NCBI GenBank assembly: GCA_016699975.1
Contig: CP064994.1
Location: forward strand, 711,828-775,827
Reading direction: 5' to 3'
Length of the DNA stretch: 64,000 nucleotides
DNA from: Candidatus Moraniibacteriota bacterium
GTDB taxonomy: Bacteria > Patescibacteriota > Minisyncoccia > Moranbacterales > UBA1568
Below are positions 1 through 64,000 of this stretch, in pieces. The position numbers were made by a program, and so were the translations under genes. Numbering within the stretch: the stretch's first letter is position 1; each line of letters starts with the position of its first letter. Under the pieces are notes generated by a model. The model saw only the letters and a program-made list of their open reading frames with translations, ran no database searches and was not told the origin of the DNA.

Positions 1-109
1 GGAGTGATAGAAGTGACACAAAAATATCAGAAGCAAATTTCCGAAAACGCCCCAAAAAAGTTTTCGAATATCTGTCTCTCAAAAACGCTCTCGCCTTGCT
101 CCCCAAATA

Positions 110-868
110 GTGAATTTCCATTACACAATTTCCCGTATGATGTCACGCATTCTCATACATATAACTCGTGCCGCACTCATAGTGAGTATCCCCGTCCTCT
201 TGTGGCTTGCGGTTTCCCATCTTTCACAGTCGCTCATTTTTCCCGATACGCGTTTTGCACTCGAAAAAGATGACAAGGTCAAGATAGGAATGGGTGGTGT
301 CGAGCAACGATTTCGAGCGCGAGAAAACGGTTTAACAAAGATCGACATTCTCTTCGGAGGATCAAAGGTGAAAGACGGCGGAGACCTTTCGATCGCTCTG
401 CGAGACGAGCGCTGTGAGACCATTCTTACGGAGCGAAAAGAATTCGTCACGTCCATCAATTCAGGTGATACGACAGCGCTTTCGTTTGCCGCCATTCCCG
501 ATTCTTCCGGAAAAAACTTTTGTCTCACCATTCACTTCGAACCAAAGGGCGAGTCGGAAGCAACTGTTTTCGTGGTCGAAAACACAATTCCGGAAGAAAA
601 AATCTCCCTTCGAATCAGCATGAAGGATCGCCCTGGTCAATCACTTGCTTTTCGTCCCTTCTACGGAAGCACCAGCCTCGAACAGAATTTCTCCGAACTC
701 AACCGTCGCATTTCCCACTACAAGCCCTGGTTTCTCAAACATCATTTCTTGTCAGCGTGTTTCATTTTCGGAAGTGGAGCCTCGATCCTCTTTCTCATAC
801 TCGCAATTTTCCCCAGGAAGTGCCTCACACATGATAGTAATGGTGATACCACTCGACGAAGTTCTTGA
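110..868 (+). CDS. hypothetical membrane protein (N- and C-terminal hydrophobic segments)
   Basis: 252-aa ORF from the six-frame track with hydrophobic stretches at both ends. No recognisable family. Its 3' end overlaps the convergent epimerase gene. Confidence 0.3.
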   Translation: MNFHYTISRMMSRILIHITRAALIVSIPVLLWLAVSHLSQSLIFPDTRFALEKDDKVKIGMGGVEQRFRARENGLTKIDILFGGSKVKDGGDLSIALRDERCETILTERKEFVTSINSGDTTALSFAAIPDSSGKNFCLTIHFEPKGESEATVFVVENTIPEEKISLRISMKDRPGQSLAFRPFYGSTSLEQNFSELNRRISHYKPWFLKHHFLSACFIFGSGASILFLILAIFPRKCLTHDSNGDTTRRSS

Positions 869-1787
869 TGCCGGCATCGATTCGCGTCGTAGGCGCCCAC
901 CCCAGAGCGCGCAGCTTTGAAATATCAGCAACCGTAGACACAACATCTCCGGCAGGAAGCGGCATCAGTTTTTTGTGAGCAACTTTCCCTACGTTTTTCT
1001 CGATCTCTTCGATGAATTCGAGGAGAGTGTTTTCACGATCACCGCCGATATTCACGATATCGTACGGAAGATTCGCATCGAGTGCGGTTAAGACTCCGGA
1101 AACAATATCATCCACATAGGTAAAATTGCGACTCATCTTTCCGAAATTATTCACTTCAATCGGCTTTTCTTCGAAGATGTGTTTTGTAAAGAGAAAGAGC
1201 GCCATATCGGGCCGCCCCCACGGGCCGTACACCGTGAAGAATCGAAGACCCGTTGTCGGCAATCCGTAGACGTGACTCCAGACATGCGCCAACAGTTCGT
1301 CGGCTTTCTTGCTTGCCGCATACGGAGAGATGGGGTGGTCTACCGAGTCCGCTTCAGAAAAAGGAAGTTTTTCATTTTTACCATACACAGATGACGAAGA
1401 CGCGTAGATAAAATTTTCGATCGCATGTTTCCGTGATGCCTCCAAGAGAACCGTCGTACCTATTATGTTGATGTCCACGTATTGAAGCGGGTGTTCAAGC
1501 GAATTGCGAACGCCCGCCATCGCCGCGAGGTGTACCACCTTTTCCACCTTTTCGCGAGAAAATATTTTTTCTACCAGAGCAACATCGCGAATGTCTCCTT
1601 CAAAAAGAGCGACGTCGACTCCTTTGAGGAACACGTTGACGCGATCGCGTTTCAGTTGCGGATCGTAGTAATCGTTAAAATTGTCGAGAATTAAAACGCG
1701 ATCACCGCGCTCGACGAGTTTTTTCGCGACCGCCGACCCGATAAATCCCGCGCCGCCCGTCACAAGAATAGTCATACGTGTTTTCAC
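825..1787 (-). CDS. NAD-dependent nucleotide-sugar epimerase/dehydratase (SDR family, UDP-glucuronate/UDP-GlcNAc 4-epimerase-like)
   Basis: 320-aa ORF with an N-terminal Rossmann motif (TGGAGFIGS) and the extended-SDR catalytic YxxxK (SPYAASK). Confidence 0.85.
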   Translation of the reverse strand: MKTRMTILVTGGAGFIGSAVAKKLVERGDRVLILDNFNDYYDPQLKRDRVNVFLKGVDVALFEGDIRDVALVEKIFSREKVEKVVHLAAMAGVRNSLEHPLQYVDINIIGTTVLLEASRKHAIENFIYASSSSVYGKNEKLPFSEADSVDHPISPYAASKKADELLAHVWSHVYGLPTTGLRFFTVYGPWGRPDMALFLFTKHIFEEKPIEVNNFGKMSRNFTYVDDIVSGVLTALDANLPYDIVNIGGDRENTLLEFIEEIEKNVGKVAHKKLMPLPAGDVVSTVADISKLRALGWAPTTRIDAGIKNFVEWYHHYYHV

Positions 1788-1850
1788 TCACCAATTATTT
1801 CTTCTGTCTCTCTTCGGCAATGCAGAAAAGCAGAGCAATATTCACTAGTT

Positions 1851-3056
1851 TCAGCGATTCAAAAGTCGATCACGCCAGAAATGAACAGTATCTTCTATCG
1901 GAACCGTTTTCGTGGTTGAGCGCCGCAGTACCGTTTGCTGTGCCGCCCCACCCATCTCATCTCGCCGCTTGGAATCTTCAAGAAGAATGCGCACACGAGA
2001 GAACCAGTCGTCCTCCGTTTTGGCGACCCATCCGTCCACCCCGTCTGTTATCGACTCACAAAACGTACGGGTCGCGGAAGCAACCGTCGGCACCCCGACC
2101 AGTCCCGCTTCCAAAAATTTTACCTCACTCTTCGATTCGCAAAACGGATCCCCGATTTCAAGCGGCGCAAGATTGATATCGACCCGCGCAATATTCTCAA
2201 AGTGCTCTTCTCGGCTTGCGTAAGGGGCGCGCTCAATTCGATCCGCGTATGACTGAAGAGCAGCGGGTATCGTAAGTGGCCCCGCCACAAAAAGAGTGAG
2301 TTCCGGGTATTGGCAAAAGAGTCTTTCGAGAACAGCTGCAATCGTCGCTATATCACGGTCGTGACCCGAAGAGCCGCTAAAATATCCGAGTGTTCTTTTT
2401 TGTGGAGTTCGCGCATTTCGACGATGAGAGATGGTTGCTGCATGCGCGACATCGTGGTCGCTTACACAATTCGGAACGAGCAATACCGGCTTCTCAAAGG
2501 TTCGAAGTCGATCGGCGAGAAACGACGTGCTTGTGGAAACAGCAGAAAGAGCAGGATCTTCGAGAAACGGGCGACCCACTCCCGAGATATACGCTTTTTG
2601 TTCGAGGGGCGTCATCGCGAGATACGCCGGAGTTTTCTGAAATACTTCGCCGTCAAATACCAAGTCATCCGTATCGAACATCACGGTCTTCTTGCGTCGC
2701 TTGAGTTCAGCAAAAAACGCCTCGATGTGCGGCGTCGAAAAACTCCGATGAAAGACGAATCCCGAAAACTTTTCCGCATATCGAAGGAGAAACGGATCGT
2801 ACTGAGTGGTAACCGATGTGCGAAATCCATGGAAGCGAAGTGCTTCGGCCGTGTGATGCGCGCGATAAAGAGCGCTCGCCCCCACACCGCTTCCCACAAA
2901 GAGAATATCCCCCGCAGGAACCGTGCGAAAGAGCTCGCGGGAAGCTCGAATGAGGCGCGCGCCGCCACGAAAAAGCCCTTCGTGCCGAAAGAGCGACCAT
3001 GCCTTGCCAATCGGTGCTGACCAACGATTCATACGAATGCATTGTACCCAAAGCAC
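1851..3056 (-). CDS. glycosyltransferase family 4 (group 1)
   Basis: 401-aa ORF with a GT-B fold signature near the C terminus (ESKSEVKFLEAGLVGVPTVAS, the EX7E-type motif). Confidence 0.75.
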   Translation of the reverse strand: MLWVQCIRMNRWSAPIGKAWSLFRHEGLFRGGARLIRASRELFRTVPAGDILFVGSGVGASALYRAHHTAEALRFHGFRTSVTTQYDPFLLRYAEKFSGFVFHRSFSTPHIEAFFAELKRRKKTVMFDTDDLVFDGEVFQKTPAYLAMTPLEQKAYISGVGRPFLEDPALSAVSTSTSFLADRLRTFEKPVLLVPNCVSDHDVAHAATISHRRNARTPQKRTLGYFSGSSGHDRDIATIAAVLERLFCQYPELTLFVAGPLTIPAALQSYADRIERAPYASREEHFENIARVDINLAPLEIGDPFCESKSEVKFLEAGLVGVPTVASATRTFCESITDGVDGWVAKTEDDWFSRVRILLEDSKRRDEMGGAAQQTVLRRSTTKTVPIEDTVHFWRDRLLNR

Positions 3057-3104
3057 TTCGCTTTGCCCAGAGCCTGGAAAGCCTTTACAATAGAAGAAAG
3101 AATT

Positions 3105-4401
3105 ATGGCACTGAATTCGCGCCCCTTTTCTCCTCTCCCGTCTCCCACACCCGCTCCGAAATCGGATGATGTTTTTTTATTTTCTCGCCTCTCATTTTTG
3201 TGGATCACGTGTCTCTTCGGCGCTTTTTTCTTGGCTGTTTTTGGAGAGTTTTTGCGTACAGGAGTTTTCTTTCTCTCCGGAGGATTCCTCGCAGGAATCG
3301 GAATCACTCTCTGGAAATTTCGGCCTTCGCGAGAGCTCCTCATGTGGGGAGTAGCTTTCTTCCTTCTCGCCTTTTCCATAAGTTTTATCTCTTCGCCAAC
3401 CGTGTTCTCCGGACGCGATCAGGGTTCCTACGCAAACGCCGCCATTCGTCTCGTCGAAACCGAATCACTTCAAAGCCGCTCGCTCGTTTCCGATACGTTT
3501 TTCTCCCTCTATGGACCTGGGAAAGCACTCAACTTCCCCGGATTTTTTTATACGAGTGAGGGCGCCCTCACCTCACAATTTCCTCTGGGCTCCATTGTCT
3601 GGTTTGGTCTCAACTTTTCACTCTTCGGTGTTTCGGGATTCTCGGTCGCAAATTCTCTCTCCCCTCTTTTTTTCTTTGACGGGACTCTTCCTGCTTCTTC
3701 GACGATTCGTATCGATGCCCTTTGCCGCCGCGGGATCGCTCTCACTCGCGCTTTCCTTTCCCATTCTCTGGATTTCAGAGCAGACCCTGAGCGAAAATCT
3801 TGCGCTCGCGCTTTTCATCATACTCTCTCTTCAACTCGTGCGGTTTCTTGAGCGACCCAAGTGCAGCACCTGGATCACGATCGTCGCCGCGGGATCGTTT
3901 TTGTTCCTTGTCCGAATTGAGGGAATAGCCTTCTTCTTAGTTGCCACGATGCTGCCATTCTTCTTTCGCGAATCACGTCTTTTTCTTCGGGAACGGTTTT
4001 TCTCTCTCGTTCTTCCCTCGGCGACATTTTTTCTCGCTCTCTTTACTCTCAGCATAGGGGTCAGCACTCCGTTCTACATTACGATCGCAAAAGCTCTCCT
4101 TGAATCATTTTCGGAGTCGCGTCTTTCCGGAAACAGTCAAATGAATTTTTCTGCTTTGTCTTCCATTGGCACAAGACTTACTCTCTTTGCAACGTACGGC
4201 ATGCTGCCAGTTTTCATCCTTGCGTTCATGAGCATCAGCCTCCTCGTTCGCCGCCGAAATTTTCTCGCCCTTTCCCCGCTTTTTCTCACACTGCCCGTCT
4301 TTTTCTATTTCCTCAGTCCACACATTGCTTCCGATCACCCTTGGGTTGTGCGGCGATTCACGTTTTCCATCTGGCCCATAGTCGTTTTTCTTGCTTTCTA
4401 G
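3105..4401 (+). CDS. GT-C family polytopic membrane glycosyltransferase (ArnT/PMT-like), split by a frameshift in a T7 run near 3667-3673
   Basis: Two overlapping ORFs (3042..3851 in frame 0 and 3511..4401 in frame 1) each read as a membrane protein only on one side of the T7 homopolymer. The first extracytoplasmic loop carries a DQGSYANAAIRL motif resembling the DE.RYAEiAR catalytic motif of ArnT/PMT-type GT-C enzymes. There are many TM helices. Confidence 0.55.
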
Positions 4402-4936
4402 AATCGAGTTCTTCTTTCGAAAAATAAAAGAAAGGGCTTCCTTTCCTTCCTTTCCTTCTCCGGGAGTGTTTTCGTTTTGCTGTGCACTGCTCCTTCTTTT
4501 ACCGGGCATTCCCGCGATTATTTCCGTCCTCCCCCTCTCCAATTCTCGTTTTCTCTCGGATACACAGCTCCTCTCGAGTCGTTTTGCCGATGAAGATCTG
4601 ATCCTGGTAGATCGCATGGCATCCGGAGATCCATTCTCCATGATCGCTGATCCGATGAACACCCTCTTCCGAAAAGAAGCCGTCTATTTTTTTCATCCCG
4701 AAGACCTACAAAAAATAAACCTGCGTCCTTTTCGAAACACGTATCTCTTGGTAAGAAAAGAGGAGGAAAAGCGCTACCGCGAGGCACTCCATCAAACTTT
4801 CACTTTCGAAGAACAAGCGCCGTACACTCTCAATATTTCTCTTCCCTCTCGCCCGACGAATCCGCGAGAACTTCCTCACAAAAAAAATGAAATTGTGAAT
4901 GGATCGGTTTTTCTGCTTCATCCTTCCTCCTTATGA
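4391..4936 (+). CDS. hypothetical protein
   Basis: 181-aa ORF with an N-terminal hydrophobic segment. Its stop overlaps the next gene's start (ATGA). Confidence 0.3.
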   Translation: MLSRIEFFFRKIKERASFPSFPSPGVFSFCCALLLLLPGIPAIISVLPLSNSRFLSDTQLLSSRFADEDLILVDRMASGDPFSMIADPMNTLFRKEAVYFFHPEDLQKINLRPFRNTYLLVRKEEEKRYREALHQTFTFEEQAPYTLNISLPSRPTNPRELPHKKNEIVNGSVFLLHPSSL

Positions 4937-6282
4937 ACCAAATTTCACCTCCAACTCTCTCGCCTCGCTCGAAACGCCTGCTCTTTGTGGGACGAATCAT
5001 TTTGGGCATTGTGTTTCTCTCGAGTCTCGCTCTCTTTTCTTGGAGCGTTCTCTTCCCGCCGCAGCCACTTTTCTTCGATTTTCGAGATGCCAAACTTTCG
5101 GTGAGCACCCTCAAAAATCCAAGGACATTCCCTCCACCCTTTTCTCCGGGAGGACAATTTAGGGATCAAGATATCCTCACGCTCGATGCTTCGGCGTTCG
5201 GAGAATATACGACGCTCGCTCTTCAATTTACTGCTCTCAAAAATTCTCCACTTGGAAAAGGACGTGTCTCTGTGCGCCGCTCGCAGCAGGCGCACTTCTT
5301 TCCGGAAGGGAGTGGAGCGTCGTTCCCTCCCGGCACTCTCCTCCAAGAAAATGGTTCGTTCTATCAGATCGCACCCGATGGTCGCCGAAAAAAATTTCCG
5401 TCCAAAGAATCTGCGGAGCGACTTGGATTTCGTCCAGAAACATTTCTGCCTGTTCGAAACGAGGATCTTTCTCTCAATCAAGATGGCGGCTTGCTTGAAT
5501 GGGAGCCATCCGCTCTCCCTGAAGGAACATTCGTTCACGCGGACAATACCTACTACGAATGGCGCTCAGGAACACTTCTCCCGTTCGTGAGCGAGAATGC
5601 ATTTCGTGCACGGTTTCGGGATGAGTGGGCCATTAAAAAAGATGCTGCCTTCGTCCGATTAGTGCCGCTTTCGGAAAACTGGCGATCCTTTCCAAGTGGG
5701 ACGCTGTTGTCGTGGGGAGATGGAGTCTTTTTGATGGACCAGACAAGCCCGCGACCTATTCTCGGTGTCGATATATTTTTGTCGCTCGGGTACTCGTGGG
5801 AAGATGTTGTGCCCGCCAATGACGAAGAAATCAGCCTCGAACAAAAAGGGCGATCCGTCGACTTTAGCGCCGCTCACCCCGATGGCACTGTTTTTCACGA
5901 GACGGATACGAATCGTTTCTTCCTCATCCTCAACAAAACAAAACACGAACTCCGTGGAGACGCCATTCGAAACTTTTGGCTCGGAACAAGAAAACCAATC
6001 GCCGTTTCTTCGCAATCACTCACCACTTCCGCCACATGTGATCTTTCCGTCCACTCTTTTCTCTTTTTCGCCCCCACTCTCGAGTGCCGTCTCCCACTTG
6101 AAGCACTCGCAAAATTTCGAGGAGATACGTATGAACTCCGCACGACTTTTCTTGGCGCATCCGCCTTCGAACGCCTCGATGTTTCTTTCGAAGCTGCAGT
6201 AAAGAAAGAAACACTTCTGACCCGTCTTTCCAAACTCAAGAATCGCGTGCTCGCCCGATACCTTCCCACCGCAGAACCCTAG
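4933..6282 (+). CDS. hypothetical membrane-anchored protein
   Basis: 449-aa ORF with an N-terminal TM anchor (ILGIVFLSSLALFSWSVLF) followed by a large soluble domain. No recognised family. Confidence 0.45.
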   Translation: MNQISPPTLSPRSKRLLFVGRIILGIVFLSSLALFSWSVLFPPQPLFFDFRDAKLSVSTLKNPRTFPPPFSPGGQFRDQDILTLDASAFGEYTTLALQFTALKNSPLGKGRVSVRRSQQAHFFPEGSGASFPPGTLLQENGSFYQIAPDGRRKKFPSKESAERLGFRPETFLPVRNEDLSLNQDGGLLEWEPSALPEGTFVHADNTYYEWRSGTLLPFVSENAFRARFRDEWAIKKDAAFVRLVPLSENWRSFPSGTLLSWGDGVFLMDQTSPRPILGVDIFLSLGYSWEDVVPANDEEISLEQKGRSVDFSAAHPDGTVFHETDTNRFFLILNKTKHELRGDAIRNFWLGTRKPIAVSSQSLTTSATCDLSVHSFLFFAPTLECRLPLEALAKFRGDTYELRTTFLGASAFERLDVSFEAAVKKETLLTRLSKLKNRVLARYLPTAEP

Positions 6283-6312
6283 AACTTCCCCAAAATTTTT
6301 TCACTTGGCTTT

Positions 6313-6774
6313 ATGATTTCACGTTTTTCTCATCTGTATTCATCTCTCGAGTTTCGTCTCGTCGCACACCAACTCGTTCGCGATGCAATTTTCTTGTCAC
6401 TCATCGCCTTGATCGGCATCCTTTCGCTCGAAAGCATTCTCCCGGGAACAATCTCTCTTCGATTCGGGATCGTTTTCTTTAGCGCGGGTATCCTCCTTCT
6501 CCTCCTTGCAGAACAAGCGCTCGCCCCTCACACTCTTCCTCCACCAAAAGAAAAAATTCCTTCCAAACGATGGGGGCGCATTCTCTTTTTCGGCTGGTCC
6601 GTTTTCCTTTTTGCAAATGCGCTTGTCGGTTTCCATCCCATCGTTCTCCTTTTCTCAGTGCTCGCAACACTTCTTTCATTCCGACTTCTTCTTACAGAAT
6701 ACCAGGAGGAGAAAACCACTGAAAAAAATTCACTCGTTCCAAAAGAGTCCAACCATAACCGCTCGCTCGTATGA
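6313..6774 (+). CDS. small integral membrane protein
   Basis: 153 aa with about 4 predicted TM helices. Translationally coupled (ATGA overlap) to the downstream GT4 gene. Confidence 0.4.
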   Translation: MISRFSHLYSSLEFRLVAHQLVRDAIFLSLIALIGILSLESILPGTISLRFGIVFFSAGILLLLLAEQALAPHTLPPPKEKIPSKRWGRILFFGWSVFLFANALVGFHPIVLLFSVLATLLSFRLLLTEYQEEKTTEKNSLVPKESNHNRSLV

Positions 6775-7805
6775 GGATTGTTGTACAGGCTGCCGACCTC
6801 GATGCGCCCCGTATCGACGGAACCCGCATTTACTTGCTCCGGCTTCTCGAACGTTTTGGCGCGCTCACCCCACAACACGCGTGGCACCTTTTTCATCGAA
6901 AGCCATTTAACCCTGCACTCACTCCTCCTTCATTCAAAAATTATGAGGAACACTGTATTCCGTTTCCCTGTTTCTGGACACAAACGCGCTTCTCCTGGGA
7001 AATAATGCGAAGAAAACCACATCGGCTGTTCATGCCGGTTCAGTCACTTCCTTTCTTTCTCTCCACGGAAACCGAGTCGATCGTGACGATCCATGATCTT
7101 GCTTTCAAAATTTTTCCCAAACATTTTCCCACCAAAGACCTTCGCCGACTCAACTGGTTTACCGACTTTTCGGTACGACAAGGAACGAGACTCATTGCCG
7201 TTTCAGAATCCACGAAGCGAGATATTCTCACTTTCTACCCAGATGTTCCCGAAAAAAAGATTCGTGTTATTCACCACGGTTTCGATCCCATCCCTCCCTC
7301 CACCCAACACCATGCCAGAGAAGAAATGGCGGCGCTCAATTTGTTTCATCTCTCCCCGAAAAACTATGTGCTCTATGTGGGAGCTATTCAGCCACGAAAA
7401 AATCTCCTTCGACTTCTCGATGCTTTTACTGCTTCTGCTGAACGGTTTCCCGAAATGAAACTCGTTCTTGCAGGAGAAGCCGCGTGGATGAGCGAAGCCG
7501 TGTTTGAGGCAGCTCAGCGCCATCCCTTTCGGGACCGCATCGTCATCACCGATCGAGTGTCGTTTCAAATGCGAGCCACCTTGTATCGAAACGCGAGACT
7601 GTTTGTCTTTCCTTCACTGTATGAAGGTTTCGGCCTTCCGATCCTGGAAGCGTTTTCGGCGCGCGTTCCGGTAATTGTCGCTCGCAATTCGAGCCTCACC
7701 GAAGTCGCCGGAAACGCCGCTTTCTTTTTGACGCCCAAGAAAGCAGCGAACTCCAAAGTGCGATCGAAACACTGTGGGAAGACTCAAGAAAACGGGAAGA
7801 TCTGA
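6771..7805 (+). CDS. glycosyltransferase family 4 (group 1)
   Basis: 344-aa ORF with the classic GT4 C-terminal motif EGFGLPILEAFSARVPVIVARNSSLTEVAG. Confidence 0.85.
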   Translation: MRIVVQAADLDAPRIDGTRIYLLRLLERFGALTPQHAWHLFHRKPFNPALTPPSFKNYEEHCIPFPCFWTQTRFSWEIMRRKPHRLFMPVQSLPFFLSTETESIVTIHDLAFKIFPKHFPTKDLRRLNWFTDFSVRQGTRLIAVSESTKRDILTFYPDVPEKKIRVIHHGFDPIPPSTQHHAREEMAALNLFHLSPKNYVLYVGAIQPRKNLLRLLDAFTASAERFPEMKLVLAGEAAWMSEAVFEAAQRHPFRDRIVITDRVSFQMRATLYRNARLFVFPSLYEGFGLPILEAFSARVPVIVARNSSLTEVAGNAAFFLTPKKAANSKVRSKHCGKTQENGKI

Positions 7806-8210
7806 TCGCGCGTGGCACACGAGAGCTGGAGCGATTCTCCTGGGATCGGTGCTCATCCGAAACCGCCTCGTGGATTCTTGGCGATGAGTCTCATTCCTCA
7901 AAGATTCACGCAGGAGAGTAAGGAAAGAAAATATCCAAAGGACGAGAGTTTTACAAAAATATCACAGCGATTCGAAAAACTTTTTATAAAGAGCGGTCGC
8001 GAAGAGTGAACGACAAGATCAGCATTTCACAACAGAACAAAATTTTGAAAGTGTTTTTCCTTCTCACCGTAAAAATATTCCCGAAGCAATGGGGAACATT
8101 TTTGAGTGAGTCTGCAGAAAAGACTCGAGACGAATGCGGACTCTCTCTCCAAAAATCGTGAACCCTGTGGGAACAAGAAGGGTGCTCGGGAAAGAGGGCA
8201 GAAAAAAATT

Positions 8211-8921
8211 TTAGTGAAGAACAGTGCCTATCCCCCGCTCGCCAAGCAAAACGCGGCGCAAATTTTCGGTATCGGCTCCATCCATGACAGTGACTGAAAA
8301 CCCCTTCTCTTCGGCAAGTTTCGAAGCAATTGGATCGAAAGGCACATTCATTCCAGGACGCCAGACATCTCCAATGAGGGCGCGGTATTTTTTCCACGAC
8401 AGGGATTCAAATCGTGTCGCATCCGTGTATTCCTTGGGATTCCGGTCATAGACACCGTCCACATTGGAGAGATTGAGGAGAGAAGAAAAGCCCAAATATT
8501 CCGCAAGCAAAACAGCAATGTAATCCGTTGAGAATCCAGGTCTCCATCCACCCGCCACCAAGATCGGTTCTTTCACGTGTAAAAAGTCTTCGAGATCGTG
8601 CGGGTTCGTGTTAATTTTCGGAAACGCAAACTCGCGAAACACCGTTCGCAGAAAGTGTGCATTCATGCGCGTCGCATGGATGCCAAGCCAATCCTTGTCT
8701 TCGTCTTCGATATGGTGAATCTGTCCCGCAGCATTGATATATCGCCTCGCGGTCTTCCCTCCACCAACGACCAGAACAAACGAGCAACCGTCTCCGATAC
8801 GTTCAACGATCGTTTCGTAAAATCGACCGATAAATCCCGTATCGATTTCATCAGGAACAACAAGCGAACCCCCAACCGACAGTAAAAATTTTTTCGGCGT
8901 CATGCGTGAAGTAGAGTTCAA
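8211..8921 (-). CDS. pyrH: UMP kinase (archaeal/short type, amino-acid kinase family)
   Basis: Motifs LLSVGGSLV, VLVVGGGKTARRYI and GIHATRMNAHFL are typical of PyrH. The stop is coupled to proS upstream. Confidence 0.75.
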   Translation of the reverse strand: MNSTSRMTPKKFLLSVGGSLVVPDEIDTGFIGRFYETIVERIGDGCSFVLVVGGGKTARRYINAAGQIHHIEDEDKDWLGIHATRMNAHFLRTVFREFAFPKINTNPHDLEDFLHVKEPILVAGGWRPGFSTDYIAVLLAEYLGFSSLLNLSNVDGVYDRNPKEYTDATRFESLSWKKYRALIGDVWRPGMNVPFDPIASKLAEEKGFSVTVMDGADTENLRRVLLGERGIGTVLH

Positions 8922-10156
8922 GATTTAAGAAGATTTACCACTTCTTCAAACGAACACATCGTCGCCTCAGATTTCGATCGTTCTTTGACCTCAGCCCCAC
9001 CATGTTGAAGCGAGCGTTTCGAAAGGACGATTCGGTACGGAATACCAATAAGATCACTGTCGGCAAATTTTTCTCCCGCACTCCCTTCCCGATCGTCAAA
9101 CAAGACATCAATCCCAAGATGAGCAAGTTTCTCGTACCACAAAAGGGCCACTCGGTCTTCGCCAAGGGAGAGAAGATGCGCCCGAAACGGCGCAACCGAC
9201 TTGGGCCAGACGATGCCACGATCGTCACACAAGGTTTCCACAATCGTCCCCATGAGGCGCGTCGGCCCGATGCCATAACTCCCCATGACGACGGGTTTTG
9301 CTCTCCCACTCTGGTCCATATAGAAAAGACCAAGCGCTTCCGAAAATCGTGTGCCGAGCTTAAAAATATTGCCAACTTCTATCGAAGTTTTCTTTTCAAG
9401 AGCCGCTCGGTCGAGCCCCAGATCGGACAAGACCTCGTCGGTGTAGACTTCTTCGTTCACGGCGATATTCTTTTCTCGTGAAAGATAAATTGTATCTTCT
9501 CCTGCGTCGCTCAACGCCTGAAATTCGTGACTGTATTTGGAAAAAATACCGCCACTCGCGAACGTTTTAAAGGTGATCGCACCGATCCCCACGCGCTCGA
9601 AGATTGTTGTGTACGCTTCTGCACACCGTTCGTAAAACGCATCAAGATCTGCTTCGTTCTCATTGAAAGAATAGAGATCTTTCATCAAAAATTCGCGCCC
9701 GCGCATAATCCCGCTTTTCGCTCGTTCTTCGTTCCGAAACTTCGTTTGTATCTGATAGCTGTAGACCGGCAAATCGCGATATGACGAGATATGTTGTTTC
9801 ATGATCGCCGTGATCGGCTCTTCGTGGGTAAACCCAAGCCCAACCTCTGTCCCATTTTTGAGATGAGTTTTAAACCAATTGTCGACCGCGTCGTCGCTCC
9901 AACGGTTCGTCGCCTCCCACATCTCGGGATTTTGGAGAGCGCTTAAGAAAACTTCCCGCCCCCCGATTCGATCCATTTCTTCTCGGATGATCGCTTCAAT
10001 TTTTCGAAGTACGCGGAGTCCGAGCGGCAGAAATTCGTAGACGCCCGCCATTTCTTTGTGGATGAAGCCGGCCCGAATAAGCAATTGCGCATTCCGACTC
10101 ACTTCATCTGTCGGATTTTCGCGCCTCGTTTTCGTAAAAAGTTCAGATTGCTTCAT
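8918..10156 (-). CDS. proS: prolyl-tRNA synthetase (short form, no insertion/editing domain)
   Basis: Class II aaRS motifs are present. The N terminus (MKQSELFTKTRRE...AGFIH) and the catalytic core (YQIQTKFRNEERAKSGIMRGREFLMKDLYSF) match ProRS. Confidence 0.9.
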   Translation of the reverse strand: MKQSELFTKTRRENPTDEVSRNAQLLIRAGFIHKEMAGVYEFLPLGLRVLRKIEAIIREEMDRIGGREVFLSALQNPEMWEATNRWSDDAVDNWFKTHLKNGTEVGLGFTHEEPITAIMKQHISSYRDLPVYSYQIQTKFRNEERAKSGIMRGREFLMKDLYSFNENEADLDAFYERCAEAYTTIFERVGIGAITFKTFASGGIFSKYSHEFQALSDAGEDTIYLSREKNIAVNEEVYTDEVLSDLGLDRAALEKKTSIEVGNIFKLGTRFSEALGLFYMDQSGRAKPVVMGSYGIGPTRLMGTIVETLCDDRGIVWPKSVAPFRAHLLSLGEDRVALLWYEKLAHLGIDVLFDDREGSAGEKFADSDLIGIPYRIVLSKRSLQHGGAEVKERSKSEATMCSFEEVVNLLKS

Positions 10157-10458
10157 AGGACTTAGGACTATTGGACACGCAGAAATAAAGATGATCTTTA
10201 TTGAGAGCTTCCATCATCTTATCGGGTTCTTCCCTCGAAAGCAACCGATCTCTCATGAAGCCAAGAAGAGCCTCGAAACATCATTTATTCAAAGGATTAG
10301 AGTAAATTCTCATCTTTGTAAAAATAAGAAAAAGAATACTGCTCTAACCTTTTTGGTTCATGATAATGTAAAAAAGTAATACGCGCACCAATATCCAAGC
10401 TGAACATTCTCTTTCAGGAAAAAGAGTACCGTTACTTTTTATCTTTACGGGACAGGAA

Positions 10459-10758
10459 CTGTACCAACATTACAAAGGAGGAATTGACGAAGTCATTGTC
10501 GTAGCATGCCACAGTGAAACTTTAGAGGAATTCGTTGTTTACAAATCAATGTACAATGAAATTGAGTGTGATCGAGGCTCTTTCTGGGGAAGACCAACAT
10601 TCATGTTCTTCGAAAATGTCATCGTTGATGGCAAAGTAAAATCACGTTTCACACTATTGAAAAAGAAGGGGGATGTATCCTGCTATTGTAGAGAAATTGA
10701 TAAAAAGCAATCCCTTGTCTCGAATTCGTTCTATCCTATACAAGTCCCTTTATTTTAA
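10459..10758 (+). CDS. DUF1653-like small protein with no ATG start (possible CTG start or pseudogene)
   Basis: An in-frame translation upstream of the annotated 69-aa ORF gives YQHYKGGIDEVIVVACHSETLEEFVVYKSMYNEIECDRGSFWGRPTFMFFENVIVDGKVKSRF. This matches the DUF1653 signature (YRHYKGG...HSETLE..VVY...W.RP..MF). No ATG lies upstream in frame. There is a possible CTG start at 10459 with AGGA four nucleotides upstream. Confidence 0.35.
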   Translation: MYQHYKGGIDEVIVVACHSETLEEFVVYKSMYNEIECDRGSFWGRPTFMFFENVIVDGKVKSRFTLLKKKGDVSCYCREIDKKQSLVSNSFYPIQVPLF

Positions 10759-18277: not shown

Positions 18278-19264
18278 TTACGGTAGCAAAAAGAGCGGAA
18301 AAATCAAGAAAAGCGCCGCCAGGACACCACACACATTTATATTCGGAGATACCGGCGAACCGCAAGGAATCCACTCAACGCTCCCACAAACACGCCCACA
18401 AAAAGAAGTCCCAAAAAGACCGAGGCCACATTCGAGAGAAAAGAGCCCATGAGCCCAGTTCCTTCCACGATGCTGCTTGTCATCGGGTTTGCGCGCTGAA
18501 AAGAAATATACGAATAGAGGAAAAAGAGAGACAATCGCAGCGATTCCTCCATAGAGGATGCCTTCGACAACCGAGGGAGTGCGAACATAGAGATTGGAGG
18601 CGCCGACGAGGCGCATGATTTCAAAATCCTCGTGGCGTGCGTGCATGGTAAGACGAATGGTATTGAACATAACGAGAAACGCAATCAACAGAAAAATCAC
18701 CCCAAGAATCGCTCCCTGCCGAACCGCTTCTTCGCGAATCGAAGCGAGTCGATTGATCACCGATTCGTTCTCGCGATAATTGATGCGAAAAATATCATCT
18801 TTAAACGAGGACGTTTCCAGTGCGCGATTGATGGTTTCGTAGTCGCTGGGCGAACTCGCCTTTATGGAAATTGAGGGGAGGGAGGGATTCCCTCCGATTT
18901 CCTCGAGGGCCTGTTCGATAATTTCTTTGTTTCCGGCAAGCTCGCTTCGTTTACGAAAGGTTTCGAGCGCTTCGTCTTCGGATGTGTAGACGGCCGTTTT
19001 CACTTCCCGATATTTCTCCAGCTCTTTTTTGATGGCGAGAATTTTTCCTTCGCTCGTCCCGGCTTCGAAAGAAACGGTGATATCCATTTTATTCTCGAGA
19101 TTTTTGAGAATCGAATTCGTTGCGATTGCTTGGACAGCCGCGAGACCAATCACAAAAAGCGCGAGCGAAGTCGTAAGAATAGCGGAAACCGAAAGCCATC
19201 CACTTCGCACAAAGCTTCTCTCCCCTTCTCGCACTGCCCGCATGAGTTTTATTCCCTTTGACAT
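18278..19264 (-). CDS. ftsX: cell division ABC transporter permease FtsX (apparent frameshift near the 3' end)
   Basis: N-terminal cytoplasmic region, TM1, a periplasmic domain, and an FtsX C-terminal block (ILGVIFLLIAFLVMFNTIRL...EIMRLVGAS). The final TM helix reads correctly only in another frame (ORF 18337..18684, ...FLGLLFVGVFVGALSGFLAV). Confidence 0.8.
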   Translation of the reverse strand: MSKGIKLMRAVREGERSFVRSGWLSVSAILTTSLALFVIGLAAVQAIATNSILKNLENKMDITVSFEAGTSEGKILAIKKELEKYREVKTAVYTSEDEALETFRKRSELAGNKEIIEQALEEIGGNPSLPSISIKASSPSDYETINRALETSSFKDDIFRINYRENESVINRLASIREEAVRQGAILGVIFLLIAFLVMFNTIRLTMHARHEDFEIMRLVGASNLYVRTPSVVEGILYGGIAAIVSLFPLFVYFFSARKPDDKQHRGRNWAHGLFSLECGLGLFGTSFCGRVCGSVEWIPCGSPVSPNINVCGVLAALFLIFPLFLLP

Positions 19265-19390
19265 AGTTCGGATTCAATTCCCGACAAAAACACGCTGGTT
19301 ACAAAAAGTTCTTTCAAGCTCGTCTCCCTGGTTTCTGCGGGAGAGAGGGCGATCACCCCTCCTCTCTTCTTTCATTCTCCACTTCTCATT

Positions 19391-20071
19391 CTATACGACG
19401 TACTTCCCTTCTCGCTCATCGCGAACCACCGTTCCATTTCCAATGGTCACTACTCGTCGCTTCAGTCCGTCAACAATCGATTTGTTGTGAGTCGCAACCA
19501 GCACCGTCGTCCCCATATTGTTTATTTCCGTAAGAAGACGGAAGATTTCTTGCGCCGAAAGAGGGTCGAGATTGCCCGCAGGCTCATCGGCAATAAGAAC
19601 AGAAGGACGGTGAATAAGCGCGCGCGCCAGTGAAACACGCTGTTGTTCGCCTCCGGAAAGCTGACGAGGATAGGTATTGGATTTTTCGGCAAGTCCGACG
19701 ATATCGAGAATCTGCGGCACCTCCTCATGAATTTCGGCCGTTGTTTTTCCGGCAATCTCAAGTGCGTAGGCGATATTCTCGAAAACAGTTCGCTGCGACA
19801 AGAGTTTGAAATCCTGAAAAACAGTTCCAAAATTTCGACGGTAGTACGGCAAGAGACGACGCTTGATGCTACTTATAGCTCGGTCACCAAAAAACACTTC
19901 TCCCGAGGTGGGAACCTCCTCCGCATAAATAAGCTTAAGAAGCGTGGACTTTCCGGCACCCGACGGACCAACAAACGACACAAATTCTCCCGGCTCGATA
20001 CGAAGATTCACATCTCGGAGCACCGAAATGTTTCCGGGATAAACCTTGGTCACGTTTTCAAAACGAATCAT
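19391..20071 (-). CDS. ftsE: cell division ATP-binding protein FtsE
   Basis: Walker A GPSGAGKST, signature LSGGEQQRVSLARAL and Walker B LIADEP. Sits upstream of ftsX. Confidence 0.9.
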   Translation of the reverse strand: MIRFENVTKVYPGNISVLRDVNLRIEPGEFVSFVGPSGAGKSTLLKLIYAEEVPTSGEVFFGDRAISSIKRRLLPYYRRNFGTVFQDFKLLSQRTVFENIAYALEIAGKTTAEIHEEVPQILDIVGLAEKSNTYPRQLSGGEQQRVSLARALIHRPSVLIADEPAGNLDPLSAQEIFRLLTEINNMGTTVLVATHNKSIVDGLKRRVVTIGNGTVVRDEREGKYVV

Positions 20072-20324
20072 AAGAGCAGAGCGTTTGAGATCAAACTATC
20101 ATCTCATCTCTCTTTCCGAGAGAAAACTCGGATTATTGTCACTCCCACCGAAGACACCCAAGAATCGCACTTTCCCATTTCAGTGTTTCAGCATTTCACT
20201 TGTAAGTGTTGCGGATTCTCTCCGAAACCTTTTTCTCTGATTTGGCTTCTTACTTCACATTCGGAAATCTTGGGAATTTTCCGCTTCGAAGAATGAAGGA
20301 GGTCCTTTCCCAACATTTCCAAAA

Positions 20325-21405
20325 TTATGTTGCCGAAACCATGAATTTCGAGTGATCCTTCTTCAGAAAACTTTCCATGAATTCGTCCAGTTTTCCATCA
20401 AGAACATCGGAGGCCTGCGGTGTTTCGTATTTGGTGCGATGATCTTTCACGAGCGTATATGGATGGAGCACATACGAACGAATTTGACTTCCGAACGCCG
20501 CACTCTTCTCGACCCCGCGTAATGAACGCTGCTCCGCCTCTTGTGCCTCCAATCTTTGCTGCTCGAGTTTGGCGCGCAGCATTGAAAGGGCGGTTTCTTT
20601 GTTCTGAAGTTGGGACCGCTCCGTTTGGCAACTCACGACGATACCGCTCGGAATATGTCGAATGCGCACTGCTGTTTCTGTCTTATTCACATTTTGTCCG
20701 CCCGCTCCCGACGAACGATAGGTATCCACTTCGATATCTTCGGACCGAATTTCCACGCCTTCCTTCGCAGAAAGTACCGGGAGCACTTCGACCGACGCGA
20801 ATGAAGTTTGTCGAAGGTGATCAGCATTAAAGGGTGAGAGTCGAACCAAACGATGCGTCCCCATCTCTCCAAAGAGATATCCGTACGCGTACTCGCCCGT
20901 TATTTCGATCGTTGCGCTTTTGATACCCGATTCGTTGCCGCGCAATTCTTCAAGGAGTCGCGACGAAAACTTCCGACGCTCTGCCCATCGCACATACATT
21001 CGCACGAGCATCTCCGCCCAATCCTGAGCATCGACACCACCAGCTCCACTCTTTACCGAAAGAAGAGCACTATGACGATCATACGGCCCATCGAAGTTCG
21101 TCCGAAATTCCAACGCCTCGATCTCCGAAGCAATATCCGCAAACTCCCGTTCAAGTTCGACAGCCTCTTCTTTTTCCACTTCAAGACTCGAGAGCTCTCG
21201 AATATCAGAAAGCTCCTTTTCCAACCGGTCGAAGAGCGCAACTTCAGACTGGAGAGACTCTCGCTCCTTGAGAATATGCGACGCCTCTGTGCTCTTACTC
21301 CAAAATTCCTCTTGTTGCGATTCGCGATCAAGTTCTGTGACGCGCGATCTTTTGTGTGCGACGTCAAAGAGAGTCCCGCAAGTGCAGGAGTTTTCGAGTC
21401 ATCAT
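20325..21405 (-). CDS. prfB: peptide chain release factor 2, with a programmed +1 ribosomal frameshift
   Basis: GGQ motif ([21 protein letters not shown]) and an RF2-type body. ORF1 is ATG ATG ACT CGA AAA CTC CTG CAC TTG CGG GAC TCT CTT TGA C, ending in the canonical CUU UGA C shift site (reverse complement of 21363-21369). The +1 frame continues as [58 protein letters not shown]... and joins the 299-aa ORF. Confidence 0.9.
21363..21369 (-). promoter_or_regulatory. prfB: RF2 autoregulatory +1 frameshift site (CUU UGA C)
   Basis: The heptanucleotide CTTTGAC sits 13 codons into prfB ORF1 with an upstream GGGA SD-like element. The downstream +1 frame encodes the conserved RF2 N-terminal domain. 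Confidence 0.85.
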
Positions 21406-21514
21406 TTCGGCTCGCGTCCGAATATCATCCATAGCAAAATGATATCATATTTTTCTCCTCAATTCCAATCGAGAGAAAAGAAGAAAAAAATTCTCCCAGA
21501 AAGGAGAATGTGTG

Positions 21515-21587
21515 AGCCACCTTGCGGGATCGAACCGCAGACCTGCGCGTTACGAGTGCGCCGCTCTACCAACTGAGCTAAGGTGGC
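21515..21587 (-). tRNA. tRNA-Thr (anticodon CGT)
   Basis: The reverse complement reads GCCACCTTAGCTCAGTTGGTAGAGCGGCGCACTCGTAACGCGCAGGTCTGCGGTTCGATCCCGCAAGGTGGCT. Cloverleaf with D-arm GCTC/GAGC, anticodon loop CTCGTAA and T-arm TGCGG-TTCGATC-CCGCA. One A31-C39 mismatch in the anticodon stem. Confidence 0.8.
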
Positions 21588-21729
21588 CGTCAAGACGAAA
21601 GATACAAAAAAGTGTACGGGAAGTGCTCCCAAAAATCAAGAGCGCATTTTTATGATGAAACCATCTTTCGAAAAAGGGTTTCATGCTTCTCTGATTCTTC
21701 CCCCCTCTCTATTCTTTCAGAAAAAAGAC

Positions 21730-21759
21730 GAGTCGCCTATTTATTGAAATAGACGACTC
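21730..21759 (-). terminator. rho-independent terminator for the surface-protein operon
   Basis: Imperfect 13-bp stem gagtcgcctattt / aaatagacgactc with an attga loop. On the minus strand it is followed by a TTTTTT run (reverse complement of aaaaaagac at 21721-21729), 35 bp after the stop of the 21795..22442 gene. Confidence 0.45.
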
Positions 21760-21794
21760 CGCTCTCCTGTTCCTGTAAATTTTATTTTACTTCA

Positions 21795-22442
21795 TTACCA
21801 CTTTACCTCGTTTGAAAAAGGGCCTGCTAAGCCTAACTCAGCAATATATGCCTTGACCGCAAAGAAGTAGAACACGCCCCAAGGAACAGAGACGCTTGTT
21901 GTTGTCATACTCCCAACGTCTTGGAAGTTACTATACACTCCCGACGCAGTTCCCCAAAAGATCTGGTACTGAAGCTGATAAGGAAGAGTAGTGTGAGCCG
22001 GATCCCATATAAACACTATAGTCTTCATCGGGCTTATCGACACTTTTGCCACATTCGACAAGACGGATGACGCACCTGCGACATCCTGCGTTTTGAGGGC
22101 GCATTGGTAACTCATTCCCGGAGAAACATCAGTCCAGACAAAACTTTGTCGAGTACCGGGAACGCCTGGCTGAGGGACATTCGAGAGTACTTGCAAAGCA
22201 CTCGAGTCCCAGCTGCGAGTACTGATAACAACTGTGGGAGAGCACTTTATAATGTACTCCCTGAGGGCAATGGTGGACGCTGGCACGATCCATGTGAGAC
22301 GGATTTCCGGGTTCTCACTTCCGCTTGTTATGGTGAGCATGAGATCTGTCACCCCCGCAGGAGCAGCATATGCCTCATATGCTTCAAGAGAAGCGAGAGT
22401 TGCCAAACAGAAAAAAATAGTAAAGAACTTGTTGCCTTTCAC
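21795..22442 (-). CDS. secreted protein with a signal peptide (probable Fn3-like beta-sandwich repeats)
   Basis: N-terminal signal peptide MKGNKFFTIFFCLATLASLEAYEAYA, followed by a Thr/Ser/Val-rich beta-strand composition. Downstream of the BNR-like gene in the same operon. Confidence 0.5.
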   Translation of the reverse strand: MKGNKFFTIFFCLATLASLEAYEAYAAPAGVTDLMLTITSGSENPEIRLTWIVPASTIALREYIIKCSPTVVISTRSWDSSALQVLSNVPQPGVPGTRQSFVWTDVSPGMSYQCALKTQDVAGASSVLSNVAKVSISPMKTIVFIWDPAHTTLPYQLQYQIFWGTASGVYSNFQDVGSMTTTSVSVPWGVFYFFAVKAYIAELGLAGPFSNEVKW

Positions 22443-22525
22443 TTTTTACCCTCCTCAGAAATGTCAAAAAACAACAAAGAGCCCTCTGGCTCTTTGAGAC
22501 TTTAGCACAGGATTTTTTCTTTGAA

Positions 22526-22974
22526 AACCCCCTACCTCCCCGCTCCCTGCACCTGCCACAAGAAGGAGGAACAGGAAGTATCCCGACACCCACACTTCCA
22601 GGCACCGTTTTGTACAGAGCAGGTCATCCCGACAAAGGTAACGGGTGTCTGTGCACTCGTTGTATCAATATTCGCATGAGTCACTGTTGCTGTGACAGGT
22701 CCCTGGCACCAGTTTCCATTCTGTGTCCCACTACAAGCCCCGGTGTACTCAACCCAGCTACTGGTTCCAGGATTGTACCAATACCCCTTTGTGTACGAGA
22801 CTCGTGTTTGATTTCAGGAATCCCTATCGTTGCCTTCAGGGGTATGGATGTCACTTGCAGTACACTCTGCGGCAACAAGAGGCGTATTTGAAAGAAAGAG
22901 GTCAAAGGGACTGCCATAGCCTCCGGGGAGAGAAGAAGAAGGAGTGAGGGTAGAGCAGGGGGAGAAGGTGGGGG
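22526..22974. repeat. inverted repeat copy A (about 450 bp, near-identical to the reverse complement of 41460..41906)
   Basis: The reverse complement of 41460-41906 matches base for base apart from two homopolymer-length differences and a few substitutions. It encodes the shared C-terminal Cys/Trp-rich domain. Confidence 0.85.
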
Positions 22975-24760
22975 AATTCGAAAGCGTCGTTGCAGAGACG
23001 ATGTTACTCCAGATGGAATTGTTTCCGGAATCGTCGATTGCTTGCACACGATAGAAGTATTGCGTTGATGGAGAAAGGAGTGTATCAGAAAAAGATGTTT
23101 CGGTAGTAAATTGAACCGTTGACGGTGAAGTGCACGATACATCCAAACAGCGATCTACTTGATAGGTAGCAATACCAATATTGTCGGTCGATGCGACCCA
23201 CGAGAGATCTATTCGGGAATCGGAAACCGCAAGAGCAGACAATGTTCCTGGAGAAGTTGGAAGTTCATTCTCTATGAGGAATGTTTTCCCTTCCCACGGA
23301 TCCGAAACAACAACATTCCCGGCGGGATCCTGTGCCGAAGAAAAAGAAACAGACACCACCCCTTCTTGTGAACCTGCCGTATAGACATACGAATAATGAC
23401 TTTCATCGACCTTGGTCATATCCGCCTCGACCAGCGTTGCCGCACCCGAAAAAGAAATTTTTGGTGTTGGTATATCGCTCACTGGTTCCCCAAAAGAGGC
23501 AACAAGAGTTATCGAGCCTCCTGATTTAATGGAGGCCTTCTGTGGCGAATACGCAACACCGGCGCGTGGGGAATCGATATCGATAAATGGATCCGAGAGT
23601 ATCAGCCGATAGACCCCCGTTTGACTGAAAGCATAGACCACATTCGAAGTTCCGGGATTCGTTACGACACTCTCGAGAGTAACGTCCGAAAGATTCTTGT
23701 TGAGAGGAAACCACGCATTACTTGCCTCATCTTTCATTCGATAGATCCCCTTCCCAGATACTGCCGCGTACGCAATATTCGCTTCAGAGTAGTCACTTGC
23801 TACTGATCGGACGGGAAGTGCTCCAAATCCTCTATTGTGCTCGCTCCATACCTGTCCCAGTTCGTTACTTTTTTGTACCCCGGTCATCGTGGAAAGCCAC
23901 ATATTTGCACCACGCGCATGAAGAAGAGAAATATCATTCAGCGACAAAGGAGACGGGAGAGAAACCAAGGACCAGGATTCATCGGTTCCCGAAACAGAAA
24001 AAAGCGGGCTTGAAAACAACTTGTTCGACGCCGTCACAGCGTAGAGCTTTCCATTGACAAAGTCACTACTCAGTTTCAGCACGGACTCTCCTTCCATGCC
24101 AGCATTCTTGAGAGACCAACTGTCTCCACCATTATCGCTTCGAAACACTCCGGCTCCCGTAGCGACATAGAGCTGAACAAAACTCGATTGATCCAGCTCT
24201 ATATCTTTTATGGAGGTGTCGGTGAGCCCAACGTTCGAAATCGTCCATGAATTCCCGCCGAGTGTTCCGCGAAAGAAACCGTTTTGCGTTCCGATAAAAA
24301 CCGGGGAGGCCGCATTTGCTTCATAGAGAAACGAGGAAGTGTTGTAGGTCCAACCAATAGCGAGTGCGGTTATGTTCAGGTTCGTGAGACCCGTATTGAC
24401 GGGGAGAAATACGCTTCCGCGATCCGCACTTCGGTACAATCCCTGGTTCGTTCCCACATAGACGAAATCGTTCATCGAAATGACCGATTGAAATACGTAC
24501 CCGGAAGTGCCCGAGGGTGTAATGGTTTCCCAAGCATCACTCGCATGAACGGAAGCGGTGTGAAAGAAAGAAAAATAGAAAAGGAGTGCAAAAAAAATTC
24601 CGCTAACACGAGCTGCTCGTCGCGAGAGAGTACTCATATTTGTTTGAAAGAAATTTACGAGGCGCTTTTCTTTTTTTTGATTCTCTGTCGAGAGAGCCGG
24701 GATTTGAATGACTCGAAAGTAAGGAATACGAACGACAGAAGCTTTGTTTTTCCTCCACAC
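22814..24760 (-). CDS. large secreted BNR/beta-propeller-repeat protein; the true 3' end probably extends to about 22530 through two homopolymer indels
   Basis: Signal peptide (GIFFALLFYFSFFHTASVHA) and repeated SxDxGxTW-like propeller motifs (YRSADRGSVF, FRSDNGGDSW, SNELGQVW). Fn3-like segment. The final 40 aa (PTFSPCSTLTPSSSLPGGYGSPFDLFLSNTPLVAAECT...) begin a domain whose DNA homology with gene 40358..41902 continues about 290 bp past the annotated stop. Confidence 0.6.
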   Translation of the reverse strand: MWRKNKASVVRIPYFRVIQIPALSTENQKKEKRLVNFFQTNMSTLSRRAARVSGIFFALLFYFSFFHTASVHASDAWETITPSGTSGYVFQSVISMNDFVYVGTNQGLYRSADRGSVFLPVNTGLTNLNITALAIGWTYNTSSFLYEANAASPVFIGTQNGFFRGTLGGNSWTISNVGLTDTSIKDIELDQSSFVQLYVATGAGVFRSDNGGDSWSLKNAGMEGESVLKLSSDFVNGKLYAVTASNKLFSSPLFSVSGTDESWSLVSLPSPLSLNDISLLHARGANMWLSTMTGVQKSNELGQVWSEHNRGFGALPVRSVASDYSEANIAYAAVSGKGIYRMKDEASNAWFPLNKNLSDVTLESVVTNPGTSNVVYAFSQTGVYRLILSDPFIDIDSPRAGVAYSPQKASIKSGGSITLVASFGEPVSDIPTPKISFSGAATLVEADMTKVDESHYSYVYTAGSQEGVVSVSFSSAQDPAGNVVVSDPWEGKTFLIENELPTSPGTLSALAVSDSRIDLSWVASTDNIGIATYQVDRCLDVSCTSPSTVQFTTETSFSDTLLSPSTQYFYRVQAIDDSGNNSIWSNIVSATTLSNSPTFSPCSTLTPSSSLPGGYGSPFDLFLSNTPLVAAECTASDIHTPEGNDRDS

Positions 24761-24942
24761 ACCAAGTTCCCAAATAAAGAAGGAAGAAAATTTCGGAAAC
24801 TCTTTTCAGAACTCGGCAGCAGTTTCCTTACTATCTCCCGAGAATTCGGCACTGTTTTGTAAAGGAGAGAGTACAAAGATCATTGTAGAGAATTCTCTTC
24901 GAAACATCAAATAAAAAGTCATTCAATAAATTAAAATTACTT

Positions 24943-27579
24943 CTATTTTCCATGACATCGTTTATATTTTTTCCCACTCCCACAAGGACACGGGTCATTG
25001 CGCCCCACTTTGGAGGTCGAAGCAATTGGTTTTTGGAGACGCTTCGAATTTTCGGAATCACTATCGGAAAACGAGACTGTTTCTTCGGCCCCTCGATACT
25101 CAGCATTTTCGGGAAGCGGCACTTCCGAAGCGGCCGGCAAGGCCTTCACTCGAAACACGGTCGAGAGGTACGTCGTCCGAATACTTTCGAGAAGAACGAC
25201 AAACATAGTAAAGGCTTCCCGTTTGTATTCGACGAGCGGATCGCGCTGTCCGTATCCGCGCAGCCCTATTCCCTGGCGAAGATATTCGATTTCATCGAGA
25301 TGATTCATCCACAGAGCATCGAGCGTCCGAAGAAAGAGTGCTCGCTGAATCGCTTCCCACGCTTCTTTGCCAATCTCTGCCTCCTTTTTTCCATATTCTA
25401 CTTTTCCCTCTCCTGATAGAAATTCGAGCGCCGAACTGACTTTCATGGGCTGATCTTTCGATATGTCTTGAATCGTTTTATGAAGGAGAGCGAGCGATTT
25501 TTCACGATGAAGCGGAAAGAGCGATTCTGTCTCCCGCACAATACCGTCCGCATTCCATTCTCCTGACTCCGAAACCGCATGCCCCGAAAGAATTTTCTCA
25601 AGCTCCTCACTCAAGAGGCGCATCGTTTCACTTCTCATGTCGCGCGTTTTGAGTACGCTTCGGCGACGCCTATAGATCACCTCGCGCTGTTTGTTCATGA
25701 CATCGTCGTAGTCGAGAACGTGCTTTCGAATATCAAAATTGAATCCTTCGATCTTGTTTTGCGCACTCTCGATCGTACGAGAAATGAGTCGATTCTCGAT
25801 AGGTTCATCTTCCGGCAGACGCAGCGTCGTCATCATGCTCTTCAAACGATCCCCGCCGAACCGTCGCATGAGCTCATCTTCGAGCGACACAAAAAATTGT
25901 GAATTCCCCGGATCTCCTTGGCGACCCGCCCGTCCGCGAAGCTGATTGTCGATGCGTCTCGCTTCATGCCGTTCGGTCCCAAGAATGAAGAGTCCGCCAC
26001 GCTCGCGAACGCCTTCACCGAGCTTGATATCGGTCCCGCGACCCGCCATGTTGGTCGCAATGGTCACCGCACCCTTTTCCCCCGCTCGCGCCACAATCGC
26101 CGCTTCACGCTCGTGATTTTTGGCGTTCAACACTTCGTGAGGAACTCCGAGCTTCCCGAGAAGCCCACTCACATATTCGGACTTTTCGATCGCGATCGTT
26201 CCAACCAAAACGGGTTGGCCCGTTTCATGAAGGCCACGGATACGATTTACGATGGCACGAAATTTTTCTTCTTCGGTTTTGTAAATGACATCCGGAAGAT
26301 CCTTCCGGATCATCGAACGATTGGTAGGGATTTCAATTGAATCAAGCTCGTACACCTTCCGAAATTCTTCCGCCGAAGTCATCGCGGTTCCCGTCATGCC
26401 GGAAAGTTTTTCGTAGAGACGAAAGTAATTTTGAAAGGTGATCGTGGCGAGCGTTCGCGATTCTTTTTGCACCGCGACGTTTTCTTTGGCTTCGATCGCC
26501 TGGTGCAGTCCGTCACTGTAACGCCGCCCCACCATGAGGCGCCCGGTAAAGTCATCTACGATAATGACTTCGCCGTCTTTCACGACATAATCGCGATCGC
26601 GCTGAAAAATCACTTCCGCCTTGAGCGATTGTTCGAGGTGATGCACATACTGGACCCGCCCCGATTCGTAAATATTCCCAATGCCGAGCGCCGATTCGAC
26701 CTTGGCAATTCCCGCTTCCGAAAGAGAAACCGATTTCATTTTTTCGTCGACCGTGTAGTCATCCCCGCGCTTCAGCCCCGGCACGATACGCGCAAACTGT
26801 CGGTAGAGTTTCGTCGACTCCGCGTCGGGCGCCGAGATAATGAGCGGGGTCCGCGCCTCATCGATCAAGATCGAGTCGACTTCATCGACAATCGCGAAAA
26901 AAAGATCGCGTTGCACCATTTCTTCTTCACTGCGCACCATGTTGTCACGAAGATAATCGAATCCGAACTCGTTATTTGTCCCGTACGTAATGTCCGCCGC
27001 ATAGGCCTCCCGTCGAGAAACAGGGATCAGATTCTGAGGTTCCACACTTACTTCGTTGTGGTCGATGACGGTTGGTTCGTAGCGATACGAAATACCCTGC
27101 TGCAAGATGCACGCCGTCGAAAGTCCGAGCGCGCTATAGACCGAACCCATCCAGTTGGCATCGCGTTTCGCAAGGTAGTCGTTTACAGTAACAACATGAA
27201 CTCCTTTCCCCGCAAGCGCATTCAGGTAAATCGCCAAGGTCGACGTGAGCGTCTTTCCCTCGCCCGTTTTCATTTCGGCGATTTTCCCTTGGTGAAGTGC
27301 GATACCGCCCATCAACTGAACATCATAATGCCGCTCTCCAATCACCCGTTTCGCCGCTTCGCGAACGACAGCAAACGCTTCAGGAAGAAGCATCTCCAGG
27401 GTCGCGCCTTTTGAAATTCTTTCTCGAAATTCTTCAGTTTTTGCGCGCAGCGCTTCATCCGAGAGTGCGCTGATTTTCCCGTCGAGACGATTTATTTTTT
27501 CCACTACTGGACGAAATTTTGCAATCACGCGATCGTTGGAACCGAAGAGTCGGCTAAAGAAGCTCATAAAATACACCAT
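24943..27579 (-). CDS. secA: preprotein translocase ATPase SecA
   Basis: 878 aa with DEAD-like motor motifs, a preprotein cross-linking domain, and a C-terminal zinc-binding tail ([14 protein letters not shown]). Confidence 0.95.
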
Positions 27580-27772
27580 TCAAAATCAAAACGCATTCAA
27601 ATACCATTCAAATACTTGGGAACTGCTGCAAAAAGACTGGGAAGCAAAATGGCGTCGGTTTTCCAGGCCCTCCCCTCTCACAAACGCCGAAACTCTTCCT
27701 CAGTGTACGGAGAAACTGAGATGAAGTCAAAGCACGATTTTCGAAGTCGAACATGGAAAACGCAACAAAAAT

Positions 27773-28126
27773 TCAGAGTCGCGCTTCTCCGGCTATGGTC
27801 AATCGCTTTTTGATACTCCTGCCGCCACGGCGGAGTAAGTCGTTTCGTTTCTCTTTGTGTTCGACAATTTGCCGCTCAATATCGTCGATTGCCGCATCAA
27901 TGGAACCCTCAACACTCTCGGTCATTTCTTCGGATCGGAAGAGAAGCTTTCGCGGCAACACAACCATCACCTCCACACGAAATTGATTCTTTTTGTTTCG
28001 GTCGACTTCGACTTCGATCGAGTCGGCAGGGGTCAGAAGCTTCTTAATGCGAAGAAGACGCTTCGACACATACGCCATTTGCTTTCCGTCGAGTTCGACT
28101 CCCTGAAAGAGAAATCGCGTTTTCAT
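27773..28126 (-). CDS. hpf: ribosome hibernation promoting factor / RaiA (short form)
   Basis: 117 aa. The beta-alpha-beta-beta-beta-alpha pattern and conserved basic residues match the S30AE / YfiA family. Confidence 0.75.
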   Translation of the reverse strand: MKTRFLFQGVELDGKQMAYVSKRLLRIKKLLTPADSIEVEVDRNKKNQFRVEVMVVLPRKLLFRSEEMTESVEGSIDAAIDDIERQIVEHKEKRNDLLRRGGRSIKKRLTIAGEARL

Positions 28127-28404
28127 ATCGTTGCAGAAAAAAATTATATGTCTGGTATAGAAAACACGGCTCCAATGCTTTCAAAATTATTGACTCACAT
28201 TCGCAGAAGTTCGTTTCAAAAATGCTCCACCCTCTTCCCTTTCAAATATCATGTGAGGAAACCCCCCACAAAGAGGAGGAGCATGAAAGTGAGTTTGAAG
28301 GAAACACTTTCGATTGCCAAAAGAGGAGACACGGTACTCTGGTGCAAATCTTTTGAAGTATATTCTTCTCTTCTCAACAAGTGATCTGCTTTTTTTCAAA
28401 ACTT

Positions 28405-29340
28405 TCAAAAGCCGACCATCTGCACTTCTTCCCGAAGAATAATACCGAGCTCCGAACGAACTTTTTGCTTCACAACACTCGCGAGAATGAGAATATTTTC
28501 CGCCGTAGCAGTTCCGACATTGAGCAGATAATTTGGATGAATATCACTCACGCGCGCACCACCGATTTGTTTGCCGCGGAGTCCCACATAGTCGATAAGC
28601 CAGCCGGCAGGAAGCTTTTCATCCTTCACGACCATACCCGTCTCTTTTTCAAATTCCTCACGAAGCCTTGCATCCTTGACGGGCGGATTCATGAAAAATG
28701 ATCCAGCACACAAAAGACGCTGTGGATGTTTTTGTTCGCGCGTTGCAATTGTCTCGCGCATAATTCTTTCGAGAACGGCAGGATCCGCACCCGGCTGCAA
28801 AAGAAAATGTGCCGACACAACGACATATTCGGGATGCTGCTTAAAAAGACTCGAGCGATAGCGAAATTCGCAGGCAGCGCGTTCGCGATGTTCGAAGGTA
28901 AGCGTGCGCCGATCGAGTATCCGAACCGACGCGACTGCCTGTGCAGTTTCCGCGCCAAAGGCACCTGCATTTCCCCGGACCGCTCCTCCCACTGTACCGG
29001 GAATACCAGCAAGTCGTTCGAGACCAGAAAGACCGTGCTCTTTCGCGTACTCAAGAAGCGCATGGAGTGACGCACTCGCGCCAACACTGAGCTGTCCCGG
29101 CGCCACTTCGCGCATGTCGACACACTCCATTTTTATTACCAACCCTTCCCAACCGCGATCCGAAAAGAGCACATTGCTTCCTCCTCCCAAGACAAAGACC
29201 GGCTCATTGTTTTGGTTTGCCCACTTAAATCCGTCCAGCAAATCTTGTTCCGAAGTCGCACGGAAAAAAAAGCGCGTCTTTCCTCCCACCCGAAATGTGG
29301 TGAACGAATGGAGATCAACATTTTCTTCAACATGGATCAT
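28405..29340 (-). CDS. murB: UDP-N-acetylenolpyruvoylglucosamine reductase
   Basis: FAD-binding N terminus (FTTFRVGGKTRFF...VLGGGSNVLF) and MurB C-terminal domain. The likely start is the MIHVEEN methionine. Confidence 0.85.
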   Translation of the reverse strand: MIHVEENVDLHSFTTFRVGGKTRFFFRATSEQDLLDGFKWANQNNEPVFVLGGGSNVLFSDRGWEGLVIKMECVDMREVAPGQLSVGASASLHALLEYAKEHGLSGLERLAGIPGTVGGAVRGNAGAFGAETAQAVASVRILDRRTLTFEHRERAACEFRYRSSLFKQHPEYVVVSAHFLLQPGADPAVLERIMRETIATREQKHPQRLLCAGSFFMNPPVKDARLREEFEKETGMVVKDEKLPAGWLIDYVGLRGKQIGGARVSDIHPNYLLNVGTATAENILILASVVKQKVRSELGIILREEVQMVGF

Positions 29341-29371
29341 AGTAGAGAAGGACAATACAATAAAAGAAGTA

Positions 29372-30791
29372 TCACAGCGATACCGAAACAAGTTCTTTCC
29401 CAATTTTCCACACATCGCCCGCTCCGAGCGTTACGAGAAGATCGTCTTTTCCCACCCTTGAGGAAAAATGAGCAATCACGTCTTCTTGTGTTGGAAGGTA
29501 CATCGCTTTATTTCGAGAATAGCGATTCATCAGCGTTACCATCTCGTGAGAAGAAACACCTCCCGCCGTTTCGCGGGCGCTTCCATAAATATCAAGGACG
29601 GCAACCTGGTCTGCGGCATCGAAGCTCTGGGCAAATTCAGGAAGAAGCGCTTTGGTACGAGAAAACGTATGTGGGTGGAATACCGCAATAATATTTTTTT
29701 CTGGGAAAAGTTCGCGGAATGCCGAAAGTGTTGATTTTATTTCTTCCGGATGATGCGCATAGTCATCATAGATGACTGCTCCGTTTCGCTCCCCAACATA
29801 TTCGAATCTTCGAGCGGTGCCGAAAAAGTTTTCCATGCCGACACGAATCGCATCGACATCAAATTTGAGGGCCCGAAGCAGCGTAACAACTGCACAAGCA
29901 TTGAGCGCATTATGCCGACCTGCGAGTCGCAGGCGAAATGTGCCCAAATCTTCTTCCCCTTCGAAGAGGCGGAACGATTGATGAAATGGTCCTTCGAGTA
30001 TTGGAGCATATTCGGAAATTCTTATATCGTTTCCGGGAAGAAAACCGTAGGAACGTTTTTCCGCTCGGGCGGACTTTGCGACGTCGAGCACTGCCGCACT
30101 GTCTCCCCAAAACACCAGAAAGCCGTGGGAGGGGATGCGCGAGACAAGTTTTCGAAACACTTCTGTATACGAGGCCATATCAGGAAAGAAGTCGGGGTGA
30201 TCCCAATCAAGACTCGTGAGAAGAACGCTCCAGGGAGTATAGTATTCGAATTTATTCTGATATTCATCGGCCTCCGCTACAAAATACAAACCCGCCCCCG
30301 GAAGCGCATTTCCGCCCCAGGAAGAAATTTTGCTCCCAACAAGCGCGAGCGGATCAACACCCAAAAATTTGAGTGTTTCCGAAAGAAGCGCGCTGGTCGT
30401 CGTCTTGCCGTGCGTCCCCCGTCACCAAAATTGAGAGTCGTTCTCGTGTGAGCGCCCCAACTGCTTCGGGATAGCTCATCACCCTCACCCCTTCTCGCGC
30501 GAAGGCACTCGCGAGTTCCGCATTTGTATCCGGTTTGTACGCGGTCGAACACACAATTGTATCGCTATCTTGAGGAATATTCCTCGGGTCGAATCCCTCA
30601 ATCGGCTTTATGCCACGCTTTGCAAGCACATCGTCGGTAAAAAATCGTTCACTCGTATCGGATCCGGTCACACGTATGCCTCGTGACGAGAGAATTTCGG
30701 CAAGAGCAGCCATACCGGCACCTTTGATGCCGATCATATGGACGCGCTTCACAGAAAGAAGAGAGGGTTCTGATTGAGTAAAAGCAATCAT
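29372..30791 (-). CDS. murC: UDP-N-acetylmuramate--L-alanine ligase (split by a +1 insertion in a C5/G5 homopolymer at 30416-30420)
   Basis: N-terminal ORF (HMIGIKGAGMAALAEIL...) and C-terminal ORF (DDYAHHPEEI...) both match MurC. Removing one G from GGGGG restores ...SILVTGTHGKTTTSALLSETLKFLGVDPLALVGS..., a perfect Mur ligase P-loop. Confidence 0.85.
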
Positions 30792-30885
30792 AGATCCAGA
30801 AAAATGGAGAGCTTTACGAGGGGGAAAAAAGATCGACAAAGAAGAGGGAAAGAAAGAGGAGAGGATGCTCCGCAAAGAGATTTTT

Positions 30886-32070
30886 CTAGGAGCGACGCCA
30901 CGACGCTCTCCACAGCAATACCCGATCGAGAAGCGTCTTCCGAAGTTCTTTCTCTCGGATGAGTGAAACGATTCCCTCCGCAATGCGAAGACCCGCGTCT
31001 TCATGATCGAAGGTTTTCATTGCTTCTCCCATCCGGAGACGAAGCTGATCTTCCATAAGGAGTTGCTCAATTTTCCCGAACAACATATTCTCTCCGAGAT
31101 TTCCCTCTTCGAGAACGAGGGCACCGCCGACGCGCGCCATTTCGTAGGCATTCATGCGCTGTTCATCGTTTGCGGCGGACGGAAGCGGAATGAGAATGGC
31201 CGGCTTCCCTACCGCCGCGATTTCGGAAATCACATTCGCTCCCGCTCGAGAGACCACGAGATCGGCAAGAGCAAGGGCGTCGGAAAGCTCTCCGGTATCC
31301 AAGAACCCCGAGAAAAAGTATCGGCCCGAGAGATCTCCCAATGCGAGTTCATTTACTTGCTTCGTTACCTCCTCGTAATTCCCCGCACCGGTTTGATGAA
31401 TCACAAAAAACTTTTCAAGAAGGCGAGGCAAGATACGAATGAGTGCAGCATTCACCGCGCGAGCGCCGAGACTACCCCCCACAAAAAAAATCGCGAGTTT
31501 TCCTGGCGGACATCCGAATCGCTCTCGGGCGCGCGAAGCGGAACCTGTTCGAATTCCTTCGCGCACTGGATTTCCGGTAATTGCGACACGCCGCGCCTCA
31601 AAGAAGCGTGCGGCCGAGGGATACGCGACTGCGATTCGATTGGCAAATTTTCCCATGATTTTGTTGGCGACTCCTGGCGTCGCATCGGAATCATGGGTGA
31701 CGAGAGGAATGCGATATATCCACGCCGCAAACACCACCGGCACCGCCGCATACGCCCCTTTCGAAAACACCGCTTCCGGCATGTATCGGTACAGAAAATA
31801 GAGAGATTGAAAAAATCCCGCGATATTTTTGAAAATATCCGTCATATTTCGAAAGTCGAAGGGACGGCGCCATTTTCCGGAGAGCACTTTCTTCGAAGCA
31901 ATGCCCGACTCCCCGATAATCTTTTTTTCGAGCGCTCCCGTCGGACCCAGGTACAGAAACTCTGTTTCAGGTCCAAGAAGACCGCGCAGCTCCTTTGCAA
32001 TCGAAACAAGCGGAAAGATATGCCCTCCTGTTCCGCCACCCGCAAGGACGATGCGATATCGCTTTTCCAT
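30886..32070 (-). CDS. murG: undecaprenyldiphospho-muramoylpentapeptide beta-N-acetylglucosaminyltransferase
   Basis: Starts MEKRYRIVLAGGGTGGHIFP (the MurG G-loop) and has a GT28 C-terminal domain. Confidence 0.9.
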   Translation of the reverse strand: MEKRYRIVLAGGGTGGHIFPLVSIAKELRGLLGPETEFLYLGPTGALEKKIIGESGIASKKVLSGKWRRPFDFRNMTDIFKNIAGFFQSLYFLYRYMPEAVFSKGAYAAVPVVFAAWIYRIPLVTHDSDATPGVANKIMGKFANRIAVAYPSAARFFEARRVAITGNPVREGIRTGSASRARERFGCPPGKLAIFFVGGSLGARAVNAALIRILPRLLEKFFVIHQTGAGNYEEVTKQVNELALGDLSGRYFFSGFLDTGELSDALALADLVVSRAGANVISEIAAVGKPAILIPLPSAANDEQRMNAYEMARVGGALVLEEGNLGENMLFGKIEQLLMEDQLRLRMGEAMKTFDHEDAGLRIAEGIVSLIREKELRKTLLDRVLLWRASWRRS

Positions 32071-32110
32071 AGTACATTCTCTTTTTTTGTATCGGGATAT
32101 GAAGGAAAAA

Positions 32111-33254
32111 CTAGACTCTTTTCCCTTCCAGTGTAGATTCTTTCCCGATCCGTATCAAGATGCCCATCGCACAGAGAAGAAACACGACAGACGTCCCGCC
32201 ATAACTCACGAAAGGAAGGGGGATCCCCGTGAGTGGAATAAGGGCAGTCGCAGCGGCAATATTGATAAAAGCCTGGAAGAGAACCCACGCAACAATACCC
32301 GTTGCGACATAACGCCCGAAATCATTGGAGGCATTTTTTGCGATTCGCAGTCCTTGCCAGGCGATGAAAAGAAACATCCCCAGCAAAAGAAGAGAAACAA
32401 GGAACCCCCACTCCTCGGCAAAGACGGCAAAGATAGAATCGGTCACGGGTTCGGGAAGGTAGTTGAACTTTTTGTCGGCTGTAGCCGAGCCCTGCGCCGA
32501 ATATTCCTCCGCTTCCGATCGCTATGAGTGCCTGGTTTACCTGATATCCAGCACCCTGCGGATCAAAGTCAGGATTGAGAAAAACGAGGAAACGCTGCAA
32601 GCGGTACGGTGCCATCCGAATAAGAACGCCGAGAGACACGAGTCCCAAAACAAAAAGGCCAAAGAGGTGCATGAGCCGCGCGCCCGCCACAAAATACATC
32701 GCGAGTGCCACCAAGAAAATAAGCCCGAACGTTCCTGTATCGGGCTGCTTCAAAATAAGAAAACCAAGCAAGCCGACGATCACGAGAAACGGCACAAGAT
32801 CCTCGAAAAAATCTCCCGCGAGCGTTCGCTCCCGACGCGAAAACCACGCTGCAAGGTAAACGATAAATGAGAGTTTGGCCATCTCGGATGGCTGAAAAGA
32901 AAACGGGCCGATCGAAAGCCATCGACTCGCTCCGTAAACGCGCTCGCCAATGCCCGGCAAAAGAACCGCTACCAGCGCAAGGAGTGTCACGAAAAAAAAC
33001 GGCAGAGCAAATGTTCTCCAAAAAGAAATCGACACTCTTTGGAAAAGAAAAAAAGCGATGAGCCCTACCCCGACACCCATAAGCTGTCGCTTCAAAAAGA
33101 AGTAACCGTCTCCGAAACGAGTTTCCGCATAAAACACTCCCGCACTCGCAACAGTCAGAAGACCGATCGCCACCAAGAGGAGGACGACCGCGGAAAGACT
33201 CTTCGTATGAACAGCTCTCGAAGATTTCATGGGCATGTCCGAAATTCCTTTCAA
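32111..33254 (-). CDS. ftsW: SEDS-family cell division protein FtsW/RodA (split by a +1 insertion in a T5/A5 homopolymer at 32469-32473)
   Basis: The N-terminal ORF reads TM helices up to GLGYSRQK, and the C-terminal ORF reads DSIFAVFAEEWGF...PLPFVSYGGTS. Removing one A gives SRQKFNYLPEPVTDSIFAV, the canonical SEDS motif. Confidence 0.8.
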
Positions 33255-33443
33255 AAAATCTTCTCGTTACACCGCAATCACGATTCGATCGAGAAGCACT
33301 TTTGAAAATGCTCGGGCTCGTCTTTAGATATTGTTTTATTCATCGCGAGAACTTTCCAAGGAAAACGAGAGGAAGAGAAATGGAGGAGAACTGTTTCTCT
33401 TCTCGTGAAGCAGGAAACACGAAGAGCGGCAAACCAGCAAAAC

Positions 33444-34156
33444 TCACGTCGAAAAAGAGGCTTGAGGTGAATCGGCATCCTCTGTACGGGAAGAAGTTGT
33501 GCGGCGCTCAGCGCGTCGCCACGCTTCGATGGCCGCGTGATTCCCGCTTAGAAGCACGTCGGGAACACACCAGCCGTTAAAACATTCGGGTTTCGTATAC
33601 TGCGGATACTCGAGCACCCCTTCTTCGGCATGCGATTCGGTCTTGGCGCTTTCTCCATTCCCGAGCACGCCCGGAACGAGACGCGCGATTGCATCAGCCA
33701 CAACGAGCGCCGCGAGTTCACCTCCCGTCAACACAAAATCTCCGATCGAGAGTTCTTCGTCCGCAACATGCTCTGCCACGCGCTCGTCGACGCCTTCGTA
33801 TCGTCCGCAAATAAAAATAAGTTGATCGTATGCAAGAAGGCGCTTCGCATCTTTTGAGAGAAGCGCTGTCCCTTCGCCGACAAGAGGATGACTCGCGTAC
33901 GCGAAAGCTTCCCTGATTCGTTTTCCAAAGATCGAACCGCTTCAACAGCCCGGAATATCGGCTCTCCCTTAAGCACCATGCCCGCCCCCCCACCGTAGGG
34001 CGTGTCGTCCGCTTTGTGGTGCTTATCGGTCGTAAAATCACGGATATCGTGAACGGAAAAAAAGAGGAGTCCTTTCTCTTGCGCGCGCTTCAAAATAGAT
34101 TCGCCAAGATACGGCAAACACATGTTCGGAAAAAGCGTGAGAATATCGAATCGCAT
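33444..34156 (-). CDS. trmD: tRNA (guanine37-N1)-methyltransferase (fragmented by frameshift(s))
   Basis: N-terminal [15 protein letters not shown]...[18 protein letters not shown], and a C-terminal ORF in another frame ([30 protein letters not shown]...NHAAIEAWR). Together they match the TrmD SPOUT fold. Confidence 0.75.
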
Positions 34157-34236
34157 ATCCGCATAGTATCACGCCTCTGACCGTCAAAAAAGAGAAACCC
34201 CTCACACGTGTGTGAGGGGACAATTACATTTCTCTC

Positions 34237-34536
34237 CTACCTTGGGGGAGGAAATAAATAAAATGGAAACAGGGGCGGACCAAAATTATGTTGCTCACGA
34301 AGATTATTTCTTCTCATTCTCTCCCAGTTCTTTTTCCTTTGCTGTCGTATACTTTTCCAATCATCACAGTCACGGTATTCAAAGCAGCGACACCTCCAAA
34401 AGCTATCTCCATCAAGACCTCGACAGACATCTGTCCTTCGATGGCCATAATGTGGATATTCCTCCTGCCATAACGGAGAAGCAGAGGATAAAGATGTAGC
34501 CAATAAACAAAGAATACCTACAACAAAAGCTTTCAC
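34237..34536 (-). CDS. small secreted Cys-rich protein (GTG start)
   Basis: AAGGAG RBS six nucleotides upstream of GTG. Signal-peptide-like N terminus (V)KAFVVGILCLLATSLSSASP. The mature part has six Cys and ends Pro/Phe-rich. About 99 aa. Confidence 0.4.
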   Translation of the reverse strand: MKAFVVGILCLLATSLSSASPLWQEEYPHYGHRRTDVCRGLDGDSFWRCRCFEYRDCDDWKSIRQQRKKNWERMRRNNLREQHNFGPPLFPFYLFPPPR

Positions 34537-34687
34537 TGTTTTCTCCTTTCCCCAAAATAAAGAGGGGAAATAAAAGTTGAAGGAACTACACGAGCATTCT
34601 CTTCGTAACAAAAAGGGGAGAGTTGTCCAGAGGACATCATTTTCTTTCTTTCCTTTTCGAGTTGTCTGTGCTGGCCTCGAGGAGCAC

Positions 34688-34716
34688 AAAGAGGCGGGAC
34701 GAACCCGCCTCTTTTT
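34688..34716. terminator. GC-rich hairpin terminator downstream of dnaK
   Basis: aaagaggcggg-acgaac-cccgcctcttt, 25 bp after the dnaK stop. It is followed by T-runs on the plus strand and a CUCUUU tail on the minus-strand transcript. Confidence 0.4.
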
Positions 34717-34741
34717 CTCGTGAATCCGAAACTGATTCTCG

Positions 34742-36649
34742 CTATGCCTTCGTTTCGCGCTCTACCTCCGCATCTTTTGGCTCCCCTTCGGGCGTAGAAG
34801 GAGCTTCCGACGATCCGGCCTTTTCCGGACCCGAGGAAGTATTTTCTGATGCCGCTTTGTAGAGCTTCTCACCGATTTTCTGCGCCGCTTCGGAGAGTTT
34901 CTGCGAGGCCTTCCGAATCGATTCGAGATCGTCGCCGTTTTTCACAGCATTCAATTCGGTGATCGCTTCTTCGACCGGTTTCTTTTCATCTCCCGATACT
35001 TTGTCTCCCGCGTCGCGAAGCGCTTTCTCAGTCGTATACACCAAACTGTCTGCCATATTTCTCGTCTCAACGAGTTCCTTCTTTCGCTTGTCTTCCTCGG
35101 CATGAAGTTCGGCGTCTTTTTTCATGCGTTCGATTTCTTCTTTCGATAGTCCCGTCGACGACTCAATGCGAATAGATTGCGTTTTATTAGTTGCTTTATC
35201 CTTTGCGGTTACGGAAAGAATCCCGTTCGCGTCGATATCAAAGGAAACTTCGATCTGCGGAATGCCGCGCGGCGCAGGCGGAATGCCGTCTAAGATAAAT
35301 CGCCCAAGCGATTTGTTATCGGCAGCCGTTTCACGCTCGCCCTGAAGCACATGAATCTCGACAGAAGGCTGACTATCAGCCGCCGTCGAAAACGTTTTCG
35401 ACTGAGAGATCGGCACCGCCGAGTTCGCATCAATAATTGGCGTTCGCATTCCACCCAAAGTTTCGATCCCAAGCGTAAGGGGGGTGACATCAAGAAGCAG
35501 CACGTCTTTTACCGATCCTTTCAAGACCCCTCCCTGGATCGCCGCACCGACTGCCACCACTTCGTCGGGGTTTACCGAAATGTCCGGCTTCTTCCCAAAA
35601 AACTCTTCTACCGTTTTGAGGACAAGCGGCATCCGGGTCATCCCTCCTACCATCACTACTTCGTTGATATCGGACTTGGAAAATCCCGCGTCGTGAAGTG
35701 CCTTTTTCACGGGTTCGAGGGTTGCCATCACAAGATCGTGCACTAACTCTTCCAGTTTTGCGCGCGTAAGTTTCATGACGAGATGCTTCGGACCCGAAGT
35801 ATCGCTTGTGATGAACGGCTGGTTGATTTCAGTGTCCTGTGCGGTCGAGAGTTCGATTTTCGCCTTTTCCGCAGATTCCTTAATGCGCTGGAGCGCCAAT
35901 GGATCTTTCGAAAGGTCGATACCTTCTTGTTTTTTAAATTCATCAAGAATCCAGTGAATCACTTTTTGATCGAAGTCATCACCGCCCAAGTGGGTGTCAC
36001 CATTGGTCGATCGCACTTCTACCGTATCGGCCGCTACTTCGAGAATAGAAATATCAAAAGTTCCACCGCCAAGATCATAGACGGCGATTTTCTCATCTTG
36101 TTTCTTGTTGAAGCCGTAGGCAAGCGCCGCCGCCGTCGGTTCATTGATGATGCGCCGCACCGTGAGTCCGGCGATTTCCCCCGCTTCTTTCGTTGCCTTT
36201 CGTTGTGAGTCGTCGAAATATGCGGGAACCGTGATCACCGCTTCCGTAATTTTTTCTCCCAACCGATCTTCGGCATCAGTCTTCAGTTTTTGAAGAATCA
36301 TCGCCGAAATTTCTTGCGGGGAATATTCCTTGCCGCCCATCACCACTTTTACTCCCTCGCCTGCCTTCACGATTTTGTAGGGGAGCGTTTTGCGGTCTCG
36401 TTCCACTTCCGGGTCGTCGAATCGTCGTCCGATAAGGCGCTTGATGGAGAAAAGCGTATTCTCCGGATTCGTGACGGCCTGACGCTTCGCGAGAAGTCCC
36501 ACGAGTCGCTCACCGGTTTTTGAAATTGCCACCATCGATGGCGTCGTGCGATTCCCTTCTTTATTTTCTACGATCGTCGGAGTTCCTCCTTCGACAAACG
36601 CCATCGCCGAATTCGTCGTTCCAAGATCGATACCAAGTATTTTACTCAT
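34742..36649 (-). CDS. dnaK: molecular chaperone DnaK (Hsp70)
   Basis: 635 aa. [16 protein letters not shown] and the other Hsp70 signatures are present. Confidence 0.95.
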
Positions 36650-36708
36650 ATGACCTGCCTTTAAAGATATTAATAATCACATTTTCACTTCTCTTTCCTT
36701 TCTCTTTT

Positions 36709-36735
36709 CGTCCCTCGAAATGCTTTCGAGGGACG
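36709..36735. promoter_or_regulatory. perfect 12-bp stem-loop between hsp20 and dnaK
   Basis: cgtccctcgaaa-tgc-tttcgagggacg. No U-tract on either strand. Possible processing or attenuation element within the operon. Confidence 0.3.
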
Positions 36736-36752
36736 CCGAAGAAACGGGAAGT

Positions 36753-37166
36753 CTACTTCACATTGACCGCGATTCGTTTCGGCTTCACTTCTTCCGCCTT
36801 GGGAACGGTGATGGTGAGAAGTCCCTTTTCATAGGAAGCATCCGCCCGATCGCCTTCCACTTTCATCGGAAGAATAATGGAGCGAGAGAATTCGCCGCGG
36901 TGAATTTCTTTGCGATAGTAGTCTTCGCGCTTCACCTCACTTTTCTCTTCGCTCGCGCCAGACACCGTGAGCACGTCGTTCTCAATCATGATGCTTACCT
37001 TCGTCGGATCGATATCCGGAAGTTGAAAATCAACGATCACGTTGTCTTTGTCTTGACGGATATCAACGGCGGGAGCAAACCCGCGCGCCCACACGTCTTC
37101 GTCAAAGAAACGATCAAGTTCGCGCATCGGTGACCAGTGAATAATACCTCGAGTCATAGTACTCAC
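36753..37166 (-). CDS. Hsp20/alpha-crystallin family small heat shock protein
   Basis: 137 aa with an alpha-crystallin domain (VDIRQDKDNVIVDFQLPDIDPTKVSIMIENDVLTVSG...GEFSRSIILP...ADASYEKGLLTITVPK). GGAGGTGA RBS. Confidence 0.85.
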   Translation of the reverse strand: MSTMTRGIIHWSPMRELDRFFDEDVWARGFAPAVDIRQDKDNVIVDFQLPDIDPTKVSIMIENDVLTVSGASEEKSEVKREDYYRKEIHRGEFSRSIILPMKVEGDRADASYEKGLLTITVPKAEEVKPKRIAVNVK

Positions 37167-37422
37167 CTCCTTTCTAGAAAAATATTTTCATGTTTTTTAC
37201 GATCTCATGTTTCTCTCACTGCTTTCATCGAAGAGCGCCACAGTAACAGTGCGCATCTCTTTTTCGGAATGTTCTACAACAACTTGAGTGGAAGCGTGGA
37301 GCGAGAGTGAGTGAGATCCCATATTCGCCAAGAGAAATTCTTAGCCCTCTCATCCTTCTTAATGTTCTGTCCCTTCTCCAACACCTCCGCACCCTTTTCG
37401 CCGTCCCACTTTCGAATTTTCA

Positions 37423-38292
37423 TCAGCTCGTTACTACCTTCGCCGGACGAACTACACGCGTGCCGATCAGGTATCCTGGCTGAAGCATCCGAACAATCTT
37501 TCCTTCATTTCCTTCTCCTTCTCGACTCACCGCCTCGTGCCGATGCGGATCAAATTCTTCGCCTTCTTTCGCTTCGAATTTGACAAGACCCTGACGCTCA
37601 AGCATTTCTTCTATCTGCTTGCCAATATAGGTAAGTCCCGTCATCCACGAATTTTCTTTCTCACTCTCTGGGACATGGAGCGCCGCAGCGCGAAAGTTAT
37701 CGAGAATCGGTATCATCTCGAGCGAAAATCGCTCAGTGCACCGTGAAGAAAGTTCTTTCATTCGCTCCTCTTGCCGGCGTTTGTAATTTTCGAAGTCCGC
37801 AGAAATACGTTTCACATCATTCAAGTATCCATCCTCCCGGAGCCGCTCCATGGCGAGTGTCACAAAATACTTCACCATCTCTCCGTATTCTTCTGTGCTC
37901 TCCACTCCTTCGGCATTCACCCATCGATATTCGTCATACGCTACACCAAGCTGAATGTCCCCCGAGAGAAAAGAAGTAAGAGAGCCGATCACAATGACTC
38001 GTTCCCCCGAATATTCCGCCGGAAATACTCCGACAAATTTCGGAACGTCAACTTGTATATCTCCCACCGCCTTTGCTTCGATATCTCCTTCCGGAAAATC
38101 CCAGGCGCCGTACTTTTGGGCAAAAGAGGTGCTGGTATCCGCGGAGTGAAGGAGGAGAAACGCGTTTTTCTCAGCGTGAAAAATAATCAGTCTGTGTGAC
38201 ACTTCAAACAATTCCCGTTTGCTGGGGACACTCGTTTTTTCATGTGCGATTTTTGTATGCATATGTGTGGAGGTCAAAAATTTTCTGAGCAC
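37423..38292 (-). CDS. grpE: nucleotide exchange factor GrpE, with an approximately 150-aa in-frame N-terminal extension
   Basis: The C-terminal 150 aa are canonical GrpE (ISADFENYKRRQEE...LDNFRAA...QPGYLIGTRVVRPAKV). The in-frame upstream region (LLLHSADT...GAWDFPEGDIEAKAVG) has faint Nudix-like character. No stop codon separates the two parts. Confidence 0.7.
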   Translation of the reverse strand: MLRKFLTSTHMHTKIAHEKTSVPSKRELFEVSHRLIIFHAEKNAFLLLHSADTSTSFAQKYGAWDFPEGDIEAKAVGDIQVDVPKFVGVFPAEYSGERVIVIGSLTSFLSGDIQLGVAYDEYRWVNAEGVESTEEYGEMVKYFVTLAMERLREDGYLNDVKRISADFENYKRRQEERMKELSSRCTERFSLEMIPILDNFRAAALHVPESEKENSWMTGLTYIGKQIEEMLERQGLVKFEAKEGEEFDPHRHEAVSREGEGNEGKIVRMLQPGYLIGTRVVRPAKVVTS

Positions 38293-39035
38293 TGAGAGAA
38301 CACAACGAGGAGAAGGGTTCCCCCAGATCCGCCAATCATGCGTCGCATATATTCGAGGAGGGATTTATTCTTCGCATAGCGCATACGCTTCGGGCCGATG
38401 ATTGCCAGTACCCCGCGATCTCCGTCCGCATTTCGATATGGCGAAACCATCATGGAGCAGTTGGAGATTTCTTTAATCGGATTCTCGGCACCGATAAAAA
38501 TTTGAATCTCACCATCTTTCATTTTAAGAAGAAGCTGATCAAGCTTCTCATCAATCGAATCGAGCGCTTCGACCAATCGACAAACTTCGTCGAGCTCCCG
38601 AAACTCCGGCTCTTCGATAAGTTCCTTCATGCCGAAATCGTAGAACTCGTCGCGATTCACTACTCCCGACACCGCAAGACTCCCGGAAAGCGTCGATAAC
38701 AATTTCGCCGTCGTCCGCGCCAGTCGCGCGTTACGCGCTTCGAGGACCAAGAGTTCTTTTTTAAGTTGTGCTTCTTCTTCTTTCGAGAGCGTTTCCTCCT
38801 TCATGCCATGCTCGATATAGAAGCGGTATCCTTTGTCGGTTGGGATCCGTCCCGAAGAAACGTGCGGCTGATAGAGATACCCTTCTTCTTCGAGTGCCGC
38901 CATATCATTTCGTACGGTCGCGGCGGAAACCGGGAATTTAAAACGAGACAGAAGGGCTTCCGATCCAACAGGGAGCGCACTCTTCGTGTAGAGCTCGATT
39001 ACTCCCGCCAAAATGTCCGTTTGCCTTCGATTCAT
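38274..39035 (-). CDS. hrcA: heat-inducible transcription repressor HrcA
   Basis: The N-terminal winged helix (ILAGVIELYTKSALPVGSEALLSRFKFPVSAATVRNDMAALEEEGYL) and overall 253-aa architecture match HrcA. Confidence 0.85.
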   Translation of the reverse strand: MNRRQTDILAGVIELYTKSALPVGSEALLSRFKFPVSAATVRNDMAALEEEGYLYQPHVSSGRIPTDKGYRFYIEHGMKEETLSKEEEAQLKKELLVLEARNARLARTTAKLLSTLSGSLAVSGVVNRDEFYDFGMKELIEEPEFRELDEVCRLVEALDSIDEKLDQLLLKMKDGEIQIFIGAENPIKEISNCSMMVSPYRNADGDRGVLAIIGPKRMRYAKNKSLLEYMRRMIGGSGGTLLLVVFSQCSENF

Positions 39036-39055
39036 AGCCCCAGTATATCATGAAA

Positions 39056-39082
39056 TTAGCACTCGTCAAGTGTGAGTGCTAA
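39056..39082. promoter_or_regulatory. CIRCE operator (HrcA binding site)
   Basis: TTAGCACTC-GTCAAGTGT-GAGTGCTAA is an exact 9-N9-9 CIRCE consensus. It lies 21 bp upstream of the hrcA start codon. Confidence 0.9.
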
Positions 39083-39365
39083 TTTCGTGATCTCCGGTAT
39101 TTTTGGCTTTAATAAGCCGCCGAGGAGAGCGAGGGGCAGGGTCGTACCCACCGGGAGAGAGCGAATGACACCGAAGAAGGCGGCGAAGTCCAAGGTACAT
39201 TCCTCGCAGGACACCAAAGCGCTCAAGGGACTCGCGCATATACTCGGAACACGACGGGAAGAAGCGACACACACGAAGCGGAAGTATCTTTCCAAGAGCT
39301 CCATGCTCCAAGGAAAGTGTTTTTTGGTAGAGGCGGAGAAGTGCAAGAAGAACTGCTTTCAGCAT
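39066..39365 (-). CDS. yidD: membrane protein insertion efficiency factor YidD
   Basis: The [11 protein letters not shown] motif matches the YidD CRFxPSCSxY signature. About 99 aa counted from the internal Met. Confidence 0.7.
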
Positions 39366-39443
39366 AAAAATTTCCGGAAAAAATTTCTTCGGAGCACATC
39401 GTGATATAATAAAAAAACTTTTCTCCATTCGATACGCAATTCC

Positions 39444-40351
39444 ATGAAATCACTTTCTTTCGGAAAAGTCACGTGGATTGATGTCACTGATCCGGGACCA
39501 ACCGACATCCTTCATCTTCAAGAACATTTTAATGTTCATCCTGTTGCGATCGAAGAATTTTCGACGCCAACCTATCAGCCAAAGGCACTCGGATTCGAGA
39601 ATTGCCTGTTCCTCTCAGTTCATATTCCCCTTTTAATATTGAGAGTCGTACCACCTATCCGGGCGAAGTCGACATTATTCTTACCGCTACCCACCTCATC
39701 ACGGGACACAAAAGCGACATTTTTCAGATCAATGATTTTTTCTCTTCTCTCGAAAAGATCGAAGGAAGACAAAGACTCTTCATGAGCGAGACACCCGCCC
39801 ACCTCATGTACCACTTGCTTGAAAATCTGTTCGGTTCGTGTTTCCCTCGACTCGACCATATCGCAAAAAATCTCGACGCGATCGAAGACAACGTTTTTCA
39901 TGGAAAAGAAAAAGAAATGGTCTTCGAGATTTCTGTTGTGAAGCGCGATATCCTGAATTTCCGACGCACCCTGAAGCCGCAACGCTCTATTATTGAATCT
40001 CTTTTTCAGAAGCAAAGTCCGTTTATTCCCGACGGACTCAAGGTCTATTTTCAAGATCTGATCGGCACAAACATCCGTCTGTGGAATATTCTGGAGAACA
40101 ACAAAGAAATTATCGAGTCGCTTGAAGCAACAAACAACTCCCTCCTCTCCAACAAGCTCGATCTCACAATGAAGGTGCTCACCATCTTTTCAGCGATCAT
40201 GCTGCCGATGACCGTCTACTCGAATATTCTCGCGATGAGCGCGAGCATTCCTTTCGGACACAGTCCCTACGCCTTTTGGATTCACGTGAGCATCATGCTT
40301 CTCATTTCTTGTATCACAATTGTTATTTTTCGCATGAGAAAATGGTTCTAA
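39444..40351 (+). CDS. corA: CorA-family divalent cation transporter (split by an indel in a CCCC/TTTT run at 39627-39634)
   Basis: The N-terminal ORF ([28 protein letters not shown]) and the C-terminal ORF (two TM helices, [14 protein letters not shown] in place of the GMN loop) are both CorA-like. Confidence 0.65.
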
Positions 40352-40357
40352 AAAAAT

Positions 40358-41902
40358 ATGAAGCCTGTTGCTCTTTCTTTGGTTTTCATTTCCTTCTTTC
40401 TTTTCTTCCCATTCTTCAGGATTGCACAGGGAGCAACGTATACTGCAATAAGTTGCTCAAGAGTCGATGTCCAATCAGCGATAGATACATCAATGAATGG
40501 AGATATCATTAGCATTCCCGCCGGCACTTGTTCGTGGAGCGATCCGGTCTCCATTGTCGGTAAAACCATCACACTCCAGGGTGCAGGCTCAACTCCTGCA
40601 GGAACCGTCATCAACTATTCCGGAACAAACCACAGTCTCATTGCAATTGACCCAGGAACACAGAGGGGCTCTCTCACAATTTCAGGTTTTCGCTTTGTAG
40701 GAGGAGATCCAAATTACTGGGGTGGAATGCATATTCAATTTAGTGGTCCCGACGAATGGAGGGGTCTCCGTATCCATCACAATGTTTTTATCGGATCACA
40801 GAATAATGTCATTCGCGGTTCGACCGAAACAGAGGGGTTGATTGACAATAATATATTTGAAGGGTCATCTCACTCTATCCAACTCGATGGAAGGGGTTCC
40901 GACGACTGGAATCGACCTATCGCTTACGGAAGCGCGGGTTTCTTTTTTGTAGAGAACAATACATTCAACAATGACGATACTTATGGCAATACAGGCTGGT
41001 TCGCCGTTGATGTAACGAATGGAGGAAGAAATGTTTTTCGCTATAATACTCTCCGAAACAGCTTCTGGGAGAATCACGATCGATGCCGCAGTGGACTCCC
41101 CTCTTCGAGAGCATTTGAAATCTACAATAACAATTTCACAAAAGACAGTGTGGGACATAAGGCAATAGACCTTTCAAGTGGTGACGGGGTTATTTTCCAA
41201 AATAACTTCAGTCTCTCTTGGAATGTTCCGATCGGCGCATACAAAGGCGGTGACGAAAGCTGCCTACTCCCCCCAAATGAGATTCCGGGAGCTCTCGCTC
41301 CTATTTATACCTGGGAGAATACTCTCAATACCGGAGGTTCAGCGAATACAGTATTCTGCACGAGTAGTATCGAACTGTGCAGTCAAATGAATTTCCAAGA
41401 AGGAGAACCAATGCCCAGCTACAGCCCGTATATTTACCCTCACCCCCTTGCTTCTTCCACCCCCACCTTCTCCCCCTGCTCTACCCTCACTCCTTCTTCT
41501 TCTCTCCCCGGAGGCTATGGCAGTCCCTTTGACCTCTTTCTTTCAAATACGCCTCTTGTTGCTGCAGAGTGTACTTCAAGTGACATCCATACCCTGAAGG
41601 CAACGATAGGGATTCCTGGAAATCAAACACGAGTCTCGTACACAAAGGGGTATTGGTACAATCCTGGAACCAGTAGCTGGGTTGAGTACACCGGGGCTTG
41701 TAGTGGCACACAGAATGGAAACTGGTGCCAGGGACCTGTCACGGCAACAGTGACTCATGCGAATATTGATACAACGAGTGCCCAGACACCCGTTACCTTT
41801 GTCGGGATGACCTGCTCTGTACAAAACGGTGCCTGGAAGTGTGGGTGTCGGGATACTTCCTGTTCCTCCTTCTTGTGGCAGGTGCAGGGAGCGGGGAGGT
41901 AG
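40358..41902 (+). CDS. secreted right-handed parallel beta-helix (pectin-lyase-fold) protein with the shared C-terminal Cys/Trp-rich domain
   Basis: Signal peptide (MKPVALSLVFISFFLFFPFFRIAQGA). Repeated beta-helix rungs (NNVIRGS, IDNNIFEGS, VENNTFNND, FRYNTLRNS). The C-terminal approximately 150 aa (PTFSPCSTLTPSSSLPGGYG...NGNWCQGPV...CSVQNGAWKCGCRDTSCSSFLWQVQ) are shared with gene 22814..24760. Confidence 0.6.
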   Translation: MKPVALSLVFISFFLFFPFFRIAQGATYTAISCSRVDVQSAIDTSMNGDIISIPAGTCSWSDPVSIVGKTITLQGAGSTPAGTVINYSGTNHSLIAIDPGTQRGSLTISGFRFVGGDPNYWGGMHIQFSGPDEWRGLRIHHNVFIGSQNNVIRGSTETEGLIDNNIFEGSSHSIQLDGRGSDDWNRPIAYGSAGFFFVENNTFNNDDTYGNTGWFAVDVTNGGRNVFRYNTLRNSFWENHDRCRSGLPSSRAFEIYNNNFTKDSVGHKAIDLSSGDGVIFQNNFSLSWNVPIGAYKGGDESCLLPPNEIPGALAPIYTWENTLNTGGSANTVFCTSSIELCSQMNFQEGEPMPSYSPYIYPHPLASSTPTFSPCSTLTPSSSLPGGYGSPFDLFLSNTPLVAAECTSSDIHTLKATIGIPGNQTRVSYTKGYWYNPGTSSWVEYTGACSGTQNGNWCQGPVTATVTHANIDTTSAQTPVTFVGMTCSVQNGAWKCGCRDTSCSSFLWQVQGAGR

Positions 41903-41906
41903 GGGG
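41460..41906. repeat. inverted repeat copy B (partner of 22526..22974)
   Basis: See copy A. This copy is in frame within the 514-aa ORF. Confidence 0.85.
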
Positions 41907-42052
41907 TTTACATGTTCAAGTTAAGAAAGATAAAAAAAGAGGGAAGAAAAATTTTTGTCGCCTGAACCAAACAAAAATCATGGACGAACGAACAATTCTT
42001 CGTAAGAATATATACTCGCCACAAACAAGAAAGAGCACCTGAGAAAACCTTC

Positions 42053-43033
42053 ATGGCTACCCCCCTCCTCCGGAACGACCCCTCAAAAAAACCATCGCGA
42101 ACAACTCGCCGCTTTCGCGCGATGGGAACCGAAGCCTATATTGAAATTGTCCATACCAAAGAAAGACAAGATGATGCCGAAGCTGCACTCGCAAAAATCG
42201 TCGAGCTCTGTTTCGAAAAAGTCAGTATCTTTAATCGATTCGATCCCGAGAGCGAACTGTGTTTTTTGAACGCACACTTGGGAGAATTTCGAGATGCTTC
42301 CCCCGATATGATTACGGTCGCCTTGCATGCGATCGATTTTCATCACGAAAGTGCCGGGCTTTTCGATCCACGTATCCTCTCGGCACTCAAGCGAGCAGGA
42401 TACACATCCGATTTTTCCCAAGGACTTTCCCTTTTCAAAAAACCCTCTCTCTTCTTTTCGTCATCAAATAGGCACACGCTGAGGAGAGACCTCCACGTGT
42501 GGGGAGAGCGTGTACGATTCGATGTGCCGCTCGATTTTTCGGGAATTGCCAAGGGCTACATTCTCGATATACTCGCACGACGTCTTCGCAACGACGGATG
42601 GCAGAATTTTCTCATTGATGCCGGCGCAGACATAGTGCTCTCCGGAGTAAACGTTCAAAACGAATACTGGCGCATCGACGCAGAAGGAGTCTCGCCTGCC
42701 TCCATCCTTGCGGTTCGAGATATGGCGATCGCCACGTCCGGTATCACAAGGCGCCAGTGGATCGATACGGAAGGGAATCGCTATCACCATTTGATTCACC
42801 CGAAACATCCTTTGGAATTTTCTTTCGATCTTCTCTCAGTCACCGCCCTCTCCGAAAATGCCGAGCGCTCCGATTTCCTCGCAAAAATTCTCTTCCTCAT
42901 GGGAAGAGAAGCGGGTCAGGCGTTCGCCACAAAGCATCGTATTCCCGCCATTTTTCTTGAAGAGAGAAATGGGCGAACCGTTCTTTTCAAAACACCGGAG
43001 GCGACTCGACTCTTATGCAAGACACAAAAATAA
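42053..43033 (+). CDS. apbE: FAD:protein FMN transferase (ApbE family)
   Basis: MGTEAYIEIVH start and a central IAKGYILDILARRL...IDAGADIVLSG block typical of ApbE flavin transferases. Confidence 0.8.
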   Translation: MATPLLRNDPSKKPSRTTRRFRAMGTEAYIEIVHTKERQDDAEAALAKIVELCFEKVSIFNRFDPESELCFLNAHLGEFRDASPDMITVALHAIDFHHESAGLFDPRILSALKRAGYTSDFSQGLSLFKKPSLFFSSSNRHTLRRDLHVWGERVRFDVPLDFSGIAKGYILDILARRLRNDGWQNFLIDAGADIVLSGVNVQNEYWRIDAEGVSPASILAVRDMAIATSGITRRQWIDTEGNRYHHLIHPKHPLEFSFDLLSVTALSENAERSDFLAKILFLMGREAGQAFATKHRIPAIFLEERNGRTVLFKTPEATRLLCKTQK

Positions 43034-43097
43034 TGAGGGAGATCTTCCCTTTCCCCTCTTCCGTTCAGTAAAAAAAAGAAAAGCACGTATCAATCCT

Positions 43098-43870
43098 TCA
43101 CTCATCTTTCATGTGCGGCATGTCGCATTCGAATTCGTATCGAAGGCGACAGATGCGCGAAACAAATCTCCAAAGAATTTCGGGCGGAACCGTAATCGTT
43201 TCTCGCGCACAACGAGCTTTCAATTCTTCGGCTTCATCGGGAGCGAAATAGCCGTGATGCCGATAGGCATCGATACGAATTCGAATGCTGTCCGGATTGA
43301 GCTCGGGATGAAATTGCGAAGCATACACATTGGTGCCCACACAGATCATCTGCACCGGACACAGAGGTGACGTTGCAAGCAGTGTTGCCCCGAGCGGAGT
43401 CGTCTCGCATGCTTCTTTGTGTCCCGTAAAAGCGCGAAACGGCGAGGGAAGTCCCGAAAGAAGCGGATCACAATTCCCTTCGTCAGTCACGAAAATATCA
43501 GTGGGTCCGGCCGCTTCCGCGAAAGCGTTTTTCGATACGTTCGTGCCGAGCAAAGTTGCAAGAATTCCAAGCCCGTAACACGCGCCAAAAAATGGCATAT
43601 CTCACTCCAGAATTTCCCCAAGAAGCGATCGAAATCGACTCTCGGCACCGCGTTCAACCACACTCTTCTTGTACAGAGGATCGCTCACATGAAACGATCC
43701 GCCGCCCGCCCAGATCCCCCGCATACTAAGCAAGTGACCGCGACGGCATTTCACCTTTTTCCCTTCGCACACATTCAACTTCTTCGCGCGAAAGTTGCCC
43801 CCAGCAAAGAACCGACGCGAGTTCTCCGTTTGCCGCTTCATCTTCTTCGGGGCGAAACAATAAGAGAAGA
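43098..43870 (-). CDS. class I glutamine amidotransferase-like protein (fragmented by frameshift)
   Basis: The N-terminal fragment MKKQLLLLLFRPEEDEAANGEL lies at the end of ORF 43726..44409. The C-terminal ORF has the nucleophile elbow FFGACYGLGIL and the HxE region (QFHPELN). Confidence 0.5.
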
Positions 43871-44269
43871 AGTTGTTTCTTCATAGTTTCTGAGAAACAG
43901 AAAACTCCGACACACTTTTTTCTTTTCCACTCAAGGAGCGCATTCCTCCCCGCTTCCCTTGCTCCGGAAAAAGAAAATCCGCCGTGCACGCCGCACGACG
44001 GATTAAGAAAGTTGTTACTCTTGTGATTCGAGATACTGTTTGGAGTACCCCGATAACAGGAAGGGAAAGATCGCGATGATTTCTCCACTTTGGGCACGGA
44101 GCGCAGAGACGAGAAGAAGTTGTCCCGCAAGAAGAAGCGGTGCCGATGGAGTCCGGGGCGATAGAGTTCCCTCGCAACGTTTCGCAGCCGCTCTATCACT
44201 TCTTTCATCGCCTCCGAAATACCAGAAAATTCTCGAGTGAGGTACTCCCTGAAACCAGGCGTGGTCATA

Positions 44270-45616
44270 TCAAACCATCTTTCCCACGAAAGTTTCGAAA
44301 TTTTTTTCGAGCATGTCGTCGGAAAAAATTTCCGAAGTACGCTCGGAGATGAAGATGAGAACTGGTGATTTCGCAAGAGAATCAAAATCGTTTCCAAAAA
44401 TTTCAGCAATGATCTCCTCTTCTGCGCTCGGGAAACGCCCCGACAAACGATTCATTCGAACAATGCCGCTCGCAAAACTGGCAACATACGCTATATTTCC
44501 GCCCGGAAGAATTGGGAACGGGGTGGCGGCAGAATAAGGCCCACGGGCATAATTTGTGGCAACGACAACTGTCTCGCGGTGCAAACTGAACGGATAGACT
44601 CCATCACGATTCAGCAAAAAAGCAAGAACCGCATTCGACAAAAAGAGGCGAGCTGCGACGCGAATCTTCAACGGATCAGCATCACGATCTCTTCGGCGTA
44701 CCTCTTCTTCGACGAGAGGAAGCGCTTCCTCTGAAATCGAATGAATCGCCTTCCAGAGAGCACGGATACTTGAGGCATACCAACGCTCAAAGTCTAAAGA
44801 AGGCACCATATCGCGACCCAATTTTTCTCGAAAGAGGCGCCCCAGTATTCTTCCTTCTTTCGTCCAGAGTTCCGTTGAAAGTATGGCTCCTTTTTTCCCT
44901 GCTCTTTCAAGAACTGCCTCCGTCAAAACGGTCGAGGGTGAACTATTTTCGAGAAACTGAGGAAGTCCCGCATACAAAAACCCCCTTATGAACGTCGAAG
45001 GACGTTTGAAGAACGAGAACTTTTCTCGCGCTTCTTCGCCGAATCGCTTCTCCAAAAAACGAAAGAGCGCTTCGACGATTGCCGACTTTCGCTCAACATC
45101 TGCTCGAAGACCACCGTCTTCGCACGCCTTGCCATACCATTGTTTTTGTTCTTCAGCTTTTGCCGCGCACCCCAAATGGCTATCAAGAACGAGTACTATT
45201 TTCCCAAATTGTTGAATGCCATCAAGAATCGCTTTTGTGAAATCGCCTTCTCTCAAAAAGAGTTTTCCGTCTTCTTGAAGAAGCGCATCACTTATGTCGC
45301 CCGCCGGCGTTCGGAAGGCTCCAAACGAAAATCCGAATACGGTTTCCGAAAGTACGCGGCCATCGATACAGAGCGTGAGGTAAAAAGACTCGAGAGGAAT
45401 TTCGAAAAACGCTTCGGCAATTTTCTTCGCCTCGGCGAATTCATCAGAAGTAAAATCATGAACGCGCGCATTTCTCGTCGCTATCAATGATTTAAGAAGG
45501 AACCGAAAATACTCCAAAGACTTCGAATCACCCGGAAGGGCAGGATACTTCTCAGGAACCGCACGCAAATAAGAATCAATCGCCACCATAAGAGATCTCC
45601 CAAAGAAGGGCATCAA
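44270..45616 (-). CDS. conserved hypothetical protein (448 aa)
   Basis: Long uninterrupted ORF with a soluble composition. No motif recognised with confidence. Confidence 0.4.
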   Translation of the reverse strand: MMPFFGRSLMVAIDSYLRAVPEKYPALPGDSKSLEYFRFLLKSLIATRNARVHDFTSDEFAEAKKIAEAFFEIPLESFYLTLCIDGRVLSETVFGFSFGAFRTPAGDISDALLQEDGKLFLREGDFTKAILDGIQQFGKIVLVLDSHLGCAAKAEEQKQWYGKACEDGGLRADVERKSAIVEALFRFLEKRFGEEAREKFSFFKRPSTFIRGFLYAGLPQFLENSSPSTVLTEAVLERAGKKGAILSTELWTKEGRILGRLFREKLGRDMVPSLDFERWYASSIRALWKAIHSISEEALPLVEEEVRRRDRDADPLKIRVAARLFLSNAVLAFLLNRDGVYPFSLHRETVVVATNYARGPYSAATPFPILPGGNIAYVASFASGIVRMNRLSGRFPSAEEEIIAEIFGNDFDSLAKSPVLIFISERTSEIFSDDMLEKNFETFVGKMV

Positions 45617-45869
45617 TTGTTAAACTGTCGGGCTTTTCCGACAAACCGAGAAGAGTATAAAAGGAAAATCGAAGAAGCGCAAGAGAAGGACTTCCCCAAG
45701 GATTCTCCTCGATTCGACTCATTACATCACAAAGAAAAGCTCGCTCCAAGATAAAAAACGCGGGGAAGAAATACCACAGGCTCCTCGTACTGCACCCATA
45801 CTCTCCCCTCTCTTCTCACGAGCTCCCCTTATTTCTCGAAGAAAAAAGGGGGAAGGATGAAGCGAGATG

Positions 45870-46256
45870 TCAGTCTTTCATCGAATGAAGAGCAATCGCA
45901 TTTCCTTCGGAATCTTCGATCCAGGCAATATATCCGTTTTCGCCAATCGACTTTCGCGGGAGAATAACAGGAACACCCATTTGCTCCGCTTTCTCGATCG
46001 CTTTTCGGACATTTTCCTCGGGAGCTGTAAAGTAGAGGATCGATCCGTGGTGAGAAGGAGTATAGCCCGTCCCCAACATAAGTGCGCCCGGCGCACCGTA
46101 AGCATCCCTCACGGATGGGAAAAAACTGAGAAGATACCCGCCCTCCATTTCCATTCTTTTTTCAAACGAAAAACCGAAAAAATCTTTATAAAATTTTTCC
46201 GCACGATCCATATTCGTGACCGGTACTTCGAACCAGCCAACAGGATTAGCATTCAT
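45870..46256 (-). CDS. VOC-family (glyoxalase / bleomycin-resistance fold) protein
   Basis: Starts MNANPVGWFEVPV and ends NAIALHS, typical of single-domain glyoxalase-like proteins. Confidence 0.7.
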   Translation of the reverse strand: MNANPVGWFEVPVTNMDRAEKFYKDFFGFSFEKRMEMEGGYLLSFFPSVRDAYGAPGALMLGTGYTPSHHGSILYFTAPEENVRKAIEKAEQMGVPVILPRKSIGENGYIAWIEDSEGNAIALHSMKD

Positions 46257-46316
46257 AGGCGTACTATAAGAAATTATTTTCCCTTTGCAGAATGATAGCA
46301 CCAAATCCCTGGGGAA

Positions 46317-46568
46317 TCACGAGGGGAATGAAGCGGTGAGTTCGACATCGAAATCCGTCTTCTCCGCCGGCGCTTCTCCACCTCCTGGAGCTCCCGCTCC
46401 CGGCATCATACCTCCCATCATAACGGGCGCTGCTGCCGACACACCAAACTTTTCTTCGAGCACTTTGACGAGTTCCGAAAGATCAAGGACACTCATCTTT
46501 TCGATTTCTTCAACCAACTTCGCAAACTTGGCGGGCACTTCCACCGCCTCTTTTTTTTCTTCCGACAT
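46317..46568 (-). CDS. rplL: ribosomal protein L7/L12, N-terminal domain and hinge only (C-terminal domain absent)
   Basis: [49 protein letters not shown]...[16 protein letters not shown] is the L12 dimerisation domain, Ala/Gly hinge and the first CTD residues. It then stops, with only 60 bp before the next gene. No CTD is found in any frame. Confidence 0.65.
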
Positions 46569-46706
46569 ACGCATTATGAGTAAAAAATTACATGAGAATT
46601 CTTTCTTCCGACACAATTCCCCCACTTTTCTTTATGGAGATTCTTCTCTCTTTCTCTTCCAAATTGAGAAGAGGAAAATCTCCGAACATTTCCTTGAGCT
46701 ATCCAT

Positions 46707-47225
46707 CTAGGCACTCTTTTGTTCTGACACCTGTTGGAGCACACGAACCAATCCGGAAATATTTCCCGAGAGAGTTCGCGCAAATCCCGCAATCGGCGCC
46801 TGGAGCGTTCCCGCAAGCTTCGCCCTGAGTTCAGTGAGCGAGGGAAGTTTCGAGAGCGCAAGCACCTCCTCGGTCGACAGGACTTTTTCTCCAAGCGTCC
46901 CCGCGGACACGACGAGCGCTTTATGTTTCTTCGAAAACTCGACAAGAGTTTTCGCAGCCGAAACTTCGTCGGGCGAAAACGCAGTCACGATTTGTCCGGG
47001 AAGCGTCTTCGCATCGAGAGAAACACCAACCGAACGAAGCGCGATTGAAAGAAGTGTTTTCTTCATGACCCGAAGCGAACCCCCCATTTTACGCATCTCT
47101 CGCTGGAGTTCCATCGATTCCTTTACGGTGAGCCCCGCATACCCCGCAAAAACCAACGATTTCGACGTCTGAATACACTCCGTCACCTGGGAGACGATTT
47201 CTTCCTTCTGTTGTTTGGTTTGCAT
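46707..47225 (-). CDS. rplJ: ribosomal protein L10
   Basis: MQTKQQKEEIVSQVTECIQTSKSLVFAGYAGLTVKESMELQREMRK matches the L10 N terminus. Start at the internal Met, with a long leader upstream. Confidence 0.85.
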   Translation of the reverse strand: MQTKQQKEEIVSQVTECIQTSKSLVFAGYAGLTVKESMELQREMRKMGGSLRVMKKTLLSIALRSVGVSLDAKTLPGQIVTAFSPDEVSAAKTLVEFSKKHKALVVSAGTLGEKVLSTEEVLALSKLPSLTELRAKLAGTLQAPIAGFARTLSGNISGLVRVLQQVSEQKSA

Positions 47226-47642
47226 AAATATCTTTTCTTGCTCTTCATTATCATTCTTCTCATTTCTCAGGAAAAGATTCGACCGATCTTTCCCCGTTCC
47301 ATTTTTTCGTACAAAAAAATCCGCCTTCCGCGGACCACGAACGAGTACTCTCAAAGCCGAACACAGAGAAAGAGGCGGCTTCGACATTTCCTCGTGAGGA
47401 TATTGCACGCCTCGATTCAGCGAATACGAAGCGAAACCTCAGGTCTTTGGAATATTCGACACTCTCGTTTTTTCTTTTTTCCTTTCTTTCTTTTTCTTCA
47501 ACTTCTCACTTATCGATATTTGTGCCAAGACTCTTCGAGACGAGGCGCGATAGATAATCGAAAAATTTTGGAAAGAAGAAAGGAATGCTAGAACGATCTC
47601 TCTTCAACTTCTCTCACGAAATCACATTCACGTCACCTTCTT

Positions 47643-47960
47643 TTATTTTTTTCCACTCTCTTCGGCAGCATCAACAGGGGCTTCTTTCGCGACTGCTTTC
47701 GGCATTTTCACTTTTTGCTTCGGTTCCTTCAGAATTCCTTCCCGAACGAAGAGATTGTGTGCCGTAAGAGATGCCTGGGCGCCCTTCTCAATCCAATGAA
47801 GAATACGTTCTTGCCGAAGTACTGATTTTTTGGAAGTAGGATCGTAACTCCCCAAAACTTCTACATGCCGTCCTCCCGGCGCTACGGTATGTTCCTGAAG
47901 CACCACGCGAAAACTCGGGCGATGTTTTCTTCCCACACGGTTGAATCGAATCGTAAGCAT
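47643..47960 (-). CDS. rpsP: ribosomal protein S16
   Basis: MLTIRFNRVGRKHRPSFRVVL...HWIEKGAQAS matches S16, with a Lys/Ala-rich C-terminal tail. Confidence 0.85.
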   Translation of the reverse strand: MLTIRFNRVGRKHRPSFRVVLQEHTVAPGGRHVEVLGSYDPTSKKSVLRQERILHWIEKGAQASLTAHNLFVREGILKEPKQKVKMPKAVAKEAPVDAAEESGKK

Positions 47961-48150
47961 AAAAAATTCGCTCTAGAAAGCTTTCCCCCACTCTATCGCA
48001 CCAATCATGCACTGTCAAGCCTCGAGCCCCCGCTCTTTTTTCTCTCTTTCCCCCATTCGTCTTCGTTGGAGTTGGCGGGTGACGAGAGATATGGTACAGT
48101 AAAAAACTTTAGAATTCGAAGAGCTAAAACCCAACAATCCAAAATTTCCC

Positions 48151-49074
48151 ATGTCCATCCTCTCTGCTTCTCATCTTTCAAAAACATATTCAAGCGGTGT
48201 GCGAGCACTCGACGACCTTTCTCTCGATATTCAGTCGGGAGAAATTTTTGCTCTTCTCGGCCCAAATGGTGCCGGGAAAACAACATTCATCGGTATCATA
48301 GCGGGACTCGTAAAGAAAACGTCTGGCTCCGCCACAATCGACGGCTACGATTTCGAGCGCCATTGGCGCGAGGCAAGAACGCGAATTGGCCTCGTCCCGC
48401 AGGAAATTCACCTCGATATTTTCCTCTCTGCGGAAACAATTCTCAAAAATCAACGCGGCTTCCATGGAAAACGCCCGAACCCCAGACTGGTCGAAAAACT
48501 GCTGAAAGAATTTTCCCTCTTCGAGAAAAAAGATGAGGAAGTCCGCTCCCTCTCGGGTGGTATGAAGCGCCGCGTCCTCATTGCAAAAGCGCTCGTCACC
48601 GAGCCCAAAATTCTCTTTCTGGACGAGCCGACCGCAGGGGTCGATGTCGAACTTCGGAAAGATATGTGGAATACCGTAAAGAGACTGAAAGATGAAGGAG
48701 TGACCGTCATTCTTACGACTCACTATATTGAAGAAGCCGAACTTCTCGCCGATCGAATTGGCATCATCAATAGTGGCCGACTGATCCTGGTCGAAGAAAA
48801 ACAAACGCTCATGAAGCGAATGAGCGAAAAAACCCTCGACATCTCGCTCAAGAACCCGCTTCCTCGCCTTCCCGAGCACCTTTCGATGCTTCCTCTTTCC
48901 CTATCATCGGATGGCCACACACTTACACTGCGATACTCCGCGGGCGAGAGAAATATTCCCGCTCTTCTTACCGAACTCGAAAAAGCGGGGATTTCGGTCG
49001 AAGATCTCTCCACCCAAGAAACCTCTCTCGAAGAAATATTCATAAACCTTACCCATAAGTCGGAAACCGTATGA
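48151..49074 (+). CDS. ABC transporter ATP-binding protein (ABC-2 / DrrA-like)
   Basis: Walker A GPNGAGKTT, signature LSGGMKRR, Walker B LFLDEPT, and a C-terminal accessory domain. Confidence 0.85.
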   Translation: MSILSASHLSKTYSSGVRALDDLSLDIQSGEIFALLGPNGAGKTTFIGIIAGLVKKTSGSATIDGYDFERHWREARTRIGLVPQEIHLDIFLSAETILKNQRGFHGKRPNPRLVEKLLKEFSLFEKKDEEVRSLSGGMKRRVLIAKALVTEPKILFLDEPTAGVDVELRKDMWNTVKRLKDEGVTVILTTHYIEEAELLADRIGIINSGRLILVEEKQTLMKRMSEKTLDISLKNPLPRLPEHLSMLPLSLSSDGHTLTLRYSAGERNIPALLTELEKAGISVEDLSTQETSLEEIFINLTHKSETV

Positions 49075-49838
49075 GCGTAAACTGGATCGGCATACGAAGC
49101 ATTTTTCTCAAAGAAATCGGCCGGTCGAAAGACGTGGCGATACAGGCATTCGTTTCTCCGGTGCTTTCAACCGTCCTCTACTTTTTGGTATTCGGAACCG
49201 CCATCGGCAATCGTCTCCCAGACCACTTTGGCGTTCCCTACTCGGCCTTCATTGTTCCGGGACTCATCTTGATGGCGCTTCTTATGAACTCTCTGATGGC
49301 CGCCTCAAGCGGCATTTACTTCCCGCGCTTCATCGGGACAATGAGCGATCTCCTCTCGGCGCCACTCTCCCTCTTCGAAATCACCTGTGGCTTCGCGCTC
49401 GCTGCTGCAGCTCGCGCGATCGCAATCGGCGCCACGATTTTTCTCGTCGCTTCACTCCTTACCACCGTTCCTGTCGTTCATCCCGTGCTCGCTCTCATTC
49501 TCTCTGTGCTCATCACCTTCTCCTTCGCGACTCTCGGACTCATCCTTGGCATCTGGGCAAAAGATTTCGAACAACTGAGCCTGGTTCCCACACTTATCCT
49601 CACGCCCCTCTCATTTCTCGGCGGAATTTTTTATTCAATCGAGATGCTCCCGGGCGCGTGCCGCACTCCAACACTTCTTAACCCCATCTACTACCTTGTG
49701 GACGGGCTTCGTTTCAGTTTCTTCGGTGTGTCGGACACGAATCCCTGGCTTTCCTTCGGCGTTGCTTTCGCGTTTCTCGCTTTTTGTCTTTTCTTTCTTT
49801 CGCTTCTCCTCCGAAAAGGCTACGGCATGCGGCAATAA
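49071..49838 (+). CDS. ABC-2 family transporter permease
   Basis: 255 aa with six TM helices. ATGA overlap with the ATPase gene. Confidence 0.75.
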   Translation: MSVNWIGIRSIFLKEIGRSKDVAIQAFVSPVLSTVLYFLVFGTAIGNRLPDHFGVPYSAFIVPGLILMALLMNSLMAASSGIYFPRFIGTMSDLLSAPLSLFEITCGFALAAAARAIAIGATIFLVASLLTTVPVVHPVLALILSVLITFSFATLGLILGIWAKDFEQLSLVPTLILTPLSFLGGIFYSIEMLPGACRTPTLLNPIYYLVDGLRFSFFGVSDTNPWLSFGVAFAFLAFCLFFLSLLLRKGYGMRQ

Positions 49839-49876
49839 ACAAAGGGGCCACTCAAAATCACGAGAGGAAAAAGAAT

Positions 49877-49907
49877 AAAGACGACCTCTTACAATGAGGT
49901 CGTCTTT
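49877..49907. terminator. bidirectional rho-independent terminator
   Basis: aaagacgacctc-ttacaat-gaggtcgtcttt is a perfect 12-bp stem. It is followed by TGTTGTTT on the plus strand and preceded by an A-run (a T-run on the minus strand). Located 39 bp after the permease stop. Confidence 0.55.
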
Positions 49908-50383
49908 GTTGTTTCAAAAGCAATTCCGGCGAGCATTTGCAGAATCTCTTTCTTCACAAGCGATTTTCTCTGTGCTCAGAAACTGAGTCGTCCCCTCAGT
50001 AATCAGAATACCTTAATTATCATTTAATTTTCCCAGATTGAACTTACTGCCGTATCGTTCAAATATTTTCTCAAGATCATGGAGCATATTTTGGAGTATC
50101 TGCATGAGACAAAGGAACAAAATCAACAAATCCGAGCGCTTCATACGATTCCAACTCCCTTCCAAATTCTCCGTCATCACACACTTTAATCAACTTCGAC
50201 ATTTGGCCCTGCCAACAAAGAACCTGCGCCTCCCAAAATAATTTTTGAAAAATCTTGAAGATTTTCTGGTCACAAAGAGTGAATAAATTTCACTTCACTG
50301 AAATAGAGGATTTTTATCCTTTTATTCTTGAAAGCTCAGACCAATTCGTGAAGAATTTTAAGAAATTTACCAACAAGAATTTC

Positions 50384-51202
50384 TCACTTTGTGAGCTCCT
50401 GCTCCTCGCGGGCAAAAACGCGATTTTCAATCGGCGCGTCACCAACAATTGCCCCGTCCATAAGAGAGAGCATGCGTTTCCCGTGACGCGCTGTCGTCGA
50501 TTCGTGCGTCACCAAAATAACAGTCTTGCCTTCATCGTTTAATTTTTGCAAAATCGCCATCACAGCAAGTCCTGATTTCGAATCGAGATTTCCCGTTGGC
50601 TCGTCGGCAAAAATAATATCCGGATTATTGACGAGTGCGCGCGCGATCGCGACTCTTTGCATCTCGCCACCAGACAACTGATTGGTAAAATACGAAGCGC
50701 GATGTTCCATTCCGACTGCAACCAAAGCTCGCATTACGCGATCGCGCGCTCGGCTTCCTCCCAAGGCGTTCCGAAAAATTCCAAGAGACGAAAGAAATGA
50801 ATGCCACCCGCTTTCTTCTGCCACTCCCCGAGACTCCCGACGCTTCGATTCGTACATATCATAGAGAAGCGGGAGTTCAACATTTTCGAAGACGCTCGTG
50901 CGCGGCAAAAGGTTGAAAGATTGGAAAACGAATCCTAAATTTTTATTGCGTATTTCGGCGAGACGATCCGATGAAAACGCATTCGTATCTTCTCCTCCCA
51001 AAAAATATGACCCCGCGGTGGGACGATCGAGAAGCCCAAGGAGATGCATCAGTGTCGACTTTCCCGAGCCCGACGGGCCCATAAGCGCCACAAATTCGCC
51101 CCGATCAATGGAAAACGTTGCCCCGCGAAGCGCGACCGTTTCCACCGCTTGGTCGGAGAGGTACGTTTTTCCGAGCGCGCGACAAACAATAAGTGGCGTC
51201 AT
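50384..51202 (-). CDS. ABC transporter ATP-binding protein (MacB/LolD-like) with an approximately 25-aa insertion before the signature motif
   Basis: Walker A GPSGSGKST, Q-loop, LSGGEMQRVAIARAL and Walker B IIFADEPT. An extra segment (ESGWHSFLSSLGIFRNALGGSRARDR) sits between the Q-loop and the signature. Confidence 0.85.
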   Translation of the reverse strand: MTPLIVCRALGKTYLSDQAVETVALRGATFSIDRGEFVALMGPSGSGKSTLMHLLGLLDRPTAGSYFLGGEDTNAFSSDRLAEIRNKNLGFVFQSFNLLPRTSVFENVELPLLYDMYESKRRESRGVAEESGWHSFLSSLGIFRNALGGSRARDRVMRALVAVGMEHRASYFTNQLSGGEMQRVAIARALVNNPDIIFADEPTGNLDSKSGLAVMAILQKLNDEGKTVILVTHESTTARHGKRMLSLMDGAIVGDAPIENRVFAREEQELTK

Positions 51203-51220
51203 ACCGTGAATCTTCCGGAA

Positions 51221-52575
51221 TTATCGCTTTTCTGCGTCGGAAATAATCGCATCGTTTTCCGACAAGCCGGAGAGAATCTCAATCATTCCATCGTCGCCGC
51301 GAAGCCCCGTCGTTACCATCCTTGTCTCGACGCGCGCATCAGGAAGAAGGACGCGAGCCTGCTTTGTCTCTCCCGATTCTTTCAGCAGGCGTTCGGGAAG
51401 GAGAAGCACGCCTCGCTTCTCAGAAATATGAATGTCGGCGTCTCCCGTCATTCCCGGCTTGAGACGTTCATCGCGGTTCGATAAGCGAAGTTTCGCTATA
51501 TAATAAACGACGTCTTGAATCACCGTAGCGTCTGGCTCCACGGAAATTACTTCGGCCAAAACGGTGTCGCCTTCCTCGAAGGCGTCGAAAGAAACCGTGG
51601 CGCCCATCCCAGAGCGCAGACGCGTTACATCCGACTCAGGAACTTTTACTTCAAGCAAGAGATCGTATGAAAGAAGTTTTCCGAAAGGGCTCGCGATCGA
51701 AGTGCCGACCACTTCGCCTTCCTCGTAATTCAGTTTCACAATTTTTCCATTTACCGGCGCGACGATTGCTGCTCGTTTTCCATTCTCAAGCGAAACAGCA
51801 TATGCGGCTTCCGCCGAACGAAGGGCGCTCGTTTCGAGTAAGCGTTGCCCCGACGAAGTGAGGGTTTCGACTTTCTCGCGCGCGGCACTCCACGCATTTT
51901 TCGCGGCAGTAACAGAGTTCTCACGATTTTTTTCGATTGTCTTGCGAGCTTCATCCGCCGATTTTCGGGCGTTTACTGCGGTCGTCAAGGTAAGCTTGGC
52001 ACTCCGCGATTCACTACTGTCTTCCCCTCGAGCATCCACCACTCCTTCATAATATTTTTTTGCGTCCGATTCGTAATCCTTGGCGTTTTGGTACGCAGCA
52101 TCCGCTGCCTTCCTCTCTTGATCTGCCGCACTCTTTACGGATTCGTAGTACAACTTCGCATCCTCTGCGCACGCGATGCTTCCCGCGTCGTTTCTTCACG
52201 GAGAAGCGACTCTGCTGAAGCGCGATCGACCGCCGCCTTTGCGCTCGCAATCTGTCCGTCGAAAGTTTTCGATTCGAGTCGCGCAACTGGCTCGCCCGCT
52301 GCCACATCCTCCCCAACTTTCACAGAAACGGAGGCAATACGGCCAGTCATTTCGAAATTGAGATCAATCTCTTGTTCCGCAACAAGAGTCGCACTCGCGG
52401 ACACCGTTTCACGAAGGTCTCCACGCACAACCTGAGTCGTTTCGTACGAAGGAGGGGCATTCACTCGACGAAAGTACCACCATGCCCCGGCGCCAACCAC
52501 AAGAAAAAATATGAGGATGACAATTCGCTTTTTTTTCATACAAAGAAAATTCGGGAAAGTTTTTGAGAGGAGCAT
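51221..52575 (-). CDS. HlyD/MacA-family periplasmic adaptor (split by a frameshift near 52135-52153)
   Basis: N-terminal ORF with a TM anchor and the start of the lipoyl/beta-barrel domain. C-terminal ORF with coiled-coil and beta-barrel domains (APVNGKIVKLNYEEGEVV...ARVETRMVTTGL). Confidence 0.7.
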
Positions 52576-52681
52576 TCAGCCATTCTTCAGTCGCCCGCAC
52601 CCGCGATGAGAAAAAACGGGATTCAGAGCCTGAAAGAAAGAGAACGACATGCACCAATTCCTTTTCCCCATCAAAAATTTT

Positions 52682-53179
52682 TCAAGCAGGAGAAGAAAGA
52701 GGAGCCGACTCTTCTTTGCCTCGAGCGGCATCAAGCGCCTCGTTTACCATGCGATCCGCCTCACGATTCTCTTCGCGACGAACATGGTGAAAACTGACCT
52801 CCTCAAACCAACGCTTCGCTCCAGTAATACGATCGAACCACTCTTTCATTCGTGGGTGTTTCACTCGGTAACGGCCGGTTAACTGCCGCATCGCAAGCTC
52901 GCTATCCATTCGACATTCGAGGTGAACGGCGCGAGCACGCTCATCTCCCACTTCCTGACGCACCCGATCCATGCCAGAAAAAATCGCAGCGTATTCGGCC
53001 TCATTGTTAGTGCCATGACCCAAGAACGTTCCGTAGCGGATATCCAATGTTTCAATAAAGACTCCAAGCGCCGAAGGTCCCGGATTTCCTCTCGAGCCTC
53101 CATCGGTATACATCACAATTTGTTCCATGCTCATGACGAGTTTCTTGAAAATTTCTCTCTCCTGTGTTTCCTCCTCCAT
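52682..53179 (-). CDS. rnhA: ribonuclease HI
   Basis: IVMYTDGGSRGNPGPSALGVFI, ...NNEAEYAA..., ...SELAMRQLTGRYRVKH... carry the RNase H DEDD residues. Confidence 0.85.
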   Translation of the reverse strand: MEEETQEREIFKKLVMSMEQIVMYTDGGSRGNPGPSALGVFIETLDIRYGTFLGHGTNNEAEYAAIFSGMDRVRQEVGDERARAVHLECRMDSELAMRQLTGRYRVKHPRMKEWFDRITGAKRWFEEVSFHHVRREENREADRMVNEALDAARGKEESAPLSSPA

Positions 53180-53295
53180 TCTGAAAAGAGTATACCACTC
53201 TTTTCATCTCAGGAAAAAGAAAACTGCCAGGACTTCTTTTGAAGTCATGGCAGTTAAATGATTTTGATTGAGGAATTGAGGCATGCCAAATCCTT

Positions 53296-53808
53296 CTAGA
53301 GTAGGTTCTGGGACTCAGCTGCAAGTCGAGCCCTATACTCAGCCTCACTGATGATTCCAAGGAGGAGACGGAACGACCAGCGAGTTTGCAAAGCTGTGTC
53401 TCCGGACAATTCGCCCTCGGAAGGAGGTCTTTGGTACATTCTTCCCAACAGATAGCAGTGAATATTCGTATGAAAAAGGATGCACTGAGCATAGATCCGG
53501 GCTTGTAAAAGTTGTTCTTCAGAAACTTGTTTCTGAAGAACTTTTATTACTTTTGCATGCCGTTTCATGAATGCAAAGGACCCCTCCTCATTGATAAGCC
53601 AAAACACTTCATTCTCTGCCAGGGTTCTCTCAGAAAGACCGTTTGCTCTCGCAAATCTCCCGATCGCGACATTCTGTCGAAAGAAAAGCACGAGGAGTAC
53701 AATAACAGCCCCTTCGAATTCTTTTATATCGTCAAGGAACCATTTTGAATCCTGTGATTCCAAAAATCCACTGACTCTCTTTTGAAAAATAGCAAAATGT
53801 CTATTCAC
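53296..53808 (-). CDS. hypothetical protein
   Basis: 170-aa ORF. No recognised motif. Confidence 0.35.
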   Translation of the reverse strand: MNRHFAIFQKRVSGFLESQDSKWFLDDIKEFEGAVIVLLVLFFRQNVAIGRFARANGLSERTLAENEVFWLINEEGSFAFMKRHAKVIKVLQKQVSEEQLLQARIYAQCILFHTNIHCYLLGRMYQRPPSEGELSGDTALQTRWSFRLLLGIISEAEYRARLAAESQNLL

Positions 53809-53956
53809 ATTGCCTCCTTAAACTCAGTCTTGCCTCTTTCGAAGTCAAGAAGACAACAAAAAAACGCTTCAACGAAACGCCTCTAAAAAAATATCAATCT
53901 TGGTGTTCGTTTCAGCAGCCGAATTGTAAAGGAACTCCTTTACAACTGACTCAATC

Positions 53957-55669
53957 CTATGTCTCCGACCGACAAATGTCAAGAAGCCTTAACTCAAGCT
54001 TTACGGAGCCATTCCAGTGATTCTCTTCCACTTCTCCTACCACGTCGATACTTTCTCCCGAAGAAAGTTTCCCCCATCTTTCTCCCAGGCCGAATCCAAT
54101 CGCCCCGAAAATTTTTCCATCACTTTCGAGTGAAAGTTTGAGGTGTTTTTCGCCGTTTCCGACGCAACGACTCTCTCGCACAGAAAGAGCGCGAAAAAGA
54201 AAAGTGGGTGTCTTGTTTCCCATGCCAAACGGCGCGAGCTTTTTTATATGTTCAAGAAATGCGAGGGTTATTTCTCGAGGCGAGAGTTCGAGATCAATGT
54301 CAAGCGTCGGTGTCATATCCGTTTCCGCCAGCTTCTGATTCACAATCGATTCGAGTTTTTCGTAAAACAAAACAAGGTTCTCGTTTCGAATCGTTGCGCC
54401 CGCTGCCTGCGCATGACCGCCGAATTTCTCAAGGAGTTCCGAGCACACACCAATTGCCTCAATGATATTAAGTGCGGGAATACTGCGAAACGATCCCGTG
54501 CTCTCGGTCTCGCCTTTCGCGAAGACAGCTGTTGGCTTCCCCAGCTCGTGAGCGATTTTCCCCGCGACAAGCCCCGCGACCCCAAGCGGGTAGTGCTCTC
54601 CTACTGCAAAGACAAGCTTTCGATCCTTGTAAAGATTTTCGGCGACAGCACGTACTTCATTTGCCAAGGCTTCACTCACTTTTTGCCGAGATCGGTTTTG
54701 GTTTTCGAGTTCAAGAGCGAGGAGACGCGCCTCGCTTCGCGATTCAGTCATCAAGAGTTCGTGTGCCGCTTTTGCATGAGCCATACGGCTCGCCGCGTTG
54801 ATCCGAGGTGCGATTTGAAACGCGATCATCTGGGCATCGGGGATCTGGTCTTCGTCAATGCGAATATTTCCCACCTGGAACATTTCCTGCAATCCCACGG
54901 ATCTCGTTTTCGACAAGACGATGAGTCCGTATTTTACGAGTATGCGATTTTCCCCGACAAGCGGCATACAGTCTGCTACCGTTCCGATCGCTACCACATC
55001 AAGAAGCCATTTGAGTTCTTCTGTTCTCTCCGGCAGAAAACGCGCAAAGAGAGCACGAGCAACCGTAAAAGCGGTTCCCGCACCACAGAGTTCGCGAAAC
55101 GGGTAATGAGAAGCAGGAAGCTTCGGATTGATAATCGCAAAAGCGGCCGGCAATTCTTCTGGGACGTGGTGATGGTCGATGACGACAACTTCCATGCCCC
55201 GTCGGTTCGCATCGGCAATTTCCGCATGGTTCATCATGCCGCAATCAACGGTGAAGACAAGTCGTATACCTTCGCGTTCAAAGACGTCGAGTGCATTTGG
55301 GTGGAGACCGTGGCCTTCGGTTGTTTTGTCGGGAATATAAGGAACAACCCGCAGAGAAAGTCGCTCGAGCGCACGCCGAAGTACGACCGAAGACGTAATA
55401 CCATCAGCATCATAGTCTCCAAAAATTCCGATCGTTTCACCATTTTCCCGCGCCTCGCCGACACGCGCAACCGCCTTCTCCATATCCGGAAACAGAAAGG
55501 GATCACCAAGATCGGTTTCGTACACGGGACACAAAAAAGCGCGGCGCTCCTCTTCGGTTTCCACGCCACGATTTTTGAGAAGAAGGGTAAGTATCGATTC
55601 TCCCGAAATATTTTCTTTTCTTTGGGGAGACGAAAGAAGATTCCAGCGACGATTCATGCAAAAAGACAT
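53957..55669 (-). CDS. recJ: single-stranded-DNA-specific exonuclease RecJ
   Basis: DHH motifs (GIFGDYDADGITS, VDCG, VVVIDHHH) and a DHHA1 domain. Confidence 0.9.
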   Translation of the reverse strand: MSFCMNRRWNLLSSPQRKENISGESILTLLLKNRGVETEEERRAFLCPVYETDLGDPFLFPDMEKAVARVGEARENGETIGIFGDYDADGITSSVVLRRALERLSLRVVPYIPDKTTEGHGLHPNALDVFEREGIRLVFTVDCGMMNHAEIADANRRGMEVVVIDHHHVPEELPAAFAIINPKLPASHYPFRELCGAGTAFTVARALFARFLPERTEELKWLLDVVAIGTVADCMPLVGENRILVKYGLIVLSKTRSVGLQEMFQVGNIRIDEDQIPDAQMIAFQIAPRINAASRMAHAKAAHELLMTESRSEARLLALELENQNRSRQKVSEALANEVRAVAENLYKDRKLVFAVGEHYPLGVAGLVAGKIAHELGKPTAVFAKGETESTGSFRSIPALNIIEAIGVCSELLEKFGGHAQAAGATIRNENLVLFYEKLESIVNQKLAETDMTPTLDIDLELSPREITLAFLEHIKKLAPFGMGNKTPTFLFRALSVRESRCVGNGEKHLKLSLESDGKIFGAIGFGLGERWGKLSSGESIDVVGEVEENHWNGSVKLELRLLDICRSET

Positions 55670-55694
55670 TCAAGCAAACACAGAGGAAAAACAA

Positions 55695-56249
55695 TTACGG
55701 TATGCAAATCAGTTCTGCCTCGAAGAGGCGTGTGGAAGCATCTTTGAGTCGCATGCGAAGCACAAATTGCTTCCCATCATTTTCGGAACACGAGAAATTC
55801 GATGGGAGGCGCATGTCCGATGCGAGCCGCTGCGCATCAAGCGACCACGGATCAAACGCAATCCGATACTCCATTTCAGCAACCAGAGAACGAAGACGAG
55901 CCACAACTTCGTTGGGCGTCACCACGTCGCGGACAATAAAATCGTTCACACCCATTTCTCTGGCGCGCTTTTGGTCTTCCTGGCGACCCAAGTGAGAACT
56001 AAACGCGATTGGAAGAGAAGCCGTCGTCACATTTTTTCGAAGCGCCTCTGTCAAAGCGAAGCCATCCATTCTCGGCATGATAATTCCGGTAAAGACGATG
56101 TCGGGCCGATTGGCGGTAGCAAGTTCCAGCCCTTCAAGTCCATCTTTGGCTTCGGTAACCTCAAATCCCGCCCCTCGAAACACTTCCGCATAGAGGCTAC
56201 GCGTATCGGTATCGTCGTCGACCAAGAGAATTTTAAATACTTTATTCAT
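55695..56249 (-). CDS. orphan response regulator (CheY-like receiver plus C-terminal domain of unknown function)
   Basis: The receiver domain (KILLVDDDTDTRSLY...DIVFTGIIMPRMDGFAL...) has a phospho-acceptor Asp. An approximately 70-aa unknown tail follows. No histidine kinase is adjacent. Confidence 0.7.
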   Translation of the reverse strand: MNKVFKILLVDDDTDTRSLYAEVFRGAGFEVTEAKDGLEGLELATANRPDIVFTGIIMPRMDGFALTEALRKNVTTASLPIAFSSHLGRQEDQKRAREMGVNDFIVRDVVTPNEVVARLRSLVAEMEYRIAFDPWSLDAQRLASDMRLPSNFSCSENDGKQFVLRMRLKDASTRLFEAELICIP

Positions 56250-56329
56250 ACAATTTTCTGTAAAGAAAAGCCTTTCGAGCAAAAGTATAGCAGGAAAGAG
56301 AAGAAAGGAGAATGAGAGAACTGCGAGAC

Positions 56330-57334
56330 TCATTTTTGTTCGACATTTCTCCTCACAAACGTAAGAAAAGTAAGCGCAAGGAGCGCTGCTGAGAGAAATG
56401 AAATTGTTTTCCCGAACGGATTTGTAAGGAGCGCCACAATACCGATGAGTGCCGTGACGCTCGCGTACGAGAAAACGATTCGGCGATCCGACCACCCAAG
56501 CTCGCGCAAACGGTAGTGAAGATGCCGAAAGTCTCCCCCCAAAAAAGGGGATCGTCCCGAGCGAAGCCGCTCCACAATGACAGAGAGCGCATCGAGAACG
56601 GGCAGAAGAAGCGTGAGAAGTGCCGTCGCAATTTTCGTTCCGGACAAAACAGCAAAGGAAGCGAGCGTAAACCCGAGAAAGAACGAGCCCGCCGTGCCGG
56701 AAAATATTTTGGCCGGAGGAGCGTTAAAGAGAAGGAGTCCCGATACCGATCCCAAAAGTGCCATCGTAAGAATGCCAAGGGGCGGTTGGTTCACTTCCGG
56801 AAAGAGCGAGAGCACGAAGAGAATGAGCGAAGAAACGAGAGCAATACTCGGCAAGAGACCATCAATTCCGTCCGACCAGTTGAGAACATTCATAAGAAGT
56901 ATGACCCAGAGAAAAAGAATGATTCCCCCGAGAACTGCTCCCCCCGGGAGCGTATCAAAAAACACCGAGCCCACAAACGGAACAGGGACAGAGTAGATAC
57001 GCATCCCTCCCCACCCGATGAGTGCGACGAGCGCGCTCTGAAACAAAAATTGCACTTTCCATCCGAAGCGAAACACATCGTCCGCGAGTCCGAAAAAAAG
57101 GATGGCGACACACCCCACCATCACGATTCCAAGTTCTCTCGACACAACCAAGTGCGGATCCCACAGGAGCGCCATCACAAATGCAGGAACGATCGCGGCG
57201 CCACCAAAGCGCTTCCAGAAAGAAGGCACCCTCTCACCAAAACGGGATCGCAGATATTCCAAGAGAAAAAGAATCGAAACACAAATGCAAAACGCCAAAA
57301 GAAATGGCGGAAGAAAAAGTGAAATGATGGACAT
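56330..57334 (-). CDS. UDP-HexNAc:undecaprenyl-phosphate HexNAc-1-phosphate transferase (WecA/MraY family)
   Basis: Eleven TM helices and the conserved NVLNWSDGIDGL motif of the MraY/WecA polyprenyl-phosphate sugar-1-phosphate transferases. Confidence 0.8.
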   Translation of the reverse strand: MSIISLFLPPFLLAFCICVSILFLLEYLRSRFGERVPSFWKRFGGAAIVPAFVMALLWDPHLVVSRELGIVMVGCVAILFFGLADDVFRFGWKVQFLFQSALVALIGWGGMRIYSVPVPFVGSVFFDTLPGGAVLGGIILFLWVILLMNVLNWSDGIDGLLPSIALVSSLILFVLSLFPEVNQPPLGILTMALLGSVSGLLLFNAPPAKIFSGTAGSFFLGFTLASFAVLSGTKIATALLTLLLPVLDALSVIVERLRSGRSPFLGGDFRHLHYRLRELGWSDRRIVFSYASVTALIGIVALLTNPFGKTISFLSAALLALTFLTFVRRNVEQK

Positions 57335-57556
57335 ACCAGACTCACAGAAAAAGACAGGTCAGACGAGAAACATAAGAACAGGCACGGTTATCTCACATAT
57401 CTCACACAGTCTCACATAGAATCTTCCAGAAGAGAGCGAAGACTCTTGGAAACACAGGGATGAAGCTCAAAAATTGTGGTGTTCCTCTGGTGAAAAAGGC
57501 GATGCTCGAAAACCAAACACCCTGAAACCCCCTTCAGGAAGAGTTCTTACTGAAAC

Positions 57557-57964
57557 CTAGTTCACCAGAATGAGCGCCGAAACCGCAATGAGCGCTGCGC
57601 CCTGCAGCAGAAATGCCGACAGGAGGAGAAGAAGCGCGGCAATCGTTTCTCCTTTTCGAAAAAAGGAAAAGGCGAGTACCCCATGAAGCATCAAGAAAAA
57701 AAGAGCGCTCGCAGGGAGGAGAAATGCCTGTTGCGCTCGTCCCGTGAGGTCGATGCCAAAATAAGCATTGTAGCGAAGCACAACCGTTTCATGTCCTGTC
57801 CCCAAAAAAAAGGCAACGAGTCCCCAAAGAAGAAGATTGAGACCTATCGAGAGCACGAGAAAAAGCGCGCGGCGCGTATCATGAACAAAAAGAGATCCCG
57901 AAGAAAGCGGTGTTTTTTTGGAAGCATCTCCATGAGGGGACACTGCTTCGGAATGCCGTTTCAT
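57557..57964 (-). CDS. hypothetical membrane protein
   Basis: 135 aa with four hydrophobic helices. Confidence 0.35.
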   Translation of the reverse strand: MKRHSEAVSPHGDASKKTPLSSGSLFVHDTRRALFLVLSIGLNLLLWGLVAFFLGTGHETVVLRYNAYFGIDLTGRAQQAFLLPASALFFLMLHGVLAFSFFRKGETIAALLLLLSAFLLQGAALIAVSALILVN

Positions 57965-59131
57965 ACAAGTCGCGCTTCTCTCGTTTCCCCACCCTCCTCT
58001 CCCACACTTTCCGCAGCCCTTGTCTCAAGCTCCATCTCTGGTGTTCCTTCAATGCGAGTTCTCGTAATTTGATCTTCCACTTTCCCGAGTCGTTTGTCGG
58101 CTTCTTCGTACTTTTTCGCGGCATTCGAAATGTGACTCCCCAGCGTATCGAATTCTTTCGAGAAACGCTCATACTCGCGCCCGAGCCGATCCAGATTCCC
58201 CAAAATACTTTTCGCACGTTTCTCGACTTGCATGCCCTGAAGTCCCAAAAGGAGCGTTCGCATATAGGCATAAAAAGAATTTGGAGACACGGGAACAATT
58301 TTCTTTCGAAAGAGGTAGTCGGCAAGTCCGTCCCCTTCATTGTCTTTCACGACGATCTCGTAGTAGACGTTTTCTGCGGGAATATACATGAGTGCAAAAT
58401 CAGCGTCCCTCTTCGGGAACGATATATTTGCGGGCGATCGCATCGACATGCCGACGCACGTCCATCGAGAACAATTTGCGAAATTGCTTCCGACTCTCGT
58501 CGGAATCAGCCTCTACCAATTTTCGAAAATTTTCGAGCGGAAATTTCGAATCAATGCTAATAATGCCGCCCTTCAAATGTATCGCGGCATCAACCGTTTC
58601 GCCATTCTTAAAAGCATACTGAATCGAGTAATATTCCCGTGGGAAAATCTGCGACAGCATATCTTCGAGCATGAGCTCTCCAAACCCGCCACGAATTTTT
58701 GGCGAGCGAAGAATATCCTGAAGCGACCGCACGTCTTTCCCGACCTCAAGAATTCGACTGCTTGAATGCTTCACTTCTTGAAGCGCGACTCCTACTTCTT
58801 CGCGAACGCGTCCCATTTCGCCGCGAACCTCGGTAAACGATTTCGCGGCTCCGTCGAGGCGTTGATCGAGGCGCGCGGTATTGTCTTCGAGGCGGCGATT
58901 CACGTGCTCCTGAAAATTCCCAAGCTGCTGCAAAAAAGCTGACGAAAATCGATGAATGTCTTCCGCACTCGCTCGCTGCATGGTTTCCATCCGCCGCGCA
59001 AGATCATCACGCATCAATTCGGTTTCTCGAGAAGCCTCTCCCTTCCCACCAAAAAAGCGGTCGAACAAAAGAAAGAGAAGGATACCGAGAGCGACGAGGA
59101 GCATTGTAATTTCAAAAGCGTTCATGAACAT
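57961..59131 (-). CDS. rmuC: DNA recombination protein RmuC (split by a frameshift near 58400-58449)
   Basis: N-terminal ORF with a TM anchor and coiled coil. C-terminal ORF with the RmuC nuclease-like domain (FALMYIPAENVYYE...VSPNSFYAYMRTLLLG). Confidence 0.75.
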
Positions 59132-59619
59132 GGTATAAAATTTTGAGAACGACTTCCACCTTCTTCGGAAGACACATCCTTCGACGTTTGCAAGAAGGAG
59201 TCACTTGTTTTGAGAAAGAGAGGAGATCAGGAAAAAGAGAGATGGGCGAATATTTTTCTTCGAGTTTATCCCGCAAAGCAGCATGAAGGATCGGGGAGAT
59301 GTTTCAAACGAGAGCGGTGAAACTCGAAGAAGAGAAGGAGGTTTCCGAGCGCGAAATACTGAGAAATGAAATGAACCAGAATTTTTAGTTATGAAGAATT
59401 TTTAAGGGAAACAGGTGTTATGTTCAAAACAATTTCCCAGAAACGATTCTGCCTCCTGACTCTTCGGAATATTTCTTCGTCCTTCCGACACCCCGAAAAT
59501 ACCTCTGCCGCTTTTCGATTCTACGATTTCACACACTTCCAGGAGACGCGCTTCTCGCGAAAGGCCCGAGGAGCAAAAAAGAAACCGAGAAAAAGACTGA
59601 AGAGAATGTCCACGATATT

Positions 59620-60222
59620 TTAGCGCCGAAGTCCTGCCACAAAACGCTTCAATTCCGGCACTTTATTCACGATTTCACGAACCGGATTTTCCAAAAACTC
59701 AAGAAGAAACCGGTCCATCATATTAAGCCGGTACTGAAGCTCTTCACCGTTCATGATAACGAATCGAATTTCTCGACCGATCTCTGCTTCGATATAGCCG
59801 ATTGCCGACTTGAGTTTCGCTCGACTCGGATTATTCACAACCAGAATCATGTCCGCCTTACTTTTGTGATGATTCAGAAAAATTCCCGACACCAAGAGAA
59901 GCCGCACATCGCCGATCGCCTGGATTTTTTTAAATAAAACCTCGTAGACGCTCGAATCAGGACGAACAAAGAGCGTTCGAAGTTCCGAAAAAAACGGAAA
60001 GGTTGGGTTCACGGAAAAAAGAGACTTCCCTGCTTTTGTTCTTTCAGTGAGAAGCTTAATTTTGACAAGTTGGCGCGCTTCGCGCAGAAGATGGCTGCGC
60101 AGAAGAATCGCCTTTTCGGCGATTTCTTCGGTCGTAAAGCTTTTCTCTGGATTTAAGATAAACAACCGAAGGAGGCGCGCGCGCGTCTTCGATCCGAACA
60201 ACGTTTCAAACACATCTGACAT
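59620..60222 (-). CDS. hypothetical protein with an N-terminal winged-helix-like region
   Basis: RARLLRLFILNPEKSFTTEEIAEKAILLRSHLLREARQLVKIKLL resembles ArsR/MarR-type wHTH. The C-terminal domain is unknown. Confidence 0.35.
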   Translation of the reverse strand: MSDVFETLFGSKTRARLLRLFILNPEKSFTTEEIAEKAILLRSHLLREARQLVKIKLLTERTKAGKSLFSVNPTFPFFSELRTLFVRPDSSVYEVLFKKIQAIGDVRLLLVSGIFLNHHKSKADMILVVNNPSRAKLKSAIGYIEAEIGREIRFVIMNGEELQYRLNMMDRFLLEFLENPVREIVNKVPELKRFVAGLRR

Positions 60223-60322
60223 ACGGAAAAGAAAAATGGCGAATCCTCCGCGTTTCGATTATACGAACCGTCCCGCCGAAAGTCAAAGAAAGGGACTCGC
60301 TATGATATAATACAAGGCGTTT

Positions 60323-60973
60323 ATGGCACGAAAACAGACCCCGCCTCCCGCTTCCGAAAAAATAACGGCGACGGCAAACGAGATATTCGTTGCAAAGAGC
60401 GGATTTTTGAAGCCGTACGCAACCGGCTTTCAGTATCTTCCCGACAATATTGCTCGGGAGCCTTTGGGTATGCTCGCGGGCGCCCTCGCGATCGACGATC
60501 GAAGTGAAACGTCGGGATATATCGTCAACTTTCTCGCCTCCCTCGCCAAAAAAGAGTACTATCTGAATCCTCGTCGCCCCGCGATCGAGAGTTTTGAAGC
60601 AGCTCTCCACAAAGTAAACCTGGGGCTCTCGGAGCTCGCAAAAGAAGGAAACACCGAATGGATCGGGACCTTGAACGCTGCTGTGTGTGCGGTCGAACGC
60701 AATAATTTACATTTTTCTGTAGCGGGCAAAGCGAAAGTACTCCTCCTGCGAGACCGACGCCTCTCTGTCATTAGCGACGGACTCGTCGAAACGGGAGAAT
60801 ATCATCCCATGAAAACATTCACCGATGTAGCAAGTGGGAAAATCTGTGCAGGCGATCGCATTCTCATTACAACACCAGAACTTTTTCCGCCATTTCCGAA
60901 CCCGAACTCGAGCGCTCGGCGGCTCGTCTCGACCGCGAGGGATTGGAACGATTCCTTGAAACCGCTGTCGTGA
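60323..60973 (+). CDS. hypothetical protein, possibly PP2C/SpoIIE-like, possibly the 5' part of one long frameshifted gene
   Basis: 216-aa ORF. The AGDRILITTPELF segment resembles the GDxLLLYTDG motif of SpoIIE/PP2C phosphatases. Its stop overlaps the next ORF by 30 bp. Confidence 0.35.
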   Translation: MARKQTPPPASEKITATANEIFVAKSGFLKPYATGFQYLPDNIAREPLGMLAGALAIDDRSETSGYIVNFLASLAKKEYYLNPRRPAIESFEAALHKVNLGLSELAKEGNTEWIGTLNAAVCAVERNNLHFSVAGKAKVLLLRDRRLSVISDGLVETGEYHPMKTFTDVASGKICAGDRILITTPELFPPFPNPNSSARRLVSTARDWNDSLKPLS

Positions 60974-62814
60974 ATCGTCTCGACCTCTCAGCAAGCGTCC
61001 TCATCGACATCCAGGCGATCGCCGAGTACGCGCGCCCAGCGGCGCCAAAGCGACCCCTTGCCTCTCCATCATCCGTTCCGAATGCCTGGAGCCTCACGGC
61101 TTTCGAATTTTCGAAACAAACCGGGATGAGTGTGGAAGCAGGCCTTGAGGCACGAGAAGAAGCTGAACGAGAAAAAGAACGCATCGACGAAAAAACCGGG
61201 CACATCTATATCACAGGGGACAGCATAGAAGAGCCTCGTCGCGAAGAATGGGAACGGGTTCGCCTCATCTCCGAAGAGTGGAAAGAGCGTTTGGGAGCGA
61301 TCTTTCGCCGCGGCATGCGAAGCATGCGCGAATATGTTGCCACTCGAAAGAAGCGCCGAGAAGAGCGTCTCTCCCTCCCTTCTCCTCAAGAGGTGACTTC
61401 CGAAGCAGTGCAGATACACACGCGAGAAACCTCCCCGAAAGAAGCAACAATGCACCCTTCCGAAACTTTCCCAACAGAAAAGAGTGAGAAAATCTTTCCT
61501 CCTCTTGAGGAAGAATCACTTGAGAGCGAGAGCGCTCCAGAAAGAGATGTAGTCGAAAAGAGAGCTGAAGTTTCAATTGACTCTGCCATCCTCCCACCGG
61601 AACATTCCGCCAACAACACTATTTCTTTTTTGAAATATTTTGCAAAACCATTTTTTGGCGCCTTGGTCAGCAATCTCTCCAAACACTCGCGGACAGTCGC
61701 ACACAGTGTTCCGCGCTTCTTCTCAAGAAAAACAGTTCACGTTCCTGTCCGTGAAGAGACTCCTTCAACCCTTTCCTCGCTGTTTCGACCGCTCTTTTTT
61801 TTCTTCCCAAGACTCGAGAAGGAAGCCAAGCGCGCTTGGAACTTTTGGAACCTACTTTCTCCAACAAAGCGTCGTCTTCTCCAAGGAATCATGCTTCTCA
61901 CACTCTTCGCAATCATAGGTTTCGTCATATTCCTTCTTACCAAAGATGCTCCCCCTTTGCCCGAAGAACCATCCTCTTTGAAAGAGAATCCCGCCTCTCC
62001 TTCGCCGCTCACGACTGAAAAAAATATTCGCTTCCTCAAAAATCCAACCACTCTCTTTGAGGGAGAAAGAATCCTTTCCATTGTACGACTCAAAGAATTT
62101 CGCCTCGTCATTACCGAGACGGCACTCTTTCGCCTCGGCGAACCCGGGAGTACTGCAGAAAAAGTGCCGTATCCCGAGGGCCGAGAAGCGAAAAAAGGGG
62201 TCGCCATGCTGGACTTAAATGCACTCATCCTCCTCATGAAAGACGGCACCATTCGTTTTTATACGCCTGTCAACAATCGATTTGCAAATGAGTCGTTTTC
62301 GCTCCCCAATTCTTCCGGAACTGCTGCCCTCGGCGCCTATATGACCTATTTATATGTCGCGAATTTCGAACAAAATTCGATAACGCGTCTCCCGCGCTCC
62401 GAAGGCGGATTCGCCAGCGGGGTGTCGTGGCTCAAGGAGCCAGTTGAGATTGACGAGCAGACTTCGCTCGCTCTCGGCGAATTCCTCTACCTCGCTCATC
62501 CAAGCGACATACGCGTCTACTCCCGTGGAACGCTCCAGAATATCTCCTTCGAAAAACCAGCACTTGTGCCAGACATCACCGCGCTTTCCCTTCCTGATCT
62601 CGAATCAACCTCTTTGTTTGCCCTCGACCAAAAAGAGGGGCGCATCTTTGAGTATCGCAAGGATACTGGCGCCATCCTCGCGCAGTACGCCCATGAATCC
62701 CTGAAGGGTGGAAAAAATTTCACCGTCGACACAAAGAACCGAAATGCGCTCGTGAATACCGAGACGCATGTTTTCTCTTTCTCTCTCGACGAACACTCTC
62801 TCCTCTCTCATTGA
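60943..62814 (+). CDS. large hypothetical protein with an acidic low-complexity region, one TM helix and a C-terminal extracytoplasmic domain
   Basis: 623-aa ORF. An E/R/K-rich segment, TM (LLQGIMLLTLFAIIGFVIFLL), then a roughly 300-aa C-terminal domain. Confidence 0.4.
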   Translation: MERFLETAVVNRLDLSASVLIDIQAIAEYARPAAPKRPLASPSSVPNAWSLTAFEFSKQTGMSVEAGLEAREEAEREKERIDEKTGHIYITGDSIEEPRREEWERVRLISEEWKERLGAIFRRGMRSMREYVATRKKRREERLSLPSPQEVTSEAVQIHTRETSPKEATMHPSETFPTEKSEKIFPPLEEESLESESAPERDVVEKRAEVSIDSAILPPEHSANNTISFLKYFAKPFFGALVSNLSKHSRTVAHSVPRFFSRKTVHVPVREETPSTLSSLFRPLFFFFPRLEKEAKRAWNFWNLLSPTKRRLLQGIMLLTLFAIIGFVIFLLTKDAPPLPEEPSSLKENPASPSPLTTEKNIRFLKNPTTLFEGERILSIVRLKEFRLVITETALFRLGEPGSTAEKVPYPEGREAKKGVAMLDLNALILLMKDGTIRFYTPVNNRFANESFSLPNSSGTAALGAYMTYLYVANFEQNSITRLPRSEGGFASGVSWLKEPVEIDEQTSLALGEFLYLAHPSDIRVYSRGTLQNISFEKPALVPDITALSLPDLESTSLFALDQKEGRIFEYRKDTGAILAQYAHESLKGGKNFTVDTKNRNALVNTETHVFSFSLDEHSLLSH

Positions 62815-62909
62815 CACATGAGCGCAAAAAAAGAAAACTCAAAAAAATGATGGATGCGCGTGAACGATTCTCGATGAGTGAATAATCTGGTGTATTTTCA
62901 TTTCCTTCT

Positions 62910-64000
62910 ATGATTTTTCTTCACAACACTCTTACCCGCACGAAAGAACCCTTTGCATCGATTCGGGAAAACCGAGTGAGTCTCTACACCTGTGGCCCCA
63001 CCGTCTACGATTATGCGCATATCGGAAATCTCCGTGCCTACGTCTTTGCCGATACGTTGCGAAGAACCCTCGAGCAAAATGGGTTCGAGGTCATGATGAT
63101 CAAAAATATAACGGACGTCGGTCACCTCACAGCGGACGATCTCGCTCAAGGCGACACCGGTGAAGACAAGGTCGAAAAAAGAGCGCGCGCCGAAGGAAAA
63201 ACTCCCGAGGAAATCGCCCGATTCTATGAAGCCTACTTCCATGAAGCAGAGAAGAAAATGAATATCCTCCCCGCGCATGCTTTCCCTCGCGCTACCGAGC
63301 ACATCAGAGACATGATACGCCTCATCGAAATCCTCATTGAGAAAAATCATGCCTACGAAAAAAACGGAAACGTGTTCCTCGATGTGACGTCTTTCCCAAA
63401 ATATGGGATGCTCTCTGGAAACACCCTGGAGCACCTGAAAACCGGTGCGCGCCTCGAAGAGCACCCCGACAAACGTCACGCATGGGATTTTGCGCTCTGG
63501 CTCAAGAGTCCCGCGGGACACATGATGCACTGGAGTTCGCCCTGGAGCGAAGGGTATCCCGGCTGGCATATCGAATGCTCCGCCATGAGTATGAGATATC
63601 TCGGCGAAACCATGGATATTCATACGGGCGGCGAAGACCATATTTTTCCTCATCACGAAGCAGAGATCGTACAATCCGAAGGCGCAACGAACAAACCCTT
63701 CGTCCACTCCTGGATGCACGTACGTCACCTGCTCGTAGATGGCCGAAAAATGTCGAAATCGAAAGGAAATTTTTATACGCTCGAAGATATTGAGTCGCAC
63801 CATTTTTCCCCAATGGATCTTCGACTCGCTTTTCTCTCGGCTCACTATCGCTCGCCGATGAACTTTACGTGGGAAGCTCTTGAACAGGCGAAAAAAAATC
63901 GCCTTACCCTCATGCATGCGTACGAACGTCTCGCGAAGGAAGCGCTTGCTTCCACAGAAAATAAAGGGGATATTTCTTTGGAACATCGGGAGCTCGCGAA
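62910..64000 (+). CDS. cysS: cysteinyl-tRNA synthetase (5' partial, runs off the window end)
   Basis: The plus-strand translation from ATG 62910 gives [44 protein letters not shown], with the class I HIGH motif, the zinc ligands (C...HIEC) and KMSKS (KMSKSKGNF). There is no stop before the window end. Confidence 0.9.

Follow-up and report, generated by a model that had tools for sequence, protein, structure and literature searches.

Near-identical Cys/Trp-rich domain cassettes at the ends of unrelated secreted proteins form an inverted repeat in a Candidatus Moraniibacteriota genome

The carbohydrate-binding modules (CBMs) of the CAZy classification are small, autonomous, all-beta domains that are located at either end of secreted enzymes or occur alone, often behind FN3 or Ig linkers. 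SLH domains, dockerins, and cell-wall-binding repeats, which anchor or target proteins on the surface of bacteria lacking an outer membrane, are position-independent terminal modules as well, which are common to many secreted proteins and are present in several paralogous copies per genome. At the DNA level, gene conversion between paralogues such as the tuf and rRNA genes leaves near-identity that includes synonymous sites and ends at sharp borders, and in the concerted evolution of shared surface-protein cassettes, paralogues cluster by genome and mosaic tracts are found. Inverted copies of rrn operons or IS elements, finally, bracket DNA that recombination can invert. The domain cassette described here shares traits with each of these systems and departs from each of them.

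The window, that is, the whole 64-kb stretch of DNA that was analysed, belongs to a Ca. Moraniibacteriota metagenome-assembled genome (MAG) consisting of a single 1,048,819-bp (1.05-Mb) contig, which presumably stems from a Danish activated-sludge Nanopore study, judging from the style of its locus tags. Comparison of the window with itself by BLASTN returned two inverted arms of ~453 nt with 98.2% identity over 454 columns as one joined match (bit score 793, E = 0). Since this pair is the sole non-self match inside the window, similarity by chance is excluded. The near-identical inverted DNA repeat of the original prediction is thereby confirmed, with coordinates that had been accurate to 4–6 nt; a repeat search divided it into two abutting inverted blocks, 22522–22815/41619–41912 and 22840–22974/41460–41594. 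Each arm comprises the last 146 residues of a signal-peptide protein, the stop codon, and ~10 nt. In a MAFFT alignment of the arms, the codons for (S/T)-P-T-F-S-P-C mark the exact onset of identity, which stops ~10 nt beyond the TAG stop, while the sequences flanking arms A and B are unrelated on either side. The start (PTFSPCSTLTPSSSLPGGYG) and end (CGCRDTSCSSFLWQVQ) of the shared domain had been quoted correctly. It had further been claimed that two homopolymer changes are the only differences between the copies; this is wrong, because the arms differ by six substitutions in addition to two single-base homopolymer indels. Five of these substitutions are coding, four being synonymous and one an Ala/Ser exchange, and the sixth lies after the stop; the longest identical runs cover ~104 nt and ~127 nt. 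The ratio of four synonymous to one non-synonymous substitution (pS 0.038, pN 0.003; binomial p = 0.014) implies purifying selection on both copies. The housekeeping genes located between the arms, nearly all of them on the minus strand, are secA, murB, murC, murG, ftsW, trmD, dnaK, grpE, hrcA, yidD, and corA. Coordinates are compiled in Table 1.

Table 1. Coordinates of the repeat arms, carrier genes, and associated features in the window
Feature	Position	Strand	Remarks
Arm A	22522..22974	-	cassette of the gene A module, TAG at 22532-22534, ~10 nt beyond
Arm B	41460..41912	+	gene B 3'-end cassette, intact frame, TAG at 41900-41902
Inter-arm segment	22975..41459		18.5 kb; housekeeping genes and the N-terminal parts of both carriers
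Gene A as assembled	22814..24637	-	QQS20653.1, 607 aa, ATG at 24637
Gene B	40358..41902	+	QQS20667.1, 514 aa
Shifted stretch of copy A	22814..22842	-	9 codons, PEGNDRDS* versus conserved LKATIGIPG
Rest of the gene A module	22532..22813	-	original frame regained, cut off by TGA
Terminator-like hairpin and T-run	22475..22496	-	36 nt past the full-length gene A stop

In agreement with the original prediction, the carriers have unrelated N-terminal parts and a common, near-identical C-terminal domain of 146 amino acids rich in Cys and Trp. Their signal peptides are readable directly in the sequences. In gene A, the signal peptide is followed by an Asp-box-like region (motifs SDNGGDSW, SADRGSVF, and SNELGQVW in the translation) and an FN3 domain; the module then begins, and its first 45 residues precede a premature TGA. 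The open reading frame as listed reaches further upstream than the annotated start, to a GTG at 24760. The earlier description of gene A as BNR/propeller-like is putative: the Sortilin/BNR signal is weak (Sortilin-Vps10, E = 0.013, below the cut-off), and the domain that Pfam does assign is fn3 (E = 3.6e-7). Gene B encodes a signal peptide, a right-handed parallel beta-helix (residues ~26–366) that closes with the conserved YPHPLA, and, directly thereafter, the module. The gene B protein matched no Pfam family; PF13229 or PF12708 is found in homologues of its beta-helix, which bear the name “pectate lyase superfamily”. The AlphaFold2 (AF2) model of the helix (pLDDT 92.5) matches 21 PDB structures at E <= 1e-3, among them RbmB, PL6 alginate lyases, inulin lyase, and pectin methylesterase. 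These matches and homologues bear out the assignment as a parallel beta-helix protein, and the passenger is probably a polysaccharide lyase or hydrolase, as predicted from fold and homology. Searches of the N-terminal parts of both genes against PDB sequences were empty or insignificant.

The question raised with the original prediction, whether other genes of the genome carry the same 3' cassette, can be answered in the affirmative. A third carrier, QQS21366.1 (P0003), is encoded on the same record outside the window; its module, compared at the protein level, is 99% identical and reaches 100% identity to copy A when the indels of the latter are corrected. This protein is without a Pfam match of its own, and the homologues of its N-terminal part are FN3/LamG/TIG-type carriers. 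At least three signal-peptide proteins with unrelated passengers hence end in the module in this genome.

The secreted module of ~146 residues contains five invariant Cys residues (C40, C121, C130, C132, and C137) and a nearly invariant C9, together with an optional seventh and eighth Cys that are gained or lost jointly. From these six conserved residues and the optional pair, three or four disulfides are suggested. The signature is W-[KR]-C-G-C-[RK]-D-x2-C-x4-W-Q-x-Q. Word-indexed searches gave one protein for the domain and two for its profile, and an exhaustive HMMER search was needed, which found 632 matches at E <= 1e-3 among representatives of 50%-identity clusters. The nearest modules from other sources have 55–62% protein identity. 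The taxonomy of the family rests on two named records, both from Ca. Moraniibacteriota, and a scan of genome contigs found one distant Moraniibacteriota locus. Against Pfam-A 2025, 31 diverse members gave just scattered single matches (E >= 0.014), and the 93-amino acid module remnant of gene A matched no Pfam family; the module had no match in NCBIfam r20, and its profile found nothing significant among PDB sequences (best E = 0.22). The AlphaFold2 model is all-beta (pLDDT 96.8) and has no close match in the PDB by Foldseek (best E = 9e-3, TM <= 0.35), where CBM21 and beta-glucan-binding sandwiches are faint structural echoes. A literature search found no paper on the domain. The family is uncatalogued and a candidate for a Pfam or CBM entry.

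The placement of the module was counted in the 143 best members of the family whose match is nearly full-length: it is C-terminal in 72, N-terminal after the signal peptide in 52, stand-alone in 15, and internal in 4. Its partners in 87 carriers are fn3 (19), TIG (9), LamG_3 (6), Polysacc_lyase (5), M23 (3), GH26, GH5, PL14, pectate lyase, and beta-helix (2 each), and GH16 and CHAP (1 each). Like a CBM, the module is small, autonomous, and all-beta, it is found at either end of secreted enzymes (GH5, GH16, GH26, PL14, and pectate-lyase-like beta-helix) or alone, and it often stands behind FN3 or Ig linkers; its attachment to carbohydrate-active catalytic domains in secreted proteins is a trait of CBMs. 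Unlike CBMs, it lacks matches in the sequence and fold libraries, is unusually rich in Cys and Trp with its six conserved Cys, and is also carried by M23 and CHAP peptidoglycan hydrolases and by non-enzymatic proteins; its glycan binding is putative. With SLH domains, dockerins, and cell-wall-binding repeats it shares the position-independent terminal location in many secreted proteins and the several paralogous copies per genome, and homologues of the gene B beta-helix from other phyla have a T9SS CTD, a dockerin, Big_7, or FN3 in the place of the module. In contrast to those domains, with which it has no sequence or fold relationship, it is a single disulfide-rich unit, not a series of short tandem repeats, and no partner comparable to a cohesin or a secondary cell-wall polymer is known.

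The occurrence at the N-terminus, at the C-terminus, or alone, beside GH5/16/26, PL, M23, CHAP, FN3, and LamG domains, suggests a glycan- or envelope-binding module and not a C-terminal sorting signal. By this architecture, the module would bind a glycan or a cell-envelope polymer and would tether secreted enzymes and adhesin-like proteins to their substrate, the bacterium's own wall, or a host cell. The sorting function proposed earlier is unlikely in view of the 52 N-terminal and 15 stand-alone modules. Sorting signals of the T9SS CTD, LPXTG, or PEP-CTERM kind were also considered and dismissed, as the position is not strictly C-terminal; Pfam gave no match to PF18962 or another sorting domain on the module, and the protein ends in WQVQGAGR without a hydrophobic tail.

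Whether gene A is intact depends on the two indels of copy A, an extra C in the C-run 22839–22842 and a missing G beside 22815. Being opposite in sign and ~25 nt apart, they restore the frame after nine codons, and the shifted stretch is ended by the TGA at 22814–22816. In this stretch, homologues keep the reading of copy B, as seen in P0001 (INLTTGVTG) and in the family alignment. A 50-amino acid fragment (P0036) is annotated from the stretch that follows. Consensus errors in an assembly prone to indels are the probable source of both changes, because other conserved genes of the window are split or frameshifted likewise. The conserved single-copy genes murC, trmD, ftsW, and corA each match one family as two pieces, with the profiles of ftsW and corA covered in part only, and three-frame translation locates the frame switches to an extra G in the G5 run 30416–30420 (murC), an extra A in the A5 run ~32469–32473 (ftsW), and the C4T4 run ~39627–39634 (corA); in rmuC, a missing G creates a TGA at 58400–58402. 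If the indels are such errors, gene A would be full length and extend over 22532–24637. That it runs to about 22530, as originally proposed, is most probable: the three substitutions downstream of the break are all synonymous, the copy-B reading is conserved, and the position of the terminator-like hairpin fits a transcription unit that closes after the full-length open reading frame.

The alternative that gene A is a genuine pseudogene, with a real C insertion and a real G deletion that truncate the product 45 residues into the module, is possible but the less probable one. Two errors within ~25 nt are improbable at a rate of about one disruption per 10 kb of the window, the identical sequence was assembled intact in both copy B and the third carrier, and the truncated product stands in the public annotation too, so that a real inactivation keeps some weight. 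Against this, each change alters the length of a short run by one base (C4 in one case, a GG doublet in the other), breaks of this kind also occur in conserved genes of the window that the cell probably cannot do without, the three substitutions past the break are synonymous, and the hairpin stands behind the full-length stop. A reading of the TGA as an amino acid (code 25 or 4), which would leave gene A intact, has a negligible probability. Code 25 is in use among some candidate-phyla bacteria, and after the compensating indels the one in-frame TGA, which aligns with a Gly codon (GGA) of copy B, is the only obstacle; yet the eight residues preceding it are in any case out of frame with the conserved sequence. 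RF2 is encoded in the window, with a canonical CTT-TGA-C programmed +1 frameshift site at ~21369, and therefore TGA is a true stop here; it terminates 11 of the 26 family-supported genes, and table 11 gives an uninterrupted reading of long genes such as secA and dnaK. UGA recoding is refuted for practical purposes. There is a very slim chance that the repeat itself is an assembly artefact, in which one cassette was placed twice or contigs were mis-joined at a collapsed repeat. In related short-read material, an N-gap separates two cassette copies (L001), the cassette lies within ~100 nt of a contig end (L003, L004, L005), or ~260 nt remain between it and the end of the stretch examined (L006). 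The arms of the present locus, however, differ by substitutions and indels, each of them extends, in frame, a different upstream open reading frame and is followed by sequence of its own, the record consists of one contig, a third copy is found elsewhere in the genome, and the same architecture recurs in relatives; assembly duplication was rejected on the arm differences, the unique flanks, and the third copy. Diversity-generating retroelements (DGRs) are common in candidate-phyla bacteria, where they target the C-terminal ends of surface proteins, and one arm might be conceived as a template repeat and the other as the variable region. This can practically be discarded: no reverse transcriptase was found among the window ORFs scanned, the mismatches (C/T, G/T, G/C, A/G, A/C, and T/A) show no adenine specificity, four of the five in coding sequence fall on third positions and are synonymous, and both arms lie within long ORFs.

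What keeps the copies alike is, in the likely best overall explanation, gene conversion that homogenizes a mobile domain cassette, with the domain acting as a binding module and gene A being full length. Recurrent homologous recombination would hold the cassettes at ~98–99% identity, in tracts bounded by the domain start and a few bases past the stop. Concerted evolution is indicated by the clustering of paralogous modules by sample or contig in three further locus sets, genome membership being deduced from the common sample or contig. The modules of L003 and L004 are 98.9% identical in nucleotides with differing flanks, and those of L005a, L005b, and L006 are 80–86% identical, compared with a between-group identity of 56–74% in amino acids. 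Among the four copies of L007, c and d share a 207-nt tract of 99.5% identity but otherwise have 75–85% identity to the rest, which is a mosaic of the conversion type. Among the database representatives, modules 90–97% identical to each other occur in different carriers. Gene conversion or domain shuffling had been named in the original prediction, and the sample-wise clustering, the mosaic tract, and the closely similar modules across carriers place this in the right class of explanation. Conversion here resembles that of tuf and rRNA genes in the near-identity at synonymous sites and in the sharp borders, and it resembles the concerted evolution of surface-protein cassettes in the clustering by genome and the mosaic tracts in a related contig; it differs in that the homogenized part is one domain of otherwise unrelated genes, the host is a reduced-genome candidate-phyla bacterium, and no silent donor cassettes or dedicated machinery are seen. 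Near-identity could instead reflect youth, the cassette having been newly copied onto unrelated 3' ends by illegitimate or micro-homology recombination, which we regard as unlikely. None of the 119 homologues of the gene B N-terminal beta-helix carries the module, which leaves room for a recent fusion in this gene, homologues from outside the CPR end at YPHPLA, precisely where the cassette starts in gene B, and identity begins exactly on the domain border. On the other hand, architectures with FN3 followed by the module, and of the P0003 type, are present in distant relatives whose N-terminal parts are 25–29% identical and which all end in the module; the fusion is old, while the DNA identity is recent, and the fusion predates the 98–99% identity in two of the three genes at least. 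Within-genome similarity also recurs independently in other lineages, including the mosaic tract, and P0155, the closest homologue of gene B (64%), continues into FN3 at the end of its sequence, so that it may carry the module further downstream.

With conversion as the preferred reading, the cassettes of genes A and B form an inverted repeat because the genes happen to point outward from the housekeeping block. The original prediction saw in the repeat a substrate for RecA-mediated inversion of this block; in a functional switch, RecA or a recombinase would flip it and re-pair passengers with modules, in the manner of phase or antigenic variation. The geometry is right, since the segment includes the N-terminal parts of both proteins and the two cassettes face outward, and the uninterrupted runs of ~104 and ~127 nt are ample for RecA-dependent homologous recombination; in having inverted arms of ~450 bp and 98% identity around 18.5 kb, the locus is like rrn or IS copies that recombination could invert. 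The proposal nevertheless appears highly improbable. Apart from the 3' UTR, the swap would change a single residue (Ala/Ser), so the outcome would be phenotypically near-silent, and unlike in rrn/IS inversions, the arms are coding and there is no evidence here of a past or polymorphic inversion. No recombinase, integrase, or reverse transcriptase was found among the ORFs scanned near the arms and across the window; the segment has a GC skew of -0.086, the same sign as its flanks (-0.08 and -0.105), from which the assembled orientation would be long-standing, and secA, the mur genes, ftsW, and dnaK are on the strand that the skew suggests to be co-directional with replication. In related contigs (L005–L008), the carrier genes examined are on the same strand, and thus the inverted layout looks incidental and not conserved. 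A scan of metagenome contigs with exact 23-mers found relatives of 65–76% identity only. A site-specific invertible element or shufflon was rejected on the lack of a recombinase among the scanned ORFs and on products that differ by one residue. Inversion is feasible, but nothing in the analysis supports it. The inverted repeat, which is not a new kind of element, is most likely a by-product of modular gene architecture and not a switch or a regulatory element.

The public assembly should be regarded as indel-prone, gene A and several essential genes being annotated as truncated. The cassettes illustrate concerted evolution at the level of a domain in a 1-Mb genome. It is conceivable, though rather doubtful, that the module is a lineage-specific attachment domain of Moraniibacteriota and ultra-small relatives, by which enzymes and adhesins are fixed to the cell's own envelope or to a host cell, and whose multi-copy cassettes act as recombination handles for reshuffling or replacing passengers and occasionally inverting the DNA between them; if so, a reduced genome would maintain a surface-protein repertoire by recombination. 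Cells of Patescibacteria are thought to live attached to other microbes, and the parts of their surface proteins that would do the attaching are largely unannotated. The family delimited here is sizeable, uncatalogued, and confidently foldable, and it is found on secreted glycan- and peptidoglycan-degrading enzymes, which makes the module a concrete candidate for binding assays.

The inverted repeat shared by two secreted-protein genes of the window is real and has an ordinary cause. In a BLASTN comparison of the window with itself, the arms form one match, 41460-41912 against 22974-22522 (98.2% identity, 454 columns, bit score 793, E = 0), which is the only non-self match; a repeat search of 20-44 kb reports it as two abutting blocks, 22522-22815 with 41619-41912 and 22840-22974 with 41460-41594. 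Chance origin of this similarity is out of the question. According to MAFFT alignment, identity sets in abruptly at the codons of (S/T)-P-T-F-S-P-C and ends about 10 nt past the TAG stop, while the sequences flanking the cassette are unrelated between the arms on both sides. Near-identity at the DNA level, as stated in the original prediction, is thus confirmed, and the remaining description of the repeat was accurate, except that two homopolymer indels were taken as the only differences in copy A; the arms are distinguished by six substitutions in addition to two single-base indels. A collapsed repeat placed twice by the assembler is excluded by these differences, by the in-frame fusion of the arms to different genes, each with its own downstream sequence, and by a third copy elsewhere. 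A diversity-generating retroelement is also excluded, the mismatches being non-adenine and mostly synonymous and a reverse transcriptase being absent from the ORFs scanned.

The shared module comprises about 146 residues. When 1.84 billion representatives were searched exhaustively with HMMER, 632 proteins of the family passed E <= 1e-3, of which 127 reached E <= 1e-10 and 33 reached E <= 1e-30; named carriers belong to Moraniibacteriota only. In an alignment of 31 diverse members, C40, C121, W128, C130, G131, C132, C137, and W142 are invariant, C9, G53, Y63, Y67, W76, W91, D134, Q143, and Q145 are near-invariant, and an additional Cys pair is either present or absent as a whole. This cysteine pattern would fit an extracellular module with three or four disulfides. 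The Pfam search that had been proposed gave the domain no catalogued identity, as neither Pfam-A nor NCBIfam contains a matching model, and PDB sequences did not match either. The AlphaFold2 model calculated with this alignment is all-beta (pLDDT 96.8, pTM 0.90). Foldseek returned no PDB match at E <= 1e-3 and nothing from BFVD; the faint best matches are CBM21, beta-glucan-recognition, and Ig-like sandwiches (TM <= 0.35). Among the 143 best near-full-length matches, the module is located at the extreme C-terminus in 72, at the N-terminus after a signal peptide in 52, alone in 15, and internally in 4. The frequent N-terminal placement counts against the predicted sorting module and makes a C-terminal sorting signal unlikely. 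Partner domains found by Pfam in 87 full-length carriers are fn3 (19), TIG (9), LamG_3 (6), Polysacc_lyase (5), Peptidase_M23 (3), GH26, GH5, PL14, CAP, Beta_helix, and Pectate_lyase (2 each), and GH16 and CHAP (1 each). Judged from its positions and partners, the module is a putative targeting or binding unit, independent of position, for secreted enzymes and adhesin-like proteins, and would work in the manner of a CBM or a wall-anchoring module.

A further gene carrying the cassette, sought elsewhere in the genome, was found in P0003; together with genes A and B it belongs to one 1,048,819-bp MAG record of Candidatus Moraniibacteriota (Moranbacteria). All three proteins start with a typical signal peptide, as read from the sequences. 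The passenger of gene A, predicted as BNR/propeller-like, gives a weak Sortilin/BNR signal (E = 0.013), the clear domain being FN3 (E = 3.6e-7). For gene B, the predicted parallel beta-helix is upheld: the AlphaFold2 model of its passenger is a right-handed beta-helix (pLDDT 92.5) with polysaccharide lyases (RbmB, PL6 alginate lyase, chondroitinase B), inulin lyase, and pectin methylesterase as top PDB matches, and among 132 homologues from a word-index search, several are called 'pectate lyase superfamily' and contain PF13229 or PF12708. Passenger homologues from outside the CPR stop at a YPHPLA motif, which in gene B marks the exact start of the cassette; at the equivalent end, beta-helix homologues from other phyla have a T9SS CTD, dockerin, Big_7, or FN3. 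Directly downstream of gene A, a 215-aa ORF (21795-22442, minus strand) with a weak FN3 match lacks the Cys/Trp module and may encode another secreted protein of a small surface-protein cluster.

Protein identity among the three module copies of this genome is 99-100%, DNA identity between the two window copies is 98%, and the closest modules from other sources show 55-62% protein identity. Between the arms, pS is 0.038 and pN 0.003, with four synonymous changes to one non-synonymous (binomial p = 0.014). Comparable patterns are seen in related contigs. L003 and L004 have in common a 441-nt cassette (98.9% identity) with different junctions and flanks; the two copies of L005 and that of L006, which come from one metagenome, match each other at 80-86% in DNA, compared with 56-74% protein identity to other groups; four copies in an 18.5-kb stretch of the 77-kb contig L007 are 75-85% alike overall, two of them having a 207-nt tract in common at 99.5%. 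Database representatives include 90-97% identical modules in different carriers. The carrier architectures are old, as FN3 followed by the module occurs in many lineages and proteins with 25-29% identity to the P0003 passenger likewise have the module as their last part. Of gene conversion and domain shuffling, both offered originally, the combination of old fusions with young, cassette-limited identity points to the former, by which the terminal cassette would be homogenised between paralogous surface-protein genes in concerted evolution. Gene B itself possibly acquired its cassette by recent fusion, the module being found in 0 of 119 passenger homologues. Homogenisation is not universal, because paralogous copies have diverged in the more distant lineages L002 and L008. 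The geometry predicted for an inversion of the 18.5-kb segment is as described, both N-terminal parts lying inside and the cassettes pointing outward, and identical runs of about 104 and 127 nt would support homologous recombination; the supposed swap of passengers, however, would alter one residue only. Functional inversion is further opposed by the lack of a recombinase or reverse transcriptase among the ORFs scanned, by the minus-strand location of secA, murB, murC, murG, ftsW, trmD, dnaK, grpE, and hrcA within the segment, and by the common strand of the carrier genes examined in L005-L008. Since the GC skew of the segment (-0.086) equals that of its flanks (-0.08 and -0.105), the assembled orientation would be evolutionarily stable, and inversion would probably be counter-selected.

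In copy A, the C-run at 22839-22842 is one C too long, and a G is missing beside 22815. These indels cancel after nine codons, and the shifted stretch ends in TGA (...HT-PEGNDRDS*-NQTRV... versus ...HT-LKATIGIPG-NQTRV... in copy B). Copy B has the conserved reading, as seen in the alignment and in a homologue (P0001, INLTTGVTG); with both indels reverted, the copy A module equals that of P0003 and is one residue (Ala/Ser) from copy B. That gene A is a true pseudogene appears rather unlikely, even though two independent errors some 25 nt apart are improbable at about one disruption per 10 kb and copy B, with the same sequence, was assembled without error. At least six disruptions occur within 64 kb in conserved and mostly essential genes, as single-base frameshifts at homopolymers or, in the amidotransferase, an in-frame TGA, suggesting an indel-prone consensus. 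Consensus errors are favoured because of this density of broken genes, the homopolymer nature of both copy A changes, the synonymy of all three substitutions downstream of the break, and a terminator-like hairpin (22475-22496) past the full-length stop; gene A would then extend over 22532-24637, in line with the predicted end near 22530. Recoding of the TGA, whose counterpart in copy B is a GGA Gly codon, is ruled out. This candidate-phyla bacterium uses TGA as a genuine stop, because RF2 is encoded in the window, its prfB region (20325-21440, minus strand) having a classical programmed +1 frameshift site (CTT-TGA-C at ~21369, where a short upstream ORF ends in ...LRDSL before the main frame), and because TGA ends 11 of 26 family-supported genes.

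Features of the window and the third carrier gene
Feature	Position	Strand	Record (exact look-up)	Remark
Gene A as assembled	ORF stop at 22814	-	QQS20653.1, IPL87_03740	arm A (22522-22974) is the 3' end
Gene B	40358-41902	+	QQS20667.1, IPL87_03820	intact ORF, 514 aa; arm B is the 3' end
P0003	outside window		QQS21366.1, IPL87_02540	
tRNA-Gln(CTG)	18070-18141	-		Rfam/ARAGORN
prfB (RF2) main ORF	20325-21224	-		
tRNA-Thr(CGT)	21514-21587	-		Rfam/ARAGORN
murC	break at 30416-30420			two ORFs in different frames; removing extra G of G5 run restores ...VTG-THGKTTT...
ftsW	break at ~32469-32473			frame shift at A5 run
trmD	33444-33779, 33728-34156			two pieces
corA	break at ~39627-39634			frame shift at C4T4 run
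Class-I glutamine amidotransferase	TGA at ~43601-43604			in-frame TGA
recJ	53957-55669	-		
rmuC	57961-59131	-		apparently frameshifted; G apparently missing at 58400-58402, creating TGA

IPL87-type records presumably come from a Nanopore-plus-Illumina activated-sludge study. Circular Patescibacteria MAGs were recovered in such a study (PMC8012365). Related short-read assemblies break or scaffold badly at the cassette, which lies at or near contig ends in L003, L004, L005, and L006 and, as two slightly different copies, on both sides of an N-gap in L001 (1-2093); a multi-copy cassette therefore routinely breaks such assemblies. On L007 (JGI 3300056827, 1-18479), the four copies lie within 12.5 kb, adjoining LamG-type secreted proteins; the copy at 12029-12480 is frameshift-interrupted, part of it recurs at 99.5% identity as a 3' fragment (9695-9886), and murD is in two pieces on this contig.

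Window positions 10001-18000 (GC 0.37-0.42 versus ~0.48-0.52 elsewhere, GC skew positive at 10-14 kb) contain one radical-SAM ORF (12235-13191) and, on the minus strand, an Mrr-type restriction-endonuclease domain encoded by the ORF at 15704-16741; the stretch may be a horizontally acquired island. Long ORFs of 296-623 aa at 60943-62814 (+), 44270-45616 (-), and 4933-6282 (+), as well as those at 62898-63986 (-) and 3511-4401 (+), have no Pfam match, and Rfam/ARAGORN found nothing in the window beyond the two tRNAs. Both recJ and rmuC are present; in E. coli, RmuC has been implicated in keeping inversions at short inverted repeats in check.

As the consensus appears to be indel-prone, many proteins that this public record gives as 'truncated' are probably artefacts. 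What is modestly novel is the domain family, which is uncatalogued, confidently modelled without a close Foldseek fold match, and joined to enzymes that degrade glycans and walls.
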